NCBI GenBank assembly: GCA_038231135.1
Contig: JBBRLX010000031.1
Span: 1-53,224, forward strand
Length of the DNA stretch: 53,224 nt
Source of the DNA: Candidatus Eiseniibacteriota bacterium
GTDB lineage: Bacteria; Eisenbacteria; RBG-16-71-46
Direction of reading: 5' to 3'
How positions within the stretch are numbered: the first letter of the stretch is position 1; each line of letters starts with the position of its first letter. Below, piece after piece: positions 1-53,224 of the stretch. The position numbers and the translations under genes are program-made. The notes beneath the pieces are model-generated. The model made no database searches. It had not been told where the DNA came from and saw only the letters and a list, made by a program, of their open reading frames with translations.

Positions 1-113
1 AGCTCACCAAAATCCGTCCACCCGCCAAGGACCACCCCTGGCGCAAGCCGTATGACCGCAGCCTCCTGCCCGCAATGGCAGAAGCGGGGGATGACAGAAT
101 CACTGCGGAGTAG
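1..113 (+). CDS. C-terminal fragment of an IS1202/ISNCY-type (IS481-related) DDE transposase, truncated by the window edge
   Basis: The frame starting at base 3 reads LTKIRPPAKDHPWRKPYDRSLLPAMAEAGDDRITAE* with TAG at 111-113. PxxDHPWR is the C-terminal signature I recognise from this transposase group. It is absent from the supplied ORF track because there is no start codon. Confidence 0.65.
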   Translation, partial: LTKIRPPAKDHPWRKPYDRSLLPAMAEAGDDRITAE

Positions 114-140
114 GGGTGACAGAATCACTGCGGTGCTACA
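1..140 (+). mobile_element. Right end of an IS1202/IS481-like insertion sequence
   Basis: Two exact 17-bp direct repeats TGACAGAATCACTGCGG (92-108, 117-133) are followed by TGCTACA, so the element ends in ACA at 138-140 (5'-TGT on the minus strand). This is the TGT...ACA plus repeated transposase-binding-site architecture of IS481/IS1202/Tn7-type ends, directly after a DHPWR transposase tail. Confidence 0.7.
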
Positions 141-894
141 GCCCGGCCGCCGCCCAAGCGCACGCCCAGGCGATCGCCGCCGTTTCCGTCCGCAGCCGCC
201 CGTCGGCCAGTCGCACGGGTTGAAATCGCGCGGCCTCGAGCGCCGCGAATTCGGCGGGACTGAACCCGGGACCCGGCCCCACCGCCGCAACCGACACGCC
301 GGAGTGCTCGAATTCCGGCGGTGGCGGGGCCGCGGCGGCGTCCGGCGACGGCGTCTCCACCGGCACCCGGCGCCACGGTGCTCCGTCGGCGGCGGCGAGC
401 CATCGCGTCCCTGAGTCCGGGAGGTCCGCGAGGACCCGGTCGAGCGCCAGCGGCTCGGCGACCGTCATCTTCCATGTGCGCTGCGACTGCCGCAGCGCCG
501 CAATCGCCAGCCGTTCCCAGCGCGCCACCCGCACCCCCTGCCAGGCACGGCGCGCGCAATCGATCGGCTGGAAGCGCGCCACTCCGAGCTCGGCGAGCTT
601 CTCCACCATCCAGTCGGCGCGGCCCGCATCGGGGGCCCCGCACAGCAGCCACGCCGGGTCGCCGCGCGGCGTGTGCTCGATGGCAATCACGCGCGCCGCA
701 GCCGTGGGCTCGACCCGGTCGAGCTCGAGGGTCGCGCGCAGGCCGTTACCATCGGTGGCGGTGACGCGGTCGCCGGCGCGGGCGCGGCACACGCGGGCGA
801 CGTAGTGGGCCTCGTCGGGCGGCAGCACGATCGTGCCCGGGCCCGGATCGAGATCCGGCAGGTACAGGAACGCGGGCGCGGCGTCAGCCGGCAA
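136..894 (-). CDS. rsmE: 16S rRNA m3U1498 methyltransferase RsmE
   Basis: HYVARVCR, VEKLAELGV, AALRQSQR and LRTETAA motifs. Usual position after dnaJ. TTG start. Confidence 0.88.
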   Translation of the reverse strand: MPADAAPAFLYLPDLDPGPGTIVLPPDEAHYVARVCRARAGDRVTATDGNGLRATLELDRVEPTAAARVIAIEHTPRGDPAWLLCGAPDAGRADWMVEKLAELGVARFQPIDCARRAWQGVRVARWERLAIAALRQSQRTWKMTVAEPLALDRVLADLPDSGTRWLAAADGAPWRRVPVETPSPDAAAAPPPPEFEHSGVSVAAVGPGPGFSPAEFAALEAARFQPVRLADGRLRTETAAIAWACAWAAAGL

Positions 895-2035
895 ACGCGT
901 CCTTCACTCGATCGAACACCGACCGGCCGGGCGCCGGCGGCTTGAACGTGTCCGAGCGCTTCATGTCCTCGAGCACCTTGCGGTCCTGGCCCGACACCTT
1001 CGTAGGCACCCACACCACGACGCGCGCCAGCAGATCACCGGTGCCGCCGCGCAGCTTGGGAACGCCGCGGCCGCGCAGCCGCAGCACCTGGCCGCTCTGG
1101 GTCCCGGCCGGGACCGTGAGCTTCGTGGCACCGCCGACGAGCGACGGCACCTCGACCGCACCGCCGAGCGCCGCGGTCGCGAACGCGATCGGCACGTCGA
1201 GATGCAGGTCGTCGCCGTCGCGCTCGAACACCGGGTGCGGCTTCTCCTCGATCAGCACGATGAGGTCGCCGGCCGGGCCGCCGCGCGGCCCGACGTCGCC
1301 CATGCCGCGCAGCGGGATGAAGTTGCCGTTCGCCACGCCCGCCGGGACCTTGACCGAGATCGTCTCGGATTCCGACACCCGGCCGTCGCCCGCGCACGTC
1401 GCGCACGGCTCTTCGAAGATGTGGCCCCCGCCCGCACACTGCGGACACGTCGCGATGCTGACGAACTGGCCGAGCAGCGACTGCTGCACGCGGCGCACCT
1501 GGCCGCGGCCCTGGCATTGCGGGCAGGTCTTCTCGCCCTTGCCGCCCTTGCCCTGGCAGGTCCCGCACGTCTTCAGGTGCTTCACCTTGATCTTCTTCTC
1601 GACCCCGGTCGCGACCTCCTCGAGCGTCAGCTTGAGGCGCACCTGCAGGTCGCCGCCCTGGCGCACCACGCGGCCGCCGCGGCCACCGCCGCCGAACAGC
1701 TCCTCGAATCCGCCGCCGTCGCCGCCACCGCCGCCGAAATCGCGCATGAACGCGCGCAGCGCGTCCGCCAGGTCGAAGCCGCTGAAATCCACGTTGCCGC
1801 CGCCCGGTCCCGCGGTGGCCGCGTGGCCGAACTGGTCGTAGCGTGTCCGCTTCTGGGTGTCGCGCAGCACCTCGTACGCCTCGGTCGCCTCCTTGAAGCG
1901 CAGCTCCGCGGACTTGTCGCCGGGGTTGTGATCCGGATGATTCTCGAGCGCGAGCTTGCGGTACGCCTTGCGCAGCTCGTCCTCGGTCGCGCCGCGCGCC
2001 ACGCCGAGCACTTCGTAGTAATCGCGCTTCGCCAT
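884..2035 (-). CDS. dnaJ: Molecular chaperone DnaJ
   Basis: J-domain with HPD, G/F-rich linker, four CxxCxGxG repeats, C-terminal domain. Confidence 0.98.
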   Translation of the reverse strand: MAKRDYYEVLGVARGATEDELRKAYRKLALENHPDHNPGDKSAELRFKEATEAYEVLRDTQKRTRYDQFGHAATAGPGGGNVDFSGFDLADALRAFMRDFGGGGGDGGGFEELFGGGGRGGRVVRQGGDLQVRLKLTLEEVATGVEKKIKVKHLKTCGTCQGKGGKGEKTCPQCQGRGQVRRVQQSLLGQFVSIATCPQCAGGGHIFEEPCATCAGDGRVSESETISVKVPAGVANGNFIPLRGMGDVGPRGGPAGDLIVLIEEKPHPVFERDGDDLHLDVPIAFATAALGGAVEVPSLVGGATKLTVPAGTQSGQVLRLRGRGVPKLRGGTGDLLARVVVWVPTKVSGQDRKVLEDMKRSDTFKPPAPGRSVFDRVKDAFAG

Positions 2036-2637
2036 CAGTCGGCCCGCCGGGCCACGATCACGCGCGCGGGGCGCAGCACGCGGTCACCCGCGCGGTAGCC
2101 CTTGCGGACCACCTGCACGACGTGTCCCGGAGTCACGCCCTCCGGAGCGTCGACCTCGAGCAGCGCTTCGTGCATCGCGGGGTCGAACGGCGTGCCGGCG
2201 GCGGCGATCTCGATCGCCCCGTGGCGCGCGAGATGATCGCGCATGCGCTGGGCGACGAACTCCACGCCCGTGGTCCAGCTCTCGGCGGCGCCCGCCTCGC
2301 GCGCGGCGTCGAGCGCGCGCTCGAGATCGTCGAGCTGCTCGATCGTCGCGAGCAGGCCGCGCTCGGTGGCGAACCGGCGCGCCTCCTCGGTGTCGCGCGT
2401 GGCGCGCCGCCGGAAGTTCTGCAGATCGGCCTCGGCCCGCAGCCAGCGCTCTTTGTAGCGGCGCGCGGCCTCGGTGCCCTCGCCCTCGGCCGCGGCCTCG
2501 GCCGCCTCGGGGGTGGCCGCCGGGACGAATCTCTCGGCGGTGAGTTCCTCGGCGGCGGCGGGCGAACCGGCGCCGGGTTCGAGATCGGATGTGCGGGCGC
2601 CGTCGATGGGCTCCCGCCCGGGGGTCGTCACGTCCAT
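2035..2637 (-). CDS. grpE: Nucleotide exchange factor GrpE
   Basis: ADLQNFRRR, FDPAMHEA and GYRAGDRVLRPARVIV motifs. Likely ATG at 2637 with AAGGA upstream. Its stop overlaps the dnaJ start (TGATG). Confidence 0.95.
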   Translation of the reverse strand: MDVTTPGREPIDGARTSDLEPGAGSPAAAEELTAERFVPAATPEAAEAAAEGEGTEAARRYKERWLRAEADLQNFRRRATRDTEEARRFATERGLLATIEQLDDLERALDAAREAGAAESWTTGVEFVAQRMRDHLARHGAIEIAAAGTPFDPAMHEALLEVDAPEGVTPGHVVQVVRKGYRAGDRVLRPARVIVARRAD

Positions 2638-2653
2638 GGCGATGTCCTTTAGT

Positions 2654-3694
2654 TCAGGATTCGAGCAGCTCGGCGACGCGGGCGCCGACGGCATCCACCG
2701 CGGCGAACGCGAGCGCGTAGTTCATGCGCATCGGCCCCAGCACGCCGACGGCGCCGCGCACGCGTCCCGGCAACGGGTAGGTGACGAGGCTGCAGGCGGC
2801 GAGCGCCGCGTCCTCGTCGAGTCCCACGCGCACCCCCACCTGGCCTTCGATGCCGGTGACGAGCAGGCGATCGAGCGGCGAGCCGCCCTCGACCGCGCGC
2901 AGCACCGAGCCGAGCGACCGCGAGAACTCGGGCTGCTCGGCCATGTGCATCGCCCCCGCCAGGAACAGCGGAGTCTCGACGGGTTGCTCCCAGCTGCGCG
3001 CCGCGGCCGCCGACACGATCCGCACGGCGCTGCGGCGCACCAGTTCGGGATCCTGTTCCAGCCGTTCGCGCACCTCGGCCAGCGTGTGACCCACGAGCCG
3101 CTCGCGCAGCACCGCCGCGACCTCTTCCAACTGCCGGCGATCGAGCGCGCTCTCGAGCTCGAGCACCAGCATGCGCAGCGCGGCCGGTCCCAGGTTGAGC
3201 ACCAGCAGCACGCGGCGGTCTCCGAGCGGCGACAGGTCGAGGTCGCCGAGGAGCTCGCCCGACAGCGAGGCCGCGAGCGCCAGGCCCAGCTGGCAGGTGA
3301 GCGACGACAGCAGCCGCGAGGCCTCGTCGAGCAGCGACCGCACGTCGCGCGCGGAATGGGTGAGCGTGCGCTCCACCTCGTCGCGGGCGGCCGGGCCGAG
3401 CGCCGCCGGAGTGATCAGCGTGCGCACGTAGAGATCCCAGCCGCGGGCCGACGGCACGCGTCCCGCCGAGGCATGCGAGCGTTCCAGCAGCCGCAGCGAC
3501 TCGAGCTCCGACAGCTCGGCTCGCACGCTGGCTGAAGACATGGCGATATCTTCCTGCTGCGCCAGAACTTCCGACGCAATGGGACGCGCGGTGGCGGCGT
3601 GCAGCTCGACCAGTGCGGCGAAGATGCGCTTCTGCCGGTCGGACAGATCGGGGTCGTCCGGCGTGAGCCGTCCGGGGAACGTGGTCTGGGACAT
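2654..3694 (-). CDS. hrcA: Heat-inducible transcription repressor HrcA
   Basis: SSASVRAEL, HASAGRVPS and GVLGPMRMNY motifs. Lies upstream of grpE. Confidence 0.95.
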   Translation of the reverse strand: MSQTTFPGRLTPDDPDLSDRQKRIFAALVELHAATARPIASEVLAQQEDIAMSSASVRAELSELESLRLLERSHASAGRVPSARGWDLYVRTLITPAALGPAARDEVERTLTHSARDVRSLLDEASRLLSSLTCQLGLALAASLSGELLGDLDLSPLGDRRVLLVLNLGPAALRMLVLELESALDRRQLEEVAAVLRERLVGHTLAEVRERLEQDPELVRRSAVRIVSAAAARSWEQPVETPLFLAGAMHMAEQPEFSRSLGSVLRAVEGGSPLDRLLVTGIEGQVGVRVGLDEDAALAACSLVTYPLPGRVRGAVGVLGPMRMNYALAFAAVDAVGARVAELLES

Positions 3695-3699
3695 GGCGT

Positions 3700-4953
3700 C
3701 TACGTTAGAAAGGCAGCCGAGGGCATGTCAAACCGCGCGGTCCGCGCCCGCGCCTCGATCCAGGCGAGCACGTCGTCGGCCATGAACCGCAATCCGGCCG
3801 GAATCCGCCAGCCCTGGCTCGTGCGCTCCAGCCGCCGGCCGGCCACCGCGCCCTCGAACGCGTCGCGGTACCGGGTGAGCACGCTCTGCCACGCGGCCCC
3901 GGCATGGTCGTCGCGGTCGAGCCCGGCGCCGAGTCTCAGGCCGAGCATCATGATCTCGGTGGCGTGCCGCTCCCGGTCGTAGGGCTCGCGCTCGGCCTCG
4001 GTCGAGCGGCCGCGCTCGAGCGCCGTGGCCCACCGCGAGAACGCGTAGTGGTTGCCGTAGCGTTCACCATGGACGAAGCCGTGCGCGGACGGGCCCAGCG
4101 CCACGCACGGGCGCACCAGCCAGTAGACCAGGTTGTGGCGTGCCTCGGCGCCCGGGCGCGCGAAGTTCGAGGTCTCGTAGCACGCCAGCCCGGCCGTGGC
4201 GAAGCGGTCCGTGAGGTAGGCGTAGGCGTCGGCCTGCCACTCGGGTGCGGGCAGCGGGTTCGAGCCCGTGAGCGCCGCGTCGCCGAGCGGCGTGCCCGGC
4301 TCCGGGATGAAGCAGTAGGCCGACAGGTGTTCGGGCGCCAGCTCGAGCGCCTGCTCCAGCGTGGCGCGCCAGCGCTCCATCGTGTGGCCGGGGTAGCCGA
4401 ACATCAGATCCAGCGACAGCCGTTCGAAGCCATGGCGCCGGGCCAGCTCGAACGCCCGCGCCGGTCGCGCGCGGTCGTGGATGCGGCCGAGCACCCGCAG
4501 CTCGTCCGCGTCGAAGCTCTGGGCGCCCATCGACAGCCGGTTGACGCCGGCCTCCCGCCACGCGTCGAGCTGCGCCGGGCGCACCGACTCGGGATTCGCC
4601 TCGAGCGTGATCTCGGCATCGGGCGCGATGCGGAACGCCGCGCGGAGCCCCCGCCACAGCGTGCGGAACGCGCGCGGCGACAGCGCCGACGGCGTGCCGC
4701 CGCCGAAGAACACCGAGCTGAACTCGAGCGCCCCGGCATCCGGCGCGCGCCGGGCGATCTCGAGCGTCATCGCGGCCAGGTAGCGCTCGACCGCATGCGA
4801 CGACAGCGCGCCCGTCGAGAAGTCGCAGTACGTGCAGCGCTGGGCGCAGAACGGCACGTGCACGTAGAGCCCGGCCCGGGCACGGCTGCGCGCGGCGGGC
4901 GCCGGCCCTGAGTCCCGGGCGGTCAGCGGATCGGGCGGAAGATGCGGTTCCAT
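3700..4953 (-). CDS. hemW: Radical SAM heme chaperone HemW (HemN-like)
   Basis: YVHVPFCAQRCTYC (CxxxCxxC), FFGGGTPS and HNLVYW motifs. Sits in the lepA-hemW-hrcA context. Likely ATG at 4953; the longer ORF overlaps lepB. Confidence 0.92.
   Translation of the reverse strand: MEPHLPPDPLTARDSGPAPAARSRARAGLYVHVPFCAQRCTYCDFSTGALSSHAVERYLAAMTLEIARRAPDAGALEFSSVFFGGGTPSALSPRAFRTLWRGLRAAFRIAPDAEITLEANPESVRPAQLDAWREAGVNRLSMGAQSFDADELRVLGRIHDRARPARAFELARRHGFERLSLDLMFGYPGHTMERWRATLEQALELAPEHLSAYCFIPEPGTPLGDAALTGSNPLPAPEWQADAYAYLTDRFATAGLACYETSNFARPGAEARHNLVYWLVRPCVALGPSAHGFVHGERYGNHYAFSRWATALERGRSTEAEREPYDRERHATEIMMLGLRLGAGLDRDDHAGAAWQSVLTRYRDAFEGAVAGRRLERTSQGWRIPAGLRFMADDVLAWIEARARTARFDMPSAAFLT
3702..3731 (-). 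promoter_or_regulatory. Putative sigma-70 promoter for hrcA inside the 3' end of hemW
   Basis: Minus strand reads TTGACA (3731-3726), 18 nt, TAACGT (3707-3702), 7 nt, then the ATG of hrcA. Confidence 0.55.
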
Positions 4954-5540
4954 CGTGGCCAGTTCTTGTCGGCGTCCCACGACCAGTAGATGAACATCGC
5001 GTGGCCCTTGACGAGGTCGAGGTCCAGCGGTCCCCAGTAGCGGCCGTCGTTCGAGTTGTCGCGATTGTCGCCCATCATGAACAGCTGCTTCTCGCCCACC
5101 GTGTAGGGGCCGTAGTTGTCCCGGTAGTCGTAGCCGGCCGGCCGGATCGCGGGGTCGGAATGGATCGCATACGGCTCGACCTGCGGCTTGCCGTCGATCG
5201 ACACCACCTTGTTGTGGATCTCGATCGTGCGTCCCTCGGTGCCGATGCAGCGCTTGATGAAATCCTTCGTCGGATCCTGCGGGAACTGGAACACGATCAC
5301 GTCGCCGTGCCGCGGCGCCCTGAGCCCCGGCAGCCGGATGTGCGTGAACGGGATCTTCGGCCCGTACTCGAACTTGTTCACGAACAGGAAGTCGCCGATC
5401 AGCAGCGTGTTCTCCATCGATGCCGACGGAATGCGAAACGCCTGGATCACGAACGCGCGCAGGAACAGCGTGAGCACCAGGGCCCACAGCGCCGCCTCCA
5501 CGTATTCCTTTACGATCGATCTCGCGGACGAAGTTGCCAT
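4923..5540 (-). CDS. lepB: Signal peptidase I
   Basis: IPSASM (catalytic Ser), FIKRC (catalytic Lys) and MGDNRDNSNDGRYWG motifs. Confidence 0.97.
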   Translation of the reverse strand: MATSSARSIVKEYVEAALWALVLTLFLRAFVIQAFRIPSASMENTLLIGDFLFVNKFEYGPKIPFTHIRLPGLRAPRHGDVIVFQFPQDPTKDFIKRCIGTEGRTIEIHNKVVSIDGKPQVEPYAIHSDPAIRPAGYDYRDNYGPYTVGEKQLFMMGDNRDNSNDGRYWGPLDLDLVKGHAMFIYWSWDADKNWPRWNRIFRPIR

Positions 5541-5549
5541 GGATCTCCT

Positions 5550-7358
5550 CTAGCGCTCGACCTTGAGTACCGCCAGGAACGCCTCCTGGGGCACTTCGAC
5601 GGTTCCGATCTGTTTCATACGGCGTTTGCCTTCCTTCTGTTTCTCGAGCAGCTTCCGCTTGCGGGTGATGTCACCACCGTAACATTTCGCGATCACATTC
5701 TTGCGCATCGCCCCGATCGTCTCGCGCGCGATCACCCGCCCCCCGATCGAGGCCTGGATCGCCACCTGGAACATCTGGCGCGGGATCAACTCCTTGAGCT
5801 TGAGGCACAGGTCGCGGCCCCATTCGTACGCCTTGTCGCGATGCACGATCGTCGACAGCGCGTCGACGGAGTCCTCGTTCAGCAGCACGTCCAGTTTGAC
5901 CACGTCGCCCTGCTTGTAGCCGTCGAACTCGTAGTCGAGCGACGCGTAGCCCCGCGACACGGTCTTCAGCCGGTCGTAGAAATCGAGCACGATCTCGGCG
6001 AGCGGCAGGCGGTACGCCACCCGCGCGCGCTTCTCCTCGAGGTAGTCGAGGCTGATGTACATGCCGCGGCGCTCCTGGCACAGCTTCATGATGTTGCCGA
6101 GATACTCGGACGGCGTGAGCACGTGCGCCAGCACGTACGGCTCCTCGATGCTGTCGATGTTCGTGGGCGGCGGCATCTGGCTCGGGTTGTCGACCGTGAC
6201 GACGTCGCCGTTCGTGAGCAGTACGTGGTACTCCACGCTCGGCGTCGTGGCGATCAGGTCGATGCCGTACTCGCGCCGCAGCCGCTCCTGCACGATCTCG
6301 AGGTGCAGCAGCCCGAGGAACCCGCAGCGGAACCCGAATCCCAGCGCGACCGAGCTCTCCGGCTCGTAGATCAGCGCCGCGTCGTTGAGCGTGAGCCGCG
6401 ACAGCGCCTCCTTGAGCTCCTCGTACTGCTCGGATTCGATCGGATAGAGCCCCGAGTACACCATCGACTTCACGTCGCGGAACCCCGGCAAGGGCTCGGT
6501 GTCCTCGACGTTCGCGGGACCCATGGTGTCGCCGACCCGCGCATCCGCCACCGACCGCACACCGGCGACCACGTAGCCCACCTGGCCGGCGTGGATCTCG
6601 TCGCTCGGCTCGAGCTTGAGCCTCAGGTGCCCGACCTCGCTGACCTCGTACTGCTTGCCGGTGGACACGAACCGGATCGCGTCGCCGGCCTTCACGCGGC
6701 CATCCACCACGCGGACCAGCGCGACCACGCCGCGGTACTGGTCGAATTTCGAGTCGAAGATCAGCGCGCGCAGGTCGGCGTCGGGCAGTCCCGTGGGCGG
6801 CGGGATGCGGGCGATCACCTGCTCCAGCAGCTCCTCGACGCCCATGCCGGTCTTGGCGCTGATCCGGCACACCTCCTCGGCGTCGATGCCGGTGACGTGC
6901 TCGATCTCGAGCGCGATGTCGTCGGGCCGCGCCGCGGGCAGGTCGACCTTGTTGATCGCGCCGACGATCGTGAGCCCCTGCTCGCGGGCCAGCAGGTAGT
7001 TGGACAGCGTCTGCGCCTCGATCCCCTGCGACGCGTCCACCACCAGGATCGCGCCCTCGCACGCGGCGAGGCTGCGCGACACCTCGTAGGTGAAGTCGAC
7101 GTGGCCCGGCGTGTCGATCAGGTTGAGCTCGTAGGTCTGGCCGTCGCGCGACCGGTACTCCATCGCGATCGCGTGCGACTTGATCGTGATGCCCTTCTCG
7201 CGCTCGAGATCCATGTCGTCCAGCACCTGCGCCTTCATCTGATGCGGCGTCAGCGTGTGGGTGAGCTCGAGCAGCCGGTCCGCGAGCGTGCTCTTGCCGT
7301 GATCGATGTGCGCGACGATGCAGAAGTTCCTGATGTTGGACAGCCTCGAATCGGTCAA
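5550..7358 (-). CDS. lepA: Translation elongation factor 4 (LepA)
   Basis: [28 protein letters not shown] and [21 protein letters not shown] motifs. Likely TTG start at 7358, overlapping the upstream stop. Confidence 0.98.
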
Positions 7359-7969
7359 AATTTCAGCTCCCAGCCCACGCGGGCCCGCGTGACCGGCGGG
7401 GGTCCGTCGGGCAGCGCTGGGTCCGTCTCGAATTCGACTTTGAAGTTCCTGAAATGCGCATCGACGTACGCGTCGACGAGCGCGTACAGCACCACCACTC
7501 CGAGCAGGTACTCGCGCGTGGTCGTCGCGTCGAGCCGGGAGTTGTAGGCGTTCACCGCCGACTGCTCCGCATCGGTATCGCCGCTCAGCCGGGCCCGGGT
7601 GACATCCCCGGCGAGCCGGTTGAGCGCCCCCTGGTCGCCCACCACTCCCCACACCAGCAACCCTTCGCTCGCGGCCACCAGTCCCGCCTTGAGCCATGCA
7701 CCGTTCGTCGCCTGCCCCCACCCCGGAACCACGAGCGACCGCAACATCACCCAGCGCGGCTGCGGGAGCCGTGCCGCCTTCGCCGCGGCGGCCGCGCCGC
7801 GCCGCGCCCGCGCCCCGTGGCGCGTGCTGTCCGCCGCCGCCCCCGGTTCGGTCGCAGCGTCCGGGACGCCCTGGGGCTCCCCGGTCACGACCGTGTCCGT
7901 GAACGCGACCGCGGGACCCGTCGCCGCGCGCGCGGACCCCGCGAGACCCGTGCCCGCGATGCACGCCAT
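7355..7969 (-). CDS. Membrane protein, DUF5683-like
   Basis: [13 protein letters not shown] and [12 protein letters not shown] motifs with hydrophobic segments. The start is uncertain but must lie below the tRNA-Sec. Confidence 0.7.
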
Positions 7970-7984
7970 CAGGATGACGAGGAA

Positions 7985-8082
7985 TGGCGGGAACGCGTGG
8001 GAATCGAACCCACCTCGGACGCTATAAACGCCCGACCGCAGGATTTGAAGTCCCCGGAGTCCACCAGGACCCATTCGTCCCC
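7985..8082 (-). tRNA. selC: tRNA-Sec (anticodon UCA)
   Basis: GGGGACGA-AT-GGGTCC TGGT GGACTC-CGGGGA CTTCAAA TCCTGC-long variable arm-GTGGG TTCGATT CCCAC-GCGTTCCC-G-CCA. It has a 6-bp D-stem with 4-nt loop, G discriminator and encoded CCA, is 98 nt long, and lies beside selD. Confidence 0.92.
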
Positions 8083-8151
8083 GTACGCTTGCCGCGCCCA
8101 CGGTCGCCGCGGCGAACGCCGCGGGCACCGTATGCGGGTCGGAACCATCGA

Positions 8152-9252
8152 TCATGGACCCCGGTGGAGCTCGATGGCAACCCGGCCGCGCCCCACGACC
8201 TCTCCCACCATCGCGGACCACACCCGCCGCCGTTTGAGCGCCGCCAGCAGGCGCGTGGCGCGACGCTGGGGAATCGCGATCAGCAGCCCGCCCGAGGTCT
8301 GCGGATCGAACAGGGCGTCGAGCATCGCGCCGTCGACCGCCCCCGCGTCGACCCGGGGCCCGAAGAACGCGCGATTCTTCGCGAGCCCCCCCGGCGCCGC
8401 CCCGGCCGCCGCCAGCTCGAGCGCGCGCGGCAGGAACCACGCCGCCGCCGGTCGCATGCGGATCGTGACTCCGCTGGCGTCCGCCAGCTGCGAGGCGTGG
8501 CCGAGCAGGCTGAAGCCGGTGACGTCGGTGGCGGCGCGCGCGCCGAACTCGACCGCGGCCTCGGACGCCTGGCGGTTGAGCGTGGTCATCGAGCGCGTCA
8601 GCCGGCGCAGGGTCGGCGCGTCGAGCCGCTGCTGCTTGAGTGCCGTCGCCAGGATCCCGGTGCCGAGCGGCTTCGTGAGCACGAGCTGGTCGCCGGGTCG
8701 GGCGCCGGCATTCGTGAGCAGCTGCCGGCGCTTCACGATGCCGGTGATGCTATAGCCGAACTTGAGCTCCGGATCCCTCACCGAATGCCCGCCGAGAATG
8801 CTGGCGCCGGCTTCACCGATCGCGTCCTGGCCGCCGCGCAGCAGCTCGCGCAGCGCCGCCGGCGGGAAATCGTCGGGCAGGCACAGGATCGACAGCGCGG
8901 TGAGCGGATGACCGCCCATGGCGTACACGTCGGACAGCGCGTTCGTCGCCGCGACGCGGCCGAAGTCATAGGGGTCGTCGAGGATCGGCGTGAAGAAATC
9001 GACGGTCTGCACCCACATCTCATCGCGCCGGTAGGCGAACACCCCCGCGTCGTCGAGCGTGCGATAGTCGACCAGCACGCGCTTGTCGCGGCGCGGGGCG
9101 CCGAGCTCGCCGAGTGCCCGGCGCAGGTCGCCCGGCGCCACCTTGGCGGCGCAGCCGGCGCACGCCGCCAGTGCCGTGAGCCGCAGTTGCGGATCCGCCG
9201 GCGCCAGAGGCTTCCTGCGCCGCGGCGTCGCGGGGGCGCGCGCCGGTGTCAC
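8152..9252 (-). CDS. selD: Selenide, water dikinase (selenophosphate synthetase), Cys form
   Basis: RLTALAACAGCAAK, DDAGV, QTVDFFTPI, NALSDVYAMGG and DPQTSGGLL motifs. Confidence 0.96.
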   Translation of the reverse strand: MTPARAPATPRRRKPLAPADPQLRLTALAACAGCAAKVAPGDLRRALGELGAPRRDKRVLVDYRTLDDAGVFAYRRDEMWVQTVDFFTPILDDPYDFGRVAATNALSDVYAMGGHPLTALSILCLPDDFPPAALRELLRGGQDAIGEAGASILGGHSVRDPELKFGYSITGIVKRRQLLTNAGARPGDQLVLTKPLGTGILATALKQQRLDAPTLRRLTRSMTTLNRQASEAAVEFGARAATDVTGFSLLGHASQLADASGVTIRMRPAAAWFLPRALELAAAGAAPGGLAKNRAFFGPRVDAGAVDGAMLDALFDPQTSGGLLIAIPQRRATRLLAALKRRRVWSAMVGEVVGRGRVAIELHRGP

Positions 9253-9659
9253 AGATCGCGACCGATCGCGACCACGTCGATCTCGACCCGGCTGCCGCGC
9301 GGCAGCCCCGCCACGGCGACCGTGGTCCGCGCCGGCGGCGCGGCGGTGAACTGCCGCGCGTATACCTCGTTCATCGCCGCGAAGTCGGCCATGTCGACGA
9401 GGAACACCGTGGTCTTGACCACGTCGTCCATGGTCAGGCTCGCGCCCGCCAGCACCGCGGCCAGATTGCGGAACACCTGTTCGGTCTGCTCGGCGATGCC
9501 GCCGGCCACCAGCTCGCCGGTCCTGGGATCGAGCGACACCTGGCCGGACGTGAACACCAGCTTGTTGCCGCCGTGCAGGCGCACCACCTGTGCCTGACTG
9601 TAGGGGCCGATCGCCCCCGGAGCGCCATCGACCTGGAGCGGAGTCTTCACCGCACGCAC
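9249..9659 (-). CDS. ridA: RidA/YjgF family enamine deaminase
   Basis: APGAIGPYSQA, FTSGQV, MNEVYARQF, PPART and VEID motifs. Confidence 0.93.
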   Translation of the reverse strand: MRAVKTPLQVDGAPGAIGPYSQAQVVRLHGGNKLVFTSGQVSLDPRTGELVAGGIAEQTEQVFRNLAAVLAGASLTMDDVVKTTVFLVDMADFAAMNEVYARQFTAAPPARTTVAVAGLPRGSRVEIDVVAIGRDL

Positions 9660-9768
9660 CTCCCGTCCCCCGAGGGCGGGGACCGTGGGACCCTGGGGGC
9701 CTTTGAGTACGGGCGGCCCGGGAACTCCCCGTGCCGCCCGCGACTGGTTGCGGCGTCCCTCGAGTCCG

Positions 9769-11601
<1,833 letters not shown>

Positions 11602-11614
11602 GTTCGACTCCTTC

Positions 11615-12973
11615 TCACGAGGGCGTTGCGAGGAGCGAGCGGCGTGCGCTGTCGACCATGGCCCGGGTGCGCGCCTCGCTGGGAGACTCCGCGATGACGC
11701 GTACGACGGGTTCGGTTCCGCTTGCGCGCACGTGCAGCCATTCGTCGCCACGGCTGAACCTGAGACCGTCGGTGCTGTCGACGGAATACTCCGAAAACGC
11801 CTGCTGGAGCCGCTCGGCGGAGCGTTCCCAGGAGGTATCGGGACGAGTGATCTTCTCCTTCACCATATGGTAGCGCGGCAGGGCGTCGGCCAGGTGCCGC
11901 AGCGTAAGTCCGCTGGCCGCAATCGCCTGTGCGACCAGCCCTACCGCCACCAGGCTGTCGCGGCCGTAATGGGCCGCCGGCAGGATCATGCCGCCGTTGC
12001 CTTCGCCACCCGCCACCGCGTCGAGCGCCCGCATCGCGGCGACCACGTGGGCCTCGCCGACCAGGGTGCGATGGAGCGGCACTCCGTAGCGGGCGCACAC
12101 CGCGTCGAGGATCCGGCTCGTCGACAGGTTCGTCACCACCGGGCCCTTATGCCGCGCCAGCACCACCGACGTCCCCAGCGCCACCGTGTACTCCTCACCC
12201 AGCGGGACGCCCTGGGCGTCGACGAACGCCGCGCGATCGGCATCGGGATCCACCGCGACGCCGAAGTCCGCCGCGGCCGACGTCACGCGCGCGCACAACG
12301 CACCCAGGTGTTCGGGCAGCGGCTCGAGCTCGCGCGTGAAGCGCCCGTCGGGAACGCAGTCGAGCTCGACCACCTCGGCCCCCAGCTCGCGCAGCAGCCG
12401 CGGCACCGCGACGCCGCCGACGCTGGCGCAGCCATCCACCACCACGCGCAGCCGGCGCGCCCGGATGCGGGCGAGTTCGAGCACGTCGAGCCCCAGCACG
12501 CGCTCGAGATGCCAGTCGAGCGACGCAGCTTCGACACGCTCCCCGCCCAGCTCCTGCCACGGCACCCACAGCCCGCGATCGGCCTCGTAGCGCTCGGCCA
12601 CGCGGCGGCCGGTCGCGGCGTCGAGGAACTCGCCGCGTGACGACAGGAATTTGAGCGCGTTCCACGCCGCCGGATTGTGGCTGGCAGTGAGGATCACGCC
12701 GCCCGCGGCACCCAGATGCTCGACCGCGAGCTGGGTCGCGGGAGTGGTGGCGAGGCCCAGGTCGATCACGTCGCGCCCGGCGGCGCAGAGTCCCGAGACC
12801 GCCGCGCGCAGCACCATGGGACCGGTGGGGCGCGCGTCCCGTCCCACCACGACCGGACCCGCCGGCAGCTCGTGCGCGAACGCGGCGACGAAGCGCGCGA
12901 TCACGGGCGGCGTGAGCGAATCACCGACGATCCCGCGGATGCCGGCGACGCTGATCATGAGGGGTGTGGGCAT
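11615..12973 (-). CDS. glmM: Phosphoglucosamine mutase (phosphohexomutase family)
   Basis: TASHNP, DPDADR and GEGNGG motifs. Directly upstream of glmS. Confidence 0.9.
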   Translation of the reverse strand: MPTPLMISVAGIRGIVGDSLTPPVIARFVAAFAHELPAGPVVVGRDARPTGPMVLRAAVSGLCAAGRDVIDLGLATTPATQLAVEHLGAAGGVILTASHNPAAWNALKFLSSRGEFLDAATGRRVAERYEADRGLWVPWQELGGERVEAASLDWHLERVLGLDVLELARIRARRLRVVVDGCASVGGVAVPRLLRELGAEVVELDCVPDGRFTRELEPLPEHLGALCARVTSAAADFGVAVDPDADRAAFVDAQGVPLGEEYTVALGTSVVLARHKGPVVTNLSTSRILDAVCARYGVPLHRTLVGEAHVVAAMRALDAVAGGEGNGGMILPAAHYGRDSLVAVGLVAQAIAASGLTLRHLADALPRYHMVKEKITRPDTSWERSAERLQQAFSEYSVDSTDGLRFSRGDEWLHVRASGTEPVVRVIAESPSEARTRAMVDSARRSLLATPS

Positions 12974-13041
12974 GGGACTCCGGACGACAGGGACAGGAAT
13001 TCACAACCCCGGACCTGCCGCCAACACGCCGGGACCGTGGG

Positions 13042-13071
13042 AGAATAGAAGAGCGGCCGGGTTGAGGACAA
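13042..13071 (-). promoter_or_regulatory. Possible sigma-70 promoter for glmM-glmS
   Basis: TTGTCC-18 nt-TATTCT on the minus strand, about 70 nt above the glmM start. Confidence 0.3.
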
Positions 13072-13178
13072 TGCATCAGGCCCAAGCGCCACAAAGGTTT
13101 GACCTGGATGGCGCCAGCGTTGCCACCGTGCCGGCCTCCAAGGCTAAGGCGCGAGCCCGGCCCCGGTGCCGGCCGCGC

Positions 13179-13904
13179 TCACGGACGCGATCCGAGCGCG
13201 GCACTCGCGGTGGACATCGTGTCGCGATACGCCGGATTGCGCATGCGGGCTTCGATCGCCGCGATCCGGATCCGGCTCATGGCGTGGCGGGGATCGATCG
13301 CCAGCACCTGCCGGTACTGATCCAGGGCTTCGGCGTGCAGGCCTGCAATGTTGTACGCCGACGCCCGCCGGTAGAGCGCCTCCGCACGCTCCACGTCCGA
13401 CGTGGCACACGCCCGCGCCGAGTCGAAGCACGCGATTGCGCGCTGTACGTAGTCCCAGCGCTCGAGGCTCGTGCGCACGGGCGACCGGCCCGTCACGGGA
13501 TCCGCGTCGAACGCGCGATTCTGGAACGCGCTGCCGAGTGCCAGCCGCAGCGCCGCATCCCCGGGCGCGCGCCGCACCAGTTGCTGCCCATAGACGATCG
13601 CGCGCGCCCAGTCGCGCGCGCGCACCGCGTCGTTCGCCCGCCGCGCGAGCGTCTCGCCGGGAACGGCTTCGGACGGCGCCTGCCGCGTGCGCAGGACCCG
13701 CGTGACGAGCACGAACCCCGCGACCACGATCGCAATCGCGACGGCGATCGCCGGCACGACGCCACGCCGCCACGCCGGTCCCGTCGCGGCGCCCGTCGCG
13801 CGCGCGCGGGACTCCGCCGCCGCCGGCGCGCGCGGAGTCGTGCGCCGCGAGCGGTGGGTGCGCGGCGGGCGCGGCGGGCGCGGCGGGCGCGGCGCGCGCG
13901 TCAC
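13179..13904 (-). CDS. Membrane-anchored TPR protein
   Basis: One hydrophobic helix followed by TPR-like motifs (EALDQYRQVLAIDPRH). GTG start overlaps the upstream stop (GTGA). Confidence 0.65.
   Translation of the reverse strand: MTRAPRPPRPPRPPRTHRSRRTTPRAPAAAESRARATGAATGPAWRRGVVPAIAVAIAIVVAGFVLVTRVLRTRQAPSEAVPGETLARRANDAVRARDWARAIVYGQQLVRRAPGDAALRLALGSAFQNRAFDADPVTGRSPVRTSLERWDYVQRAIACFDSARACATSDVERAEALYRRASAYNIAGLHAEALDQYRQVLAIDPRHAMSRIRIAAIEARMRNPAYRDTMSTASAALGSRP
13860..13894. repeat. 9-bp tandem repeat GCGCGGCGG, about 4 copies, encoding (R-P-P)n
   Basis: Read directly. It is in frame within the N-terminus of the TPR protein. Confidence 0.8.
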
Positions 13905-15982
13905 GGGCGCGACTCCACGCTCTCGTGCTCGACCCCGGACGCGCGCGCCGGCACCACCACGGTGCGCGCGGTCGGCAAGCGGGCGGCCAGCGTGCGCGTG
14001 GCCGCGATGCGGGCGCCCTCGGGCACCCACACCCGCGCGGGCACGGCGACCGGCGTCCAGCGCGCCCGCCAGCGTGCGCCGTCGCGGTCGAGCGCGAGCG
14101 TCACGCGCCCGAACCGGGTCGGGGCCGGACCGAATCGCAGGCCATGCCACCACCCGGCGTCGGCGCCCATCGCCAGCTCCAGCGTGTCGCCGTCGTCCTC
14201 AACGATCATGTTGCGCACCAGGTCGACGACGCCCGCGGCCGCGGTCGCGTGCGGCGGCAGATTGGTCCCGAAGTCGCGCGTCGAGTCCGAGAACAGTTCC
14301 GACTGCCCCAGCGTGGAGCTGCTGTGGCGCAGCAAGTCCGCGAGGTAGTCGCGCGCCCAGCGCCCATGTCCCGCGAGCAGCGCCCACTCCGCGAGATCGG
14401 TGCCGAGATAGCTGTGCAACGAATCGGCGGGTCCCCAGCTCACGAGCGCCGGCCCGCGGCGCCGCCACATGCGCCCGGCGAGCGCCGCGAAGCGCGGCGC
14501 CGCCGCGGGCATCGCACCCGTCGGATACGCGAACGCCACATTGCCCCAGTCGCGTCCGATGCCCTGCCACGTGGGTGGAATGTCCGGGCTCGATGTGCGC
14601 TCGAGCGCCGCCGCGACCGCGGCGCCGTAGTCGCGCGCCGCGGCCGCGGCCTCGCCCGCCGCGGCGGGATCCTGGGCGAGCGTCGCGAGCCGCGCCGCCG
14701 CACGGCAGCCGGCGATCGACCACGCGTCATTTCCGGTGTGCTGCGCCTGCGCGAGCTCGCTGTCGCGCGGATCGGCGTAACCCATGAGTCCGCCCCACGG
14801 CGCGCCGGGAACGCGCGTGCGCTCCCGCTCGCGGCCGAGCCAGCGCACCGCGGCCAGCGCCGCCGGCAGCAACTTCCGCGCGAGCGCGCGCGACGGCGGC
14901 TGCGACGCGGCCTGTTCCATCCCCCACACCGCCTGGCCGGTGCCATCGAGTTGACCCATCTGCGACAGGAACGCGCCGTTCGGCAGCTGGAACGGCAGCA
15001 GCGATCGCATGTCGTCGGTCGCGACGTCCGACAGCCCCGCCACGGCCAGCGCGCGCACCACCCGCACGCCGTCGCGCAGCCACACGTCGCGGTACTGGAA
15101 TGGATTGCCGATCGGCACCCAGTGACCGTCGTGTCGCTCCTGGGACAGCAGCATCGTGACCAGCGCCGCGCGATACGCATCGCGCACCCGCGCGTCCGGC
15201 AGCGCGAGCGGCGCTGCCCGGGCGAGCCACCGGCGCCACGTCGCGCGCGCCGCGGTCGCGAGGCCCGCGTGACTCGTCGCCGGCAGGCGCGACGCGAGCC
15301 GTGCGTCCAGTCCATAGGCGGGGATGCGGAACTGCCACGTCGCCGTCGCCCCGTGGTTCGCCGGCAGCCGCCACCGCGCGACCCGCGCCGGCTCGCCGGC
15401 CCCTGAGTCCGGCTCGAGCGTGAGGGTTGCGCCCCCCGGCACCAGCGCCATCACCAGATCGTGATCCATCGCGTTCGAGTCAATCCAGGCGGGCGCCGCA
15501 CCGCCGCGCGCCGCGTCCCACGGCGTGAAACCGGGGCCCGCCGGTTGCCGGGTGATCCGCGCCACCAGACTCGACGGGCTCGGGTCATCCGTAAGGCGAA
15601 TGGCGCGCACGCTCACCGACAGCAGGCTCGTCGTGTCGCCGAGCGCCGGCACGGGTGCGGCCGCCGCTTCGAACTCCACGGAGTCGCGGTCGGTCACCAT
15701 CCACCAGTGGGCGATCGGCGTCGCGTCGGCCTCGAAATACACCGGCGACGTCCGCACCACCCCCGCGCCCTCGAGCCGCCACGTCACGGCGACATCGCCG
15801 GTGGCGACCACGCTGCCCGCTCCGATCTGGAAGGCCCGTCGCGTCCCCGGCACCCCGATGGCGGCGATCGAGTGCGCGAAATACTCCGGCCGCACGCGCG
15901 GCACCCCGGGCGCGGGCGCGCAGCCGGCCGCCAGCGCCAGCAGAACACCTGCGCCGTGCGGTGCCAGCCTCCGCCACGTCAT
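13901..15982 (-). CDS. Lipoprotein with a six-hairpin glycosidase-like (alpha/alpha)6 domain
   Basis: Signal peptide with lipobox LAAGC. GNPFQYRDVWLRDG resembles the YxxxWxRD motif of GH15/GH63/GH78-type barrels. C-terminal APTRFG strand. ATG at 15982 overlaps the integrase stop. Confidence 0.7.
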   Translation of the reverse strand: MTWRRLAPHGAGVLLALAAGCAPAPGVPRVRPEYFAHSIAAIGVPGTRRAFQIGAGSVVATGDVAVTWRLEGAGVVRTSPVYFEADATPIAHWWMVTDRDSVEFEAAAAPVPALGDTTSLLSVSVRAIRLTDDPSPSSLVARITRQPAGPGFTPWDAARGGAAPAWIDSNAMDHDLVMALVPGGATLTLEPDSGAGEPARVARWRLPANHGATATWQFRIPAYGLDARLASRLPATSHAGLATAARATWRRWLARAAPLALPDARVRDAYRAALVTMLLSQERHDGHWVPIGNPFQYRDVWLRDGVRVVRALAVAGLSDVATDDMRSLLPFQLPNGAFLSQMGQLDGTGQAVWGMEQAASQPPSRALARKLLPAALAAVRWLGRERERTRVPGAPWGGLMGYADPRDSELAQAQHTGNDAWSIAGCRAAARLATLAQDPAAAGEAAAAARDYGAAVAAALERTSSPDIPPTWQGIGRDWGNVAFAYPTGAMPAAAPRFAALAGRMWRRRGPALVSWGPADSLHSYLGTDLAEWALLAGHGRWARDYLADLLRHSSSTLGQSELFSDSTRDFGTNLPPHATAAAGVVDLVRNMIVEDDGDTLELAMGADAGWWHGLRFGPAPTRFGRVTLALDRDGARWRARWTPVAVPARVWVPEGARIAATRTLAARLPTARTVVVPARASGVEHESVESRP

Positions 15983-16949
15983 CGTGGCCCCGGGCCGCGC
16001 CGGGCCGGGGTGCCGAGCCATTCGGCGACCGCCCCGGTCGCCTGCGCGAGCAACTCCTCGTCGACGATCAGGTAGCGCCGGAACACCGAGCCGGTCTTGT
16101 GGCCCGTGATCTTCATGGCGATCGCCTGCTGCACGCCGGCCCGAATCAGGTTGCGCACGGCGGTGCGGCGGAAGTCGTGGAGCAGCCGGCCGTGAAGTCC
16201 GGCGCGGTTGCAGGCACCTTGCCACGAGCGTCGCAGCTTCTTCATGGGGCGGCCGTTCCAGGGGAACACTGCGGTGCACAGCCGGTCGTGCGCACGCTCC
16301 CAGCGTGTCACCTGGTCGCGCTGCGCCCGCAACAGCCGTTCGAGCCGCGGATGGTACTTGAACGGGAAGATGCGTGGCTCGCGATTCTTCGAATCATGCA
16401 GCAGCACCGTCTGCCGCGGCCAGTCGATGTCGCTCCACTGCAGCCGGAACGCTTGAAGAACCCCTGGCGGGCATTGTCGACGCGCGGCAGATCGACGAGC
16501 GGGACGCGCGGCAGCCGGCGTGAGCCGAGCCGCAGCATGCGTTTCAGGACCGCGAGCTCGCGACGCAAGGTGGCGGGGGCGACCCGGTCGATGCCGAGGC
16601 GCTTGCGCGAGTACTCCGGGATCCGGTCCTCGGTGATGTCCTCGCTGCGGTAGGCGCCGAAGAATTCACCCAGCCGCTTGAGGTGCGCCGACGGGTCCGA
16701 TCGATTCGCCTCGTAGCGGTAGTTTTCGAGCAGCAGTTCGCGCATATCTTCGAACCGGATTCGTTGCGTCAACTCGACGAATACCCCGCGGCGCACTTCG
16801 TCCAGCCGGTGACGCAGGAATGCCAGCGCCTGCTCACGATCGTCGGTGCCGGCGGACTCGCGCTGAACGCGGACGTCGATGGAGAACCCGATCCACCAAT
16901 GCGGACTATCGGGACGCCGAAACACGCTTCCGCGGCTGAGGCGGGACAT
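15979..16949 (-). pseudogene. Tyrosine recombinase/phage integrase, internally deleted and frameshifted
   Basis: The N-part (ATG 16949: GSVFRR..WWIGF..ATLRRELAVLKRM..DNARQGFF) switches frame near 16450 into the C-part (LQWSDIDW..SKN..HDFRRT..ITGHKT..RRY). The box I arginine segment is missing. Sits below tRNA-Thr. Confidence 0.85.
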
Positions 16950-17076
16950 GGACGACTCCGGCGGGGGCTGGGTCGTCGGGGTCGTTGAACATATCACCCG
17001 CGTATCGCGGCGAACGCATGAGTTCCGACCTGCTCGCCGCTGCGGAACCCCGTACGAGACCCATCCTGCCAATCGC

Positions 17077-17207
17077 ATTCCCACGAATTCGCACGCGGTC
17101 ACTGTCGAGCGAAGGCGTAGTCGCACCCACGGTCGTTGCTGGCGAGATTTCCCACGAACTTCGCACGCTGCGACACACGAAACAAAAAAACAGCGTCTTC
17201 GCACGAA
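17077..17207. repeat. Clustered TTC(C/G)CACG direct repeats, possible integrase arm-type sites
   Basis: ATTCCCACGAATTCGCACGC (17077-17096), ATTTCCCACGAACTTCGCACGC (17147-17168) and TTCGCACGAA (17198-17207). Confidence 0.55.
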
Positions 17208-17230
17208 AATACAATCGTTCGAAGACGCTG
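17181..17230 (-). terminator. Intrinsic terminator after tRNA-Thr
   Basis: 11-bp stem CAGCGTCTTCG/CGAAGACGCTG followed on the minus strand by TTTTTTTGTTT. Confidence 0.8.
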
Positions 17231-17247
17231 CTGTCATTTCAGTTACA

Positions 17248-17323
17248 TGGAGCTGGTGAGCGGAATCGAACCGCTGACCCCTTCATTACGAGTGAAGTGC
17301 TCTACCAGCTGAGCTACACCAGC
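17248..17323 (-). tRNA. tRNA-Thr (CGT)
   Basis: 76-nt cloverleaf GCTGGTG...CTTCA CTCGTAA TGAAG...TTCGATT...CACCAGC T CCA. Confidence 0.97.
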
Positions 17324-17418
17324 CCCTAAAGCGATTTGAGCCTGTTCTCCGGACCCATGCCGGCGAGAGCACTTTGCACTCGACTCAGGGGACCCGGTGA
17401 ATGGCGCGCACACATATA

Positions 17419-17494
17419 TGGTGCGACCCCCCAGAATCGAACTGGGGACACCGCGATTTTCAGTCGCGTGCTCTACCAACTGAGCTAGGGTCGC
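17419..17494 (-). tRNA. tRNA-Phe (GAA)
   Basis: 76-nt cloverleaf GCGACCC...CGCGA CTGAAAA TCGCG...TTCGATT...GGGTCGC A CCA. Confidence 0.97.
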
Positions 17495-17538
17495 ACCGCC
17501 GGAAGGCCCTCCGGGCGGGGACCTTGCGGCTCGGCAGA

Positions 17539-17566
17539 AGTATCACGCTCGCGCGACGAAGGTCAA
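17539..17566 (-). promoter_or_regulatory. Putative sigma-70 promoter for tRNA-Phe/tRNA-Thr
   Basis: TTGACC-16 nt-GATACT on the minus strand, about 45 nt above tRNA-Phe. Confidence 0.45.
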
Positions 17567-19425
17567 CCGCCCATCGCCTCCGGGAACCGCAGCCGGCGCT
17601 CCGGGCAGGCGCGCCGGTCCGGGTGCGACTGGCGCCGGTCCTCGTTGTCGCGGATCGGCAGCGTGAACGCCACGATCGCGCTCCATTCCGACTCGCTGCG
17701 GGTGCGGATCTCGCCGCCGTGCTCACGCACGATGCGCTCCGCCGAACCCAGGCTGTGACGCTGGCCGGGGCCGGACGTGAACGGCACGAACAACTGCTCG
17801 AGCGCGCTGCCCGGCGCGCGGGCGCCGTCGTGCGCGATCTCGATCACCAGATGACCGCCCACGCGACGACTCTCGATCCGGATGCGGCCGCCCATCGCCA
17901 CGGCATCGATCGAGTTCTGGAGCAGGTTCGCGACCGCCTCGCGCACGCGCGCGGCGTCGAGCATCAGCACCGGCACGTCGGGCGACAGCTTCTTCACCAG
18001 CCGGATGCGGCGGCGCACCAGTTGCTCCCCGAGCTTCTGCAGCGCCTGCTGCACGAGTTCGTTGGGCTGGACGCGCTCGAGCCGCGGGGTGACCGGCGGC
18101 GGCGCGGGCGCGGGGGCGCCGAGCAGGGTCTCGAGCCGCTCGGCTTCGCGCAGCACGATCTCCGCGTACTCGCGGCGCGGCTCCCGGGTCTCGGCGGCGC
18201 CCAGCATGCGGCGCGCGAACGCCAGCAGCGTCGCCACCGGATGGCGCAGCTCCTGCAGCCGGTCGGACGCGGTACCCGAGGCCTCGGCGACCGCCTCCAG
18301 CCGCTGCAGGCGGCCGCGCAACTCGCGCTCGCGCTCGGCGGCGCGCTTGAGCTCGAGGCAGCGGTCGGCCTGATCGAGCGCCAGCGCCACGCCGTGGCTG
18401 AGCGTCCCGAGCCAGGCGCGCGTCGCGGTGTCGAACGCCGCCTCCAGGAACGGCCGGCCGTCGCGCTGCTGGTAGACCAGCAGCACGCCGAGCGGTCGGC
18501 CGTACGCCACGAGCGGCAGCAGCGCGACGCGGGACAGCTCGTCCGCCCACTCGGGCCCGAGCAGCGGCTCGGCGTGCGGATCCTCGATCCAGCGCGGGGC
18601 GAGTGCGGTCCACGCCGCCTGGGCGAGCGGTTGCAGCACGCGCGGCGCGCGCTCGCGCAACCCGTCGGCGCCGAACGTGACGTCGAGCCGCAGCGACTCC
18701 TGGCCCCGGGCGATCCACACCGCCGCCCCCGACAGCTCGCCGTCGCGCGTCACCGACTCGACGGCCAGGTGCAGCACCTCGGCGATGTTGAGCGACGACA
18801 CCTGGGCCTCCGACAACTTCGCCAGCAGCTCGAGGCGGCGTTCGGCGCGGGTGAGCGCCATGCGGCGCTCGAACGCGCCGAGCGCGCGGCGCGCGGCCGC
18901 CCGGAAACGCTCGAGCCGCTCGCGGCGCGCGTCCGCGTCGCCACCCGTCTCCCAGCCGCCGACCACGATGCCGTGGCGGCGCTCGCCGGTCTCGAGCCGC
19001 ACCGCGGCCTCGCCGCCCGCCCCCAGCTCCGGCAGGTGGATCGCGATCGGCTCGCCCTCCCACGCGAGATGCGCCAGGCCGTCGAGCGACTCGGCGGGCC
19101 ACCGCACGCGGCGCACGGCCGTCGTGACCACGGCGGGCGGCGGCGCGAGTCCGGCACGCGCCACGGCCTCGGCCAGCGGCAGCGCGTCGCTCGGACGCGC
19201 GGCCCCGGTCCAGGCGATGAGCTGATCCTGGGGCTCGTCGTGAAGCAGCAAATGCACGCGCTCGAATCCGAGACCGTGCGGATGCAGGGCGTACGCGAGC
19301 AGCATGCGCTCGATCGCGTCGACCGCGGACGCCGTCTCGGCGAACCGCACCAGGGCCGCGAGGCCGGGACAGTCGGGGCGGTCGGCGGAGCGCTCGGACA
19401 CGAAGTGACGGGGATCGAGGGTCAT
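17563..19425 (-). CDS. GAF-domain histidine-kinase-like protein with degenerate H and G boxes
   Basis: GAF-like segments (ALLPLVAYGRPLGVLLVY), a DHp-like helix LQELRHPV, N box ANLLQNSIDA, LFVPFTS and IVREHGGEI. No transmembrane helix seen. Confidence 0.8.
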   Translation of the reverse strand: MTLDPRHFVSERSADRPDCPGLAALVRFAETASAVDAIERMLLAYALHPHGLGFERVHLLLHDEPQDQLIAWTGAARPSDALPLAEAVARAGLAPPPAVVTTAVRRVRWPAESLDGLAHLAWEGEPIAIHLPELGAGGEAAVRLETGERRHGIVVGGWETGGDADARRERLERFRAAARRALGAFERRMALTRAERRLELLAKLSEAQVSSLNIAEVLHLAVESVTRDGELSGAAVWIARGQESLRLDVTFGADGLRERAPRVLQPLAQAAWTALAPRWIEDPHAEPLLGPEWADELSRVALLPLVAYGRPLGVLLVYQQRDGRPFLEAAFDTATRAWLGTLSHGVALALDQADRCLELKRAAERERELRGRLQRLEAVAEASGTASDRLQELRHPVATLLAFARRMLGAAETREPRREYAEIVLREAERLETLLGAPAPAPPPVTPRLERVQPNELVQQALQKLGEQLVRRRIRLVKKLSPDVPVLMLDAARVREAVANLLQNSIDAVAMGGRIRIESRRVGGHLVIEIAHDGARAPGSALEQLFVPFTSGPGQRHSLGSAERIVREHGGEIRTRSESEWSAIVAFTLPIRDNEDRRQSHPDRRACPERRLRFPEAMGG

Positions 19426-19615
19426 GATTCGGGGGGTCTTTCGAGAGGGCAGTCGCAGTGGAGCGCAGGGGGAATGCGCGACCCCGCCCCGTACGGGATG
19501 GCGTCGCGCGACACCCCATTCCAGCGCAATCGCTGTGCCCGGGGTTCCCCGCCCACCCGGCCCGGACCGGCACCGCCGGGCGGACCGCATGAGCCCGGCT
19601 AAGTGTCCCGTTCGC

Positions 19616-19644
19616 TTGACGCTAGCGGCTCCGGCTCCTAGGGT
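19616..19644 (+). promoter_or_regulatory. Putative sigma-70 promoter for the GH57 gene
   Basis: TTGACG-17 nt-TAGGGT. Confidence 0.45.
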
Positions 19645-19810
19645 GCCCGAACCCTGCCGGCCGGTCCGTCACGGCCGGGGCGGAGCGGGATTCGTCGAGC
19701 TGGGTCGGAACCATCGCCGCGGGCGTGAATTACCCCGGTCGAGCCGCGGCCCAAGACTCACATTCCGACGACCGCCCATAGGCCGGAGGGTGTTCGGGAG
19801 GTTAGCAACC

Positions 19811-21520
19811 GTGCCGATCGGATCCCTGTCGTTCGTGCTCCACTCCCACCTGCCCTGGGTGCTCCACCACGGCCGCTGGCCGCACGGCGTCGACTGGCTG
19901 AACGAGGCCACCGCCGAGACCTACCTGCCGCTGTGGCGCGTGCTGCACGAGCGCGCGGGGAAAGGCTCGCTCGGCATCACGCTCGATCTGAGCCCGGTGC
20001 TGTGCGAGCAGCTCTCGCACCCCGACTATCCGCGCGAGTTCGTGTCCTACCTCGAGCAGAAGATCGCCGCCGCCCAGGCCGACGCGAGCGCGTTCGAGCA
20101 TGGCGAGGATCCGGCGCTGGCGCCGCTGGCGCACGGCTGGGAGCGGTTCTATCGCTCGACGCTCGAGGAATTCATGGGGCCCTATGGCACCAATCTCGTG
20201 GCGCGGTTTCGGCGGCTCGAGGAGCGCGGCGCGATCGAGATCGTGACGTGCGGCGCCACGCACGGCTACCTGCCGCTGCTGTCGACCGACGCCGCGGTCG
20301 CGGGCCAGATCCGCACCGCGGTCGCGGCGCACCGCCGCCATTTCGGCCGCGCCCCGCGTGGCATCTGGCTGCCGGAGTGCGCCTATCGCCCGGCCGGCCC
20401 GTGGACGTCGCCGGTGCCCGGACCGGCGCCGGCCATGATGCGTGCGGGGCTCGAGGACGTGCTGGAAGCCCACGGGCTCGACTACTTCTTCGTCGACCGG
20501 CATCTGCTGGAGGGCGGCACGCCGCTCGGCGTCTACGCCGACCGGTTCGACGCGCTGCGACACCTGGTGCCGCCGGCCGCGACGGCGGGCTCGGGATCGC
20601 ATCCGCCCTATCGCCCCTACCGGGTCGGCGCGCGCGGCCGCGTCGCGTGCTTCGGACGCGATCCCGTGACCGCCGTGCAGGTGTGGAGCGGCGAGCACGG
20701 TTATCCCGGCGATCCCGTCTATCTCGACTTCCACAAGAAGCGCTTTCCGGGTGGCCATCGCTACTGGGCGGTCACGCATTCGCAGGCCGACCTCGCCGAC
20801 AAGCGTCCCTATGACCCGGACCTGGCGCGCGCGCGCGCGCCGGAACAGGCGCGGCACTTCGTCGGCCTGATCGCCCAGGTGCTGACGGCAGCCGGGCGCC
20901 ACCAGCAGGCGCCGGCGATCGCCTGCCCGATGTACGACACCGAGCTGTTCGGCCACTGGTGGTTCGAAGGCCCCCGATTCCTCGCCGCGGTGCTCGACGC
21001 CGCGGCCGCGGCCGGGATCGAGCTCACGACCACCGGGGCCCATCTCGACCGGCATCCGGCGCGCGATGTCGTGGCGCTGCCCCGTGGCTCATGGGGCGAC
21101 GGCGGCGGCGACGCCGTGTGGCTCAACCCGGGCACCGAGTGGACGTGGCGCCTGCTGGCTGCGGTGGAACACGATCTCGCCGGGCTCGCCCGGCTGGCGC
21201 TCGCGGCGCCCGCCGATCCCTTGCTCGAGCGGCTGATGGCGCAGGCCACGCGCGAGCTCCTGCTGCTCGAGGCGTCCGACTGGCAGTTCCTGATCACCAC
21301 CGGGCCCGCCGGCGACTACGCGACCGAGCGGTTCCACGGCCACGAGTCGGCGTATCGCGAACTCGCGGCACTCGCGGGCCAGCGGCTGACGGGCGGCGCG
21401 CTCAGCGAGTCCGACGAGCAGTCGCTCGCCGCCCTGGAAGCCAAAGACGGGCTGTTCGCGGACGTGGACTGGCGTGCGTATGCGGCGACACCCAGCACGA
21501 CCGTGACGGGCGGCGCGTAA
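19811..21520 (+). CDS. GH57 1,4-alpha-glucan branching enzyme (DUF1957 type)
   Basis: HSHLPWV, ETYLP, ATHGYLPL, GIWLPECAY (nucleophile Glu), YDTELFGHWWFEG (acid/base Asp) and LLEASDWQF motifs. GTG start with GGAGG RBS. Confidence 0.93.
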   Translation: MPIGSLSFVLHSHLPWVLHHGRWPHGVDWLNEATAETYLPLWRVLHERAGKGSLGITLDLSPVLCEQLSHPDYPREFVSYLEQKIAAAQADASAFEHGEDPALAPLAHGWERFYRSTLEEFMGPYGTNLVARFRRLEERGAIEIVTCGATHGYLPLLSTDAAVAGQIRTAVAAHRRHFGRAPRGIWLPECAYRPAGPWTSPVPGPAPAMMRAGLEDVLEAHGLDYFFVDRHLLEGGTPLGVYADRFDALRHLVPPAATAGSGSHPPYRPYRVGARGRVACFGRDPVTAVQVWSGEHGYPGDPVYLDFHKKRFPGGHRYWAVTHSQADLADKRPYDPDLARARAPEQARHFVGLIAQVLTAAGRHQQAPAIACPMYDTELFGHWWFEGPRFLAAVLDAAAAAGIELTTTGAHLDRHPARDVVALPRGSWGDGGGDAVWLNPGTEWTWRLLAAVEHDLAGLARLALAAPADPLLERLMAQATRELLLLEASDWQFLITTGPAGDYATERFHGHESAYRELAALAGQRLTGGALSESDEQSLAALEAKDGLFADVDWRAYAATPSTTVTGGA

Positions 21521-21544
21521 CGCGACGGGCCCGGGCGCGCGGGG

Positions 21545-22015
21545 CTAGGGCTCGCCCGCGTCCGAGCGCGTCATGGCCGATCGGAGCGCGTCGGGCACGC
21601 GCGGCGCCCGGGTGAGCATCTCTGCCAGATGCGGGGTGGGGCGCGCCGGGCGGCCGCCGCGGTCGAGGAAGCAGTGGTGCGTGAAGCCGAACGCGAGCGT
21701 CGCCGCCTCGCGCACGACGCGATAGCCGAATCGCACCGACGCGCGGCTCAGCGCCAGCACCCCGGTCTCGATCGACACCAGGTCGTCGTAGCGCGCCGCG
21801 TCCCGGTAGCGGCACCACGCCTCGAGCACCGGCAGCGACACGCCGGACTCCTCCACCTCGCGATAGCTGGTGCCAAGCGACCGCAGCATCTCGGCGCGGC
21901 CGATCTCGAACCACCTGAGATAATTCGCGTAGTAGGCGAACCCCATTTGATCGGTGTCGCCGTAGCGGACCCGCAGTTCGAATCGATGCACCGGGTCTCC
22001 TTCAGTGAGTTCCAT
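21545..22015 (-). CDS. YbgC/FadM-family acyl-CoA thioesterase
   Basis: RVRYGDTDQMGFAYYANYLRWFEIGR motif. Confidence 0.92.
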   Translation of the reverse strand: MELTEGDPVHRFELRVRYGDTDQMGFAYYANYLRWFEIGRAEMLRSLGTSYREVEESGVSLPVLEAWCRYRDAARYDDLVSIETGVLALSRASVRFGYRVVREAATLAFGFTHHCFLDRGGRPARPTPHLAEMLTRAPRVPDALRSAMTRSDAGEP

Positions 22016-22964
22016 GGCCCGCGCGCGCCGCCGCGGCCACGCTGCCGGCCACCGCTGCCCCGGGTCCGGCATCCGGGCTCACGCGGGCGCCCCCCGCGGG
22101 CGGCCGCGTCTTCCAGCGACGGTGAAGCCAGAACCACAGTTCGGGCTGCTCGCGCACGCGGCGTTCGAGCGCCGCGACGTGGAGCGCGGTGAGGCGCTCC
22201 GCGGCGTCGGGCGCCGCTGGATCGAGGACGACGAGCGGCGGATCGACGTCGATCTCGTGGCGGCCATCGGGACGGCGCAGATCGAACCCCATCACGATCG
22301 GGGCACCGGTGGCGAGCGCGATGCGCGCGGGTCCGATCGCGGTGCTCGCCGGGCGGCCGAGGAACGGCACGAACACCCCGGCCCGCCGCGCGTCCTGATC
22401 GCCGAGCATCGCGACCCAGCGGTTGGCGCGCAACGCCTGGTACACGCGCCTGAGCCCCGCTCCCGCCGGGATCGTCTCCACTCCCGCCCGGCCGCGCTGC
22501 CGCGTGATCCAGGCGTCGACGCGCGGATTCGACAGCGGCTTCACGACGAACGCCACCGGGTGCCGGCGACCGAGCCAGGCGCCGAGCAGCTCGATGTTGC
22601 CGAAGTGCCCGCTGAGCAGGATCGCGCCGCGGCCGTCCGCCCGCGCGCGTTCGAGATGCTCGAGGCCGCGCGCGTCCGCGAGCACGTCGCCCGCCGCGGC
22701 CAGGACCAGCTCGGGCAGCCGCGTGTACTCGGCGACGATGCGGCCGAGCTCGCGATAGTGGGCGGCGAGGATGGCGTCGCGCGCGGCGGGTGCGAGCGCC
22801 GGGAACGCGTGCCGCAGGTTGTCGCGCGCCACACGGGCCCTGAGCCCCAGCCGCCGCGTGATGTCGCCGAGCACGGCGCCGGCGGCGAGTGCCGCGCGCC
22901 GCGGCAGCGCGCCGAGCACGGCGCTCGAGCCCTCGACGAGCGCGGCCTCGAGCGCGTGTTTCAC
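22002..22964 (-). CDS. Lipid A lauroyl/lysophospholipid acyltransferase (LpxL/HtrB family)
   Basis: GHFGNIE, LGDQDA, VPFLG and PELWFWLHRRWK motifs. GTG start overlaps the dprA stop. Confidence 0.9.
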   Translation of the reverse strand: MKHALEAALVEGSSAVLGALPRRAALAAGAVLGDITRRLGLRARVARDNLRHAFPALAPAARDAILAAHYRELGRIVAEYTRLPELVLAAAGDVLADARGLEHLERARADGRGAILLSGHFGNIELLGAWLGRRHPVAFVVKPLSNPRVDAWITRQRGRAGVETIPAGAGLRRVYQALRANRWVAMLGDQDARRAGVFVPFLGRPASTAIGPARIALATGAPIVMGFDLRRPDGRHEIDVDPPLVVLDPAAPDAAERLTALHVAALERRVREQPELWFWLHRRWKTRPPAGGARVSPDAGPGAAVAGSVAAAARAGHGTH

Positions 22965-23950
22965 GCCGCGCGCCAGCGCGGCCCGGGTTCCGCCACCGCC
23001 AGCCCCGACCACTCGAGCGGCACCAGGGCCGCGAGCGTCTGATCCACGGCGAGCCCGCTCCGGGCCGCGAGCACGTCGAGCGTCGCGGGCACCGCCGAGA
23101 GCACCGCCAGCAGCCGTGCCTCGGGCGTCGTGGGTGTGGCGAACGCGCCGGGCATCGCGGCGGCGGCGCCGGTCGCGGCGGCGGAGGGCGGCCGCGCGCC
23201 GCGGCGGCCGGCGGGCGCCACCGCCGCGCGTCCCGTCATCGCCGCCAGGACGTCGCGCGCGTCCTCGCACACGAGCGCCCCCTGGCGCAGCAGCCGATGA
23301 CATCCGCGCGAGGTCGCGCGACTCACGTCGCCGGGCACCGCGAGCACCGGGCGGCCCAGCCGTCGGGCCCAGCCGGCGGTGCCGAGCGCCCCGCTCTCGA
23401 CCGCCGCCTCGACCACGACCGTCACCACGGCGAGGGCGGCGATCAGCCGGTTGCGCTCGAGGAACTCCCCGCGATGGCGCGGTCCGCCCGTCGCCAGCTC
23501 GGTGACGAGCGCGCCGTGCGCGGCGATGCGCCGCGCGAGCGCCGTGTGGGTGGCGGGCGTGATCGTGTCGAGCCCCGACGGCAGCACCGCCACCGTGTCG
23601 CCGCCGGCGTCGAGCGCACCCGTGTGCGCGGCGGCGTCGATGCCCCGGGCCAGGCCGCTCACCACCGGCACGCCGAGCCGGCCGAGATCGGCGGCGAGCC
23701 GCTGCGCGATCGCGAGCCCGTACGCGGTCGCCGCGCGCGATCCCACGATCGCGACCATCGGCACCCGGGGCAGCGCGCCGGCTACGAACAGCGTGCCGGG
23801 CGGGTTGGCCAGGTCGCGCAGCCCCGCGGGATAGGCCGCGTGCCCGGCATCCCACGCCGCCGTCGCGGCCGGCGGCCGGCTCCGGTCCGCGGCCGGCGCC
23901 GCGTCGGGCTCTGCCCCGGCATTGCGGCTTGGGTCAGCTCCGGCCGTCAC
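22961..23950 (-). CDS. dprA: DNA-processing protein DprA
   Basis: VAIVGSR, VSGLARGIDAAAH, FLERNRLIA and VVVEAAVESGAL motifs, plus a C-terminal winged helix. Start approximate. Confidence 0.92.
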   Translation of the reverse strand: MTAGADPSRNAGAEPDAAPAADRSRPPAATAAWDAGHAAYPAGLRDLANPPGTLFVAGALPRVPMVAIVGSRAATAYGLAIAQRLAADLGRLGVPVVSGLARGIDAAAHTGALDAGGDTVAVLPSGLDTITPATHTALARRIAAHGALVTELATGGPRHRGEFLERNRLIAALAVVTVVVEAAVESGALGTAGWARRLGRPVLAVPGDVSRATSRGCHRLLRQGALVCEDARDVLAAMTGRAAVAPAGRRGARPPSAAATGAAAAMPGAFATPTTPEARLLAVLSAVPATLDVLAARSGLAVDQTLAALVPLEWSGLAVAEPGPRWRAA

Positions 23951-24593
23951 CGTCCTCCTCGCGCGCGGAAGCGATGGACGGGGGACCGGTGAGCACCTCC
24001 CATTCGACACCCTCCTCGGTCGCACGCACGGCACTGCTGTCGTCGGACAGCGCGTCGATGTCCGAGGCGGTCATCAGCTCCTCGCTGCGCGTCAGCCGGT
24101 CGATGCGGTCGGCCAGCGGCCGGTCGCGCGCCGCGAGCTCGTCGAGCCGCGCGCGGCGGGCGTCGGGCGGCAGCCGGTGGATCGCGTGCGCGATACGCAC
24201 CGCGCCGTGCTGATGGCCGATCACGACCAGCGCGTCGCGCGCGGCTTCGGCCACGGTGCGATTCGCGTCGTCGGTGAGGCGCAACAGCCCGGGCACCGCC
24301 GGCCGAAAGCCCATGCGGCCGAGCACGCGGGCGGCGCTCACCCGCGTGAACCACAGGCCGTCCTCGAGCAGCGGCAGCAGTGCCGCGGCGCCGCGGTCGC
24401 CGAGCTTGGGGAACGACTGTTCCGCCAGGTCCCTCAGGAACCACGATTCGTCGCACAGGCATTCAACCATCAGCGACACCGCTTCGGCGTCGCCGCGCCC
24501 CGCGAGATCGTTCACGTACTCGCGCTTCGAGTTGAGCGCCCGCGCGTTGAGCACATCGACCGCCTTCGACTGACCGTACTTGTCATCCGTCAT
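23934..24593 (-). CDS. HEAT-repeat protein
   Basis: Repeated L-x-D-x-x-W-F-x-R...A-A-x-x-L-G helical units. Confidence 0.75.
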   Translation of the reverse strand: MTDDKYGQSKAVDVLNARALNSKREYVNDLAGRGDAEAVSLMVECLCDESWFLRDLAEQSFPKLGDRGAAALLPLLEDGLWFTRVSAARVLGRMGFRPAVPGLLRLTDDANRTVAEAARDALVVIGHQHGAVRIAHAIHRLPPDARRARLDELAARDRPLADRIDRLTRSEELMTASDIDALSDDSSAVRATEEGVEWEVLTGPPSIASAREEDGDGRS

Positions 24594-25584
24594 GTTCGCT
24601 CTCCGCCGGAACGGGCGCCATGCGCGCCCACAGGATCTCCTTCAACTCGTCGATGCCGGCCCCGGTGTGCGCGCTGATCACGAGCGCGCCGGGGATGCCG
24701 CTCGTCCGCGCCGCGTCCGCCCGCTCCTCGGGAGGCAGCAGGTCCGCCTTGGTCAGCGCGATCACGCGCGGCTTGTCCGCCAGTCCGGCATCGTGCAGTG
24801 CGAGCTCGCGCTCGACCACCGCCAGATCCGCGGCCGGTGACTCCGAGGATACGTCGGCCAGGAACAGCAGCACGCTGCAGCGTTCGACATGCCGCAGGAA
24901 TTGCAGTCCGAGCCCGCGGCCGGCGTGCGCGTCCTCGATCAGGCCCGGCACGTCGCAGGCGACGAACTGCCGCTCGGCGTCGAGCACCACGATGCCCAGA
25001 TTCGGCTCGAGCGTCGTGAACGGATACGAATCGATCTTCGGCCGCGCGCGCGACACCCGCGCGAGCAGCGTGGACTTGCCGGCGTTCGGCAACCCGACGA
25101 ACCCGACATCGGCGATCAGCTTGAGCTCGAGCGCGAGGGCGCGCTCCTCACCCGGCACGCCGTCGTCGGCGCGGCGCGGCGCCTGGTTCGTGGAGGTCGC
25201 GAACCGCGCGTTGCCGCGGCCGCCGCGGCCGCCCGTGGCGGCGAGATAGCGGTCACCCGGCGCCACGAGATCGGCGAGGACCGCGCCGTGCTCGTCGTAC
25301 ACCACCGTGCCCGGCGGCACGCGCAACACGAGATCCGCGCCGTTCTTGCCCGTGCGATTGTTGCCCGAGCCCGCGTCACCGCTGTTCGCACGGTAGCGCG
25401 GCCGTTCGCGGAAATCCAGCAGCGTGCGGATGCGCGCATCGACCTCGAGGATCACCGAGCCGCCGGTGCCGCCGTCGCCACCGTCGGGTCCGCCCTTGGG
25501 CACGTACTTCTCGCGCCGGAAGCTGATGCAGCCCCGGCCGCCGTTGCCGGCGATCGCCTTCACCTTCGCGTGATCGATCAGCAT
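24583..25584 (-). CDS. obgE: GTPase ObgE/CgtA
   Basis: FRREKYVPKGGPDGGDGG, GLPNAGKST, YPFTTLEPNLG, DVPGLI and TKAD motifs. Confidence 0.98.
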   Translation of the reverse strand: MLIDHAKVKAIAGNGGRGCISFRREKYVPKGGPDGGDGGTGGSVILEVDARIRTLLDFRERPRYRANSGDAGSGNNRTGKNGADLVLRVPPGTVVYDEHGAVLADLVAPGDRYLAATGGRGGRGNARFATSTNQAPRRADDGVPGEERALALELKLIADVGFVGLPNAGKSTLLARVSRARPKIDSYPFTTLEPNLGIVVLDAERQFVACDVPGLIEDAHAGRGLGLQFLRHVERCSVLLFLADVSSESPAADLAVVERELALHDAGLADKPRVIALTKADLLPPEERADAARTSGIPGALVISAHTGAGIDELKEILWARMAPVPAESEHDG

Positions 25585-25600
25585 CCGGGCCGCCGCGCCG

Positions 25601-27457
25601 TCATGCTGCGCGCCGTTCGCGGCTCATGAGGCCGCCCGCGCGCACCCGCGCGAGCTCGTAACCGTCGAGCTCGTGCGCCAGCAGCGACTGGTCGCCGCGC
25701 GTCAGGTCGCGCACCGTCACCGGGCGTCCGGGCTCGAGATCGTCGAGCCCGGACGGCAGCTCGAGCTCGTCGCCGGCGCGGAACCCGCCCGACTCGCGCA
25801 GCGGCCGTACCAGCGGCAGCACGCCGCTGTGGACCAGCGCCTGGGCGGCGCCCGGCGCATAGCTGGTCGCGATCACCACGGTGATGCCGAGCCGGGCCAG
25901 GAGCCAGGCCGCGAGATCGGCGCGCGCCCCGCCCAGAAATCCGCGCCCGGCCAACAGCCAGCCGCCGCCCGCCGCGCGGGCGTGGGCGGCGAATCCCGGC
26001 GCGAGCGGCCGGAACACCAGCGCCGTCAGCGCATCGGGGGCCGCGGCCGCGGCGCGCGGGCCCCACGGCACCACCTGGTCCGCGCGCACGTCGTCGCCGG
26101 CTTCGAGCAGCACGACGCCGCGGCGCGTGAACGGGGCCCGCGTCACCGGCGGCGCCGGCGCGGCCGCGGCCTCGGGCGCCAGCAGGCTGAGCGGATCCGC
26201 CGCATACGTGACGGGCTCGGGAGCGGGCTCGGTGGCGGCGTCGGCGCTTGCGAGCGCGCGCGGGTCGGTGACCACGCCGGTGAGCGCCGCCGCGGCACAG
26301 CTCTCGAGGCTCGCCCGCCAGTCGCAGCGTTCGTCGTCGACCGCGAACGCCAGTGTGACGCCCTCCGCGCGCAACCCGCCCGCGGGCTCGTGGCCGTCGG
26401 CGGCGAACCGCACGCCGGCGGCGGCGAGGTCCTGCCACACGCCGGTCGCGTGCGCGGTCTCCACGATGCGCCGGCTGCCGGCGACCACGACGCACGTCAC
26501 CGCGGGGTCGAGCGTGCGGCCCCGCAGCGCCGCCGCCAGCACGGCCCAGTCGCCATAGGTCGCACCCGCGCCGATCACCACGCGGCGCACCGCGCTGCCC
26601 GCGGCATGCCGCACCGCGCGCACCGCATCCGGCTCGCCGAACCGCACGAGCCACGGCTCCACCGTCTCGAGCTCGAGCGTGAACTCGTCCGCGTCCGGGG
26701 CTGCGTCCACGCCCCAGCGCTTCCAGTCGGCGTCGCGACCCTGCGCGCGCAGGTAGGCATGCGTGAGGTCGTCGGACCCGAACAGCACCGCCGCCGCGCG
26801 CAGCGTCGGCGCCGCGGCGGCCACGGCGAACCGGTCGCGCATCGCGAGCCGCGACGCCCCCGAGATCTCGATCACGCTCCCCGGCGCGTAGCGCGCGCGG
26901 CGGCCGATCTCGATCGCGATGTCGTGCCCGCTGACGCCGAGCCCGGGCGCGCCGGCCAGTCGCACCGCCGCCACCGGAGGTTCGTGCAGCGCGTGCGGCA
27001 CGCCGGCCAGCGCGGCCGCCGCCTCGAGCCGGTCCACCGGCAGCGCCAGCGTGCCGAGGGCGCCCGCCATCGCGAGTCCGGGCGCGCACCCCAGCGCCAC
27101 CCGCCCCGGCGCCGCGAAGCGCTCGGCATAGACGTGCGCGGCCCGGCCGCTGCCGGCGCGCGCCACGTGCAAACCCGACTCGCGGGCCGCGCGCGCCAGC
27201 GCGGCCGCGCGCGGCTCCTCGGCGCCGCCGCGAACGCCGCGCGCATCGAGCGCCAGCAGCGCCAGCGGTACCTGGCTGCCGCCGGCCACCGGGTCGCGGA
27301 ACGCCCACAGCGCGAACGCGCCGTCGCGCTCACCGAGCACGACGTGATCGGGTCTGACCCGGCAGAGCGGCGCCGCGGCGTCGCGCGTCGAGTCGCGATG
27401 GGTGTCGAGCAGCGCGGCCAGCAGCGTGCCCGCGCGTGCGGGCGCCGAACCCGTCAT
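25601..27457 (-). CDS. Aconitase-family protein, predicted catalytically inactive
   Basis: Colinear with single-chain approximately 640-aa aconitases (ERFAAPG, YLRAQGRDADW, GSRRI, AAAALTGVVTDPR, GVLPL, AGGL), but the active-site motifs are replaced (see findings). Confidence 0.8.
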   Translation of the reverse strand: MTGSAPARAGTLLAALLDTHRDSTRDAAAPLCRVRPDHVVLGERDGAFALWAFRDPVAGGSQVPLALLALDARGVRGGAEEPRAAALARAARESGLHVARAGSGRAAHVYAERFAAPGRVALGCAPGLAMAGALGTLALPVDRLEAAAALAGVPHALHEPPVAAVRLAGAPGLGVSGHDIAIEIGRRARYAPGSVIEISGASRLAMRDRFAVAAAAPTLRAAAVLFGSDDLTHAYLRAQGRDADWKRWGVDAAPDADEFTLELETVEPWLVRFGEPDAVRAVRHAAGSAVRRVVIGAGATYGDWAVLAAALRGRTLDPAVTCVVVAGSRRIVETAHATGVWQDLAAAGVRFAADGHEPAGGLRAEGVTLAFAVDDERCDWRASLESCAAAALTGVVTDPRALASADAATEPAPEPVTYAADPLSLLAPEAAAAPAPPVTRAPFTRRGVVLLEAGDDVRADQVVPWGPRAAAAAPDALTALVFRPLAPGFAAHARAAGGGWLLAGRGFLGGARADLAAWLLARLGITVVIATSYAPGAAQALVHSGVLPLVRPLRESGGFRAGDELELPSGLDDLEPGRPVTVRDLTRGDQSLLAHELDGYELARVRAGGLMSRERRAA

Positions 27458-27458
27458 G

Positions 27459-27941
27459 TCACGCACCCCCCGACCGGCGTCCGCGTTTGCCGCTCGCGGA
27501 TGACGGCCGCGCAGAGGCCTTGGACGCCGACTTCGAGGCGCCGCGGCCCGGGCGCCCGGACGCTGCCCCGGCGGCGGACGCACCGCCTGAACTCCCGGCA
27601 TCGGCCTTGGTGCCGGACGAAGTTCCGGCGCTGTCCTTCGCGGCGGGCGCGGCAGCGGCGCCGTCGGAGCCGCCCTTCGCCGACTTGGTGTCGCCCGCGC
27701 TGTCCGCTCCGCCCTTCGACTCGACGGCCCGCTCCTGCTTGGCCTGCTCCTTATATGACTTGCTGCGGTAGTCGGTGATGTAGAACCCTGAGCCCTTGAA
27801 CAGGAGCCCGGCGCCCGCGGACGGCACGCGGTGCGCCTTGCTCCGGCACTTCGGGCAGCGCTTCATCGCGTCGTCCGACATGCTGTGAAACAGCTCGAAG
27901 CGATGGCCGCACTTGCGGCATTCGTAGTCATAGGTCGGCAT
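27459..27941 (-). CDS. FmdB-family zinc-ribbon protein with a long low-complexity tail
   Basis: MPTYDYECRKCGHRFE...CPKC...FKGSGFYITDY, followed by an A/G/S/K-rich tail. Confidence 0.9.
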   Translation of the reverse strand: MPTYDYECRKCGHRFELFHSMSDDAMKRCPKCRSKAHRVPSAGAGLLFKGSGFYITDYRSKSYKEQAKQERAVESKGGADSAGDTKSAKGGSDGAAAAPAAKDSAGTSSGTKADAGSSGGASAAGAASGRPGRGASKSASKASARPSSASGKRGRRSGGA

Positions 27942-28010
27942 GCGTGCTCCTGACGAATGCATCCACGGGCGGCTGCGGCCGGCAGCCCGCGACGGAAATT
28001 CCGGTGCGAC

Positions 28011-29021
28011 TCATGGCTCGTGCCGCGGCGCCGCGGCGGCGAGCGCGCACGAGATGGTGGCGACGCCGACGATGTCGTCGGCGCTGCAGCCGCGCGACAG
28101 GTCGTTCGCCGGACGCGCGAGTCCCATGAGAATCGGTCCGAACGCCTCGGCGCCCCCCAGGCGCTGCACCAGCTTATACCCGATGTTGCCGGCGTCGAGG
28201 TCAGGGAAGATCACCACGTTCGCGTGTCCCGCCACGACGCTGCCGGGCGCCTTACGCGATCCCACGTCCGGATCGAGCGCCGCATCGGCCTGCAGCTCGC
28301 CGTCGAGATGCAGATCGGGCCGCGCCGCGCGCGCCAGCGCGACCGCCTCGCGCACCTTGGTCACGTGCGGATGGTCGGCGCTGCCGCGGGTCGAGAACGA
28401 CAGGAACGCCACGTGCGGGATCTCGCGCAGCAGACGCGCGTAGTGGTCGGCGGCGAGGATGCCGATCTCGGCGAGCTGCGCCGGCGTGGGATCCGGCACC
28501 ACCGCGCAGTCGGCGAACATCACCACCCGCTCGGGGTGGGGCGCCCTGCCCATCACCATGATGAAGAACGAGCTGAGCGTCTTGACACCCGGGGCCAGTC
28601 CCACGAGCCACAACGACGCGCGCAGCACGTCGGCGGTGGTGCGCGTGGCGCCGGCGACGAAGTTGTCGGCGAGCCCGGTCCCCACCCGCGCCGCGGCCTG
28701 GAACAGCGGGTCCCGCGCGTAGCGGTCGCGATCCGCGGCCGGCAGCTTGTCGCCGCGGCGCTCGGCCAGCAGGCGCGACGTGCGCTCGATCTCCTCGGGC
28801 GCCTCGGAATCGATCACCGGAATCCCGCCCAGCGCCACGCCCGCGGCGCGCGCGCTGTGACGCGCGCCGGCGGCGGGGCCGACCAGCGCCACGTCCGCGA
28901 TGCGCTCGCGCATCAGCCGCTCGGCGGCACGCAGCACGCGCGGGTCGCCGGTCTCGGGCAGCAGCAGCCGCTGCACACGCACGGTCGCGGCGCGGCGGAT
29001 GCGGTCGAGCACGGCACTCAT
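28011..29021 (-). CDS. pta: Phosphate acetyltransferase (short form)
   Basis: LPETGDPRV, FADCAV, LSFSTRGS, DGELQADAA and FPDLDAGNIGYKL motifs. Confidence 0.95.
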   Translation of the reverse strand: MSAVLDRIRRAATVRVQRLLLPETGDPRVLRAAERLMRERIADVALVGPAAGARHSARAAGVALGGIPVIDSEAPEEIERTSRLLAERRGDKLPAADRDRYARDPLFQAAARVGTGLADNFVAGATRTTADVLRASLWLVGLAPGVKTLSSFFIMVMGRAPHPERVVMFADCAVVPDPTPAQLAEIGILAADHYARLLREIPHVAFLSFSTRGSADHPHVTKVREAVALARAARPDLHLDGELQADAALDPDVGSRKAPGSVVAGHANVVIFPDLDAGNIGYKLVQRLGGAEAFGPILMGLARPANDLSRGCSADDIVGVATISCALAAAAPRHEP

Positions 29022-29578
29022 GCGCGCTTCCGGGCACGCTTCGCGGGGGTGCGGCCGCGTGTGCCGGAGTGCACGGTGGCGCCCGGCTTGCGGGCTCCGA
29101 ACCGCGCCTTGAGCGCGTCCTCGGTGATGCGCGGCACCAGTCCGCGCACCGAGCCGCCGAGTCGCGCCACCTCCTTGACCAGCGTGGAGTTGAGATACGT
29201 GTACTGCTGGCTCGGCATCAGGTACGCCACCTCGAGCCCGGGCGACAGCTTGCGATTCATCAGCGCCATCTGGAACTCGAACTCGAAGTCACTCACCGCG
29301 CGCAGGCCGCGGATCATCACGGCGGCGCCGACCTCCTTCGCGCAGTCGACCACCAGCCCGGAGAAATCCACGACCTCCACCGTGCGCAGCGATTTCGTCA
29401 CGGTGCGGATCATGTCCACACGCTCCTCGTGCGTGAACATCGCGCCCTTGCCGGGATTGTGCGCGACCGCCACGATCACCCGGTCGAACATGCGGACGGC
29501 GCGGCAGGTGAGATCCAGATGCCCGTTCGTGAACGGGTCGAAGGTCCCCGGGAACAGCGCGGTGCGGTCGTTGCTCAT
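29018..29578 (-). CDS. coaD: Pantetheine-phosphate adenylyltransferase
   Basis: FPGTFDPFTNGH and IRGLRAVSDFEFE motifs. Confidence 0.98.
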   Translation of the reverse strand: MSNDRTALFPGTFDPFTNGHLDLTCRAVRMFDRVIVAVAHNPGKGAMFTHEERVDMIRTVTKSLRTVEVVDFSGLVVDCAKEVGAAVMIRGLRAVSDFEFEFQMALMNRKLSPGLEVAYLMPSQQYTYLNSTLVKEVARLGGSVRGLVPRITEDALKARFGARKPGATVHSGTRGRTPAKRARKRA

Positions 29579-29589
29579 CGCCGATCTCC

Positions 29590-30144
29590 TCAGGACGGTG
29601 CTTCATTCAGGTAGGTCGTCACCGCGGTCTCGCCGTAACGCCGTGAACGCGACTGCACGAGAGTGCCCGCGCGCTCGGGCAGCTCATCACGCGTGTGATG
29701 CTCCGCCACCACGCGCGCGCCGCTTCGCAGCCACCCGGCGCCGAGCCGTTCCACCGCGGCCGTCGCGAGCCCCAGCCGGTACGGCGGATCGAGCAACACC
29801 AGATGTGCGGCGCCGAGCGCCGCTCGCAGCGGCTTCAAGCCCAGCGTCAGATCCAGGGTCCAAACCGTTGCGAGATCGTCGAGTCCGAGGCGGGTCAGGT
29901 TGCCGCGGAGCACCGCCACCGCCGAACCCCGCCGCTCGACGAAGTCGGCGTGCGAAGCGCCCCGCGACAGCGCCTCGATGCCCAGCGCCCCCGAGCCCGC
30001 GTAGAGATCGACGACCCGCAGCCCGGTGAGCGGTTCGAGCGCCATGAACAGCGCCTCGCGCACCCGATCGGACGTCGGTCGTGTCTCGCTCCCGCGCGGA
30101 GCTTCGAGCTTGCGCCCTCCCAGCGATCCCGCGATCACGCGCAC
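29590..30144 (-). CDS. rsmD: 16S rRNA m2G966 methyltransferase RsmD
   Basis: MRVIAG, RPTSDRVREALF, DLYAGSGALGIEALSRGA and DPPY motifs. Confidence 0.96.
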   Translation of the reverse strand: MRVIAGSLGGRKLEAPRGSETRPTSDRVREALFMALEPLTGLRVVDLYAGSGALGIEALSRGASHADFVERRGSAVAVLRGNLTRLGLDDLATVWTLDLTLGLKPLRAALGAAHLVLLDPPYRLGLATAAVERLGAGWLRSGARVVAEHHTRDELPERAGTLVQSRSRRYGETAVTTYLNEAPS

Positions 30145-30155
30145 TTGAGCCCGCG

Positions 30156-30185
30156 AGTCTCACCCACTGCTTCGAAGGGTGTCAA
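30156..30185 (-). promoter_or_regulatory. Putative sigma-70 promoter for rsmD-coaD-pta
   Basis: TTGACA-18 nt-GAGACT on the minus strand, ending 11 nt above the GTG start. Confidence 0.45.
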
Positions 30186-30286
30186 GCGCTTGCGGTGCTT
30201 GCGCATCCGTGAGTGGACCTGCCGCGCCGCGCCCGCCGTCCGTCACGCGTGCGATCGACAGGCGTAGGGGGTATCGCGCGGCGTGA

Positions 30287-30919
30287 TCAGTGGAGCGGCA
30301 CCACCGCGAAGCCGGGCGGCGCCTCGAGCACGAACGCGGCGGGGCCCTTCGGCTTCGCGAACGTCCAGCCGCGAAACCGGTAGCGGGCGGCGGCCCCCGG
30401 CGTGTCCTCCACCTCGAGCACCAGCGGCAGGCCGTTCGGCCCGAGCGTGATCGTCGCGTGGTCCTCGGGCAGCCCGTCGCGTGCCGCCGCCGTGACCGTC
30501 CAGCGGCGCGGCCCCGCCTTCACCGCCGAGAACGCGGCAGGATCGGCGCCGAGCAGGAACCGCCACCAGCGGTAGGCGCCCGAGGCGTCGCCGGCCGAAA
30601 ACCGGATCATCTGCTTCAGGTTGGGCTCGAGCCACTCGCCGCCGTCGGCACGCAGCGTGAGCCGCTCGCCGGTCTGCGTGAATTCGAGCCGAGCGCGATC
30701 CGGCCATTCGAGCGCGAGCCGTCCCGGCACCACGCGCGCCGCCCCCGACATCGGATCCGTGCCCTCACGTTCGAGCCGGGTCTCGGCGCGGCCGCTCGCG
30801 CGCAGCCGGCTCGCGAACGCCGTCATCACCGGCGCGACCGGCCGGGCGGGCGCCGGCGCGGGGCGCAGCACGAACAGGATTGCGACGGCGATCGCACCCC
30901 GCACGGCGCGCGCGCTCAC
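30287..30919 (-). CDS. LolA-like outer-membrane lipoprotein carrier
   Basis: Signal peptide. GRLALEWPDRARLEF..DGGEWLEPNLKQ and the C-terminal F..PPG pattern match LolA. Confidence 0.75.
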   Translation of the reverse strand: MSARAVRGAIAVAILFVLRPAPAPARPVAPVMTAFASRLRASGRAETRLEREGTDPMSGAARVVPGRLALEWPDRARLEFTQTGERLTLRADGGEWLEPNLKQMIRFSAGDASGAYRWWRFLLGADPAAFSAVKAGPRRWTVTAAARDGLPEDHATITLGPNGLPLVLEVEDTPGAAARYRFRGWTFAKPKGPAAFVLEAPPGFAVVPLH

Positions 30920-31764
30920 AGCTTGCCCAGCCGGGCGATCGCGCGCCTCAGATCGTCGCGCGTGACCCGCGCAGCGCCCGCGGGCACGGCGACCATCAGC
31001 CGCGACCGATCGGGGGCGCGGCGGAACGTCACGTTCTGGACGTGGCAGCGCAGCCCGTAGTCGCCGGTGGCATCCGCCACTTCGAGCGCCGACGGCCACA
31101 GCACGCCGTCCCACGTGCTCCACCCTAAGTAGTCCGCGCGCGCCCCGCCGTGCCCCTCGCGATCGAACGCCACGCTGCGCGGCAGCCCGTTGCTGCCGAC
31201 CGCGAGCCGCACGCTGTCGCCCTGTTCCATCCAGCGCAGCATCAGCAGCGAATCGTCCCAGGTCGCAGACTTCCACGCCGCGGCCGGCGGGACCCACGCT
31301 GCGCTCCACAGCCGGTAGCCGAGCCGGCCGGGATCGGCGACGCCCAGCGAATCGCCGGCACTCTCGGTGGTGAGCGCCATCCGGCGCGGCGGCACGTAGG
31401 CGGTCACCGAATCGCCGCGCGCCGACACGTCGAGCGCGATGCCGAACAGCGACCCCACGCGCATGCGGAACCCGTCGGGGCCCACGAGCAGCAGCCGCGC
31501 CTGTACGCCCGGCAGGTCCGGCAGCTTGGAGCCGCTGGCCCAGGCGTTGAGCTCGGCCTCGGCCGCGAGGTGCGAGGTGCGACCCACGATCGCGGCCTCG
31601 AAACGCGCGCGGCGCGGCGCCTCGGCCAGCTCCGGCACCACGACCGGCCGCGGTGCGCAGCCCTGGTAGCCGAGCGCCGCGGTGGCGATCAACACGAGCC
31701 ACCCGCCGCCGGCGCGCCGGCCAATCACGCCCCCCCGCCGCGAGCCCACCCGCCGCACGCTCAC
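30916..31764 (-). CDS. Lipoprotein, LolB/DUF4292-like
   Basis: Hydrophobic stretch ending in YQG-C. GPDGFRMRVGSLFG..GDSVTAYVP resembles LolA/LolB-fold DUF4292 proteins. Confidence 0.55.
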   Translation of the reverse strand: MSVRRVGSRRGGVIGRRAGGGWLVLIATAALGYQGCAPRPVVVPELAEAPRRARFEAAIVGRTSHLAAEAELNAWASGSKLPDLPGVQARLLLVGPDGFRMRVGSLFGIALDVSARGDSVTAYVPPRRMALTTESAGDSLGVADPGRLGYRLWSAAWVPPAAAWKSATWDDSLLMLRWMEQGDSVRLAVGSNGLPRSVAFDREGHGGARADYLGWSTWDGVLWPSALEVADATGDYGLRCHVQNVTFRRAPDRSRLMVAVPAGAARVTRDDLRRAIARLGKL

Positions 31765-32288
31765 GCGCCCCGCCCCGCGAGGCTCGCGAGCACCAGCCCG
31801 GCGACCGCGTCCGGCGAGTGGCGCGAGCTGTCGAGCCTCACGATCGACACCGCGGCGTAGCCTGGGGCGCGCTCCGCGAGCAGCGCCGCGAGCCGCGGCT
31901 CCGCCGGCCCGTCGCCGAGCAGCGGCCGCCGGGCGCTGGTGGCCGCGACGCGCTGCGCCGCGATGGCGGGCGCGACGTCGAGCCACACAGTGTGGCAGCG
32001 CTCGCGCAGCAGCTCGCGGTTGCGCTCGCCGAGCGCCACGCCGCCGCCGCAGGCGATCGCGTCGAGCCGTTCGCCGAGCGCACGCTCCAGCTCCGCGGTC
32101 TCGAGACTGCGGAACGCGGGCTCGCCCTGCGCTTCGAACAACGCGGCGATCGCGACGCCGGCGCGGGCTTCGATGCGGGCGTCCAGGTCCAGCACCGGGC
32201 CGTCGCAGCGGCGGCCCAGCGCCTCGGCCACGGCGCTCTTGCCGGCCCCCATCAGTCCCACCAGCGCGATCGGCTTCACGAGGCCCAT
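31761..32288 (-). CDS. aroK: Shikimate kinase
   Basis: GLMGAGKS, DLD, GEPAFR, CGGGV and RPLL motifs. Usual position after pilQ. Confidence 0.95.
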   Translation of the reverse strand: MGLVKPIALVGLMGAGKSAVAEALGRRCDGPVLDLDARIEARAGVAIAALFEAQGEPAFRSLETAELERALGERLDAIACGGGVALGERNRELLRERCHTVWLDVAPAIAAQRVAATSARRPLLGDGPAEPRLAALLAERAPGYAAVSIVRLDSSRHSPDAVAGLVLASLAGRGA

Positions 32289-32378
32289 CGGCCGAGCCTA
32301 GCACGGCGGCCGCGACATTCCCGCCGGCGGCGCGGGGAATTGACCGGGGCTTGAGCCGGTCCAGGAGCCGGCCCCGCG

Positions 32379-32421
32379 GCCCAACGCGAACGGGCCGCCG
32401 GGGAGAACCCCGGCGGCCCGT
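32379..32421 (-). terminator. Hairpin after pilQ (probable terminator or processing site)
   Basis: 14-bp perfect stem ACGGGCCGCCGGGG/CCCCGGCGGCCCGT with a 4-nt loop and a weak U tail. Confidence 0.65.
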
Positions 32422-32440
32422 GATGACGCGTGAGACTCGG

Positions 32441-33826
32441 TCAGTGGCTGTCGTGCGTATCGTGGCTGCTTTCGTTCGACGCGGTCGGATTCACGAGCCG
32501 CGGGGTCACGAAGATGATCAGCTCGCGATTCTGCTTCACCATGTTGTCCGACCGGAACAGCGCACCCAGCAGCGGCAGGTCCTTGAGCAGCGGAATGCCG
32601 TGGCGCACCGTCGAGGTGTTCGTGCGGATGAGTCCGCCGATGACCGCGGTCTCGCCGTCGTCGACCATCACACGCGTGTCCGCCTCGCTGGTGTTGATGA
32701 TGACACCACCCTGCACCGTGCTCTGCGCCGACAGGTCGCTGACCTCGGGATGCAGATCGAGCACGATCTTCTTGTCGGACGCCAGATGCGGCGTCACGCG
32801 CAGCTGGATGCCGATCGTCTGCAGCTGCGACACCGGGTTGCCCGCGATGTCGTTCACGATCAGCGGAATCTTCTGGCCGACGACGATCTTCGCCTCGCGA
32901 TTGTCGACCGTCGTGATACGCGGATTCGAGATGATGTTGGCCTTGCGATTCTGCTCCAGCAGCTGGAGCTGGGCCTCGATGCCGCCCCACGACTTGATGA
33001 TGCCGTAGTTGAGCGTGGTGGTCGGATCGGCCACCGGCGACGTATGCTGGGCGCCCAGGAAGTTGTTCTTGTCACCGCCCGGCGTCAGCGGCGGGAACTG
33101 CAGCGGCTGGCCGCTGGGATCCTCCCAGAACTTCGACTTCACACCCACGCCCCACTCGATGCCGACGCCGCGCAGCGCTTCCGCGTCGACGTCGACCAGC
33201 TTCGCCGTGATCTCGATCTGCGGCGTCGTGGTGTCGAGCGCGGACGCCATCTTCTCGATCTTGGCGACGTTGTCCTCGAGGTCGGTGATGATGATCGAGT
33301 TCGTGCGCGCCTCGACCACGATGCTGCCGCGCTTGCCCATGGACGGCTGCAGCGACGCGGCGAGATCCACGGCCTTCGCGTAGTCGAGCTTGACGATGCG
33401 CGTCTGCAGCGGAATCGTCTCCTCCTGCTTGGTCCGCGCGACCTCGCGGTCGGTGGCCTCACCCTGCAGCTTCGACGCCGTGTCGACGCGCAGGATGCCG
33501 CCCTCCTCGACGTAGTCGAGGCCGTTGCTGCGCAGCACCGTGCGCAGCGCGTCGCGCCAGCCGACGTTCTTGAGCGTGACCGTGACGGTCGCCTTGGTGT
33601 TTTCCGCGACCACGATGTTACGGCCGCTGAACTCCGCGATCGCCTTCACCACGGTGCGAATGTCGGCGCCGTCGACGTCGAGGCTGAACGAGCCCTCACC
33701 GGTGCGCTCGAGTCCCACTTCCTGCATGGCGGTCGGCTGATACGCGGCACGTGCCGGAACCGCCGAAACCACCGCCAGCGCCAAGGCGCCGAGAATGAGG
33801 CCGCTAAGGCCTTTACCGAATCGCAT
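32441..33826 (-). CDS. pilQ: Type IV pilus secretin PilQ
   Basis: SLDVDGADIRTV (N0), RTNSIIITD (N3), PQIEITAKLV, NPRITTVDN, IPLLKDLPLLGALFR and ELIIFVTP motifs. Confidence 0.95.
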   Translation of the reverse strand: MRFGKGLSGLILGALALAVVSAVPARAAYQPTAMQEVGLERTGEGSFSLDVDGADIRTVVKAIAEFSGRNIVVAENTKATVTVTLKNVGWRDALRTVLRSNGLDYVEEGGILRVDTASKLQGEATDREVARTKQEETIPLQTRIVKLDYAKAVDLAASLQPSMGKRGSIVVEARTNSIIITDLEDNVAKIEKMASALDTTTPQIEITAKLVDVDAEALRGVGIEWGVGVKSKFWEDPSGQPLQFPPLTPGGDKNNFLGAQHTSPVADPTTTLNYGIIKSWGGIEAQLQLLEQNRKANIISNPRITTVDNREAKIVVGQKIPLIVNDIAGNPVSQLQTIGIQLRVTPHLASDKKIVLDLHPEVSDLSAQSTVQGGVIINTSEADTRVMVDDGETAVIGGLIRTNTSTVRHGIPLLKDLPLLGALFRSDNMVKQNRELIIFVTPRLVNPTASNESSHDTHDSH

Positions 33827-34649
33827 TCGTCTGATCCCCCTTACGAGTCAGTGGGATCGCCACCGACTGTGACTGTCCGTCCATCGTGAGCTTGACGATC
33901 ATGGCGTCGCGCTTCAGGTCCTCGACAAAACCGTTCATGACCTTGTCGCCGCGCCGCAGGATCAGACTGTTGCCGCGTCCATCCTCGACGAGCGCGAACG
34001 AATCTGCGCCCCATACAATTCCCACCACCTTGATTCCGCCGACATCGACGGGCGCGTCGCCGCCCACGTCGCTGCCGATGAACGAACCCACCTCCTGCAC
34101 GAACGGATCGCGCCGGCCGATGGTGTTGTACTGGTAGTGGATCTGATCCTCGACCGGGGTCGCGGTCTGCACGGCCGGGGTCTTGAGGTTCGTGGCCGCA
34201 CGCAGCCGCCTCACGGCGACGCTCTCCACCGGGTGCGCCGAAGCGACGCTGGCGGACGTGGTCGTCGTGGTGGTCGTGGTCGTCCTGGCCACGAGCGCCG
34301 TGCCGCGCGGAGCCGGACCCTGCACCGGCAGGGGTGCGGTACCGTTCGCCGTTCGCGGACCCTGCAGCGGCGCCATTGTCGCCGGCGGGGTCGTCACGGC
34401 ATGCGCCACCGTCTTCGTCACGGTGGTCTTCGTGGCGGTCGTCTTCGTGCCGGTGGTCTTCACGGCGGTTGCGGTTGCCGTCACCGTCGTCGTCTTCGCG
34501 ACCGTCGCGGCGGCTTCCGCCCCGTCGGGGCTGAGCCAGCCACCGGTCTCGCGCAGGACCACGGCTCCGGCGCCTCCCACCAGGATGCCGGCAGCCAGGA
34601 TGCCGGCGACCGCGCGCACACGAACGCGGAGGTGATCAGGACTTGCCAT
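33813..34649 (-). CDS. pilP: PilP-like pilus assembly protein with a Thr-rich linker
   Basis: Located between pilO and pilQ. YNTIGRRDPF and IKVVGIVWG..ALVED..G motifs. Confidence 0.8.
   Translation of the reverse strand: MASPDHLRVRVRAVAGILAAGILVGGAGAVVLRETGGWLSPDGAEAAATVAKTTTVTATATAVKTTGTKTTATKTTVTKTVAHAVTTPPATMAPLQGPRTANGTAPLPVQGPAPRGTALVARTTTTTTTTTSASVASAHPVESVAVRRLRAATNLKTPAVQTATPVEDQIHYQYNTIGRRDPFVQEVGSFIGSDVGGDAPVDVGGIKVVGIVWGADSFALVEDGRGNSLILRRGDKVMNGFVEDLKRDAMIVKLTMDGQSQSVAIPLTRKGDQTNAIR
34411..34470. repeat. Imperfect 15-bp tandem repeat, 4 copies, encoding KTTxT units
   Basis: GTCTTCGTCACGGTG GTCTTCGTGGCGGTC GTCTTCGTGCCGGTG GTCTTCACGGCGGTT. Confidence 0.75.
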
Positions 34650-35289
34650 GTTCGTCCTCCTTCTTCTTCGTGGTGGCAGCCGCGGGTGTCGTTCCCGGCG
34701 TCGGGACCGCTGAACTCGTGGTGAGCTGATAGATCGATGCGGTCAACTCGGCCGCGGTGGTCGTCGTGGTCTTCGCGCGGACGTTCGTCTTGAGCTGCAC
34801 GTCGGCCACGGTCACGATCCGCCGCATGTTCGCGAGGTCGGCCATGAACGATCCGATCTGGTGGTAGTTGCCGAACACCGACAGGTGGATCGGCGTCTCC
34901 GTGTAGTGGTCCGCGACCTTGGGGCCGCCCGGATGGAACATCATGAACTCGACGCCGTTCTGCTGCGCCGACAGCGTGATGCGCCGCATCATCACGGGCA
35001 GCTCGCGGTCGACCGGCAACAGCTCGGCCGATTCCGTCCAGCGTTCGTGCTGGTGGGCGTACTCGGCCTCGAACCGCGGCAGATCCGCGACCGTGGCCCG
35101 CGCACGGGACAGGTCGGTGGCTTTCTTCTCGTAGTCGGCCTTCAGCGCCTCGATCCGCGCGCGCTGATTGGGGTACCCGAACGGCAGGAAATGCGTGAAG
35201 AAGAACACGGCGAGGAGGCTCGTGCCCGCCACCAGGCACAACAGGGCCTTCTGTACCGCCGGGCTCTTGATATCGATGGCAGCCATCAT
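34636..35289 (-). CDS. pilO: Type IV pilus assembly protein PilO
   Basis: Single TM helix, LLPVDRELP and GNYHQIGSFMADLANMRRIV motifs. Confidence 0.92.
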   Translation of the reverse strand: MMAAIDIKSPAVQKALLCLVAGTSLLAVFFFTHFLPFGYPNQRARIEALKADYEKKATDLSRARATVADLPRFEAEYAHQHERWTESAELLPVDRELPVMMRRITLSAQQNGVEFMMFHPGGPKVADHYTETPIHLSVFGNYHQIGSFMADLANMRRIVTVADVQLKTNVRAKTTTTTAAELTASIYQLTTSSAVPTPGTTPAAATTKKKEDEHGKS

Positions 35290-35294
35290 TCCTC

Positions 35295-35864
35295 CTAGTT
35301 CGCCGGCTGGTCGGGGGTCACCCGGCAGCTGATGCGAAACTTCACCACGTCATGATCGGCAAGCTGAGTGCGATCGGCGTATTCCAGCTCCACGCCCGCG
35401 AACAGCGGAGAGCGCTCGAGCCGCGACATGAAGTCGGACACGACCAGGTTCGAGAACGTCGCGCCTTCGAGCGATATTCCACCGCCCTGCTCGCTCAGCG
35501 CCGTGAGCCATAGATGGTCGGGCATGCAGTTCGACGCCTCGTCCAGCGTGTGGACGCTCAGCGTGCGGCCGTGCTGCAGCTTGTTGGTGATGCCGATGCG
35601 CAGGTCGAGCTCGGCGCGCTCCTGCGCCAGCTTGTTGACCCGTTCGATTTGCGGCGCGAGCGCGCGCGACTCTTCCTCGACCTTCGCGATGTCCGCGGTG
35701 AGCGCCTGGATCTTCGCGCGCTGGGCGAACGCCGTGCCGCCGAACACGAGCCCGACCGCCAGCAGCACCGCGATCGGCAGGAACAGCTCGCCGACCTTCG
35801 GCAGGTTGATGTTGACCTCGCGGTGCGCCTTCTCCTCGCGCGGGAGCAGATTGATGCGGATCAT
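35295..35864 (-). CDS. pilN: Type IV pilus assembly protein PilN
   Basis: MIRINLLP start, TM helix, MPDHLWLT and FMSRLERSPLF motifs. Confidence 0.93.
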   Translation of the reverse strand: MIRINLLPREEKAHREVNINLPKVGELFLPIAVLLAVGLVFGGTAFAQRAKIQALTADIAKVEEESRALAPQIERVNKLAQERAELDLRIGITNKLQHGRTLSVHTLDEASNCMPDHLWLTALSEQGGGISLEGATFSNLVVSDFMSRLERSPLFAGVELEYADRTQLADHDVVKFRISCRVTPDQPAN

Positions 35865-36913
35865 TTCTTGTCTCCCAGGCGGCGCAATGCGAGCCCGATG
35901 CCGACGGTGAGCAACGGCGCCACCTTCATGACGTCCTGCCCAGCGAACAGCGCCGGATCGTAGGCGACGCGCGACAGAGGATTGGCGATTTCGGCCGGAA
36001 CGTTGAACCGGCGCTGCAGATACTCCTTGAGGCCGGGGGTGAGCGAACTGCCCCCGCACATCATGATTCGCGAGATCGCGCCGGCCTCGCCGGCGGTGCG
36101 CAGGTACGCCTGCGCCCGCTCGAGCGCGAGTGCCAGGCCTTCGCAGGCCTGCTCGATCACAGGAACCATGTCGGGACTCTGGACGGCCTCGCCCCGCACC
36201 GCCGCCGCGGCTTCCGCCTGGCTGAGGTTGAACTTGCGCTGCGCGGCCTCGATGAACGTGTTGCCGCCGAGCTGCAGGTCCTTCGTGAAGTACGGGATGC
36301 CGGCCTGGATGATGTCGATGTTCGTGATCTCGGACCCGATGTTGAGGATCGCGGTCACCTCGTTGGGCTGGAAGTCGTAGTTCGCCTCCACCGCGTTCTG
36401 CACCGCGAACGAATCGACGTCCACGATGTACGGCTGCAGCCCGGCGTCGCGGATCAGGTCGCTGAACGACATCACCATGTCCTTCTTCGCGGCTACCAGC
36501 AGCACCTGCATCTGCTTGGGATCGTTCGGCGCGGGACCCAGGATCTCGAAGTCGAGCGACACGTCGTTGATGTCGTAAGGGACGTGCTGCTCGGCCTCCC
36601 AGTAGACGGCCTGCTGAGCGTCCTCGGGCGACAGCGTGTTCATCAGGATCTTCTTCACGATCACGGCGCGGCCACTCACGGCGGCGACGACGGTGCGCGA
36701 CTTGATGCCGCGCGTTTCGAGCAGGTTCGAGATGGCATCGGTGACGAGCTGGCGATCCATGATCTCGCCGTCCACGATGGCTTCGCCGAGCGGGGCCGAA
36801 ATTCCCCAGTTCGCGAGCCGGTAGCCCTTGCCCGTGGCTTCGAGCTCGACGGCCTTGATCGTGTGGCTACCGATATCCAGCCCCACGAGCGATGGTTTCT
36901 TTCCGAAAAGCAT
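35861..36913 (-). CDS. pilM: Type IV pilus assembly protein PilM
   Basis: VGLDIGSHTIKAVEL, EAEQHVPY, VLLVAAKK, CGGSS and GLALR motifs. ATG at 36913 with AGGGAG RBS. Confidence 0.96.
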   Translation of the reverse strand: MLFGKKPSLVGLDIGSHTIKAVELEATGKGYRLANWGISAPLGEAIVDGEIMDRQLVTDAISNLLETRGIKSRTVVAAVSGRAVIVKKILMNTLSPEDAQQAVYWEAEQHVPYDINDVSLDFEILGPAPNDPKQMQVLLVAAKKDMVMSFSDLIRDAGLQPYIVDVDSFAVQNAVEANYDFQPNEVTAILNIGSEITNIDIIQAGIPYFTKDLQLGGNTFIEAAQRKFNLSQAEAAAAVRGEAVQSPDMVPVIEQACEGLALALERAQAYLRTAGEAGAISRIMMCGGSSLTPGLKEYLQRRFNVPAEIANPLSRVAYDPALFAGQDVMKVAPLLTVGIGLALRRLGDKK

Positions 36914-37354
36914 TGTGTTCACTCCCTGGATGCGATCCGGTTGAGTCCGGCACGCTCGCTGGACCGTTGCCTCTCGCGTCTCGTTGCGCGGTGGGAATCA
37001 CCGCGGGTGAGGACCGGGTTCTATGTCCGAGTGATCGGATGAATTGACCCACACCTTGAATCGCGATTTGCGCGGTTCGCTCGCGGGTTTCCGTGCGGGA
37101 TGCACGGACCGCGACGCGGCTCCCTCGGCCCTTGGTCCGGCGACAATCGGCTGCGCGGCTTGAACATCCACCGCGCGACCCGACGAACCGGGCTGGGTAG
37201 CGCCGGACGTCATCGCATGGACCGTTCCGGCTCCCGGGGACACGCGGGCTGCCGGATACGGGCGTCGCGCATTCCATGGAGCGCCAAACTCCCGGCTCGC
37301 GGCTGCCGATGACTGGGAGAAATCACCCTCGAGGTCTTGGCCGTGGAGGACCGC

Positions 37355-39214
37355 ATGTCGCGCACCCATCGGAGCGCCCAGCTCGCCGTGCTCGTCGTGG
37401 CGTTGCTGGCGCGCCTGCTCTACCTCCAGCAGGTCGCGGCATTGCCGTTCTTCGACCACCAGGTCGGCGAGAGCGCCGTGCACATCGCGCTGGCGCAGAA
37501 CATCCTCCACGGCCGGCTGCTGCCCGACCGGCCGTTCTTCTACGCGAGCGTGCTGTACCCCTACTTCATCGCCGCCGTCTGCCGGCTGCCGTACGGCGGG
37601 CTGTGGCTCGTGTGCCTGATCCAGGTGCTGGCGGGCGTGCTGCTCACCTTCGTGCTGATGGCGCTGGCCACCCGGCTGTTCGGGCGCGCGGCAGGACTCG
37701 CCACCGGATTGCTCACGGCGCTCTATGGACCCTTCGCGTTTCTCGAGGCCGACATCGTGGGTTCGGTGTGGGGGCTCCTCGGGATCGCCACGGCGATGCT
37801 GCTGTGCGTCCGCTGGTCGGAGCGGTCGCCGCAAACCGAAGTCCGCTGGACCGGATTGCTGTTGGCCGGGCTGGCGCTAGGCTCGGCGGCCGCCGAGCGG
37901 CCCAACCTCGTCCTGCTGCTGCCTGCGATCGCCGGCTGGTGCGTGTGGCGCACGTTCCGCATCGCATCCGGCGCGGGTGCGTCGCGGCCGCGGCTCCCGG
38001 CACTGCTGCGGCCGGCCGTAGCGATCGGCGCCGGCGCGTGCCTGCCGCTGCTGCTCGTCACGGTCCTCAACTTCACCGCTTCCGGCGAGTGGATTCCGCT
38101 CGCGACCTCGCGGGGCCTCAACCTCTATATCGGCAACCATCCGGGTGCCGTCGGCACCTACGACGAACCGTGGGCCGCCTCCGCGGCCGAATTCAATGCC
38201 CGCCACAGCGAGCTCGAGGACTCGAGCCTGTTGATGGCCTCGAAGCTCGCCGGCCGGACCCTCACCCCGGAGCAGGCCTCCGGGCTGTGGACCGCGAAGG
38301 CGCTGGACTACATCCGCTCCCACCCCGGCCAGACCGCGGCCGTTACGGCGCGCAAGGCTGCGCTGCTGCTCAACAACGCCGAGGTGCCCAATCATCTCAA
38401 CTTCACGTTTCTCAGGGAGCGGGCGCCGGCGCTGTGGCTCATGCCCGTGGGCTTTGGCGTCGTATTCGCACTCGCGGTCGCCGGCGTGGGATTCCTGTGG
38501 GCGGAACGCCGCCGGCGCGGGGATCTGGTCCTGCTGCTGCTGGTGGCGGCGGTCGCCGGCGCGAGTGTGCTGCCATTCTTCGTCACCGAGCGCTACCGGG
38601 CGCCGCTGGTGCCATCGCTGCTGGTGCTCGCGGGTGCCGGCGCCGGCGCGATCGCGCACCGGTTGCGGCGGCCCAGGTCCTGGACTCCGCGTGCGCTGCG
38701 TGTGCTCGGCGCCGCCACTGCGGCCGCCTGCTTCAGCATCATTCCGTTGTCGCGCCCCTATCTGTCGCGGGACTACTGGATGTTCGCGCAGGCGTACGCG
38801 GCCCGCGGCGATCTGCCGGCGGCCGCCCACGCCTATGAGGCGGCCGTGCAGGCCGGCGGAGACGATGGCGAGCTGCTCAACAACCTCGGGCTGACGTATC
38901 GGGCGCTCGGCCGGCGGGATCGTGCCGAGGCGGCGCTGCGCCGCGCCACCCGGGTGGCACCCGCGCTGGCGTACCCGCACAAGAATCTCGGGATGTTGTT
39001 GATCTCGAACGCCAAGCCCGCCGAGGCGATGGCCGAGCTGACGGCGGCCGCCCGCATCGAGCCGGACGATGCCGAGACCCAGGCGGCGATCGGAGCGCTG
39101 TACGCCGAACGCGGAGACCGCACGGCGGCCGCGGCGGCGTTCGCGAGGTCACGACGGCTCGCACCCGGTGACGCGCGGCTCGCGAGGCTGATCCGGCACT
39201 ATCTGGTGGACTGA
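37355..39214 (+). CDS. Polytopic GT-C glycosyltransferase (ArnT/PMT-like) with C-terminal TPRs
   Basis: Many TM helices, LYPYF, ERPN, GLNLYIGNHPGAVG and FFVTERYRAP motifs, then TPRs (LLNNLGLTY, HKNLGMLL). ATG with GGAGGA RBS. Confidence 0.8.
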   Translation: MSRTHRSAQLAVLVVALLARLLYLQQVAALPFFDHQVGESAVHIALAQNILHGRLLPDRPFFYASVLYPYFIAAVCRLPYGGLWLVCLIQVLAGVLLTFVLMALATRLFGRAAGLATGLLTALYGPFAFLEADIVGSVWGLLGIATAMLLCVRWSERSPQTEVRWTGLLLAGLALGSAAAERPNLVLLLPAIAGWCVWRTFRIASGAGASRPRLPALLRPAVAIGAGACLPLLLVTVLNFTASGEWIPLATSRGLNLYIGNHPGAVGTYDEPWAASAAEFNARHSELEDSSLLMASKLAGRTLTPEQASGLWTAKALDYIRSHPGQTAAVTARKAALLLNNAEVPNHLNFTFLRERAPALWLMPVGFGVVFALAVAGVGFLWAERRRRGDLVLLLLVAAVAGASVLPFFVTERYRAPLVPSLLVLAGAGAGAIAHRLRRPRSWTPRALRVLGAATAAACFSIIPLSRPYLSRDYWMFAQAYAARGDLPAAAHAYEAAVQAGGDDGELLNNLGLTYRALGRRDRAEAALRRATRVAPALAYPHKNLGMLLISNAKPAEAMAELTAAARIEPDDAETQAAIGALYAERGDRTAAAAAFARSRRLAPGDARLARLIRHYLVD

Positions 39215-39270
39215 GGAGTTCCCCGGTGCGGCGGCATCCGGTATCGGAGCCGGCGGGCGACCCGTAGGCT

Positions 39271-40017
39271 TCAGCGCGTGACGATCACGCGCGGAACGGC
39301 GAGGTGGGTCATCGCGAGCTCGATCCGCCGGACCTCGATCGCATGGCGGATGCGGCCGATCTCGCGCTCGGCCATGCGGCGCAGCTCGGGATTGTTCGTG
39401 CCTTCGAACACGTTGCCCCACAGCTCGAGCGCCACGCCCAGGTTCCCCGAGTTCTGCCGCGCGAACGCCGCGAACCGGGAGGCCTGCGGCGGTCCGTCCG
39501 GCTGCCGTGACGCCTGTTCGAAGTATTCGGAGGCGTGCGTCAGCTCGCGGCCGCCCGGCCGCACGTAGTAGAGGAACCCCAGCTCGAACGCCAGCCGGCC
39601 GCTCGTGGGATTCGCATCGATGCCCTTGAGCATCAGCGCCTCGGCGGCCTTGAAGTCCTGGCCTTCCTGGGCGAGCGCGAACGCGCCGAAGATGTAGGCG
39701 TCGACGAACTCCGGCGACAGCGTGGTGAGAATGTCGAACACGTGCTCCATCTTGATGAACCGGTTGTCGCTGCGGCGGTGTTCCCCGTAATATTGCACCG
39801 CGCGGATCCACGCCAGGTCGGCGGCCGACTCGGCGTGGCCGAGCGTCGCGGGCCGCAGGTGATTCCCCGACGGGTAGTACGACAGCTCCTCCAGCGCCTG
39901 TGGCCGCGGCAGCACGCGAAAGCCCTGGTCCGCGCACGTGACCGCGAGGGCGCCGAACGCCAGCGCCACCACCCACGCCGCGACCATGCGGGTGCGGGGC
40001 GTCGACGGCACGGTCAC
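39271..40017 (-). CDS. Pilus-cluster TPR-like membrane protein (in the role of Myxococcus PilG / Geobacter Xap-type accessory)
   Basis: N-terminal TM helix, ADLAWIRAVQYYG, TTLSPEFVDAY and LGFLYY. Overlaps the permease stop (GTGA). Confidence 0.6.
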   Translation of the reverse strand: MTVPSTPRTRMVAAWVVALAFGALAVTCADQGFRVLPRPQALEELSYYPSGNHLRPATLGHAESAADLAWIRAVQYYGEHRRSDNRFIKMEHVFDILTTLSPEFVDAYIFGAFALAQEGQDFKAAEALMLKGIDANPTSGRLAFELGFLYYVRPGGRELTHASEYFEQASRQPDGPPQASRFAAFARQNSGNLGVALELWGNVFEGTNNPELRRMAEREIGRIRHAIEVRRIELAMTHLAVPRVIVTR

Positions 40018-40778
40018 TTGAAGTCCCGGCTCTCGAACGCGGCCGTGGCCAGCGCCAGCGCGCAGCCGCAATAGGCCACCGCGTAGAGCGTCGCGATCAA
40101 CAGGTGGGCCGGCGTCGTGGTGAGTGTCTCCGACGCCAGCGTGCGCATGTTGAACAGCGGCAGGTTCGGCACCATGTTCGCGATGGCGGACAACGTGTGC
40201 CCGAGGACGCCGGGCGCCTTCTCCGCGAACGCCCGCAGGTCGTAGCTCCACTGTCCGACCAGATAGAAGCCGAGCGTATAGAGCGCCGACAGCACCGGCG
40301 TCGACAGCGACGAACACAGCACCGCGATCGAAGTGACGACGGTGAGCTCGAGACCCGTCAGGTACACGGCTTCCGCCAGCGACAGCGCGTGGCCGTGGAC
40401 GCCGCGCACCGCGAGCAGCGCCCACAGCGCCGTACCCAGCAGCGCGCACACCACCCACAATGCCGCCGACATGCCGGCCCACTTGCCGATCAGGTACTGG
40501 TAGCGCGCGATCGGACGCGACAGCAGGTTGTAGATCGTCTTGCGCTCGATCTCCTTGGCCACGAGGCTCGTGCCCACGAGCAGCACCAGGAACAGGCCGA
40601 GCAGCGCGATGCCGCTGAGTCCCAGGTCCACGGTGAGCCGCCGGGTCTCGCCGAGCGCGAGCACGCCGATCACCTGCGTCGCCCCCAGCAGCGCGAGCCC
40701 GGTGACCACGAGGCCCGCCAGCATGCGGTCGCGGGTCGCTTCGCGGAACGTGTTGCGTGCAATCAGGAGCGGGATCAC
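40014..40778 (-). CDS. ABC transporter permease (PilI-like)
   Basis: IARNTFREA and KEIERKTIYNLLSRPIARYQYLIGK motifs, about six TM helices, C-terminal FESRDF. Confidence 0.88.
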   Translation of the reverse strand: MIPLLIARNTFREATRDRMLAGLVVTGLALLGATQVIGVLALGETRRLTVDLGLSGIALLGLFLVLLVGTSLVAKEIERKTIYNLLSRPIARYQYLIGKWAGMSAALWVVCALLGTALWALLAVRGVHGHALSLAEAVYLTGLELTVVTSIAVLCSSLSTPVLSALYTLGFYLVGQWSYDLRAFAEKAPGVLGHTLSAIANMVPNLPLFNMRTLASETLTTTPAHLLIATLYAVAYCGCALALATAAFESRDFK

Positions 40779-41827
40779 GACACCGCCTGGGCGTGCGGCG
40801 CGTCGTGACCCGCGGCGGCCAGGAACAGCTCCTCGAGCGACGCTCGCTGCGGCGTGACCGCGCGCAGCCGGACGCCGTGCTGCATCAGCCACTGCACGAC
40901 CTCGTCGAGCAGCGTCGCGTCGCTGAGCTGGAACGCGGTGCCGTCCGCGTGCTCGTGGCGCTCGAGCCGCGCGCGCCACGCCGGCGGGATCTCGAGCACC
41001 GGGGCGCCCACGCAGCGGATCTCGACGCCGTTCGCACCGTGCGCCATCAGGTCGTGCAGCGTGGCCGACCGCGCCAGCCGGCCGTGGAGCACGATCAGCA
41101 CGCGATCGCACAGCATCTCGACGTCGGGCAGGATGTGGGACGAGAACAGGATCGTGGTGCCGAGGCTGCGCTGTTCGAGGATCAGCTCGCGCACGTCGCG
41201 GCGGCCGAACGGGTCGAGGCCGCTCATCGGCTCGTCGAGGATCAACAGCTCGGGCCCGTGCACCAGCGCCGCCGCCAGACCCAGCCGCTGCAGCATGCCC
41301 TTCGAGTATTTGCGCAGCACCAGCCGCGGGCGGTCGCCGAGCCCCACGCGTCCGAGCCATTCGTCCGCGCGGCGCGTGGCCTCCCGTGAGTCGAGCCCCG
41401 ACAACCGGCCGGCCAGCTCGAGATACTCGCGGCCGTTGAGGTAGTCGTAGAAGTACGGCTGCTCGGGAAGGAACCCCAGGCGCTTCCGGCTGTGCACGTT
41501 CGTGATCGGTTCGTCGAACATGAACGCGGAGCCGCGCGTGGGCTTGAGCAGGCCGGTCAGCAGCTTGAGCGTCGTTGTCTTGCCCGCCCCGTTGGGGCCC
41601 AGGAGCCCGACGACCTCGCCCGCGGTGATGTCGAACGTCATGTCCTCGAGGCCCTGCACCACCTTGAGTGTCCACGGGCTCCGGTATTCCTTGCTCAGGC
41701 CTTCGGCGCGCACGACGGAACGTGCGGACATGGCTCGCGCCACCGGCCCGCGAACCTCGCCGGTCACCGGGCCACCGTCGCCCCCGGACGGGGTGTGAGT
41801 TGCGGCCAATCCGGAATTGCTCGTCAT
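40775..41827 (-). CDS. ABC transporter ATP-binding protein (PilH-like)
   Basis: GPNGAGKTT, YSKGMLQR, LDEPMSGLDP and SSH motifs. ATG at 41827 has a GAGGA RBS; alternative start at 41731. Confidence 0.93.
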   Translation of the reverse strand: MTSNSGLAATHTPSGGDGGPVTGEVRGPVARAMSARSVVRAEGLSKEYRSPWTLKVVQGLEDMTFDITAGEVVGLLGPNGAGKTTTLKLLTGLLKPTRGSAFMFDEPITNVHSRKRLGFLPEQPYFYDYLNGREYLELAGRLSGLDSREATRRADEWLGRVGLGDRPRLVLRKYSKGMLQRLGLAAALVHGPELLILDEPMSGLDPFGRRDVRELILEQRSLGTTILFSSHILPDVEMLCDRVLIVLHGRLARSATLHDLMAHGANGVEIRCVGAPVLEIPPAWRARLERHEHADGTAFQLSDATLLDEVVQWLMQHGVRLRAVTPQRASLEELFLAAAGHDAPHAQAVS

Positions 41828-41887
41828 CAGTGTCCTCACGCTCTCATTGGGGCCAGCGGGTTCCGTGATTCCAGCAGGGTTGCAACA

Positions 41888-41903
41888 AGCAACGCATATG
41901 CCG
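41888..41903 (-). promoter_or_regulatory. Putative sigma-54 (-24/-12) promoter for the ABC exporter genes
   Basis: CGGCAT-ATGCG-TTGCT (GG-N10-GC). Confidence 0.6.
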
Positions 41904-42100
41904 CCATAGGCCCCGGATTCCGTCGGGAATCGGCGGCCACACGCAAATGTCCAGCCGCCGTGTGGGCAGCGTCTTACGGGGCGGGGCGAAGGCTTCGCAG
42001 GAACATCATCGGCGCCTCGGCGCACCGGCTGTAGACCCGAACCCGGCCAGGAACCGGCCGGGCGGCCGGACTCTGATCGCGCGCCGGCGGGCGCCCTCCC

Positions 42101-42138
42101 GCCCAACGCGAAACGAGGGCGGGAAACTCCCGCCCTCG
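42101..42138 (-). terminator. Intrinsic terminator-like hairpin after pilA
   Basis: 11-bp stem CGAGGGCGGGA/TCCCGCCCTCG followed by TTTCGCGTT on the minus strand. Confidence 0.7.
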
Positions 42139-42163
42139 CTCGAGAAGACTGCTGCGACTTCGA

Positions 42164-42589
42164 TTACTGACCGGCGGTGAGAATCAGGCTCAGCGCGGCC
42201 GACTTGCCGTGACCCTTGATGTTGTACGACGTGTTCAGCGAATCCGAGTAGGACGTGATGCCGGCCGTCGTGCTGGCAGCGGACACGTTGACCACGCGAT
42301 CCTCGTAGGAGTTCAAGACCACGTTCGTGAACGGGTTCTTGAAGTTGGCACCCGCGCTCGGGAGCAGCGCCGCGACCTGGGCCGCCGTGCTGGCATACGC
42401 GCCGTCGAACTGCACGCCGTAGTCTTCCGACGACAGCTGGAAGGTGTGCATGTTGGACTTCGTGCTGCCTTCCTTCGCGCGATTCTGCATCGCGATGAAG
42501 TTCGGGATCGCGATCGCCGCGAGGATACCGATGATGACGACGACGATCATGAGCTCGATCAGGGTGAAGCCCTTCTGTGACTTCGACAT
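42164..42589 (-). CDS. pilA: Type IVa major pilin
   Basis: MSKSQKG|FTLIELMIVVVIIGILAAIAIPNF class III signal with E5. AAGGAG RBS, own sigma-54 promoter and terminator, located after pilS-pilR. Confidence 0.95.
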   Translation of the reverse strand: MSKSQKGFTLIELMIVVVIIGILAAIAIPNFIAMQNRAKEGSTKSNMHTFQLSSEDYGVQFDGAYASTAAQVAALLPSAGANFKNPFTNVVLNSYEDRVVNVSAASTTAGITSYSDSLNTSYNIKGHGKSAALSLILTAGQ

Positions 42590-42656
42590 TTTGTACTCCT
42601 TCGAATTGGGGTTGGGGGCCGGGTCGTTGTTTGTTCGTGGACCCACCGGTGTCTAC

Positions 42657-42672
42657 AGCAACCGCGATGCCA
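42657..42672 (-). promoter_or_regulatory. Sigma-54 (-24/-12) promoter of pilA
   Basis: TGGCAT-CGCGG-TTGCT, close to consensus TGGCAC-N5-TTGCW, next to the sigma-54 activator gene. Confidence 0.8.
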
Positions 42673-42848
42673 CGCGATCCACCGCCACCGGTTTGCTGCG
42701 AAACTGTCTGCCCTGCATCAGTTGCGGGAATCGTTGCCCATCCCCGTTGCCCCGATCATCGGCATCTGTCCGGGCAATCTTCAGTACTGCCTGCGAACCA
42801 ACGGGCAGTCCGCAACGCGCCACACCGGCGCGTGCAGAATGCCGTACC

Positions 42849-44285
<1,437 letters not shown>

Positions 44286-44326
44286 TGGGAGTCACCTCGC
44301 TCGAGAGTCGTTTCGAAAGCACGGAT

Positions 44327-45991
44327 TTATGCGGCGAGCATCTGGGATGCAACGGTTCCCGGGAGCGCCACGCTGACGTTCGTGCCCCGGCCGGGTTCGC
44401 TCGTGATGGAGAGCGTGCCCCCGTGCCGTTCCACGATGCGCTGCGCGATGGCCAGTCCCAGGCCGGTGCCTCGTTCTTTGGTCGTGAAAAACGGCTGGCC
44501 CACCTGCGTGAGGTCCGCGGGGGTGATGCCGACCCCGGTGTCGGAGAACACGACCACGATCAGGTCGCCCTCCCCTTCCTCCCAGCGCAGCGTGAGGGTT
44601 CCCTTGCCATCCATGGCCTCGAGCGCATTCGCCGCGAGGTTCAGCCACACCTGCCGGAGCAGCTCGCGATCGGCCCGCACCTCGGGGTGCGCCCCTAAGG
44701 GCTCGAACACCACCGTGCAGCCGTCGGCACGCGTGTCGCGCGCGATCTGATCGCGCAGCTCCGCCAGGTGCTCCTCCAGGTCGAGGGTCTCCACCGCCGG
44801 CTCGCGGTCCTTGGAATACGACAACAGGTCGGTGACGAACCGGTTCAGCCGGCTGCACTCGCGCTGGATCAGCTCCATAAGCACGGCATTCTCGCCCTCG
44901 AGATTGAGCTCGCGCTGCAGGCACTCGACGGAACCGCTGATCGGCTTGAGTCCGTTGCGCAGCTCGTGGGCGATGCCGGCCGACAGCGCGCCCAGCTCGG
45001 CGAGCGTCTGGTTGCGACGGGCGCGGCGTTCCATCTCGCGCACCTCGGTCAGGTCCTGGAACACCGCGACGACCCCGCTCGCGCCTTCGCCGTGCGTCAG
45101 CAGGTTCGTCGAGATGCCGACCGGCAGCGTGCGGCCGGTGGTGGTCTTCATCATCAGCTCGGCGCGGGCCCGCGGCGCCTTGTGCTCCAGCGTGTCGAGC
45201 ACCAGGTCGCGCAGCGGCCACAGCCGCTCGGGCAGCGCGGCGCCGATGTGACGGCCCCGCCATTCGAGCGAGCGCGCCGACAGCACCTGTTCGGCCGCCG
45301 GATTCAGGTAGGCGATCGTGCCACGGCCGTCCACGGTGAGCACGCCGGTCGTCAGGTTGTGGAGGATCACGTCGTTGTCGACCCGCACACGGTCCAGCTC
45401 GCGCGCGGTGCGCGTCAGGTCGTCGCGGGTGCGCCGCACCCGTTCCCCGAGCACCCCCGACATCACGCCCATCATGGCGAGGAACGCCACCAGCAGCCGC
45501 GGCGCCGGCGCACCGCCGTCGGTGGTCGTCGCCGCGGTGGCGCCGATCGCGTGCTGGATCCACGGCAGCGCGAGGAACGCGACGCACGCGGAGGCGCCGG
45601 TGATGAGCCCGCCCGGCAGGCGGCCGAGCAGCCCGCCGGCGATCACCACCAGCGCGAAGAACGGCACGAACTGGCTGTCGCGGCCCCCGGTCAGCGCCGC
45701 GATCGCAGTGACCAGCACGAGGTCCACGCCAAGCTGCAGCGCGGTCTGGATGCCGAGCCCGCGGCGCAGCCGCACGCCGAACGCGAACAGCGCCGACACC
45801 GCCCCCACGACCAGCAGCGCCCACCACAGCACCCACCACGAGTCCTGATTCGCGGCGGGCCCGAGCAGCACGCCGATCGGCAGCGCGAGCGTGGTCACGA
45901 GCAGCCGGGCCCAGATCGCGGTGGCGAGACCGTGCCACCCGTCCGTTACCGGCTCCCGAAGCCGCGACTCGTGCGGGGCGCGCGACGTCAT
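44327..45991 (-). CDS. pilS: Membrane sensor histidine kinase with PAS domain (PilS-like)
   Basis: Multiple TM helices (TGGRDSQF), PAS, IAHELRN, NLAANA, DTGVG and GTGLGL motifs. Confidence 0.9.
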   Translation of the reverse strand: MTSRAPHESRLREPVTDGWHGLATAIWARLLVTTLALPIGVLLGPAANQDSWWVLWWALLVVGAVSALFAFGVRLRRGLGIQTALQLGVDLVLVTAIAALTGGRDSQFVPFFALVVIAGGLLGRLPGGLITGASACVAFLALPWIQHAIGATAATTTDGGAPAPRLLVAFLAMMGVMSGVLGERVRRTRDDLTRTARELDRVRVDNDVILHNLTTGVLTVDGRGTIAYLNPAAEQVLSARSLEWRGRHIGAALPERLWPLRDLVLDTLEHKAPRARAELMMKTTTGRTLPVGISTNLLTHGEGASGVVAVFQDLTEVREMERRARRNQTLAELGALSAGIAHELRNGLKPISGSVECLQRELNLEGENAVLMELIQRECSRLNRFVTDLLSYSKDREPAVETLDLEEHLAELRDQIARDTRADGCTVVFEPLGAHPEVRADRELLRQVWLNLAANALEAMDGKGTLTLRWEEGEGDLIVVVFSDTGVGITPADLTQVGQPFFTTKERGTGLGLAIAQRIVERHGGTLSITSEPGRGTNVSVALPGTVASQMLAA

Positions 45992-47211
45992 CAGTTGGCG
46001 CTTCCCGAGACGACGCTGATCAGCTTGAACATCGGCAGATACATGGCGACCACCATGCCGCCGACGATGCCGCCCATCACGACGATCATCACCGGCTCGA
46101 TGATCGAGGTCAGCGTATCGACCGCGGTGTCGACCTCGGATTCGTAGAACACCGCGATCTTGGTGAGCATCTCGTCGAGCGCACCCGTTTGCTCGCCGAC
46201 CGAGATCATCTGTACGACCATCGGCGGGAACACGCCCGAGGCCTTGAGCGGCGCCGCGACCGTCTCGCCTTCACGAATCGAGGCGCGAGCGGTCATGATC
46301 GCCTCGGCGATGATCTTGTTGCCGGCCGTACGCGCGGTGATTTCGAGGCCGCCCAGGATCGGCACGCCGGACGCGATCAGGGTGCCGAGCGTGCGCGTGA
46401 ACCGCGCCACGGCACCCTTCAGCAGCACGTCGCCCAGCACCGGCATCTTGAGCATCGCCTGATCGATCGTGCGGCTGCCATTCTCGGTCGCGGCGAACCG
46501 CATGAAGGCGTAGCCCCCGGCGCCGAGTCCGACGATCACCGCCCACCACCACTTCACGAGGAAGTTCGACAGACCGAGCACGATCTTGGTGGGCAGCGGC
46601 AGCTCGGCGCCGAAGCCGGTGAACATGTTGGCGAACGTGGGGATGATGAACACCAGCATGAAGGCGGTGGCGCCGAGCGCCACCGTGAGCACGACCGCCG
46701 GATAGACCATCGCGCTCTGGATCTTGCGCTTGAGGGCATCGGCCTTCTCGATGTAGGTTGCGAGCCGCATCAGGATTTCGTCGAGCACACCGCCGGCCTC
46801 GCCGGCGGCGACCATGTTGCGGAACAGGTCATCGAACACCTTGCGGTGCTTGCCGAGAGCGTCCGACAGCGTGGAGCCCGACTCGACGTCACGGGTCACG
46901 TCGCTGATCACGCGGCCGAACGCCGGCTTGCTGGCCTGCTTGCTCAGAATGTCGAGGCACTGGACCAGCGGCAGGCCGGCCGAGATCATCGTCGCGAACT
47001 GCCGCGTGAAGATCGCCAGGTCCTTGGTGCTGACGCCGGCGTTGCCGCTCCCCGCCGGCTTGCTGCCGGCGCCACCCTTCTGCTTCATCGAGGTGACGAG
47101 AATCTTGCGCTTGCGCAGCGCATCGATCGCCTCCTCCTGTCGCCCGACTTCGATTTCTCCGGCCTGGGTCTCCCCGGCCAGCGTGCGGCCCTTCCAAACG
47201 TAAACCGGCAT
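45991..47211 (-). CDS. pilC: Type IV pilus platform protein PilC
   Basis: FTRQFATMISAGLPL, AGEAGGVLD, VGEQTGALD and AMYLPMF motifs. Confidence 0.96.
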   Translation of the reverse strand: MPVYVWKGRTLAGETQAGEIEVGRQEEAIDALRKRKILVTSMKQKGGAGSKPAGSGNAGVSTKDLAIFTRQFATMISAGLPLVQCLDILSKQASKPAFGRVISDVTRDVESGSTLSDALGKHRKVFDDLFRNMVAAGEAGGVLDEILMRLATYIEKADALKRKIQSAMVYPAVVLTVALGATAFMLVFIIPTFANMFTGFGAELPLPTKIVLGLSNFLVKWWWAVIVGLGAGGYAFMRFAATENGSRTIDQAMLKMPVLGDVLLKGAVARFTRTLGTLIASGVPILGGLEITARTAGNKIIAEAIMTARASIREGETVAAPLKASGVFPPMVVQMISVGEQTGALDEMLTKIAVFYESEVDTAVDTLTSIIEPVMIVVMGGIVGGMVVAMYLPMFKLISVVSGSAN

Positions 47212-47224
47212 CTCGTCCTCCTGT

Positions 47225-48295
47225 TTAAGCGGCGCGGGTCTTGCCGATCATGTTTTCGAGCTCGACCCGATCGGAACACCGCTCGAATGCGTCCTCCGGC
47301 GTGAGATGTCCGTCCTGGACCGCCTGCAGCAACGCCATGTTCATCGTCTGCATGCCGTACTTCTGGCCGGCCTGCATCAGGCTGTAGATCTGGTGCGTCT
47401 TGGCTTCACGGATCACCGCGCGAATCGCGGGCGTAACCACCAGCGTCTCGGCCACCATGATCCGGCCGGTGCCGCGGCTGCGCGGGATCAACTGCTGCGT
47501 CACGACGCCTTCGAGGCAGAACGCCAGCTGCGTGAGGATCTGCCGCTGCTGGTCCGACGGGAACACGTCGACGATGCGGTTGATCGCCTCGTAGCTGGAG
47601 TTCGTATGCAGCGTGGCGAACACCAGGTGTCCGGTCTCCGCGATCGTGAGCGCCGCCTCGATGGTCTCGAGATCGCGCATCTCGCCGATCAGGATGATGT
47701 CGGGGTCCTGCCGCAGCACGTACTTGAGCGCCTGCGGAAACGAGTCGGTGTCGGCGCCCAGCTCGCGCTGGTTCACGATGCACTTCTTGTGGTGGTGGAT
47801 GTACTCGATCGGATCCTCGACCGTCAGGATGTGGCAGCGGCGGGTGTTGTTGATTCGGTCGATCATCGCGGCCAGCGTCGTGGACTTGCCGGAGCCCGTC
47901 GGACCGGTGACGAGCACCAGGCCCTTCATGCGGTTCGTGAACTCCGTCACCACCTTGGGCAGGCCCAGCTTCTCGAGTGCCAGGATCTCGAACGGGATCT
48001 GGCGGATCACCATCGACACCACACCGCGCTGCAGGAACACATTGCCCCGGAACCGCGACAGACCCTTGATGCCGAACGAGAAGTCCAGCTCCTTCGTGGT
48101 CTCGAAGCGCTTGCGCTGCTCGTCCGACATCACGCTGTAGGCGATCTGCGCCGTGACCTCGGGCGTCAGCACCTCGTAGTCACCCGGCGTGATCGAACCG
48201 TCGATCCGGAACTCCGGTGGCACGCCGGCCGTGATGTGCAGGTCGGATGCTTTCTTCGCCACCATGTCTTCCAGCAGTTTTCGCAGCGACACCAC
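47225..48295 (-). CDS. pilT: Type IV pilus retraction ATPase PilT
   Basis: ASDLHI, GPTGSGKST, EDPIE, GEMRD, TLHT, AIRAVIRE and GMQTM motifs. Confidence 0.96.
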   Translation of the reverse strand: MVSLRKLLEDMVAKKASDLHITAGVPPEFRIDGSITPGDYEVLTPEVTAQIAYSVMSDEQRKRFETTKELDFSFGIKGLSRFRGNVFLQRGVVSMVIRQIPFEILALEKLGLPKVVTEFTNRMKGLVLVTGPTGSGKSTTLAAMIDRINNTRRCHILTVEDPIEYIHHHKKCIVNQRELGADTDSFPQALKYVLRQDPDIILIGEMRDLETIEAALTIAETGHLVFATLHTNSSYEAINRIVDVFPSDQQRQILTQLAFCLEGVVTQQLIPRSRGTGRIMVAETLVVTPAIRAVIREAKTHQIYSLMQAGQKYGMQTMNMALLQAVQDGHLTPEDAFERCSDRVELENMIGKTRAA

Positions 48296-48324
48296 GTTGC
48301 GTCTCCTTGTCGTTCCAGCCTGGA

Positions 48325-50010
48325 TTACAGCTCGTCAGCGGCTGTTTCCTTCAGCACTTCTTCCGCGCTCGTGATGCCGCGCTTCATCTTTTCCAGTGCG
48401 TCCTTGCGGAGCGTGAGCATGCCCTCCGACACCGCGACCCGCTTGATCTCGTTCGCCGAGGCGCGGTCCAGGATCAATTCGCGGAGCGTCGGCGACAGCG
48501 TCATCACCTCGTACACGCCCTGACGCCCCTTGTAGCCGGTATTGCTGCAGTCGACGCAGCCCGTGCCGGACCGGAATTCGAAGTCCTGGAACTCGTCCGC
48601 GTCGAGTTGCAGCTCCTTCAGCACCTCGGCCTTCAGCTTGATCGGCGCGGTGCAGCTCTTGCAGATCCGCCGCACGAGCCGCTGGGCCAGCACCAGGTTG
48701 ACCGACGACGACACCAGGAACGGCTCGATGCCCATGTCGATCAGACGGCCGATCGCGGACGGCGCGTCGTTGGTGTGGAGCGTGGACAGCACGAGGTGGC
48801 CGGTGAGCGCGGCCTTGACCGCGATCGAAGCGGTGTCGATGTCGCGGATTTCGCCGACCATGATGATGTTGGGGTCCTGCCGCAGGAACGCCTTGAGTGC
48901 CGCGGAGAACGTGAGCCCGATGTCCTCGTGGACCAGCACCTGGTTGATGCCGTCGAGGTTGTACTCGACCGGGTCTTCGGCGGTCATGATGTTCACCTCG
49001 GGCGTGTTCACCCGGGACAACGCGGAGTACAGCGTCGTCGTCTTGCCGGAGCCGGTGGGGCCGGTGACCAGCACCATGCCGTAGGGGTTCGCGATCGCGC
49101 TGGTGAACGCCTTGAACGAGCCCGGTTCGAAGCCGAGCTTCTCGAGGTCGATGTTGAGGTTCGTCTTGTCGAGGATTCGCATCACGATCTTCTCGCCGAA
49201 GATCGTGGGCAGCGACGACACGCGCAGGTCGATCGTGCGGTTCATCACCTTGATCTTGATGCGCCCGTCCTGGGGCACGCGGCGCTCGGCGATGTCGAGC
49301 TCGGCCATGATCTTGAGGCGCGACAGGATCGCCGCCTTGAACTTGAACGGCGGCGCCATCATCTCGTGCATCACGCCGTCGATGCGGAACCGCACCCGCA
49401 GCGACTTCTCGTAGGGCTCGACGTGGATGTCGGACGCGCCCTTGCGCACGGCGTCCGAGATCAGCGAGTTCACCAGCTTGACGATCGGCGCCTCATCGGC
49501 GCCCGCCACACCGGATTCCTCCTCCTCCTCCTCGACGACGGACAGGTCCTCTTCGAAGCCCTTCATCACGTCGGCCATGGTGCCGGCGGAGTCATAGGCC
49601 CGGTCGATCGCGCGCTTGAGCGCGGACTCGGAGGCGACGTGCGGCTCGACTTCGTAGCCGGTGATGAACTTGATGTCGTCGATCGCGAAGATGTTCGTCG
49701 GATTCGACATCGCGACCACCAGGCGGCGGCCGTTGCGCTGCACCGGCAGTGCCATGAACTTGGTGGCCACGTCGCCCGGGATCAGCTTGGTCAGGTTGAG
49801 ATCGGGCTCGTAGTTGCGCAGATCGATCGGGGGCGCGCTGTACAGACGCGACAGAAACTCCAGCAACGCCTCCTCGTTCAGCGCCCCGATCTTGACGAGG
49901 CTGCCGGCGATGGTGTCGCCGAGACTCTTCTGCTGCTGCTGTGCTTTTTGGAGCGCGACCTCGGTGACGAGGCCCGCTTCCAGCAGCTTCTGTCCGATGT
50001 CTTCCTGCAC
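48325..50010 (-). CDS. pilB: Type IV pilus assembly ATPase PilB
   Basis: N-terminal MshEN-like region, ASDIHVEP, ERRVPQDGR, GPTGSGKTT and a tetracysteine motif. Confidence 0.97.
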   Translation of the reverse strand: MQEDIGQKLLEAGLVTEVALQKAQQQQKSLGDTIAGSLVKIGALNEEALLEFLSRLYSAPPIDLRNYEPDLNLTKLIPGDVATKFMALPVQRNGRRLVVAMSNPTNIFAIDDIKFITGYEVEPHVASESALKRAIDRAYDSAGTMADVMKGFEEDLSVVEEEEEESGVAGADEAPIVKLVNSLISDAVRKGASDIHVEPYEKSLRVRFRIDGVMHEMMAPPFKFKAAILSRLKIMAELDIAERRVPQDGRIKIKVMNRTIDLRVSSLPTIFGEKIVMRILDKTNLNIDLEKLGFEPGSFKAFTSAIANPYGMVLVTGPTGSGKTTTLYSALSRVNTPEVNIMTAEDPVEYNLDGINQVLVHEDIGLTFSAALKAFLRQDPNIIMVGEIRDIDTASIAVKAALTGHLVLSTLHTNDAPSAIGRLIDMGIEPFLVSSSVNLVLAQRLVRRICKSCTAPIKLKAEVLKELQLDADEFQDFEFRSGTGCVDCSNTGYKGRQGVYEVMTLSPTLRELILDRASANEIKRVAVSEGMLTLRKDALEKMKRGITSAEEVLKETAADEL

Positions 50011-50097
50011 GCGTCGGGTTCCATGGTTGGAGTGGAGCAGTACCCCGTGAGGGGCCCGTGCAAGGCAGTGATTGCGTTCCGAAGCCGTGCGCCTTCA

Positions 50098-50113
50098 GGC
50101 AACTGTCATGCCG
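50098..50113 (-). promoter_or_regulatory. Putative sigma-54 promoter upstream of pilB
   Basis: CGGCAT-GACAG-TTGCC (GG-N10-GC), about 90 nt above the start. Confidence 0.55.
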
Positions 50114-50327
50114 TGCAGACTGCCCGGCACGAGTCGCGCAAGGTGCGGCGGGACAACGCTCTATTTCGGTATCGGCTCCGGCGGTCTGCGATGTGAGAGG
50201 AAAAACGCATTGGGCCGGGCACGATCCCGTGCGCGGCGCAACGAGCCACACGCGATCGGATCGTGCGCGACGCGTCGCAACCCTCACCCCGGCGGATCGG
50301 GCGCCGGTGGTGGCAGCCGCCCCCGGG

Positions 50328-50729
50328 TCAGCGGCCCGCGCCGGCCGTGACGAGCGGCGCGAGCCGCGCGTAGAGCGCGGGGCCGATGCCGGGCACGGCG
50401 AGCAGGTCCTGCGTGCGCTCGAACGGCCCGTTCGCGGCGCGATGGTCCACGATCCGGTGAGCCAGCACCGGACCGATGCCGGGCAGCGCGTCGAGCGCGG
50501 CCGCGTCGGCGCGGTTGAGATCGAGCCGCGCCGAAACCGGCCCTGGCGCGGGAGCGGCGCTCGGTGCCTCGCTCTGGGTATCGGCCGGCGCCGGAACCAG
50601 CTTCACGTCCGCGGACGGGAGCGGCGCGGGCGGCGCATGCGCCCGGACCAGGTCCCAGCCGGCCCCGATCACCAGCAGCAATGCCACGGTGAGGGCGCCC
50701 CGCCGTTCGGCGGGCGTGAGCGCGAGCAA
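50328..50729 (-). CDS. comEA: ComEA-family helix-hairpin-helix DNA-binding protein
   Basis: TM helix, then LDLNRADAAALDALPGIGPVLAHRIVDHR..GPF..VPGIG. Confidence 0.9.
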   Translation of the reverse strand: MLALTPAERRGALTVALLLVIGAGWDLVRAHAPPAPLPSADVKLVPAPADTQSEAPSAAPAPGPVSARLDLNRADAAALDALPGIGPVLAHRIVDHRAANGPFERTQDLLAVPGIGPALYARLAPLVTAGAGR

Positions 50730-50767
50730 TGTCTGGAGTCCCGCGGGGGCGGGTGCGCTGCCGTGGG

Positions 50768-52549
50768 TCAGTTCGAGAGGTGGACCGTGAGGTAGAACCT
50801 CAGCTCGCGGCCGGTGCCCAGCGCCTCGACCAGGGTGGAAGAGTCGAGCCAGGCCTCGGGCTGCACGCGATTCTCGAGATTGCGGCCCTGAATCGTCAGC
50901 TCGGCGCCCGCGATCGTCGCCGTCACGTGCACGATGGACGTGGCGTAGGCGGGCAGCGTCTGCGGATCAAACGAGTCGCTGACCCGCGCCCCCACCACTT
51001 CCACGCCGCCACCGAAGCCCACGGCCAGATCGCCGCCGAAGAACGTCGCGCCGTACTCGGCCTCGGCGCGTCCGCCCCAGCCCGGATCCACGTTCGGCTG
51101 GGCCAGGGATACAGGCCGCACCAGCGCGAAGCCTTCCGCGCTCCAGCGCCACCGGCGGCCACGCCACCCCAGGTCGAACGTGCCGAGCGTGAAGTCATAG
51201 ACGTCGGGATCGACGCGGAACCCCTGCAGCAGCCACACGCCTTCGAGCGGATGGCGGGTGAGCAGTGCCCGGTCGCGGGTACGGCCCTCGAGCACGGTGC
51301 CGCGCATCCGCCACGCGCCGGCAGTCACCCGCGCGTCCAGCACCCCCACCCACGTGGACTGTAGGAACGGTTCCTCGCCGGCGCCGAGGTCCGACCACAC
51401 CGCCCACAACGAGCGCTCGACGCCGGCGCGCAGCTGCCAGTCGCGGCCGTGCAGCCGATAGTCGAGCGATGGCGCCAGCGCGGTCTGCTGCAACGCGCCA
51501 TGCCGCCCGCCGCCGAGCGCCGCTTCGATCCGTCCCGGCCCCGCCGTGAAACCCGCCTCGGCCGTGCCCCAGGCCCAGCGCGTGCTGGAATCGAACGCCT
51601 GATCGCCCTCGCGACGGATCTTGGACGTGCCGCCGGAACCGGTCAGGGCCAGCGCGACGCGACGCCCCGCCCAGGACACATCGAATGTGCCGCGATCCTC
51701 CTGCGCGTCGCGCCGCGACTCCGCGAGGAATCCGCCGAACGTGTCGTGGCGGTCGTAGGCGCGATCGGCGGCCGCTCCGAACTCGACCGGTCCGCCGGTG
51801 TGGCGGTAACGCAGGTAGCCGCCGAGGCCGCCCACCGATTGCTCCTCGCCCGCCGCCACCGACGCCGCGCTCCCCCGCTGGCCGAAGCCGCCTTCGAGCC
51901 GGTGCGGGCCGTGCGACCACGCGCTCGCGACCTGCCACAGGTGCCAGCCGGAGAGCAGGATCGGCCCCGCGGCGTCGTGCTGGCCGGTCGAGACCTCGGC
52001 GCGCAGCCAGCGCGACGAATCCCCGCGCTCGATCGCGAGGCCGTTCTCGTCATAAGTGAAATCACCCCCGCCCAGCCGCACGACCGCGCGGGTGCGCCGG
52101 GGGCCGATCCGTGGCACCTCGCGCGCGGTCGCCAGCGTGCCCTCGAATCCCATGGCTGCGGCGCCGCCGCCGGACTCGAACTCGAGCGAGTCGAACGCGG
52201 CGAGCATCGGCGACGCGCCCGGCACGCCCGGGAACGGGCCCGACGGCTCCACATGCCCCGGCAACACCATGCCCCACGATCCGGCGACGAGGCCCGCCAG
52301 CGTGCGCGGAAACGTGGTGCCCAGCCAGGCCAGGTCCGTGAATCCCGCGCGACCCGGCTCGGACCACCACGCCGGAGCGTCGAACAGCCCCGTGGTCCCG
52401 AGATCGACGGCGCCCGCGTCCGGCGCCTGGGCGCCGGCCGGCAGGCACCACAGCGCGATCAGGACAACCGCGACCGATAGGTTTCGAGCACACCGACGAG
52501 CGGCGTGCCGATGGCTCCGAACAATCCTGCGTTCGTGCCCATGTGCCAA
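50768..52549 (-). CDS. Outer-membrane beta-barrel protein, TonB-dependent-receptor-like
   Basis: Signal-like VAVVLIALWCLPAGAQ, alternating aromatic beta strands, C-terminal GRNLEN...GRELRFYLTVHL. Start uncertain because it overlaps the upstream gene. Confidence 0.6.
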   Translation of the reverse strand: MAHGHERRIVRSHRHAARRCARNLSVAVVLIALWCLPAGAQAPDAGAVDLGTTGLFDAPAWWSEPGRAGFTDLAWLGTTFPRTLAGLVAGSWGMVLPGHVEPSGPFPGVPGASPMLAAFDSLEFESGGGAAAMGFEGTLATAREVPRIGPRRTRAVVRLGGGDFTYDENGLAIERGDSSRWLRAEVSTGQHDAAGPILLSGWHLWQVASAWSHGPHRLEGGFGQRGSAASVAAGEEQSVGGLGGYLRYRHTGGPVEFGAAADRAYDRHDTFGGFLAESRRDAQEDRGTFDVSWAGRRVALALTGSGGTSKIRREGDQAFDSSTRWAWGTAEAGFTAGPGRIEAALGGGRHGALQQTALAPSLDYRLHGRDWQLRAGVERSLWAVWSDLGAGEEPFLQSTWVGVLDARVTAGAWRMRGTVLEGRTRDRALLTRHPLEGVWLLQGFRVDPDVYDFTLGTFDLGWRGRRWRWSAEGFALVRPVSLAQPNVDPGWGGRAEAEYGATFFGGDLAVGFGGGVEVVGARVSDSFDPQTLPAYATSIVHVTATIAGAELTIQGRNLENRVQPEAWLDSSTLVEALGTGRELRFYLTVHLSN

Positions 52550-52974
52550 AGGGCGAATGGAATCCCCCCGATGAGCGTGGCGCGCATCTGACCGAACAGC
52601 ACGCCGGTGGCGATGTTGGTGAGGAGGTCGAATACTGCCGTGAGCCCGATGCCGAGCGCGACGAGCACGGCCGCCCGCGGGCGAAGCTTCGCCCGGCCGA
52701 GGCCGAGCCGCGCCGCGATGCCGCCGGCCGCGCCGGCGAGACCCTCGCCCGAGATCTGCGCCAGCATCACGAGCGGATGCGCGGCGCCGTACGGGTTGAG
52801 CAGCGAATAGATCGCCATCGTCACCGCGCCGACCATGATGCCGTCCCGTGCGCCGAGCAGCACGCCCGAAGCGAACACCACGAGCGTGAGCACCTCGAAA
52901 TTGGGAATCGTCTCCGCGTACACCCCGGTGAGTCCGAGCGCGACCATCAGGGCGGCATAAGAGAGGCGACGCAT
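52459..52974 (-). CDS. ECF transporter S-component
   Basis: 171 aa, about six TM helices, AALMVAL (AxxxA) and IPNFEVLTLVVFASGVLLG motifs. Confidence 0.8.
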   Translation of the reverse strand: MRRLSYAALMVALGLTGVYAETIPNFEVLTLVVFASGVLLGARDGIMVGAVTMAIYSLLNPYGAAHPLVMLAQISGEGLAGAAGGIAARLGLGRAKLRPRAAVLVALGIGLTAVFDLLTNIATGVLFGQMRATLIGGIPFALWHMGTNAGLFGAIGTPLVGVLETYRSRLS

Positions 52975-53091
52975 GTGTTGTCTTGGTTTCTCCGAGTTGG
53001 GTTGTAGTTTTCGGGGAGGGCTTGGAGGTTAGTTTGTGAATTGGGTCTTGGTCAAAGAAGCGGGTTCTCTAACTATGGGGGCGCCGCGCGC

Positions 53092-53224
53092 GGTGAGGGG
53101 CTGTCCTCCGGCGGGGACGCTTCGGCCCCGCCCTCCTGGCGGGTCCTCGCTACTCGGGCAGCGCTCCGTGCATCCCTGCACTCCCGCGCTGCCCTCGGTC
53201 CCCGCCTCCGGACAGCCCCTCACC
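53092..53224. repeat. Nested palindromic element (MITE-like or structured RNA)
   Basis: Perfect 15-bp inverted repeat (53092-53106/53210-53224) enclosing 9-bp (53110-53118/53198-53206), 9-bp (53156-53164/53186-53194) and shorter stems. Confidence 0.8.

Follow-up and report, generated by a model that had tools for sequence, protein, structure and literature searches.

A cluster-less aconitase-fold gene between FmdB and obg

The window, meaning the whole 53,224-nt stretch of Candidatus Eisenbacteria DNA that was analysed, carries on its minus strand a 618-aa gene that we call pAcn. It lies between a gene for an FmdB-family zinc-ribbon protein and obg (Table 1). The pAcn frame is free of stop codons and is a real gene: its G+C content at the three codon positions (0.83/0.60/0.93) was even over the whole length and resembled that of the neighbouring genes. 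Two other long open reading frames across the same DNA were rejected as Arg/Gly-rich antisense or off-frame artefacts of DNA with 73-77% G+C. A longer version of pAcn, a 666-aa frame from an ATG at 27601, was also discarded, as it overlaps FmdB and the orthologs align only from M49. The FmdB-family protein ends in a low-complexity Gly/Ser/Lys tail, and alignment of its orthologs places its true start likely at the ATG at 27941. The stop codon of FmdB and the start codon of pAcn are joined as TGAcATG with a gap of 1 nt, and the obg ATG follows the pAcn stop after 16 nt; the junction sequence thus agreed with both gaps given in the earlier note.

Table 1. Features of the pAcn locus, with coordinates in the window
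Feature	Position	Strand	Basis
pAcn, cluster-less aconitase-fold gene	25601..27457 (stop codon 25601..25603)	-	translation, Pfam/NCBIfam, AF2, VIA, family orthologs
pAcn residues 1-400, former domains 1-3	26258..27457	-	motif tables, 4kp2 superposition
pAcn residues 401-445, variable linker between domains 3 and 4	26123..26257	-	conservation, dN/dS, pLDDT
pAcn residues 446-618, LeuD-like swivel domain 4	25604..26122	-	conservation, LeuD superposition
FmdB-family CxxC...CxxC zinc-ribbon gene	27459..27962	-	Zn_ribbon_8 58.3 bits, TIGR02605 69.2 bits
obg (GTPase ObgE/CgtA)	24583..25584	-	NF008955 429.6 bits (cut-off 406), TIGR02729 410 bits

Family membership and predicted fold of pAcn

pAcn belongs to the aconitase superfamily. 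The Pfam Aconitase model (PF00330) matched it in two stretches with 87.5 bits (cut-off 28.7); Aconitase_C (PF00694) scored 20.2 bits, slightly below its cut-off of 22.8, and reached 41 bits on another clade member (P0013). Pfam detected no added domain. The best NCBIfam model was NF005558 'aconitate hydratase', colinear with pAcn over residues 14-614; it scored 193.7 bits (cut-off 612) and TIGR01342 scored 165 bits (cut-off 719), so that pAcn fell short of the equivalog level for a functional aconitate hydratase (EC 4.2.1.3) on both models. AcnA models, with cut-offs of 686-945, reached 52.7-55.6 bits and covered residues 126-244 only, which places pAcn outside the AcnA/IRP group.

The AF2 model of pAcn (pLDDT 87.5, pTM 0.90) has the four-domain aconitase fold. 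VIA superposed it on mitochondrial aconitase (5acn and 1c96) with a Z of 36.9 over 606 aligned residues, and the best Foldseek match was aconitase 1b0m (E 3.9e-36). Residues 10-401 superposed on the homoaconitase large subunit 4kp2 (VIA Z 37.4), and residues 441-618 matched LeuD small subunits as the swivel domain (Z 18.7-19.0). The pLDDT was below 50 in loop 356-363, where the second and third cluster Cys would be expected, and 57-84 in linker 401-445. IRP1-IRE and IRP2 structures were also among the fold matches; the model is nearer to closed holo-aconitase (Z 36.9) than to the open, RNA-bound form of IRP1 (Z 22), although AF2 may favour closed conformations.

Loss of the cluster ligands and the active site

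Domains 1-3 of real aconitases hold the three Cys ligands of the Fe-S cluster, the His and Asp-Ser-His motifs and the NRNFxGR loop. Read against L021, an intact relative from the same class, pAcn has LDARG for VDHNT, GRAAH for GICHQ, GCAPGL for GSDSHT, RADQV for TTDDI and GARADL for GSSREH. GSCTNS has become GA--GA through deletion of two residues, CGPCIG is replaced by non-Cys residues, and NRNFKGR is deleted. The losses in the His and Asp-Ser-His motifs were also seen against the solved mitochondrial enzyme. None of the three cluster Cys (SCTN, CxxC) remains in pAcn or in any of 29 family loci. Likewise, DH, the GxxHQ His, Asp-Ser-His, the NRNFxGR Arg and the GSSRE Ser and Arg are all replaced or deleted in pAcn; the catalytic and substrate-binding roles of these positions we take to be those assigned in work on pig mitochondrial aconitase. 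Structural motifs persist in the translation, namely AERFAAPG, AQGRDADW, AALTGVVTDPR, SGVLPL and RAGGL.

A cluster built on other Cys residues was considered and ruled out. No three conserved Cys occur anywhere in the pAcn clade, in which a single Cys column is semi-conserved (C387, 75%). The description in the earlier note, a full-length colinear aconitase homolog that has lost every Fe-S ligand and catalytic residue while keeping its structural motifs, was therefore borne out by the profile matches, by the predicted structure and, motif by motif, by the comparison with L021; the alternative Cys site that the note had named as a possible refutation did not materialise.

Conservation and selection within the pAcn clade

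The Asp-Ser-His triad and the three Cys were missing from every one of 29 orthologous loci, all of which come from the GTDB family of Candidatus Eisenbacteria to which the window belongs. The Cys-less proteins, 63 representatives at 50% identity, grouped in a single clade (FastTree support 100), which was recovered in a 29-row subset tree with an SH-aLRT of 99. The sister of this clade still has Asp-Ser-His and one Cys. At E <= 1e-100 the pAcn profile matched 46 of 60 family genomes; among 91 genomes from the other families of the phylum it matched a single one, through the intact enzyme. As a side result, 66 pattern matches to P0004 in the genome contigs included no relative, and alignment A1 contained no stretch of sufficient conservation for a search of this kind.

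dN/dS was far below 1 in two independent comparisons. The pair L002/L032 gave 0.18 (NG86), 0.12 (YN00) and 0.09 (ML), and a second trio gave 0.33-0.35 (NG86) and 0.07-0.11 (ML), compared to 0.06-0.19 for the flanking Pta and Obg. With NG86, dN/dS was 0.09-0.25 over residues 1-400 and highest, at 0.50, in linker 401-445, which is also the least conserved part of the protein. Purifying selection acts on all domains of pAcn, and every indel keeps the frame across more than 20 genera. Elsewhere in the genome we found a LeuC-like gene and an intact AcnA, the latter carrying an intein.

The earlier note had taken pAcn for a dedicated pseudoenzyme rather than a decaying gene, and had listed losses shared by orthologs, a dN/dS below 1 and a separate intact aconitase as points to check. 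Each of these came out in favour of the pseudoenzyme: the losses are common to 29 of 29 family loci in one clade, dN/dS was far below 1 in the pair and in the trio, and AcnA is present. Judged from the sequences, the loss of the ligands is not recent decay.

Alternatively, pAcn could be a functionless relic, kept only through translation coupling to obg and the cost of a highly expressed misfolded protein, a reading in line with its evolution at about twice the rate of its neighbours (35-54% versus 60-80% identity) and with the rarity of stop codons in DNA of 75% G+C, where long frames stay open by chance. Broken or split copies do occur in G009, which has an in-frame TAG and split frames, and in G012; the latter copy lies beside a frame-split Pta and so suggests an assembly error. 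Against a relic stand dN/dS values of 0.09-0.35, far from 1, the 23 columns that are invariant in 29 sequences with identities of 32-55%, and retention in at least 25 genera, when unused bacterial genes are usually removed by deletion bias. We regard this explanation as quite unlikely.

Selection on every domain would also be expected of a cluster-independent enzyme with a rebuilt pocket and a new reaction. The pocket itself speaks against such an enzyme. In the former active-site columns the top residue had a frequency of 0.2-0.5 among 63 clade members, compared to 0.94-1.0 among 17 intact relatives; the old columns are unconstrained, and the pocket has therefore not been rebuilt. No invariant polar residues have arisen in their place, and the substrate loop is deleted. 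The same comparison of 63 pAcn with 17 intact sequences identified residues conserved in the clade only. Most lie in domain 4 (R446, G466, R468, D563, E564, E566, R583, L585, T586 and G588) and a few follow the GR(D/E) motif (D244, W245); the charged ones among them are few and form no obvious catalytic constellation. A new enzymatic activity is accordingly a highly improbable explanation.

Gene neighbourhood of pAcn

The order FmdB-pAcn-(IDH)-Obg, where IDH stands for an isocitrate dehydrogenase-family gene, was found in all flanked family loci except one without an FmdB match, and the gap between FmdB and pAcn was -4 to +23 nt in 19 of the 22 loci measured. Scans of positions 21500-30500 returned no promoter and no terminator sites, Rfam had no match in positions 21000-31000, and PADLOC assigned pAcn and FmdB to no family. 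The conserved order, the short gaps and the lack of terminator-like sites in the region are what would be expected if FmdB, pAcn and Obg formed a dedicated system. In such a system pAcn would be co-translated with the zinc-ribbon protein, bind it and, together with it, modulate Obg or the ribosome.

However, FmdB lies directly upstream of obg without pAcn in three other families (G025, G028 and G038), and in further families the slot between them holds an FAD-linked oxidase (G039) or the IDH-family gene alone (G030, G036 and G040). The putative partners thus keep company without pAcn in six of these genomes (G025, G028, G038, G030, G036 and G040). Their adjacency is older than pAcn, and the varying contents of the slot indicate that pAcn was inserted into an older housekeeping string. 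The surrounding genes (RsmD, CoaD, Pta, HEAT, DprA and an acyltransferase) are mixed housekeeping genes as well, so the adjacency of FmdB, pAcn and Obg carries little functional weight. The synteny emphasised in the earlier note therefore held within the family, as far as gene order is concerned, and failed as a mark of pAcn, since the adjacency is ancestral and exists without it. The note's proposal of an undescribed FmdB-pAcn-ObgE system is weakened, and we think such a system very unlikely.

The earlier note did not mention a dehydrogenase. In six genera (G001, G003, G006, G008, G024 and G110) a 369-aa isocitrate dehydrogenase-family gene directly follows pAcn, giving the order FmdB-pAcn-IDH-Obg, and in L002 the pAcn stop and the dehydrogenase start overlap. 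Since a dehydrogenase ortholog sits between FmdB and obg in outgroups that lack pAcn (G030, G036 and G040), the aconitase gene was probably inserted beside the dehydrogenase. This arrangement raises the alternative that pAcn is the remnant of an acn-icd operon and acts as a non-catalytic scaffold or regulatory partner of isocitrate or homoisocitrate dehydrogenase. AcnA would then catalyse the reaction, and pAcn would preserve the contact between aconitase and IDH in a TCA metabolon. The fold matches of pAcn included an integrative AcnA-IDH model (9a4j). Yet in the genome of the window and in most genera the dehydrogenase has gone from the slot and pAcn has stayed; in G000 the best dehydrogenase match has 45% identity and is encoded at another place. 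The adjacent dehydrogenase scored 383.6 against an NCBIfam equivalog cut-off of 510, which leaves its substrate unsure. We consider a dehydrogenase partner unlikely.

A candidate non-catalytic binding protein

pAcn has lost its ligands and catalytic residues and is nevertheless kept by selection, which makes the binding of a partner likelier than an enzymatic role. The reading that we prefer, and to which we give about even chances, is that pAcn is a dead, cluster-less descendant of a single-chain aconitase of the TIGR01342/NF005558 type, maintained by selection across a single family in this uncultured phylum, probably as a non-catalytic RNA- or protein-binding protein. In the ancestor of the family, an aconitase gene would have been inserted between FmdB and the isocitrate dehydrogenase-family gene. 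Being redundant with AcnA, it could then have lost its cluster, and the cluster-less protein would have been retained for a second activity that requires the fold alone. The best candidates for a contact surface are R446, R468, E564, E566 and R583 in domain 4, together with D244 and W245. The domain-4 residues may instead be structural, because many lie in motifs generic to LeuD-like domains.

Cluster-free IRP1, B. subtilis CitB and E. coli AcnB bind RNA. To our knowledge, the RNA-binding aconitases are those of the AcnA/IRP and AcnB groups, and by NCBIfam pAcn lies outside both, which counts against a binding role. So does its charge: the clade has a median pI of 6.0, equal to that of intact relatives, and pAcn is thus not basic. 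The closed form of the model, the roughly twofold rate relative to the neighbours and the TAG and split frames of G009 also weigh on that side. Precedents for binding by a cluster-free aconitase are the IRP1-IRE and IRP2 structures among the fold matches and S. aureus apo-CitB, which is reported to moonlight (PMC11317140).

A bolder version of the binding-protein reading is that Eisenbacteria independently evolved a permanent 'apo-aconitase', a post-transcriptional or protein-binding regulator co-translated with the zinc-ribbon protein and Obg. Such a bacterial counterpart of IRP2 would stem from a different aconitase subgroup. We regard this version as conceivable and rather doubtful.

Relation to known aconitases

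The closest known proteins are the single-chain enzymes of NF005558 (PRK07229) and TIGR01342 (acon_putative). Their models score best on pAcn, which nests inside the group in trees, is colinear with its members and has an equal order of the four domains (618 aa compared to 649 aa in L021); the intact sister-family homolog L021, from genome G038 of the same class, is 28-30% identical to it. Unlike these enzymes, pAcn falls far below the model cut-offs and has lost the Cys, Asp-Ser-His, His, NRNFxGR and Ser. LeuCD and HacAB resemble pAcn in structure, with domains 1-3 superposing on 4kp2 and 4kp1 (Z 37.4 and 36.8) and domain 4 on LeuD (Z ~19), but these Fe-S enzymes consist of two subunits and have their ligands intact, whereas pAcn is a single chain without ligands. 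By analogy, pAcn may be likened to apo-IRP1, IRP2 and apo-CitB/AcnA/AcnB as an aconitase fold without a cluster and with a putative binding role. IRP1, CitB and IRP2 retain their cluster cysteines, and pAcn differs from them further on the AcnA model, where it scored 55.6 bits (cut-off 905).

Searches of one open-access collection yielded no article on bacterial single-chain aconitase homologs without a cluster, and, judged by titles and the openings of abstracts in the same collection, nothing on an aconitase pseudoenzyme of this kind. Aconitase is the textbook example of moonlighting by an Fe-S enzyme, which binds RNA once its cluster is lost. In pAcn this loss was fixed by evolution and has been held for long (63 clusters at 50% identity, at least 25 genera), and a protein of this kind would allow the non-catalytic activity of the fold to be studied without interfering enzyme activity. 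Genes of the pAcn type carry the label 'aconitate hydratase' in at least one annotation source, but metabolic reconstructions of Eisenbacteria should not include them among the enzymes of the TCA cycle.

A fold-preserving aconitase homolog without cluster ligands

At 25.6–27.8 kb of the window (G+C 64–78%), three ORFs, each longer than 570 aa, overlap. Two gave Arg/Gly-rich nonsense translations and were rejected; the third, on the – strand, gave a protein-like translation, and its GC3 of 0.93 was even along the gene and the same as that of its neighbours. We placed this gene, pAcn, as in the table because a start at the upstream ATG 27601 would run into the preceding gene and orthologs align from M49 only. 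Its junctions were those described in the earlier note: TGAcATG with FmdB, and 16 nt to obg.

Coordinates and strands of the features discussed
Feature	Position	Strand	Remarks
pAcn	25601..27457	–	618 aa from ATG at 27457
FmdB-type zinc-ribbon gene	27459-27962	–	CxxC-type motif protein; stops just before pAcn
DprA gene	22961..24034	–	DNA_processg_A, 213.9 bits
ORF, rejected as one gene	22002..23855	–	617 aa; DprA in another frame over 5' half; lipid-A-type acyltransferase is residues 306-583 only (C-terminal part)
Long ORF	30287-31702	–	471 aa; coding-like GC3; no Pfam family at E ≤ 1e-4
Long ORF	13901-16279	–	792 aa; coding-like GC3; no Pfam family at E ≤ 1e-4
IDH-family gene	L002:368-1477	–	369 aa; NF006529 383.6 bits, below cut-off of 510
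AcnA-type gene	G000 contig C32, about 45916-50000 (locus L048)		outside the window

Pfam matched pAcn to Aconitase (87.5 bits) and, slightly below cut-off, to Aconitase_C (20.2 bits). Among NCBIfam models, NF005558 and TIGR01342, both for single-chain 'aconitate hydratase', were nearest, colinear over residues 14–614 at less than one-third of their curated cut-offs. In alignments to L021, an intact homolog from a sister family in the same class, and to solved mitochondrial aconitase, all the motif changes listed in the earlier note were present, and the NRNFxGR loop was deleted.

Structure prediction, proposed in that note, returned an aconitase fold. The AlphaFold2 model, built with a 29-sequence pAcn alignment (A1), had a pLDDT of 87.5 and a pTM of 0.90; the sole internal segment with pLDDT <50, residues 356–363, is the expected place of the second and third Cys. 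Foldseek matched it best to pig and bovine mitochondrial aconitase (E 3.9e-36), followed by IRP1, an AcnA-IDH integrative model, homoaconitase/IPMI large subunits, AcnB and IRP2. With VIA-align, holo-aconitase aligned over 606 residues with Z 36.9, compared to Z 22 for RNA-bound open IRP1; a homoaconitase large subunit matched residues 10–401 (Z 37.4) and LeuD residues 441–618 (Z ~19).

Distribution and origin of the Cys-less clade

An ESM Atlas neighbour cluster indicated the phylum Candidatus Eisenbacteria. We searched the A1 profile against 151 genomes of the phylum, 60 from the window's own GTDB family (f1; its own genome, G000, included) and 91 from other families. Matches at E ≤ 1e-100 occurred in 46 of the 60 f1 genomes; in nine more the match was strong but partial, lying at a contig end or in split frames, three gave weak matches only, and two (94% and 88% complete) gave none. 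Outside f1, one of 91 genomes reached 1e-100 (G038, with a fully intact copy), and the rest scored ≤236 bits. The losses proved to be shared by orthologs: all 29 f1 loci returned by the search lacked the three Cys and the Asp-Ser-His triad, as did 19 f1 sequences of an earlier alignment, of which many share their genomes with these loci.

Searching 1.84 billion representatives with a profile gave 1129 proteins at E ≤ 1e-30. Among 117 full-length proteins from the listed hits and reference loci, 70 kept none of the Cys ligands, 33 all three and 14 one or two. The 63 Cys-less proteins nearest pAcn formed one clade (FastTree, 100), also recovered by IQ-TREE in a 29-row subset (SH-aLRT, 99), with P0033, which retains DSH and one Cys, as sister. 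pAcn is an aconitase homolog that arose once, keeps the fold, has no cluster and is catalytically dead.

Partly degenerate forms made up a grade around this clade, at least one other Cys-less clade among them, and a 56-row tree required a minimum of five changes of the Cys-less state. Judged from these sequences, cluster-ligand loss seems to have occurred several times among TIGR01342-like aconitase homologs. Partly degenerate lineages among these homologs include P0060, P0064, P0071, P0078, P0080 and P0033. In two subgroups, Ser replaces the first cluster Cys while DSH, GSSRE and the CxxC pair are kept: P0073, P0093, P0143 and P0162 (GSSANP...CNGCIG...PRNFPGR), and P0087, P0107, P0110 and P0115 (GSSVNS...CGPC[IV]G).

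The documentation of pAcn as a pseudoenzyme in the aconitase superfamily is solid. Members of its clade carry the label 'aconitate hydratase' in at least one public source, and our searches of an open-access library turned up nothing on cluster-less bacterial aconitase homologs of this kind.

The former active site is not rebuilt

We compared conservation in the 63 clade members with that in 17 intact relatives. In the clade, former ligand, catalytic and substrate-binding columns were all unconstrained (top residue 0.2–0.5) or deleted, and no substitute set of invariant polar residues appeared at the former active-site columns. C387, 75% conserved in the clade and Ala in intact enzymes, was the sole semi-conserved Cys column, which excludes the alternative cluster site that the earlier note had considered. 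That pAcn is a new cluster-free enzyme is very unlikely, as its pocket was not rebuilt.

Residues common to both groups were mostly structural-core Gly, Pro and Asp. Those conserved only in the clade were D244 and W245 (DWKR motif), R446, G466, R468, L477, R526 (Thr in the window's pAcn), D563, E564, E566, R583, L585, T586 and G588. Most lie in the LeuD-like swivel domain (domain 4, residues 446–618); several belong to motifs characteristic of LeuD-like domains and could have a structural role. Clade members have a median pI of 6.0, equal to that of intact relatives.

To our knowledge, binding is the only non-catalytic use of the aconitase fold (IRP1/IRP2; bacterial apo-aconitases). Since the pocket was not rebuilt and the whole fold was kept, this known use leads us to favour, at about even odds, the reading that pAcn works by binding. 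Among the bacterial apo-aconitases is S. aureus CitB, reported to moonlight in its apo form (PMC11317140).

pAcn is under purifying selection beside an intact aconitase

We estimated dN/dS in two independent sets of closer relatives, measuring neighbours alike as controls; because dS was close to saturation (0.6–1.8 or more), the values are rough. Between L002 and L032 (75% protein identity), pAcn gave 0.18 (NG86), 0.12 (YN00) and 0.09 (ML), compared to 0.12, 0.06 and 0.06 for Pta and NG86 values of 0.06–0.09 for the N-terminal parts of FmdB and Obg. Among L033, L035 and L036 (68–73%), pAcn gave 0.33–0.35 (NG86) and 0.07–0.11 (ML), and Obg 0.16–0.19 and 0.06–0.08. The ratio stayed below 1 in both sets, the condition that the earlier note had proposed to test. 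Therefore pAcn is under purifying selection, roughly twofold weaker than that on its housekeeping neighbours; between-genus protein identities of 35–54%, versus 60–80% for neighbours, fit this weaker selection. By segment (NG86), the ratio was lowest in residues 1–270 (0.09–0.12), rose to 0.25 in 271–400 and 0.50 in the linker, and was 0.21 in domain 4. We regard it as quite unlikely that pAcn is a relic retained by coupling.

Two copies were split over two frames. In L027 (G012:C4) the adjoining Pta was likewise split, so assembly error is the likely cause; the other, L030 (G009:C30), has an in-frame TAG and may be a true pseudogene.

The separate intact aconitase that the earlier note had suggested looking for was present: G000 (93% complete) carries an AcnA-type gene with all motifs on another contig, and also a LeuC-like gene. 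pAcn, a family-wide gene on which selection acts, is redundant with this AcnA. In the G000 AcnA, a 465-aa insertion interrupts the CxxC cluster-ligand motif itself, beginning with Cys, ending with His-Asn and followed by Cys; it is intein-like, matching Pfam Intein_splicing (39.1 bits; cut-off 35.8). AcnA matches with open frames of 1394–1487 aa in G004, G008, G015, G018, G023 and G026 suggest that these relatives carry the same insertion.

Neighbourhood history

pAcn belongs to a long run of genes that all point the same way on the – strand: PilMOQ ... AroK, an unknown gene, RsmD, CoaD, Pta, FmdB, pAcn, Obg, a HEAT-repeat protein, DprA, a lipid-A-type acyltransferase and a thioesterase. The FmdB-obg synteny pointed out earlier held up, the order Pta-FmdB-pAcn-Obg-HEAT being conserved in f1; for 19 of 22 loci, the gap from FmdB to pAcn fell between –4 and +23 nt. 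FmdB lies directly upstream of obg in G025, G028 and G038, and a FAD-linked oxidase separates them in G039. The FmdB-Obg pairing predates pAcn, which makes a dedicated FmdB/Obg system with pAcn improbable.

In G030, G036 and G040, of other families, an isocitrate/homoisocitrate dehydrogenase (IDH)-family gene lies between FmdB and obg (L045, L046, L047). Its ortholog (63–73% identity) directly follows pAcn in six f1 genera (G001, G003, G006, G008, G024, G110; slot loci L002, L011, L018, L024, L026, L067), and in L002 its start overlaps the pAcn stop. The window's pAcn-obg slot has no such gene; the best G000 match, 45% identical, lies elsewhere in the genome. We consider it fairly unlikely that pAcn is a partner of the IDH-family enzyme. 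The simplest history would start from an FmdB-IDH-Obg order; in the f1 ancestor an aconitase gene would have been inserted ahead of the dehydrogenase and lost its cluster, and the dehydrogenase would later have left the slot in most genera, the window's included, while pAcn remained.

The true start of FmdB probably lies 7 codons downstream of the annotated ATG at 27962. The N-terminal 70 residues of FmdB are invariant (MPTYxY...C..C...C..C...GSGFYxTDYRS), and its tail is Gly/Ser/Lys-rich and of low complexity, with a length and repeat unit distinct in each genus (whole protein 86–167 aa).
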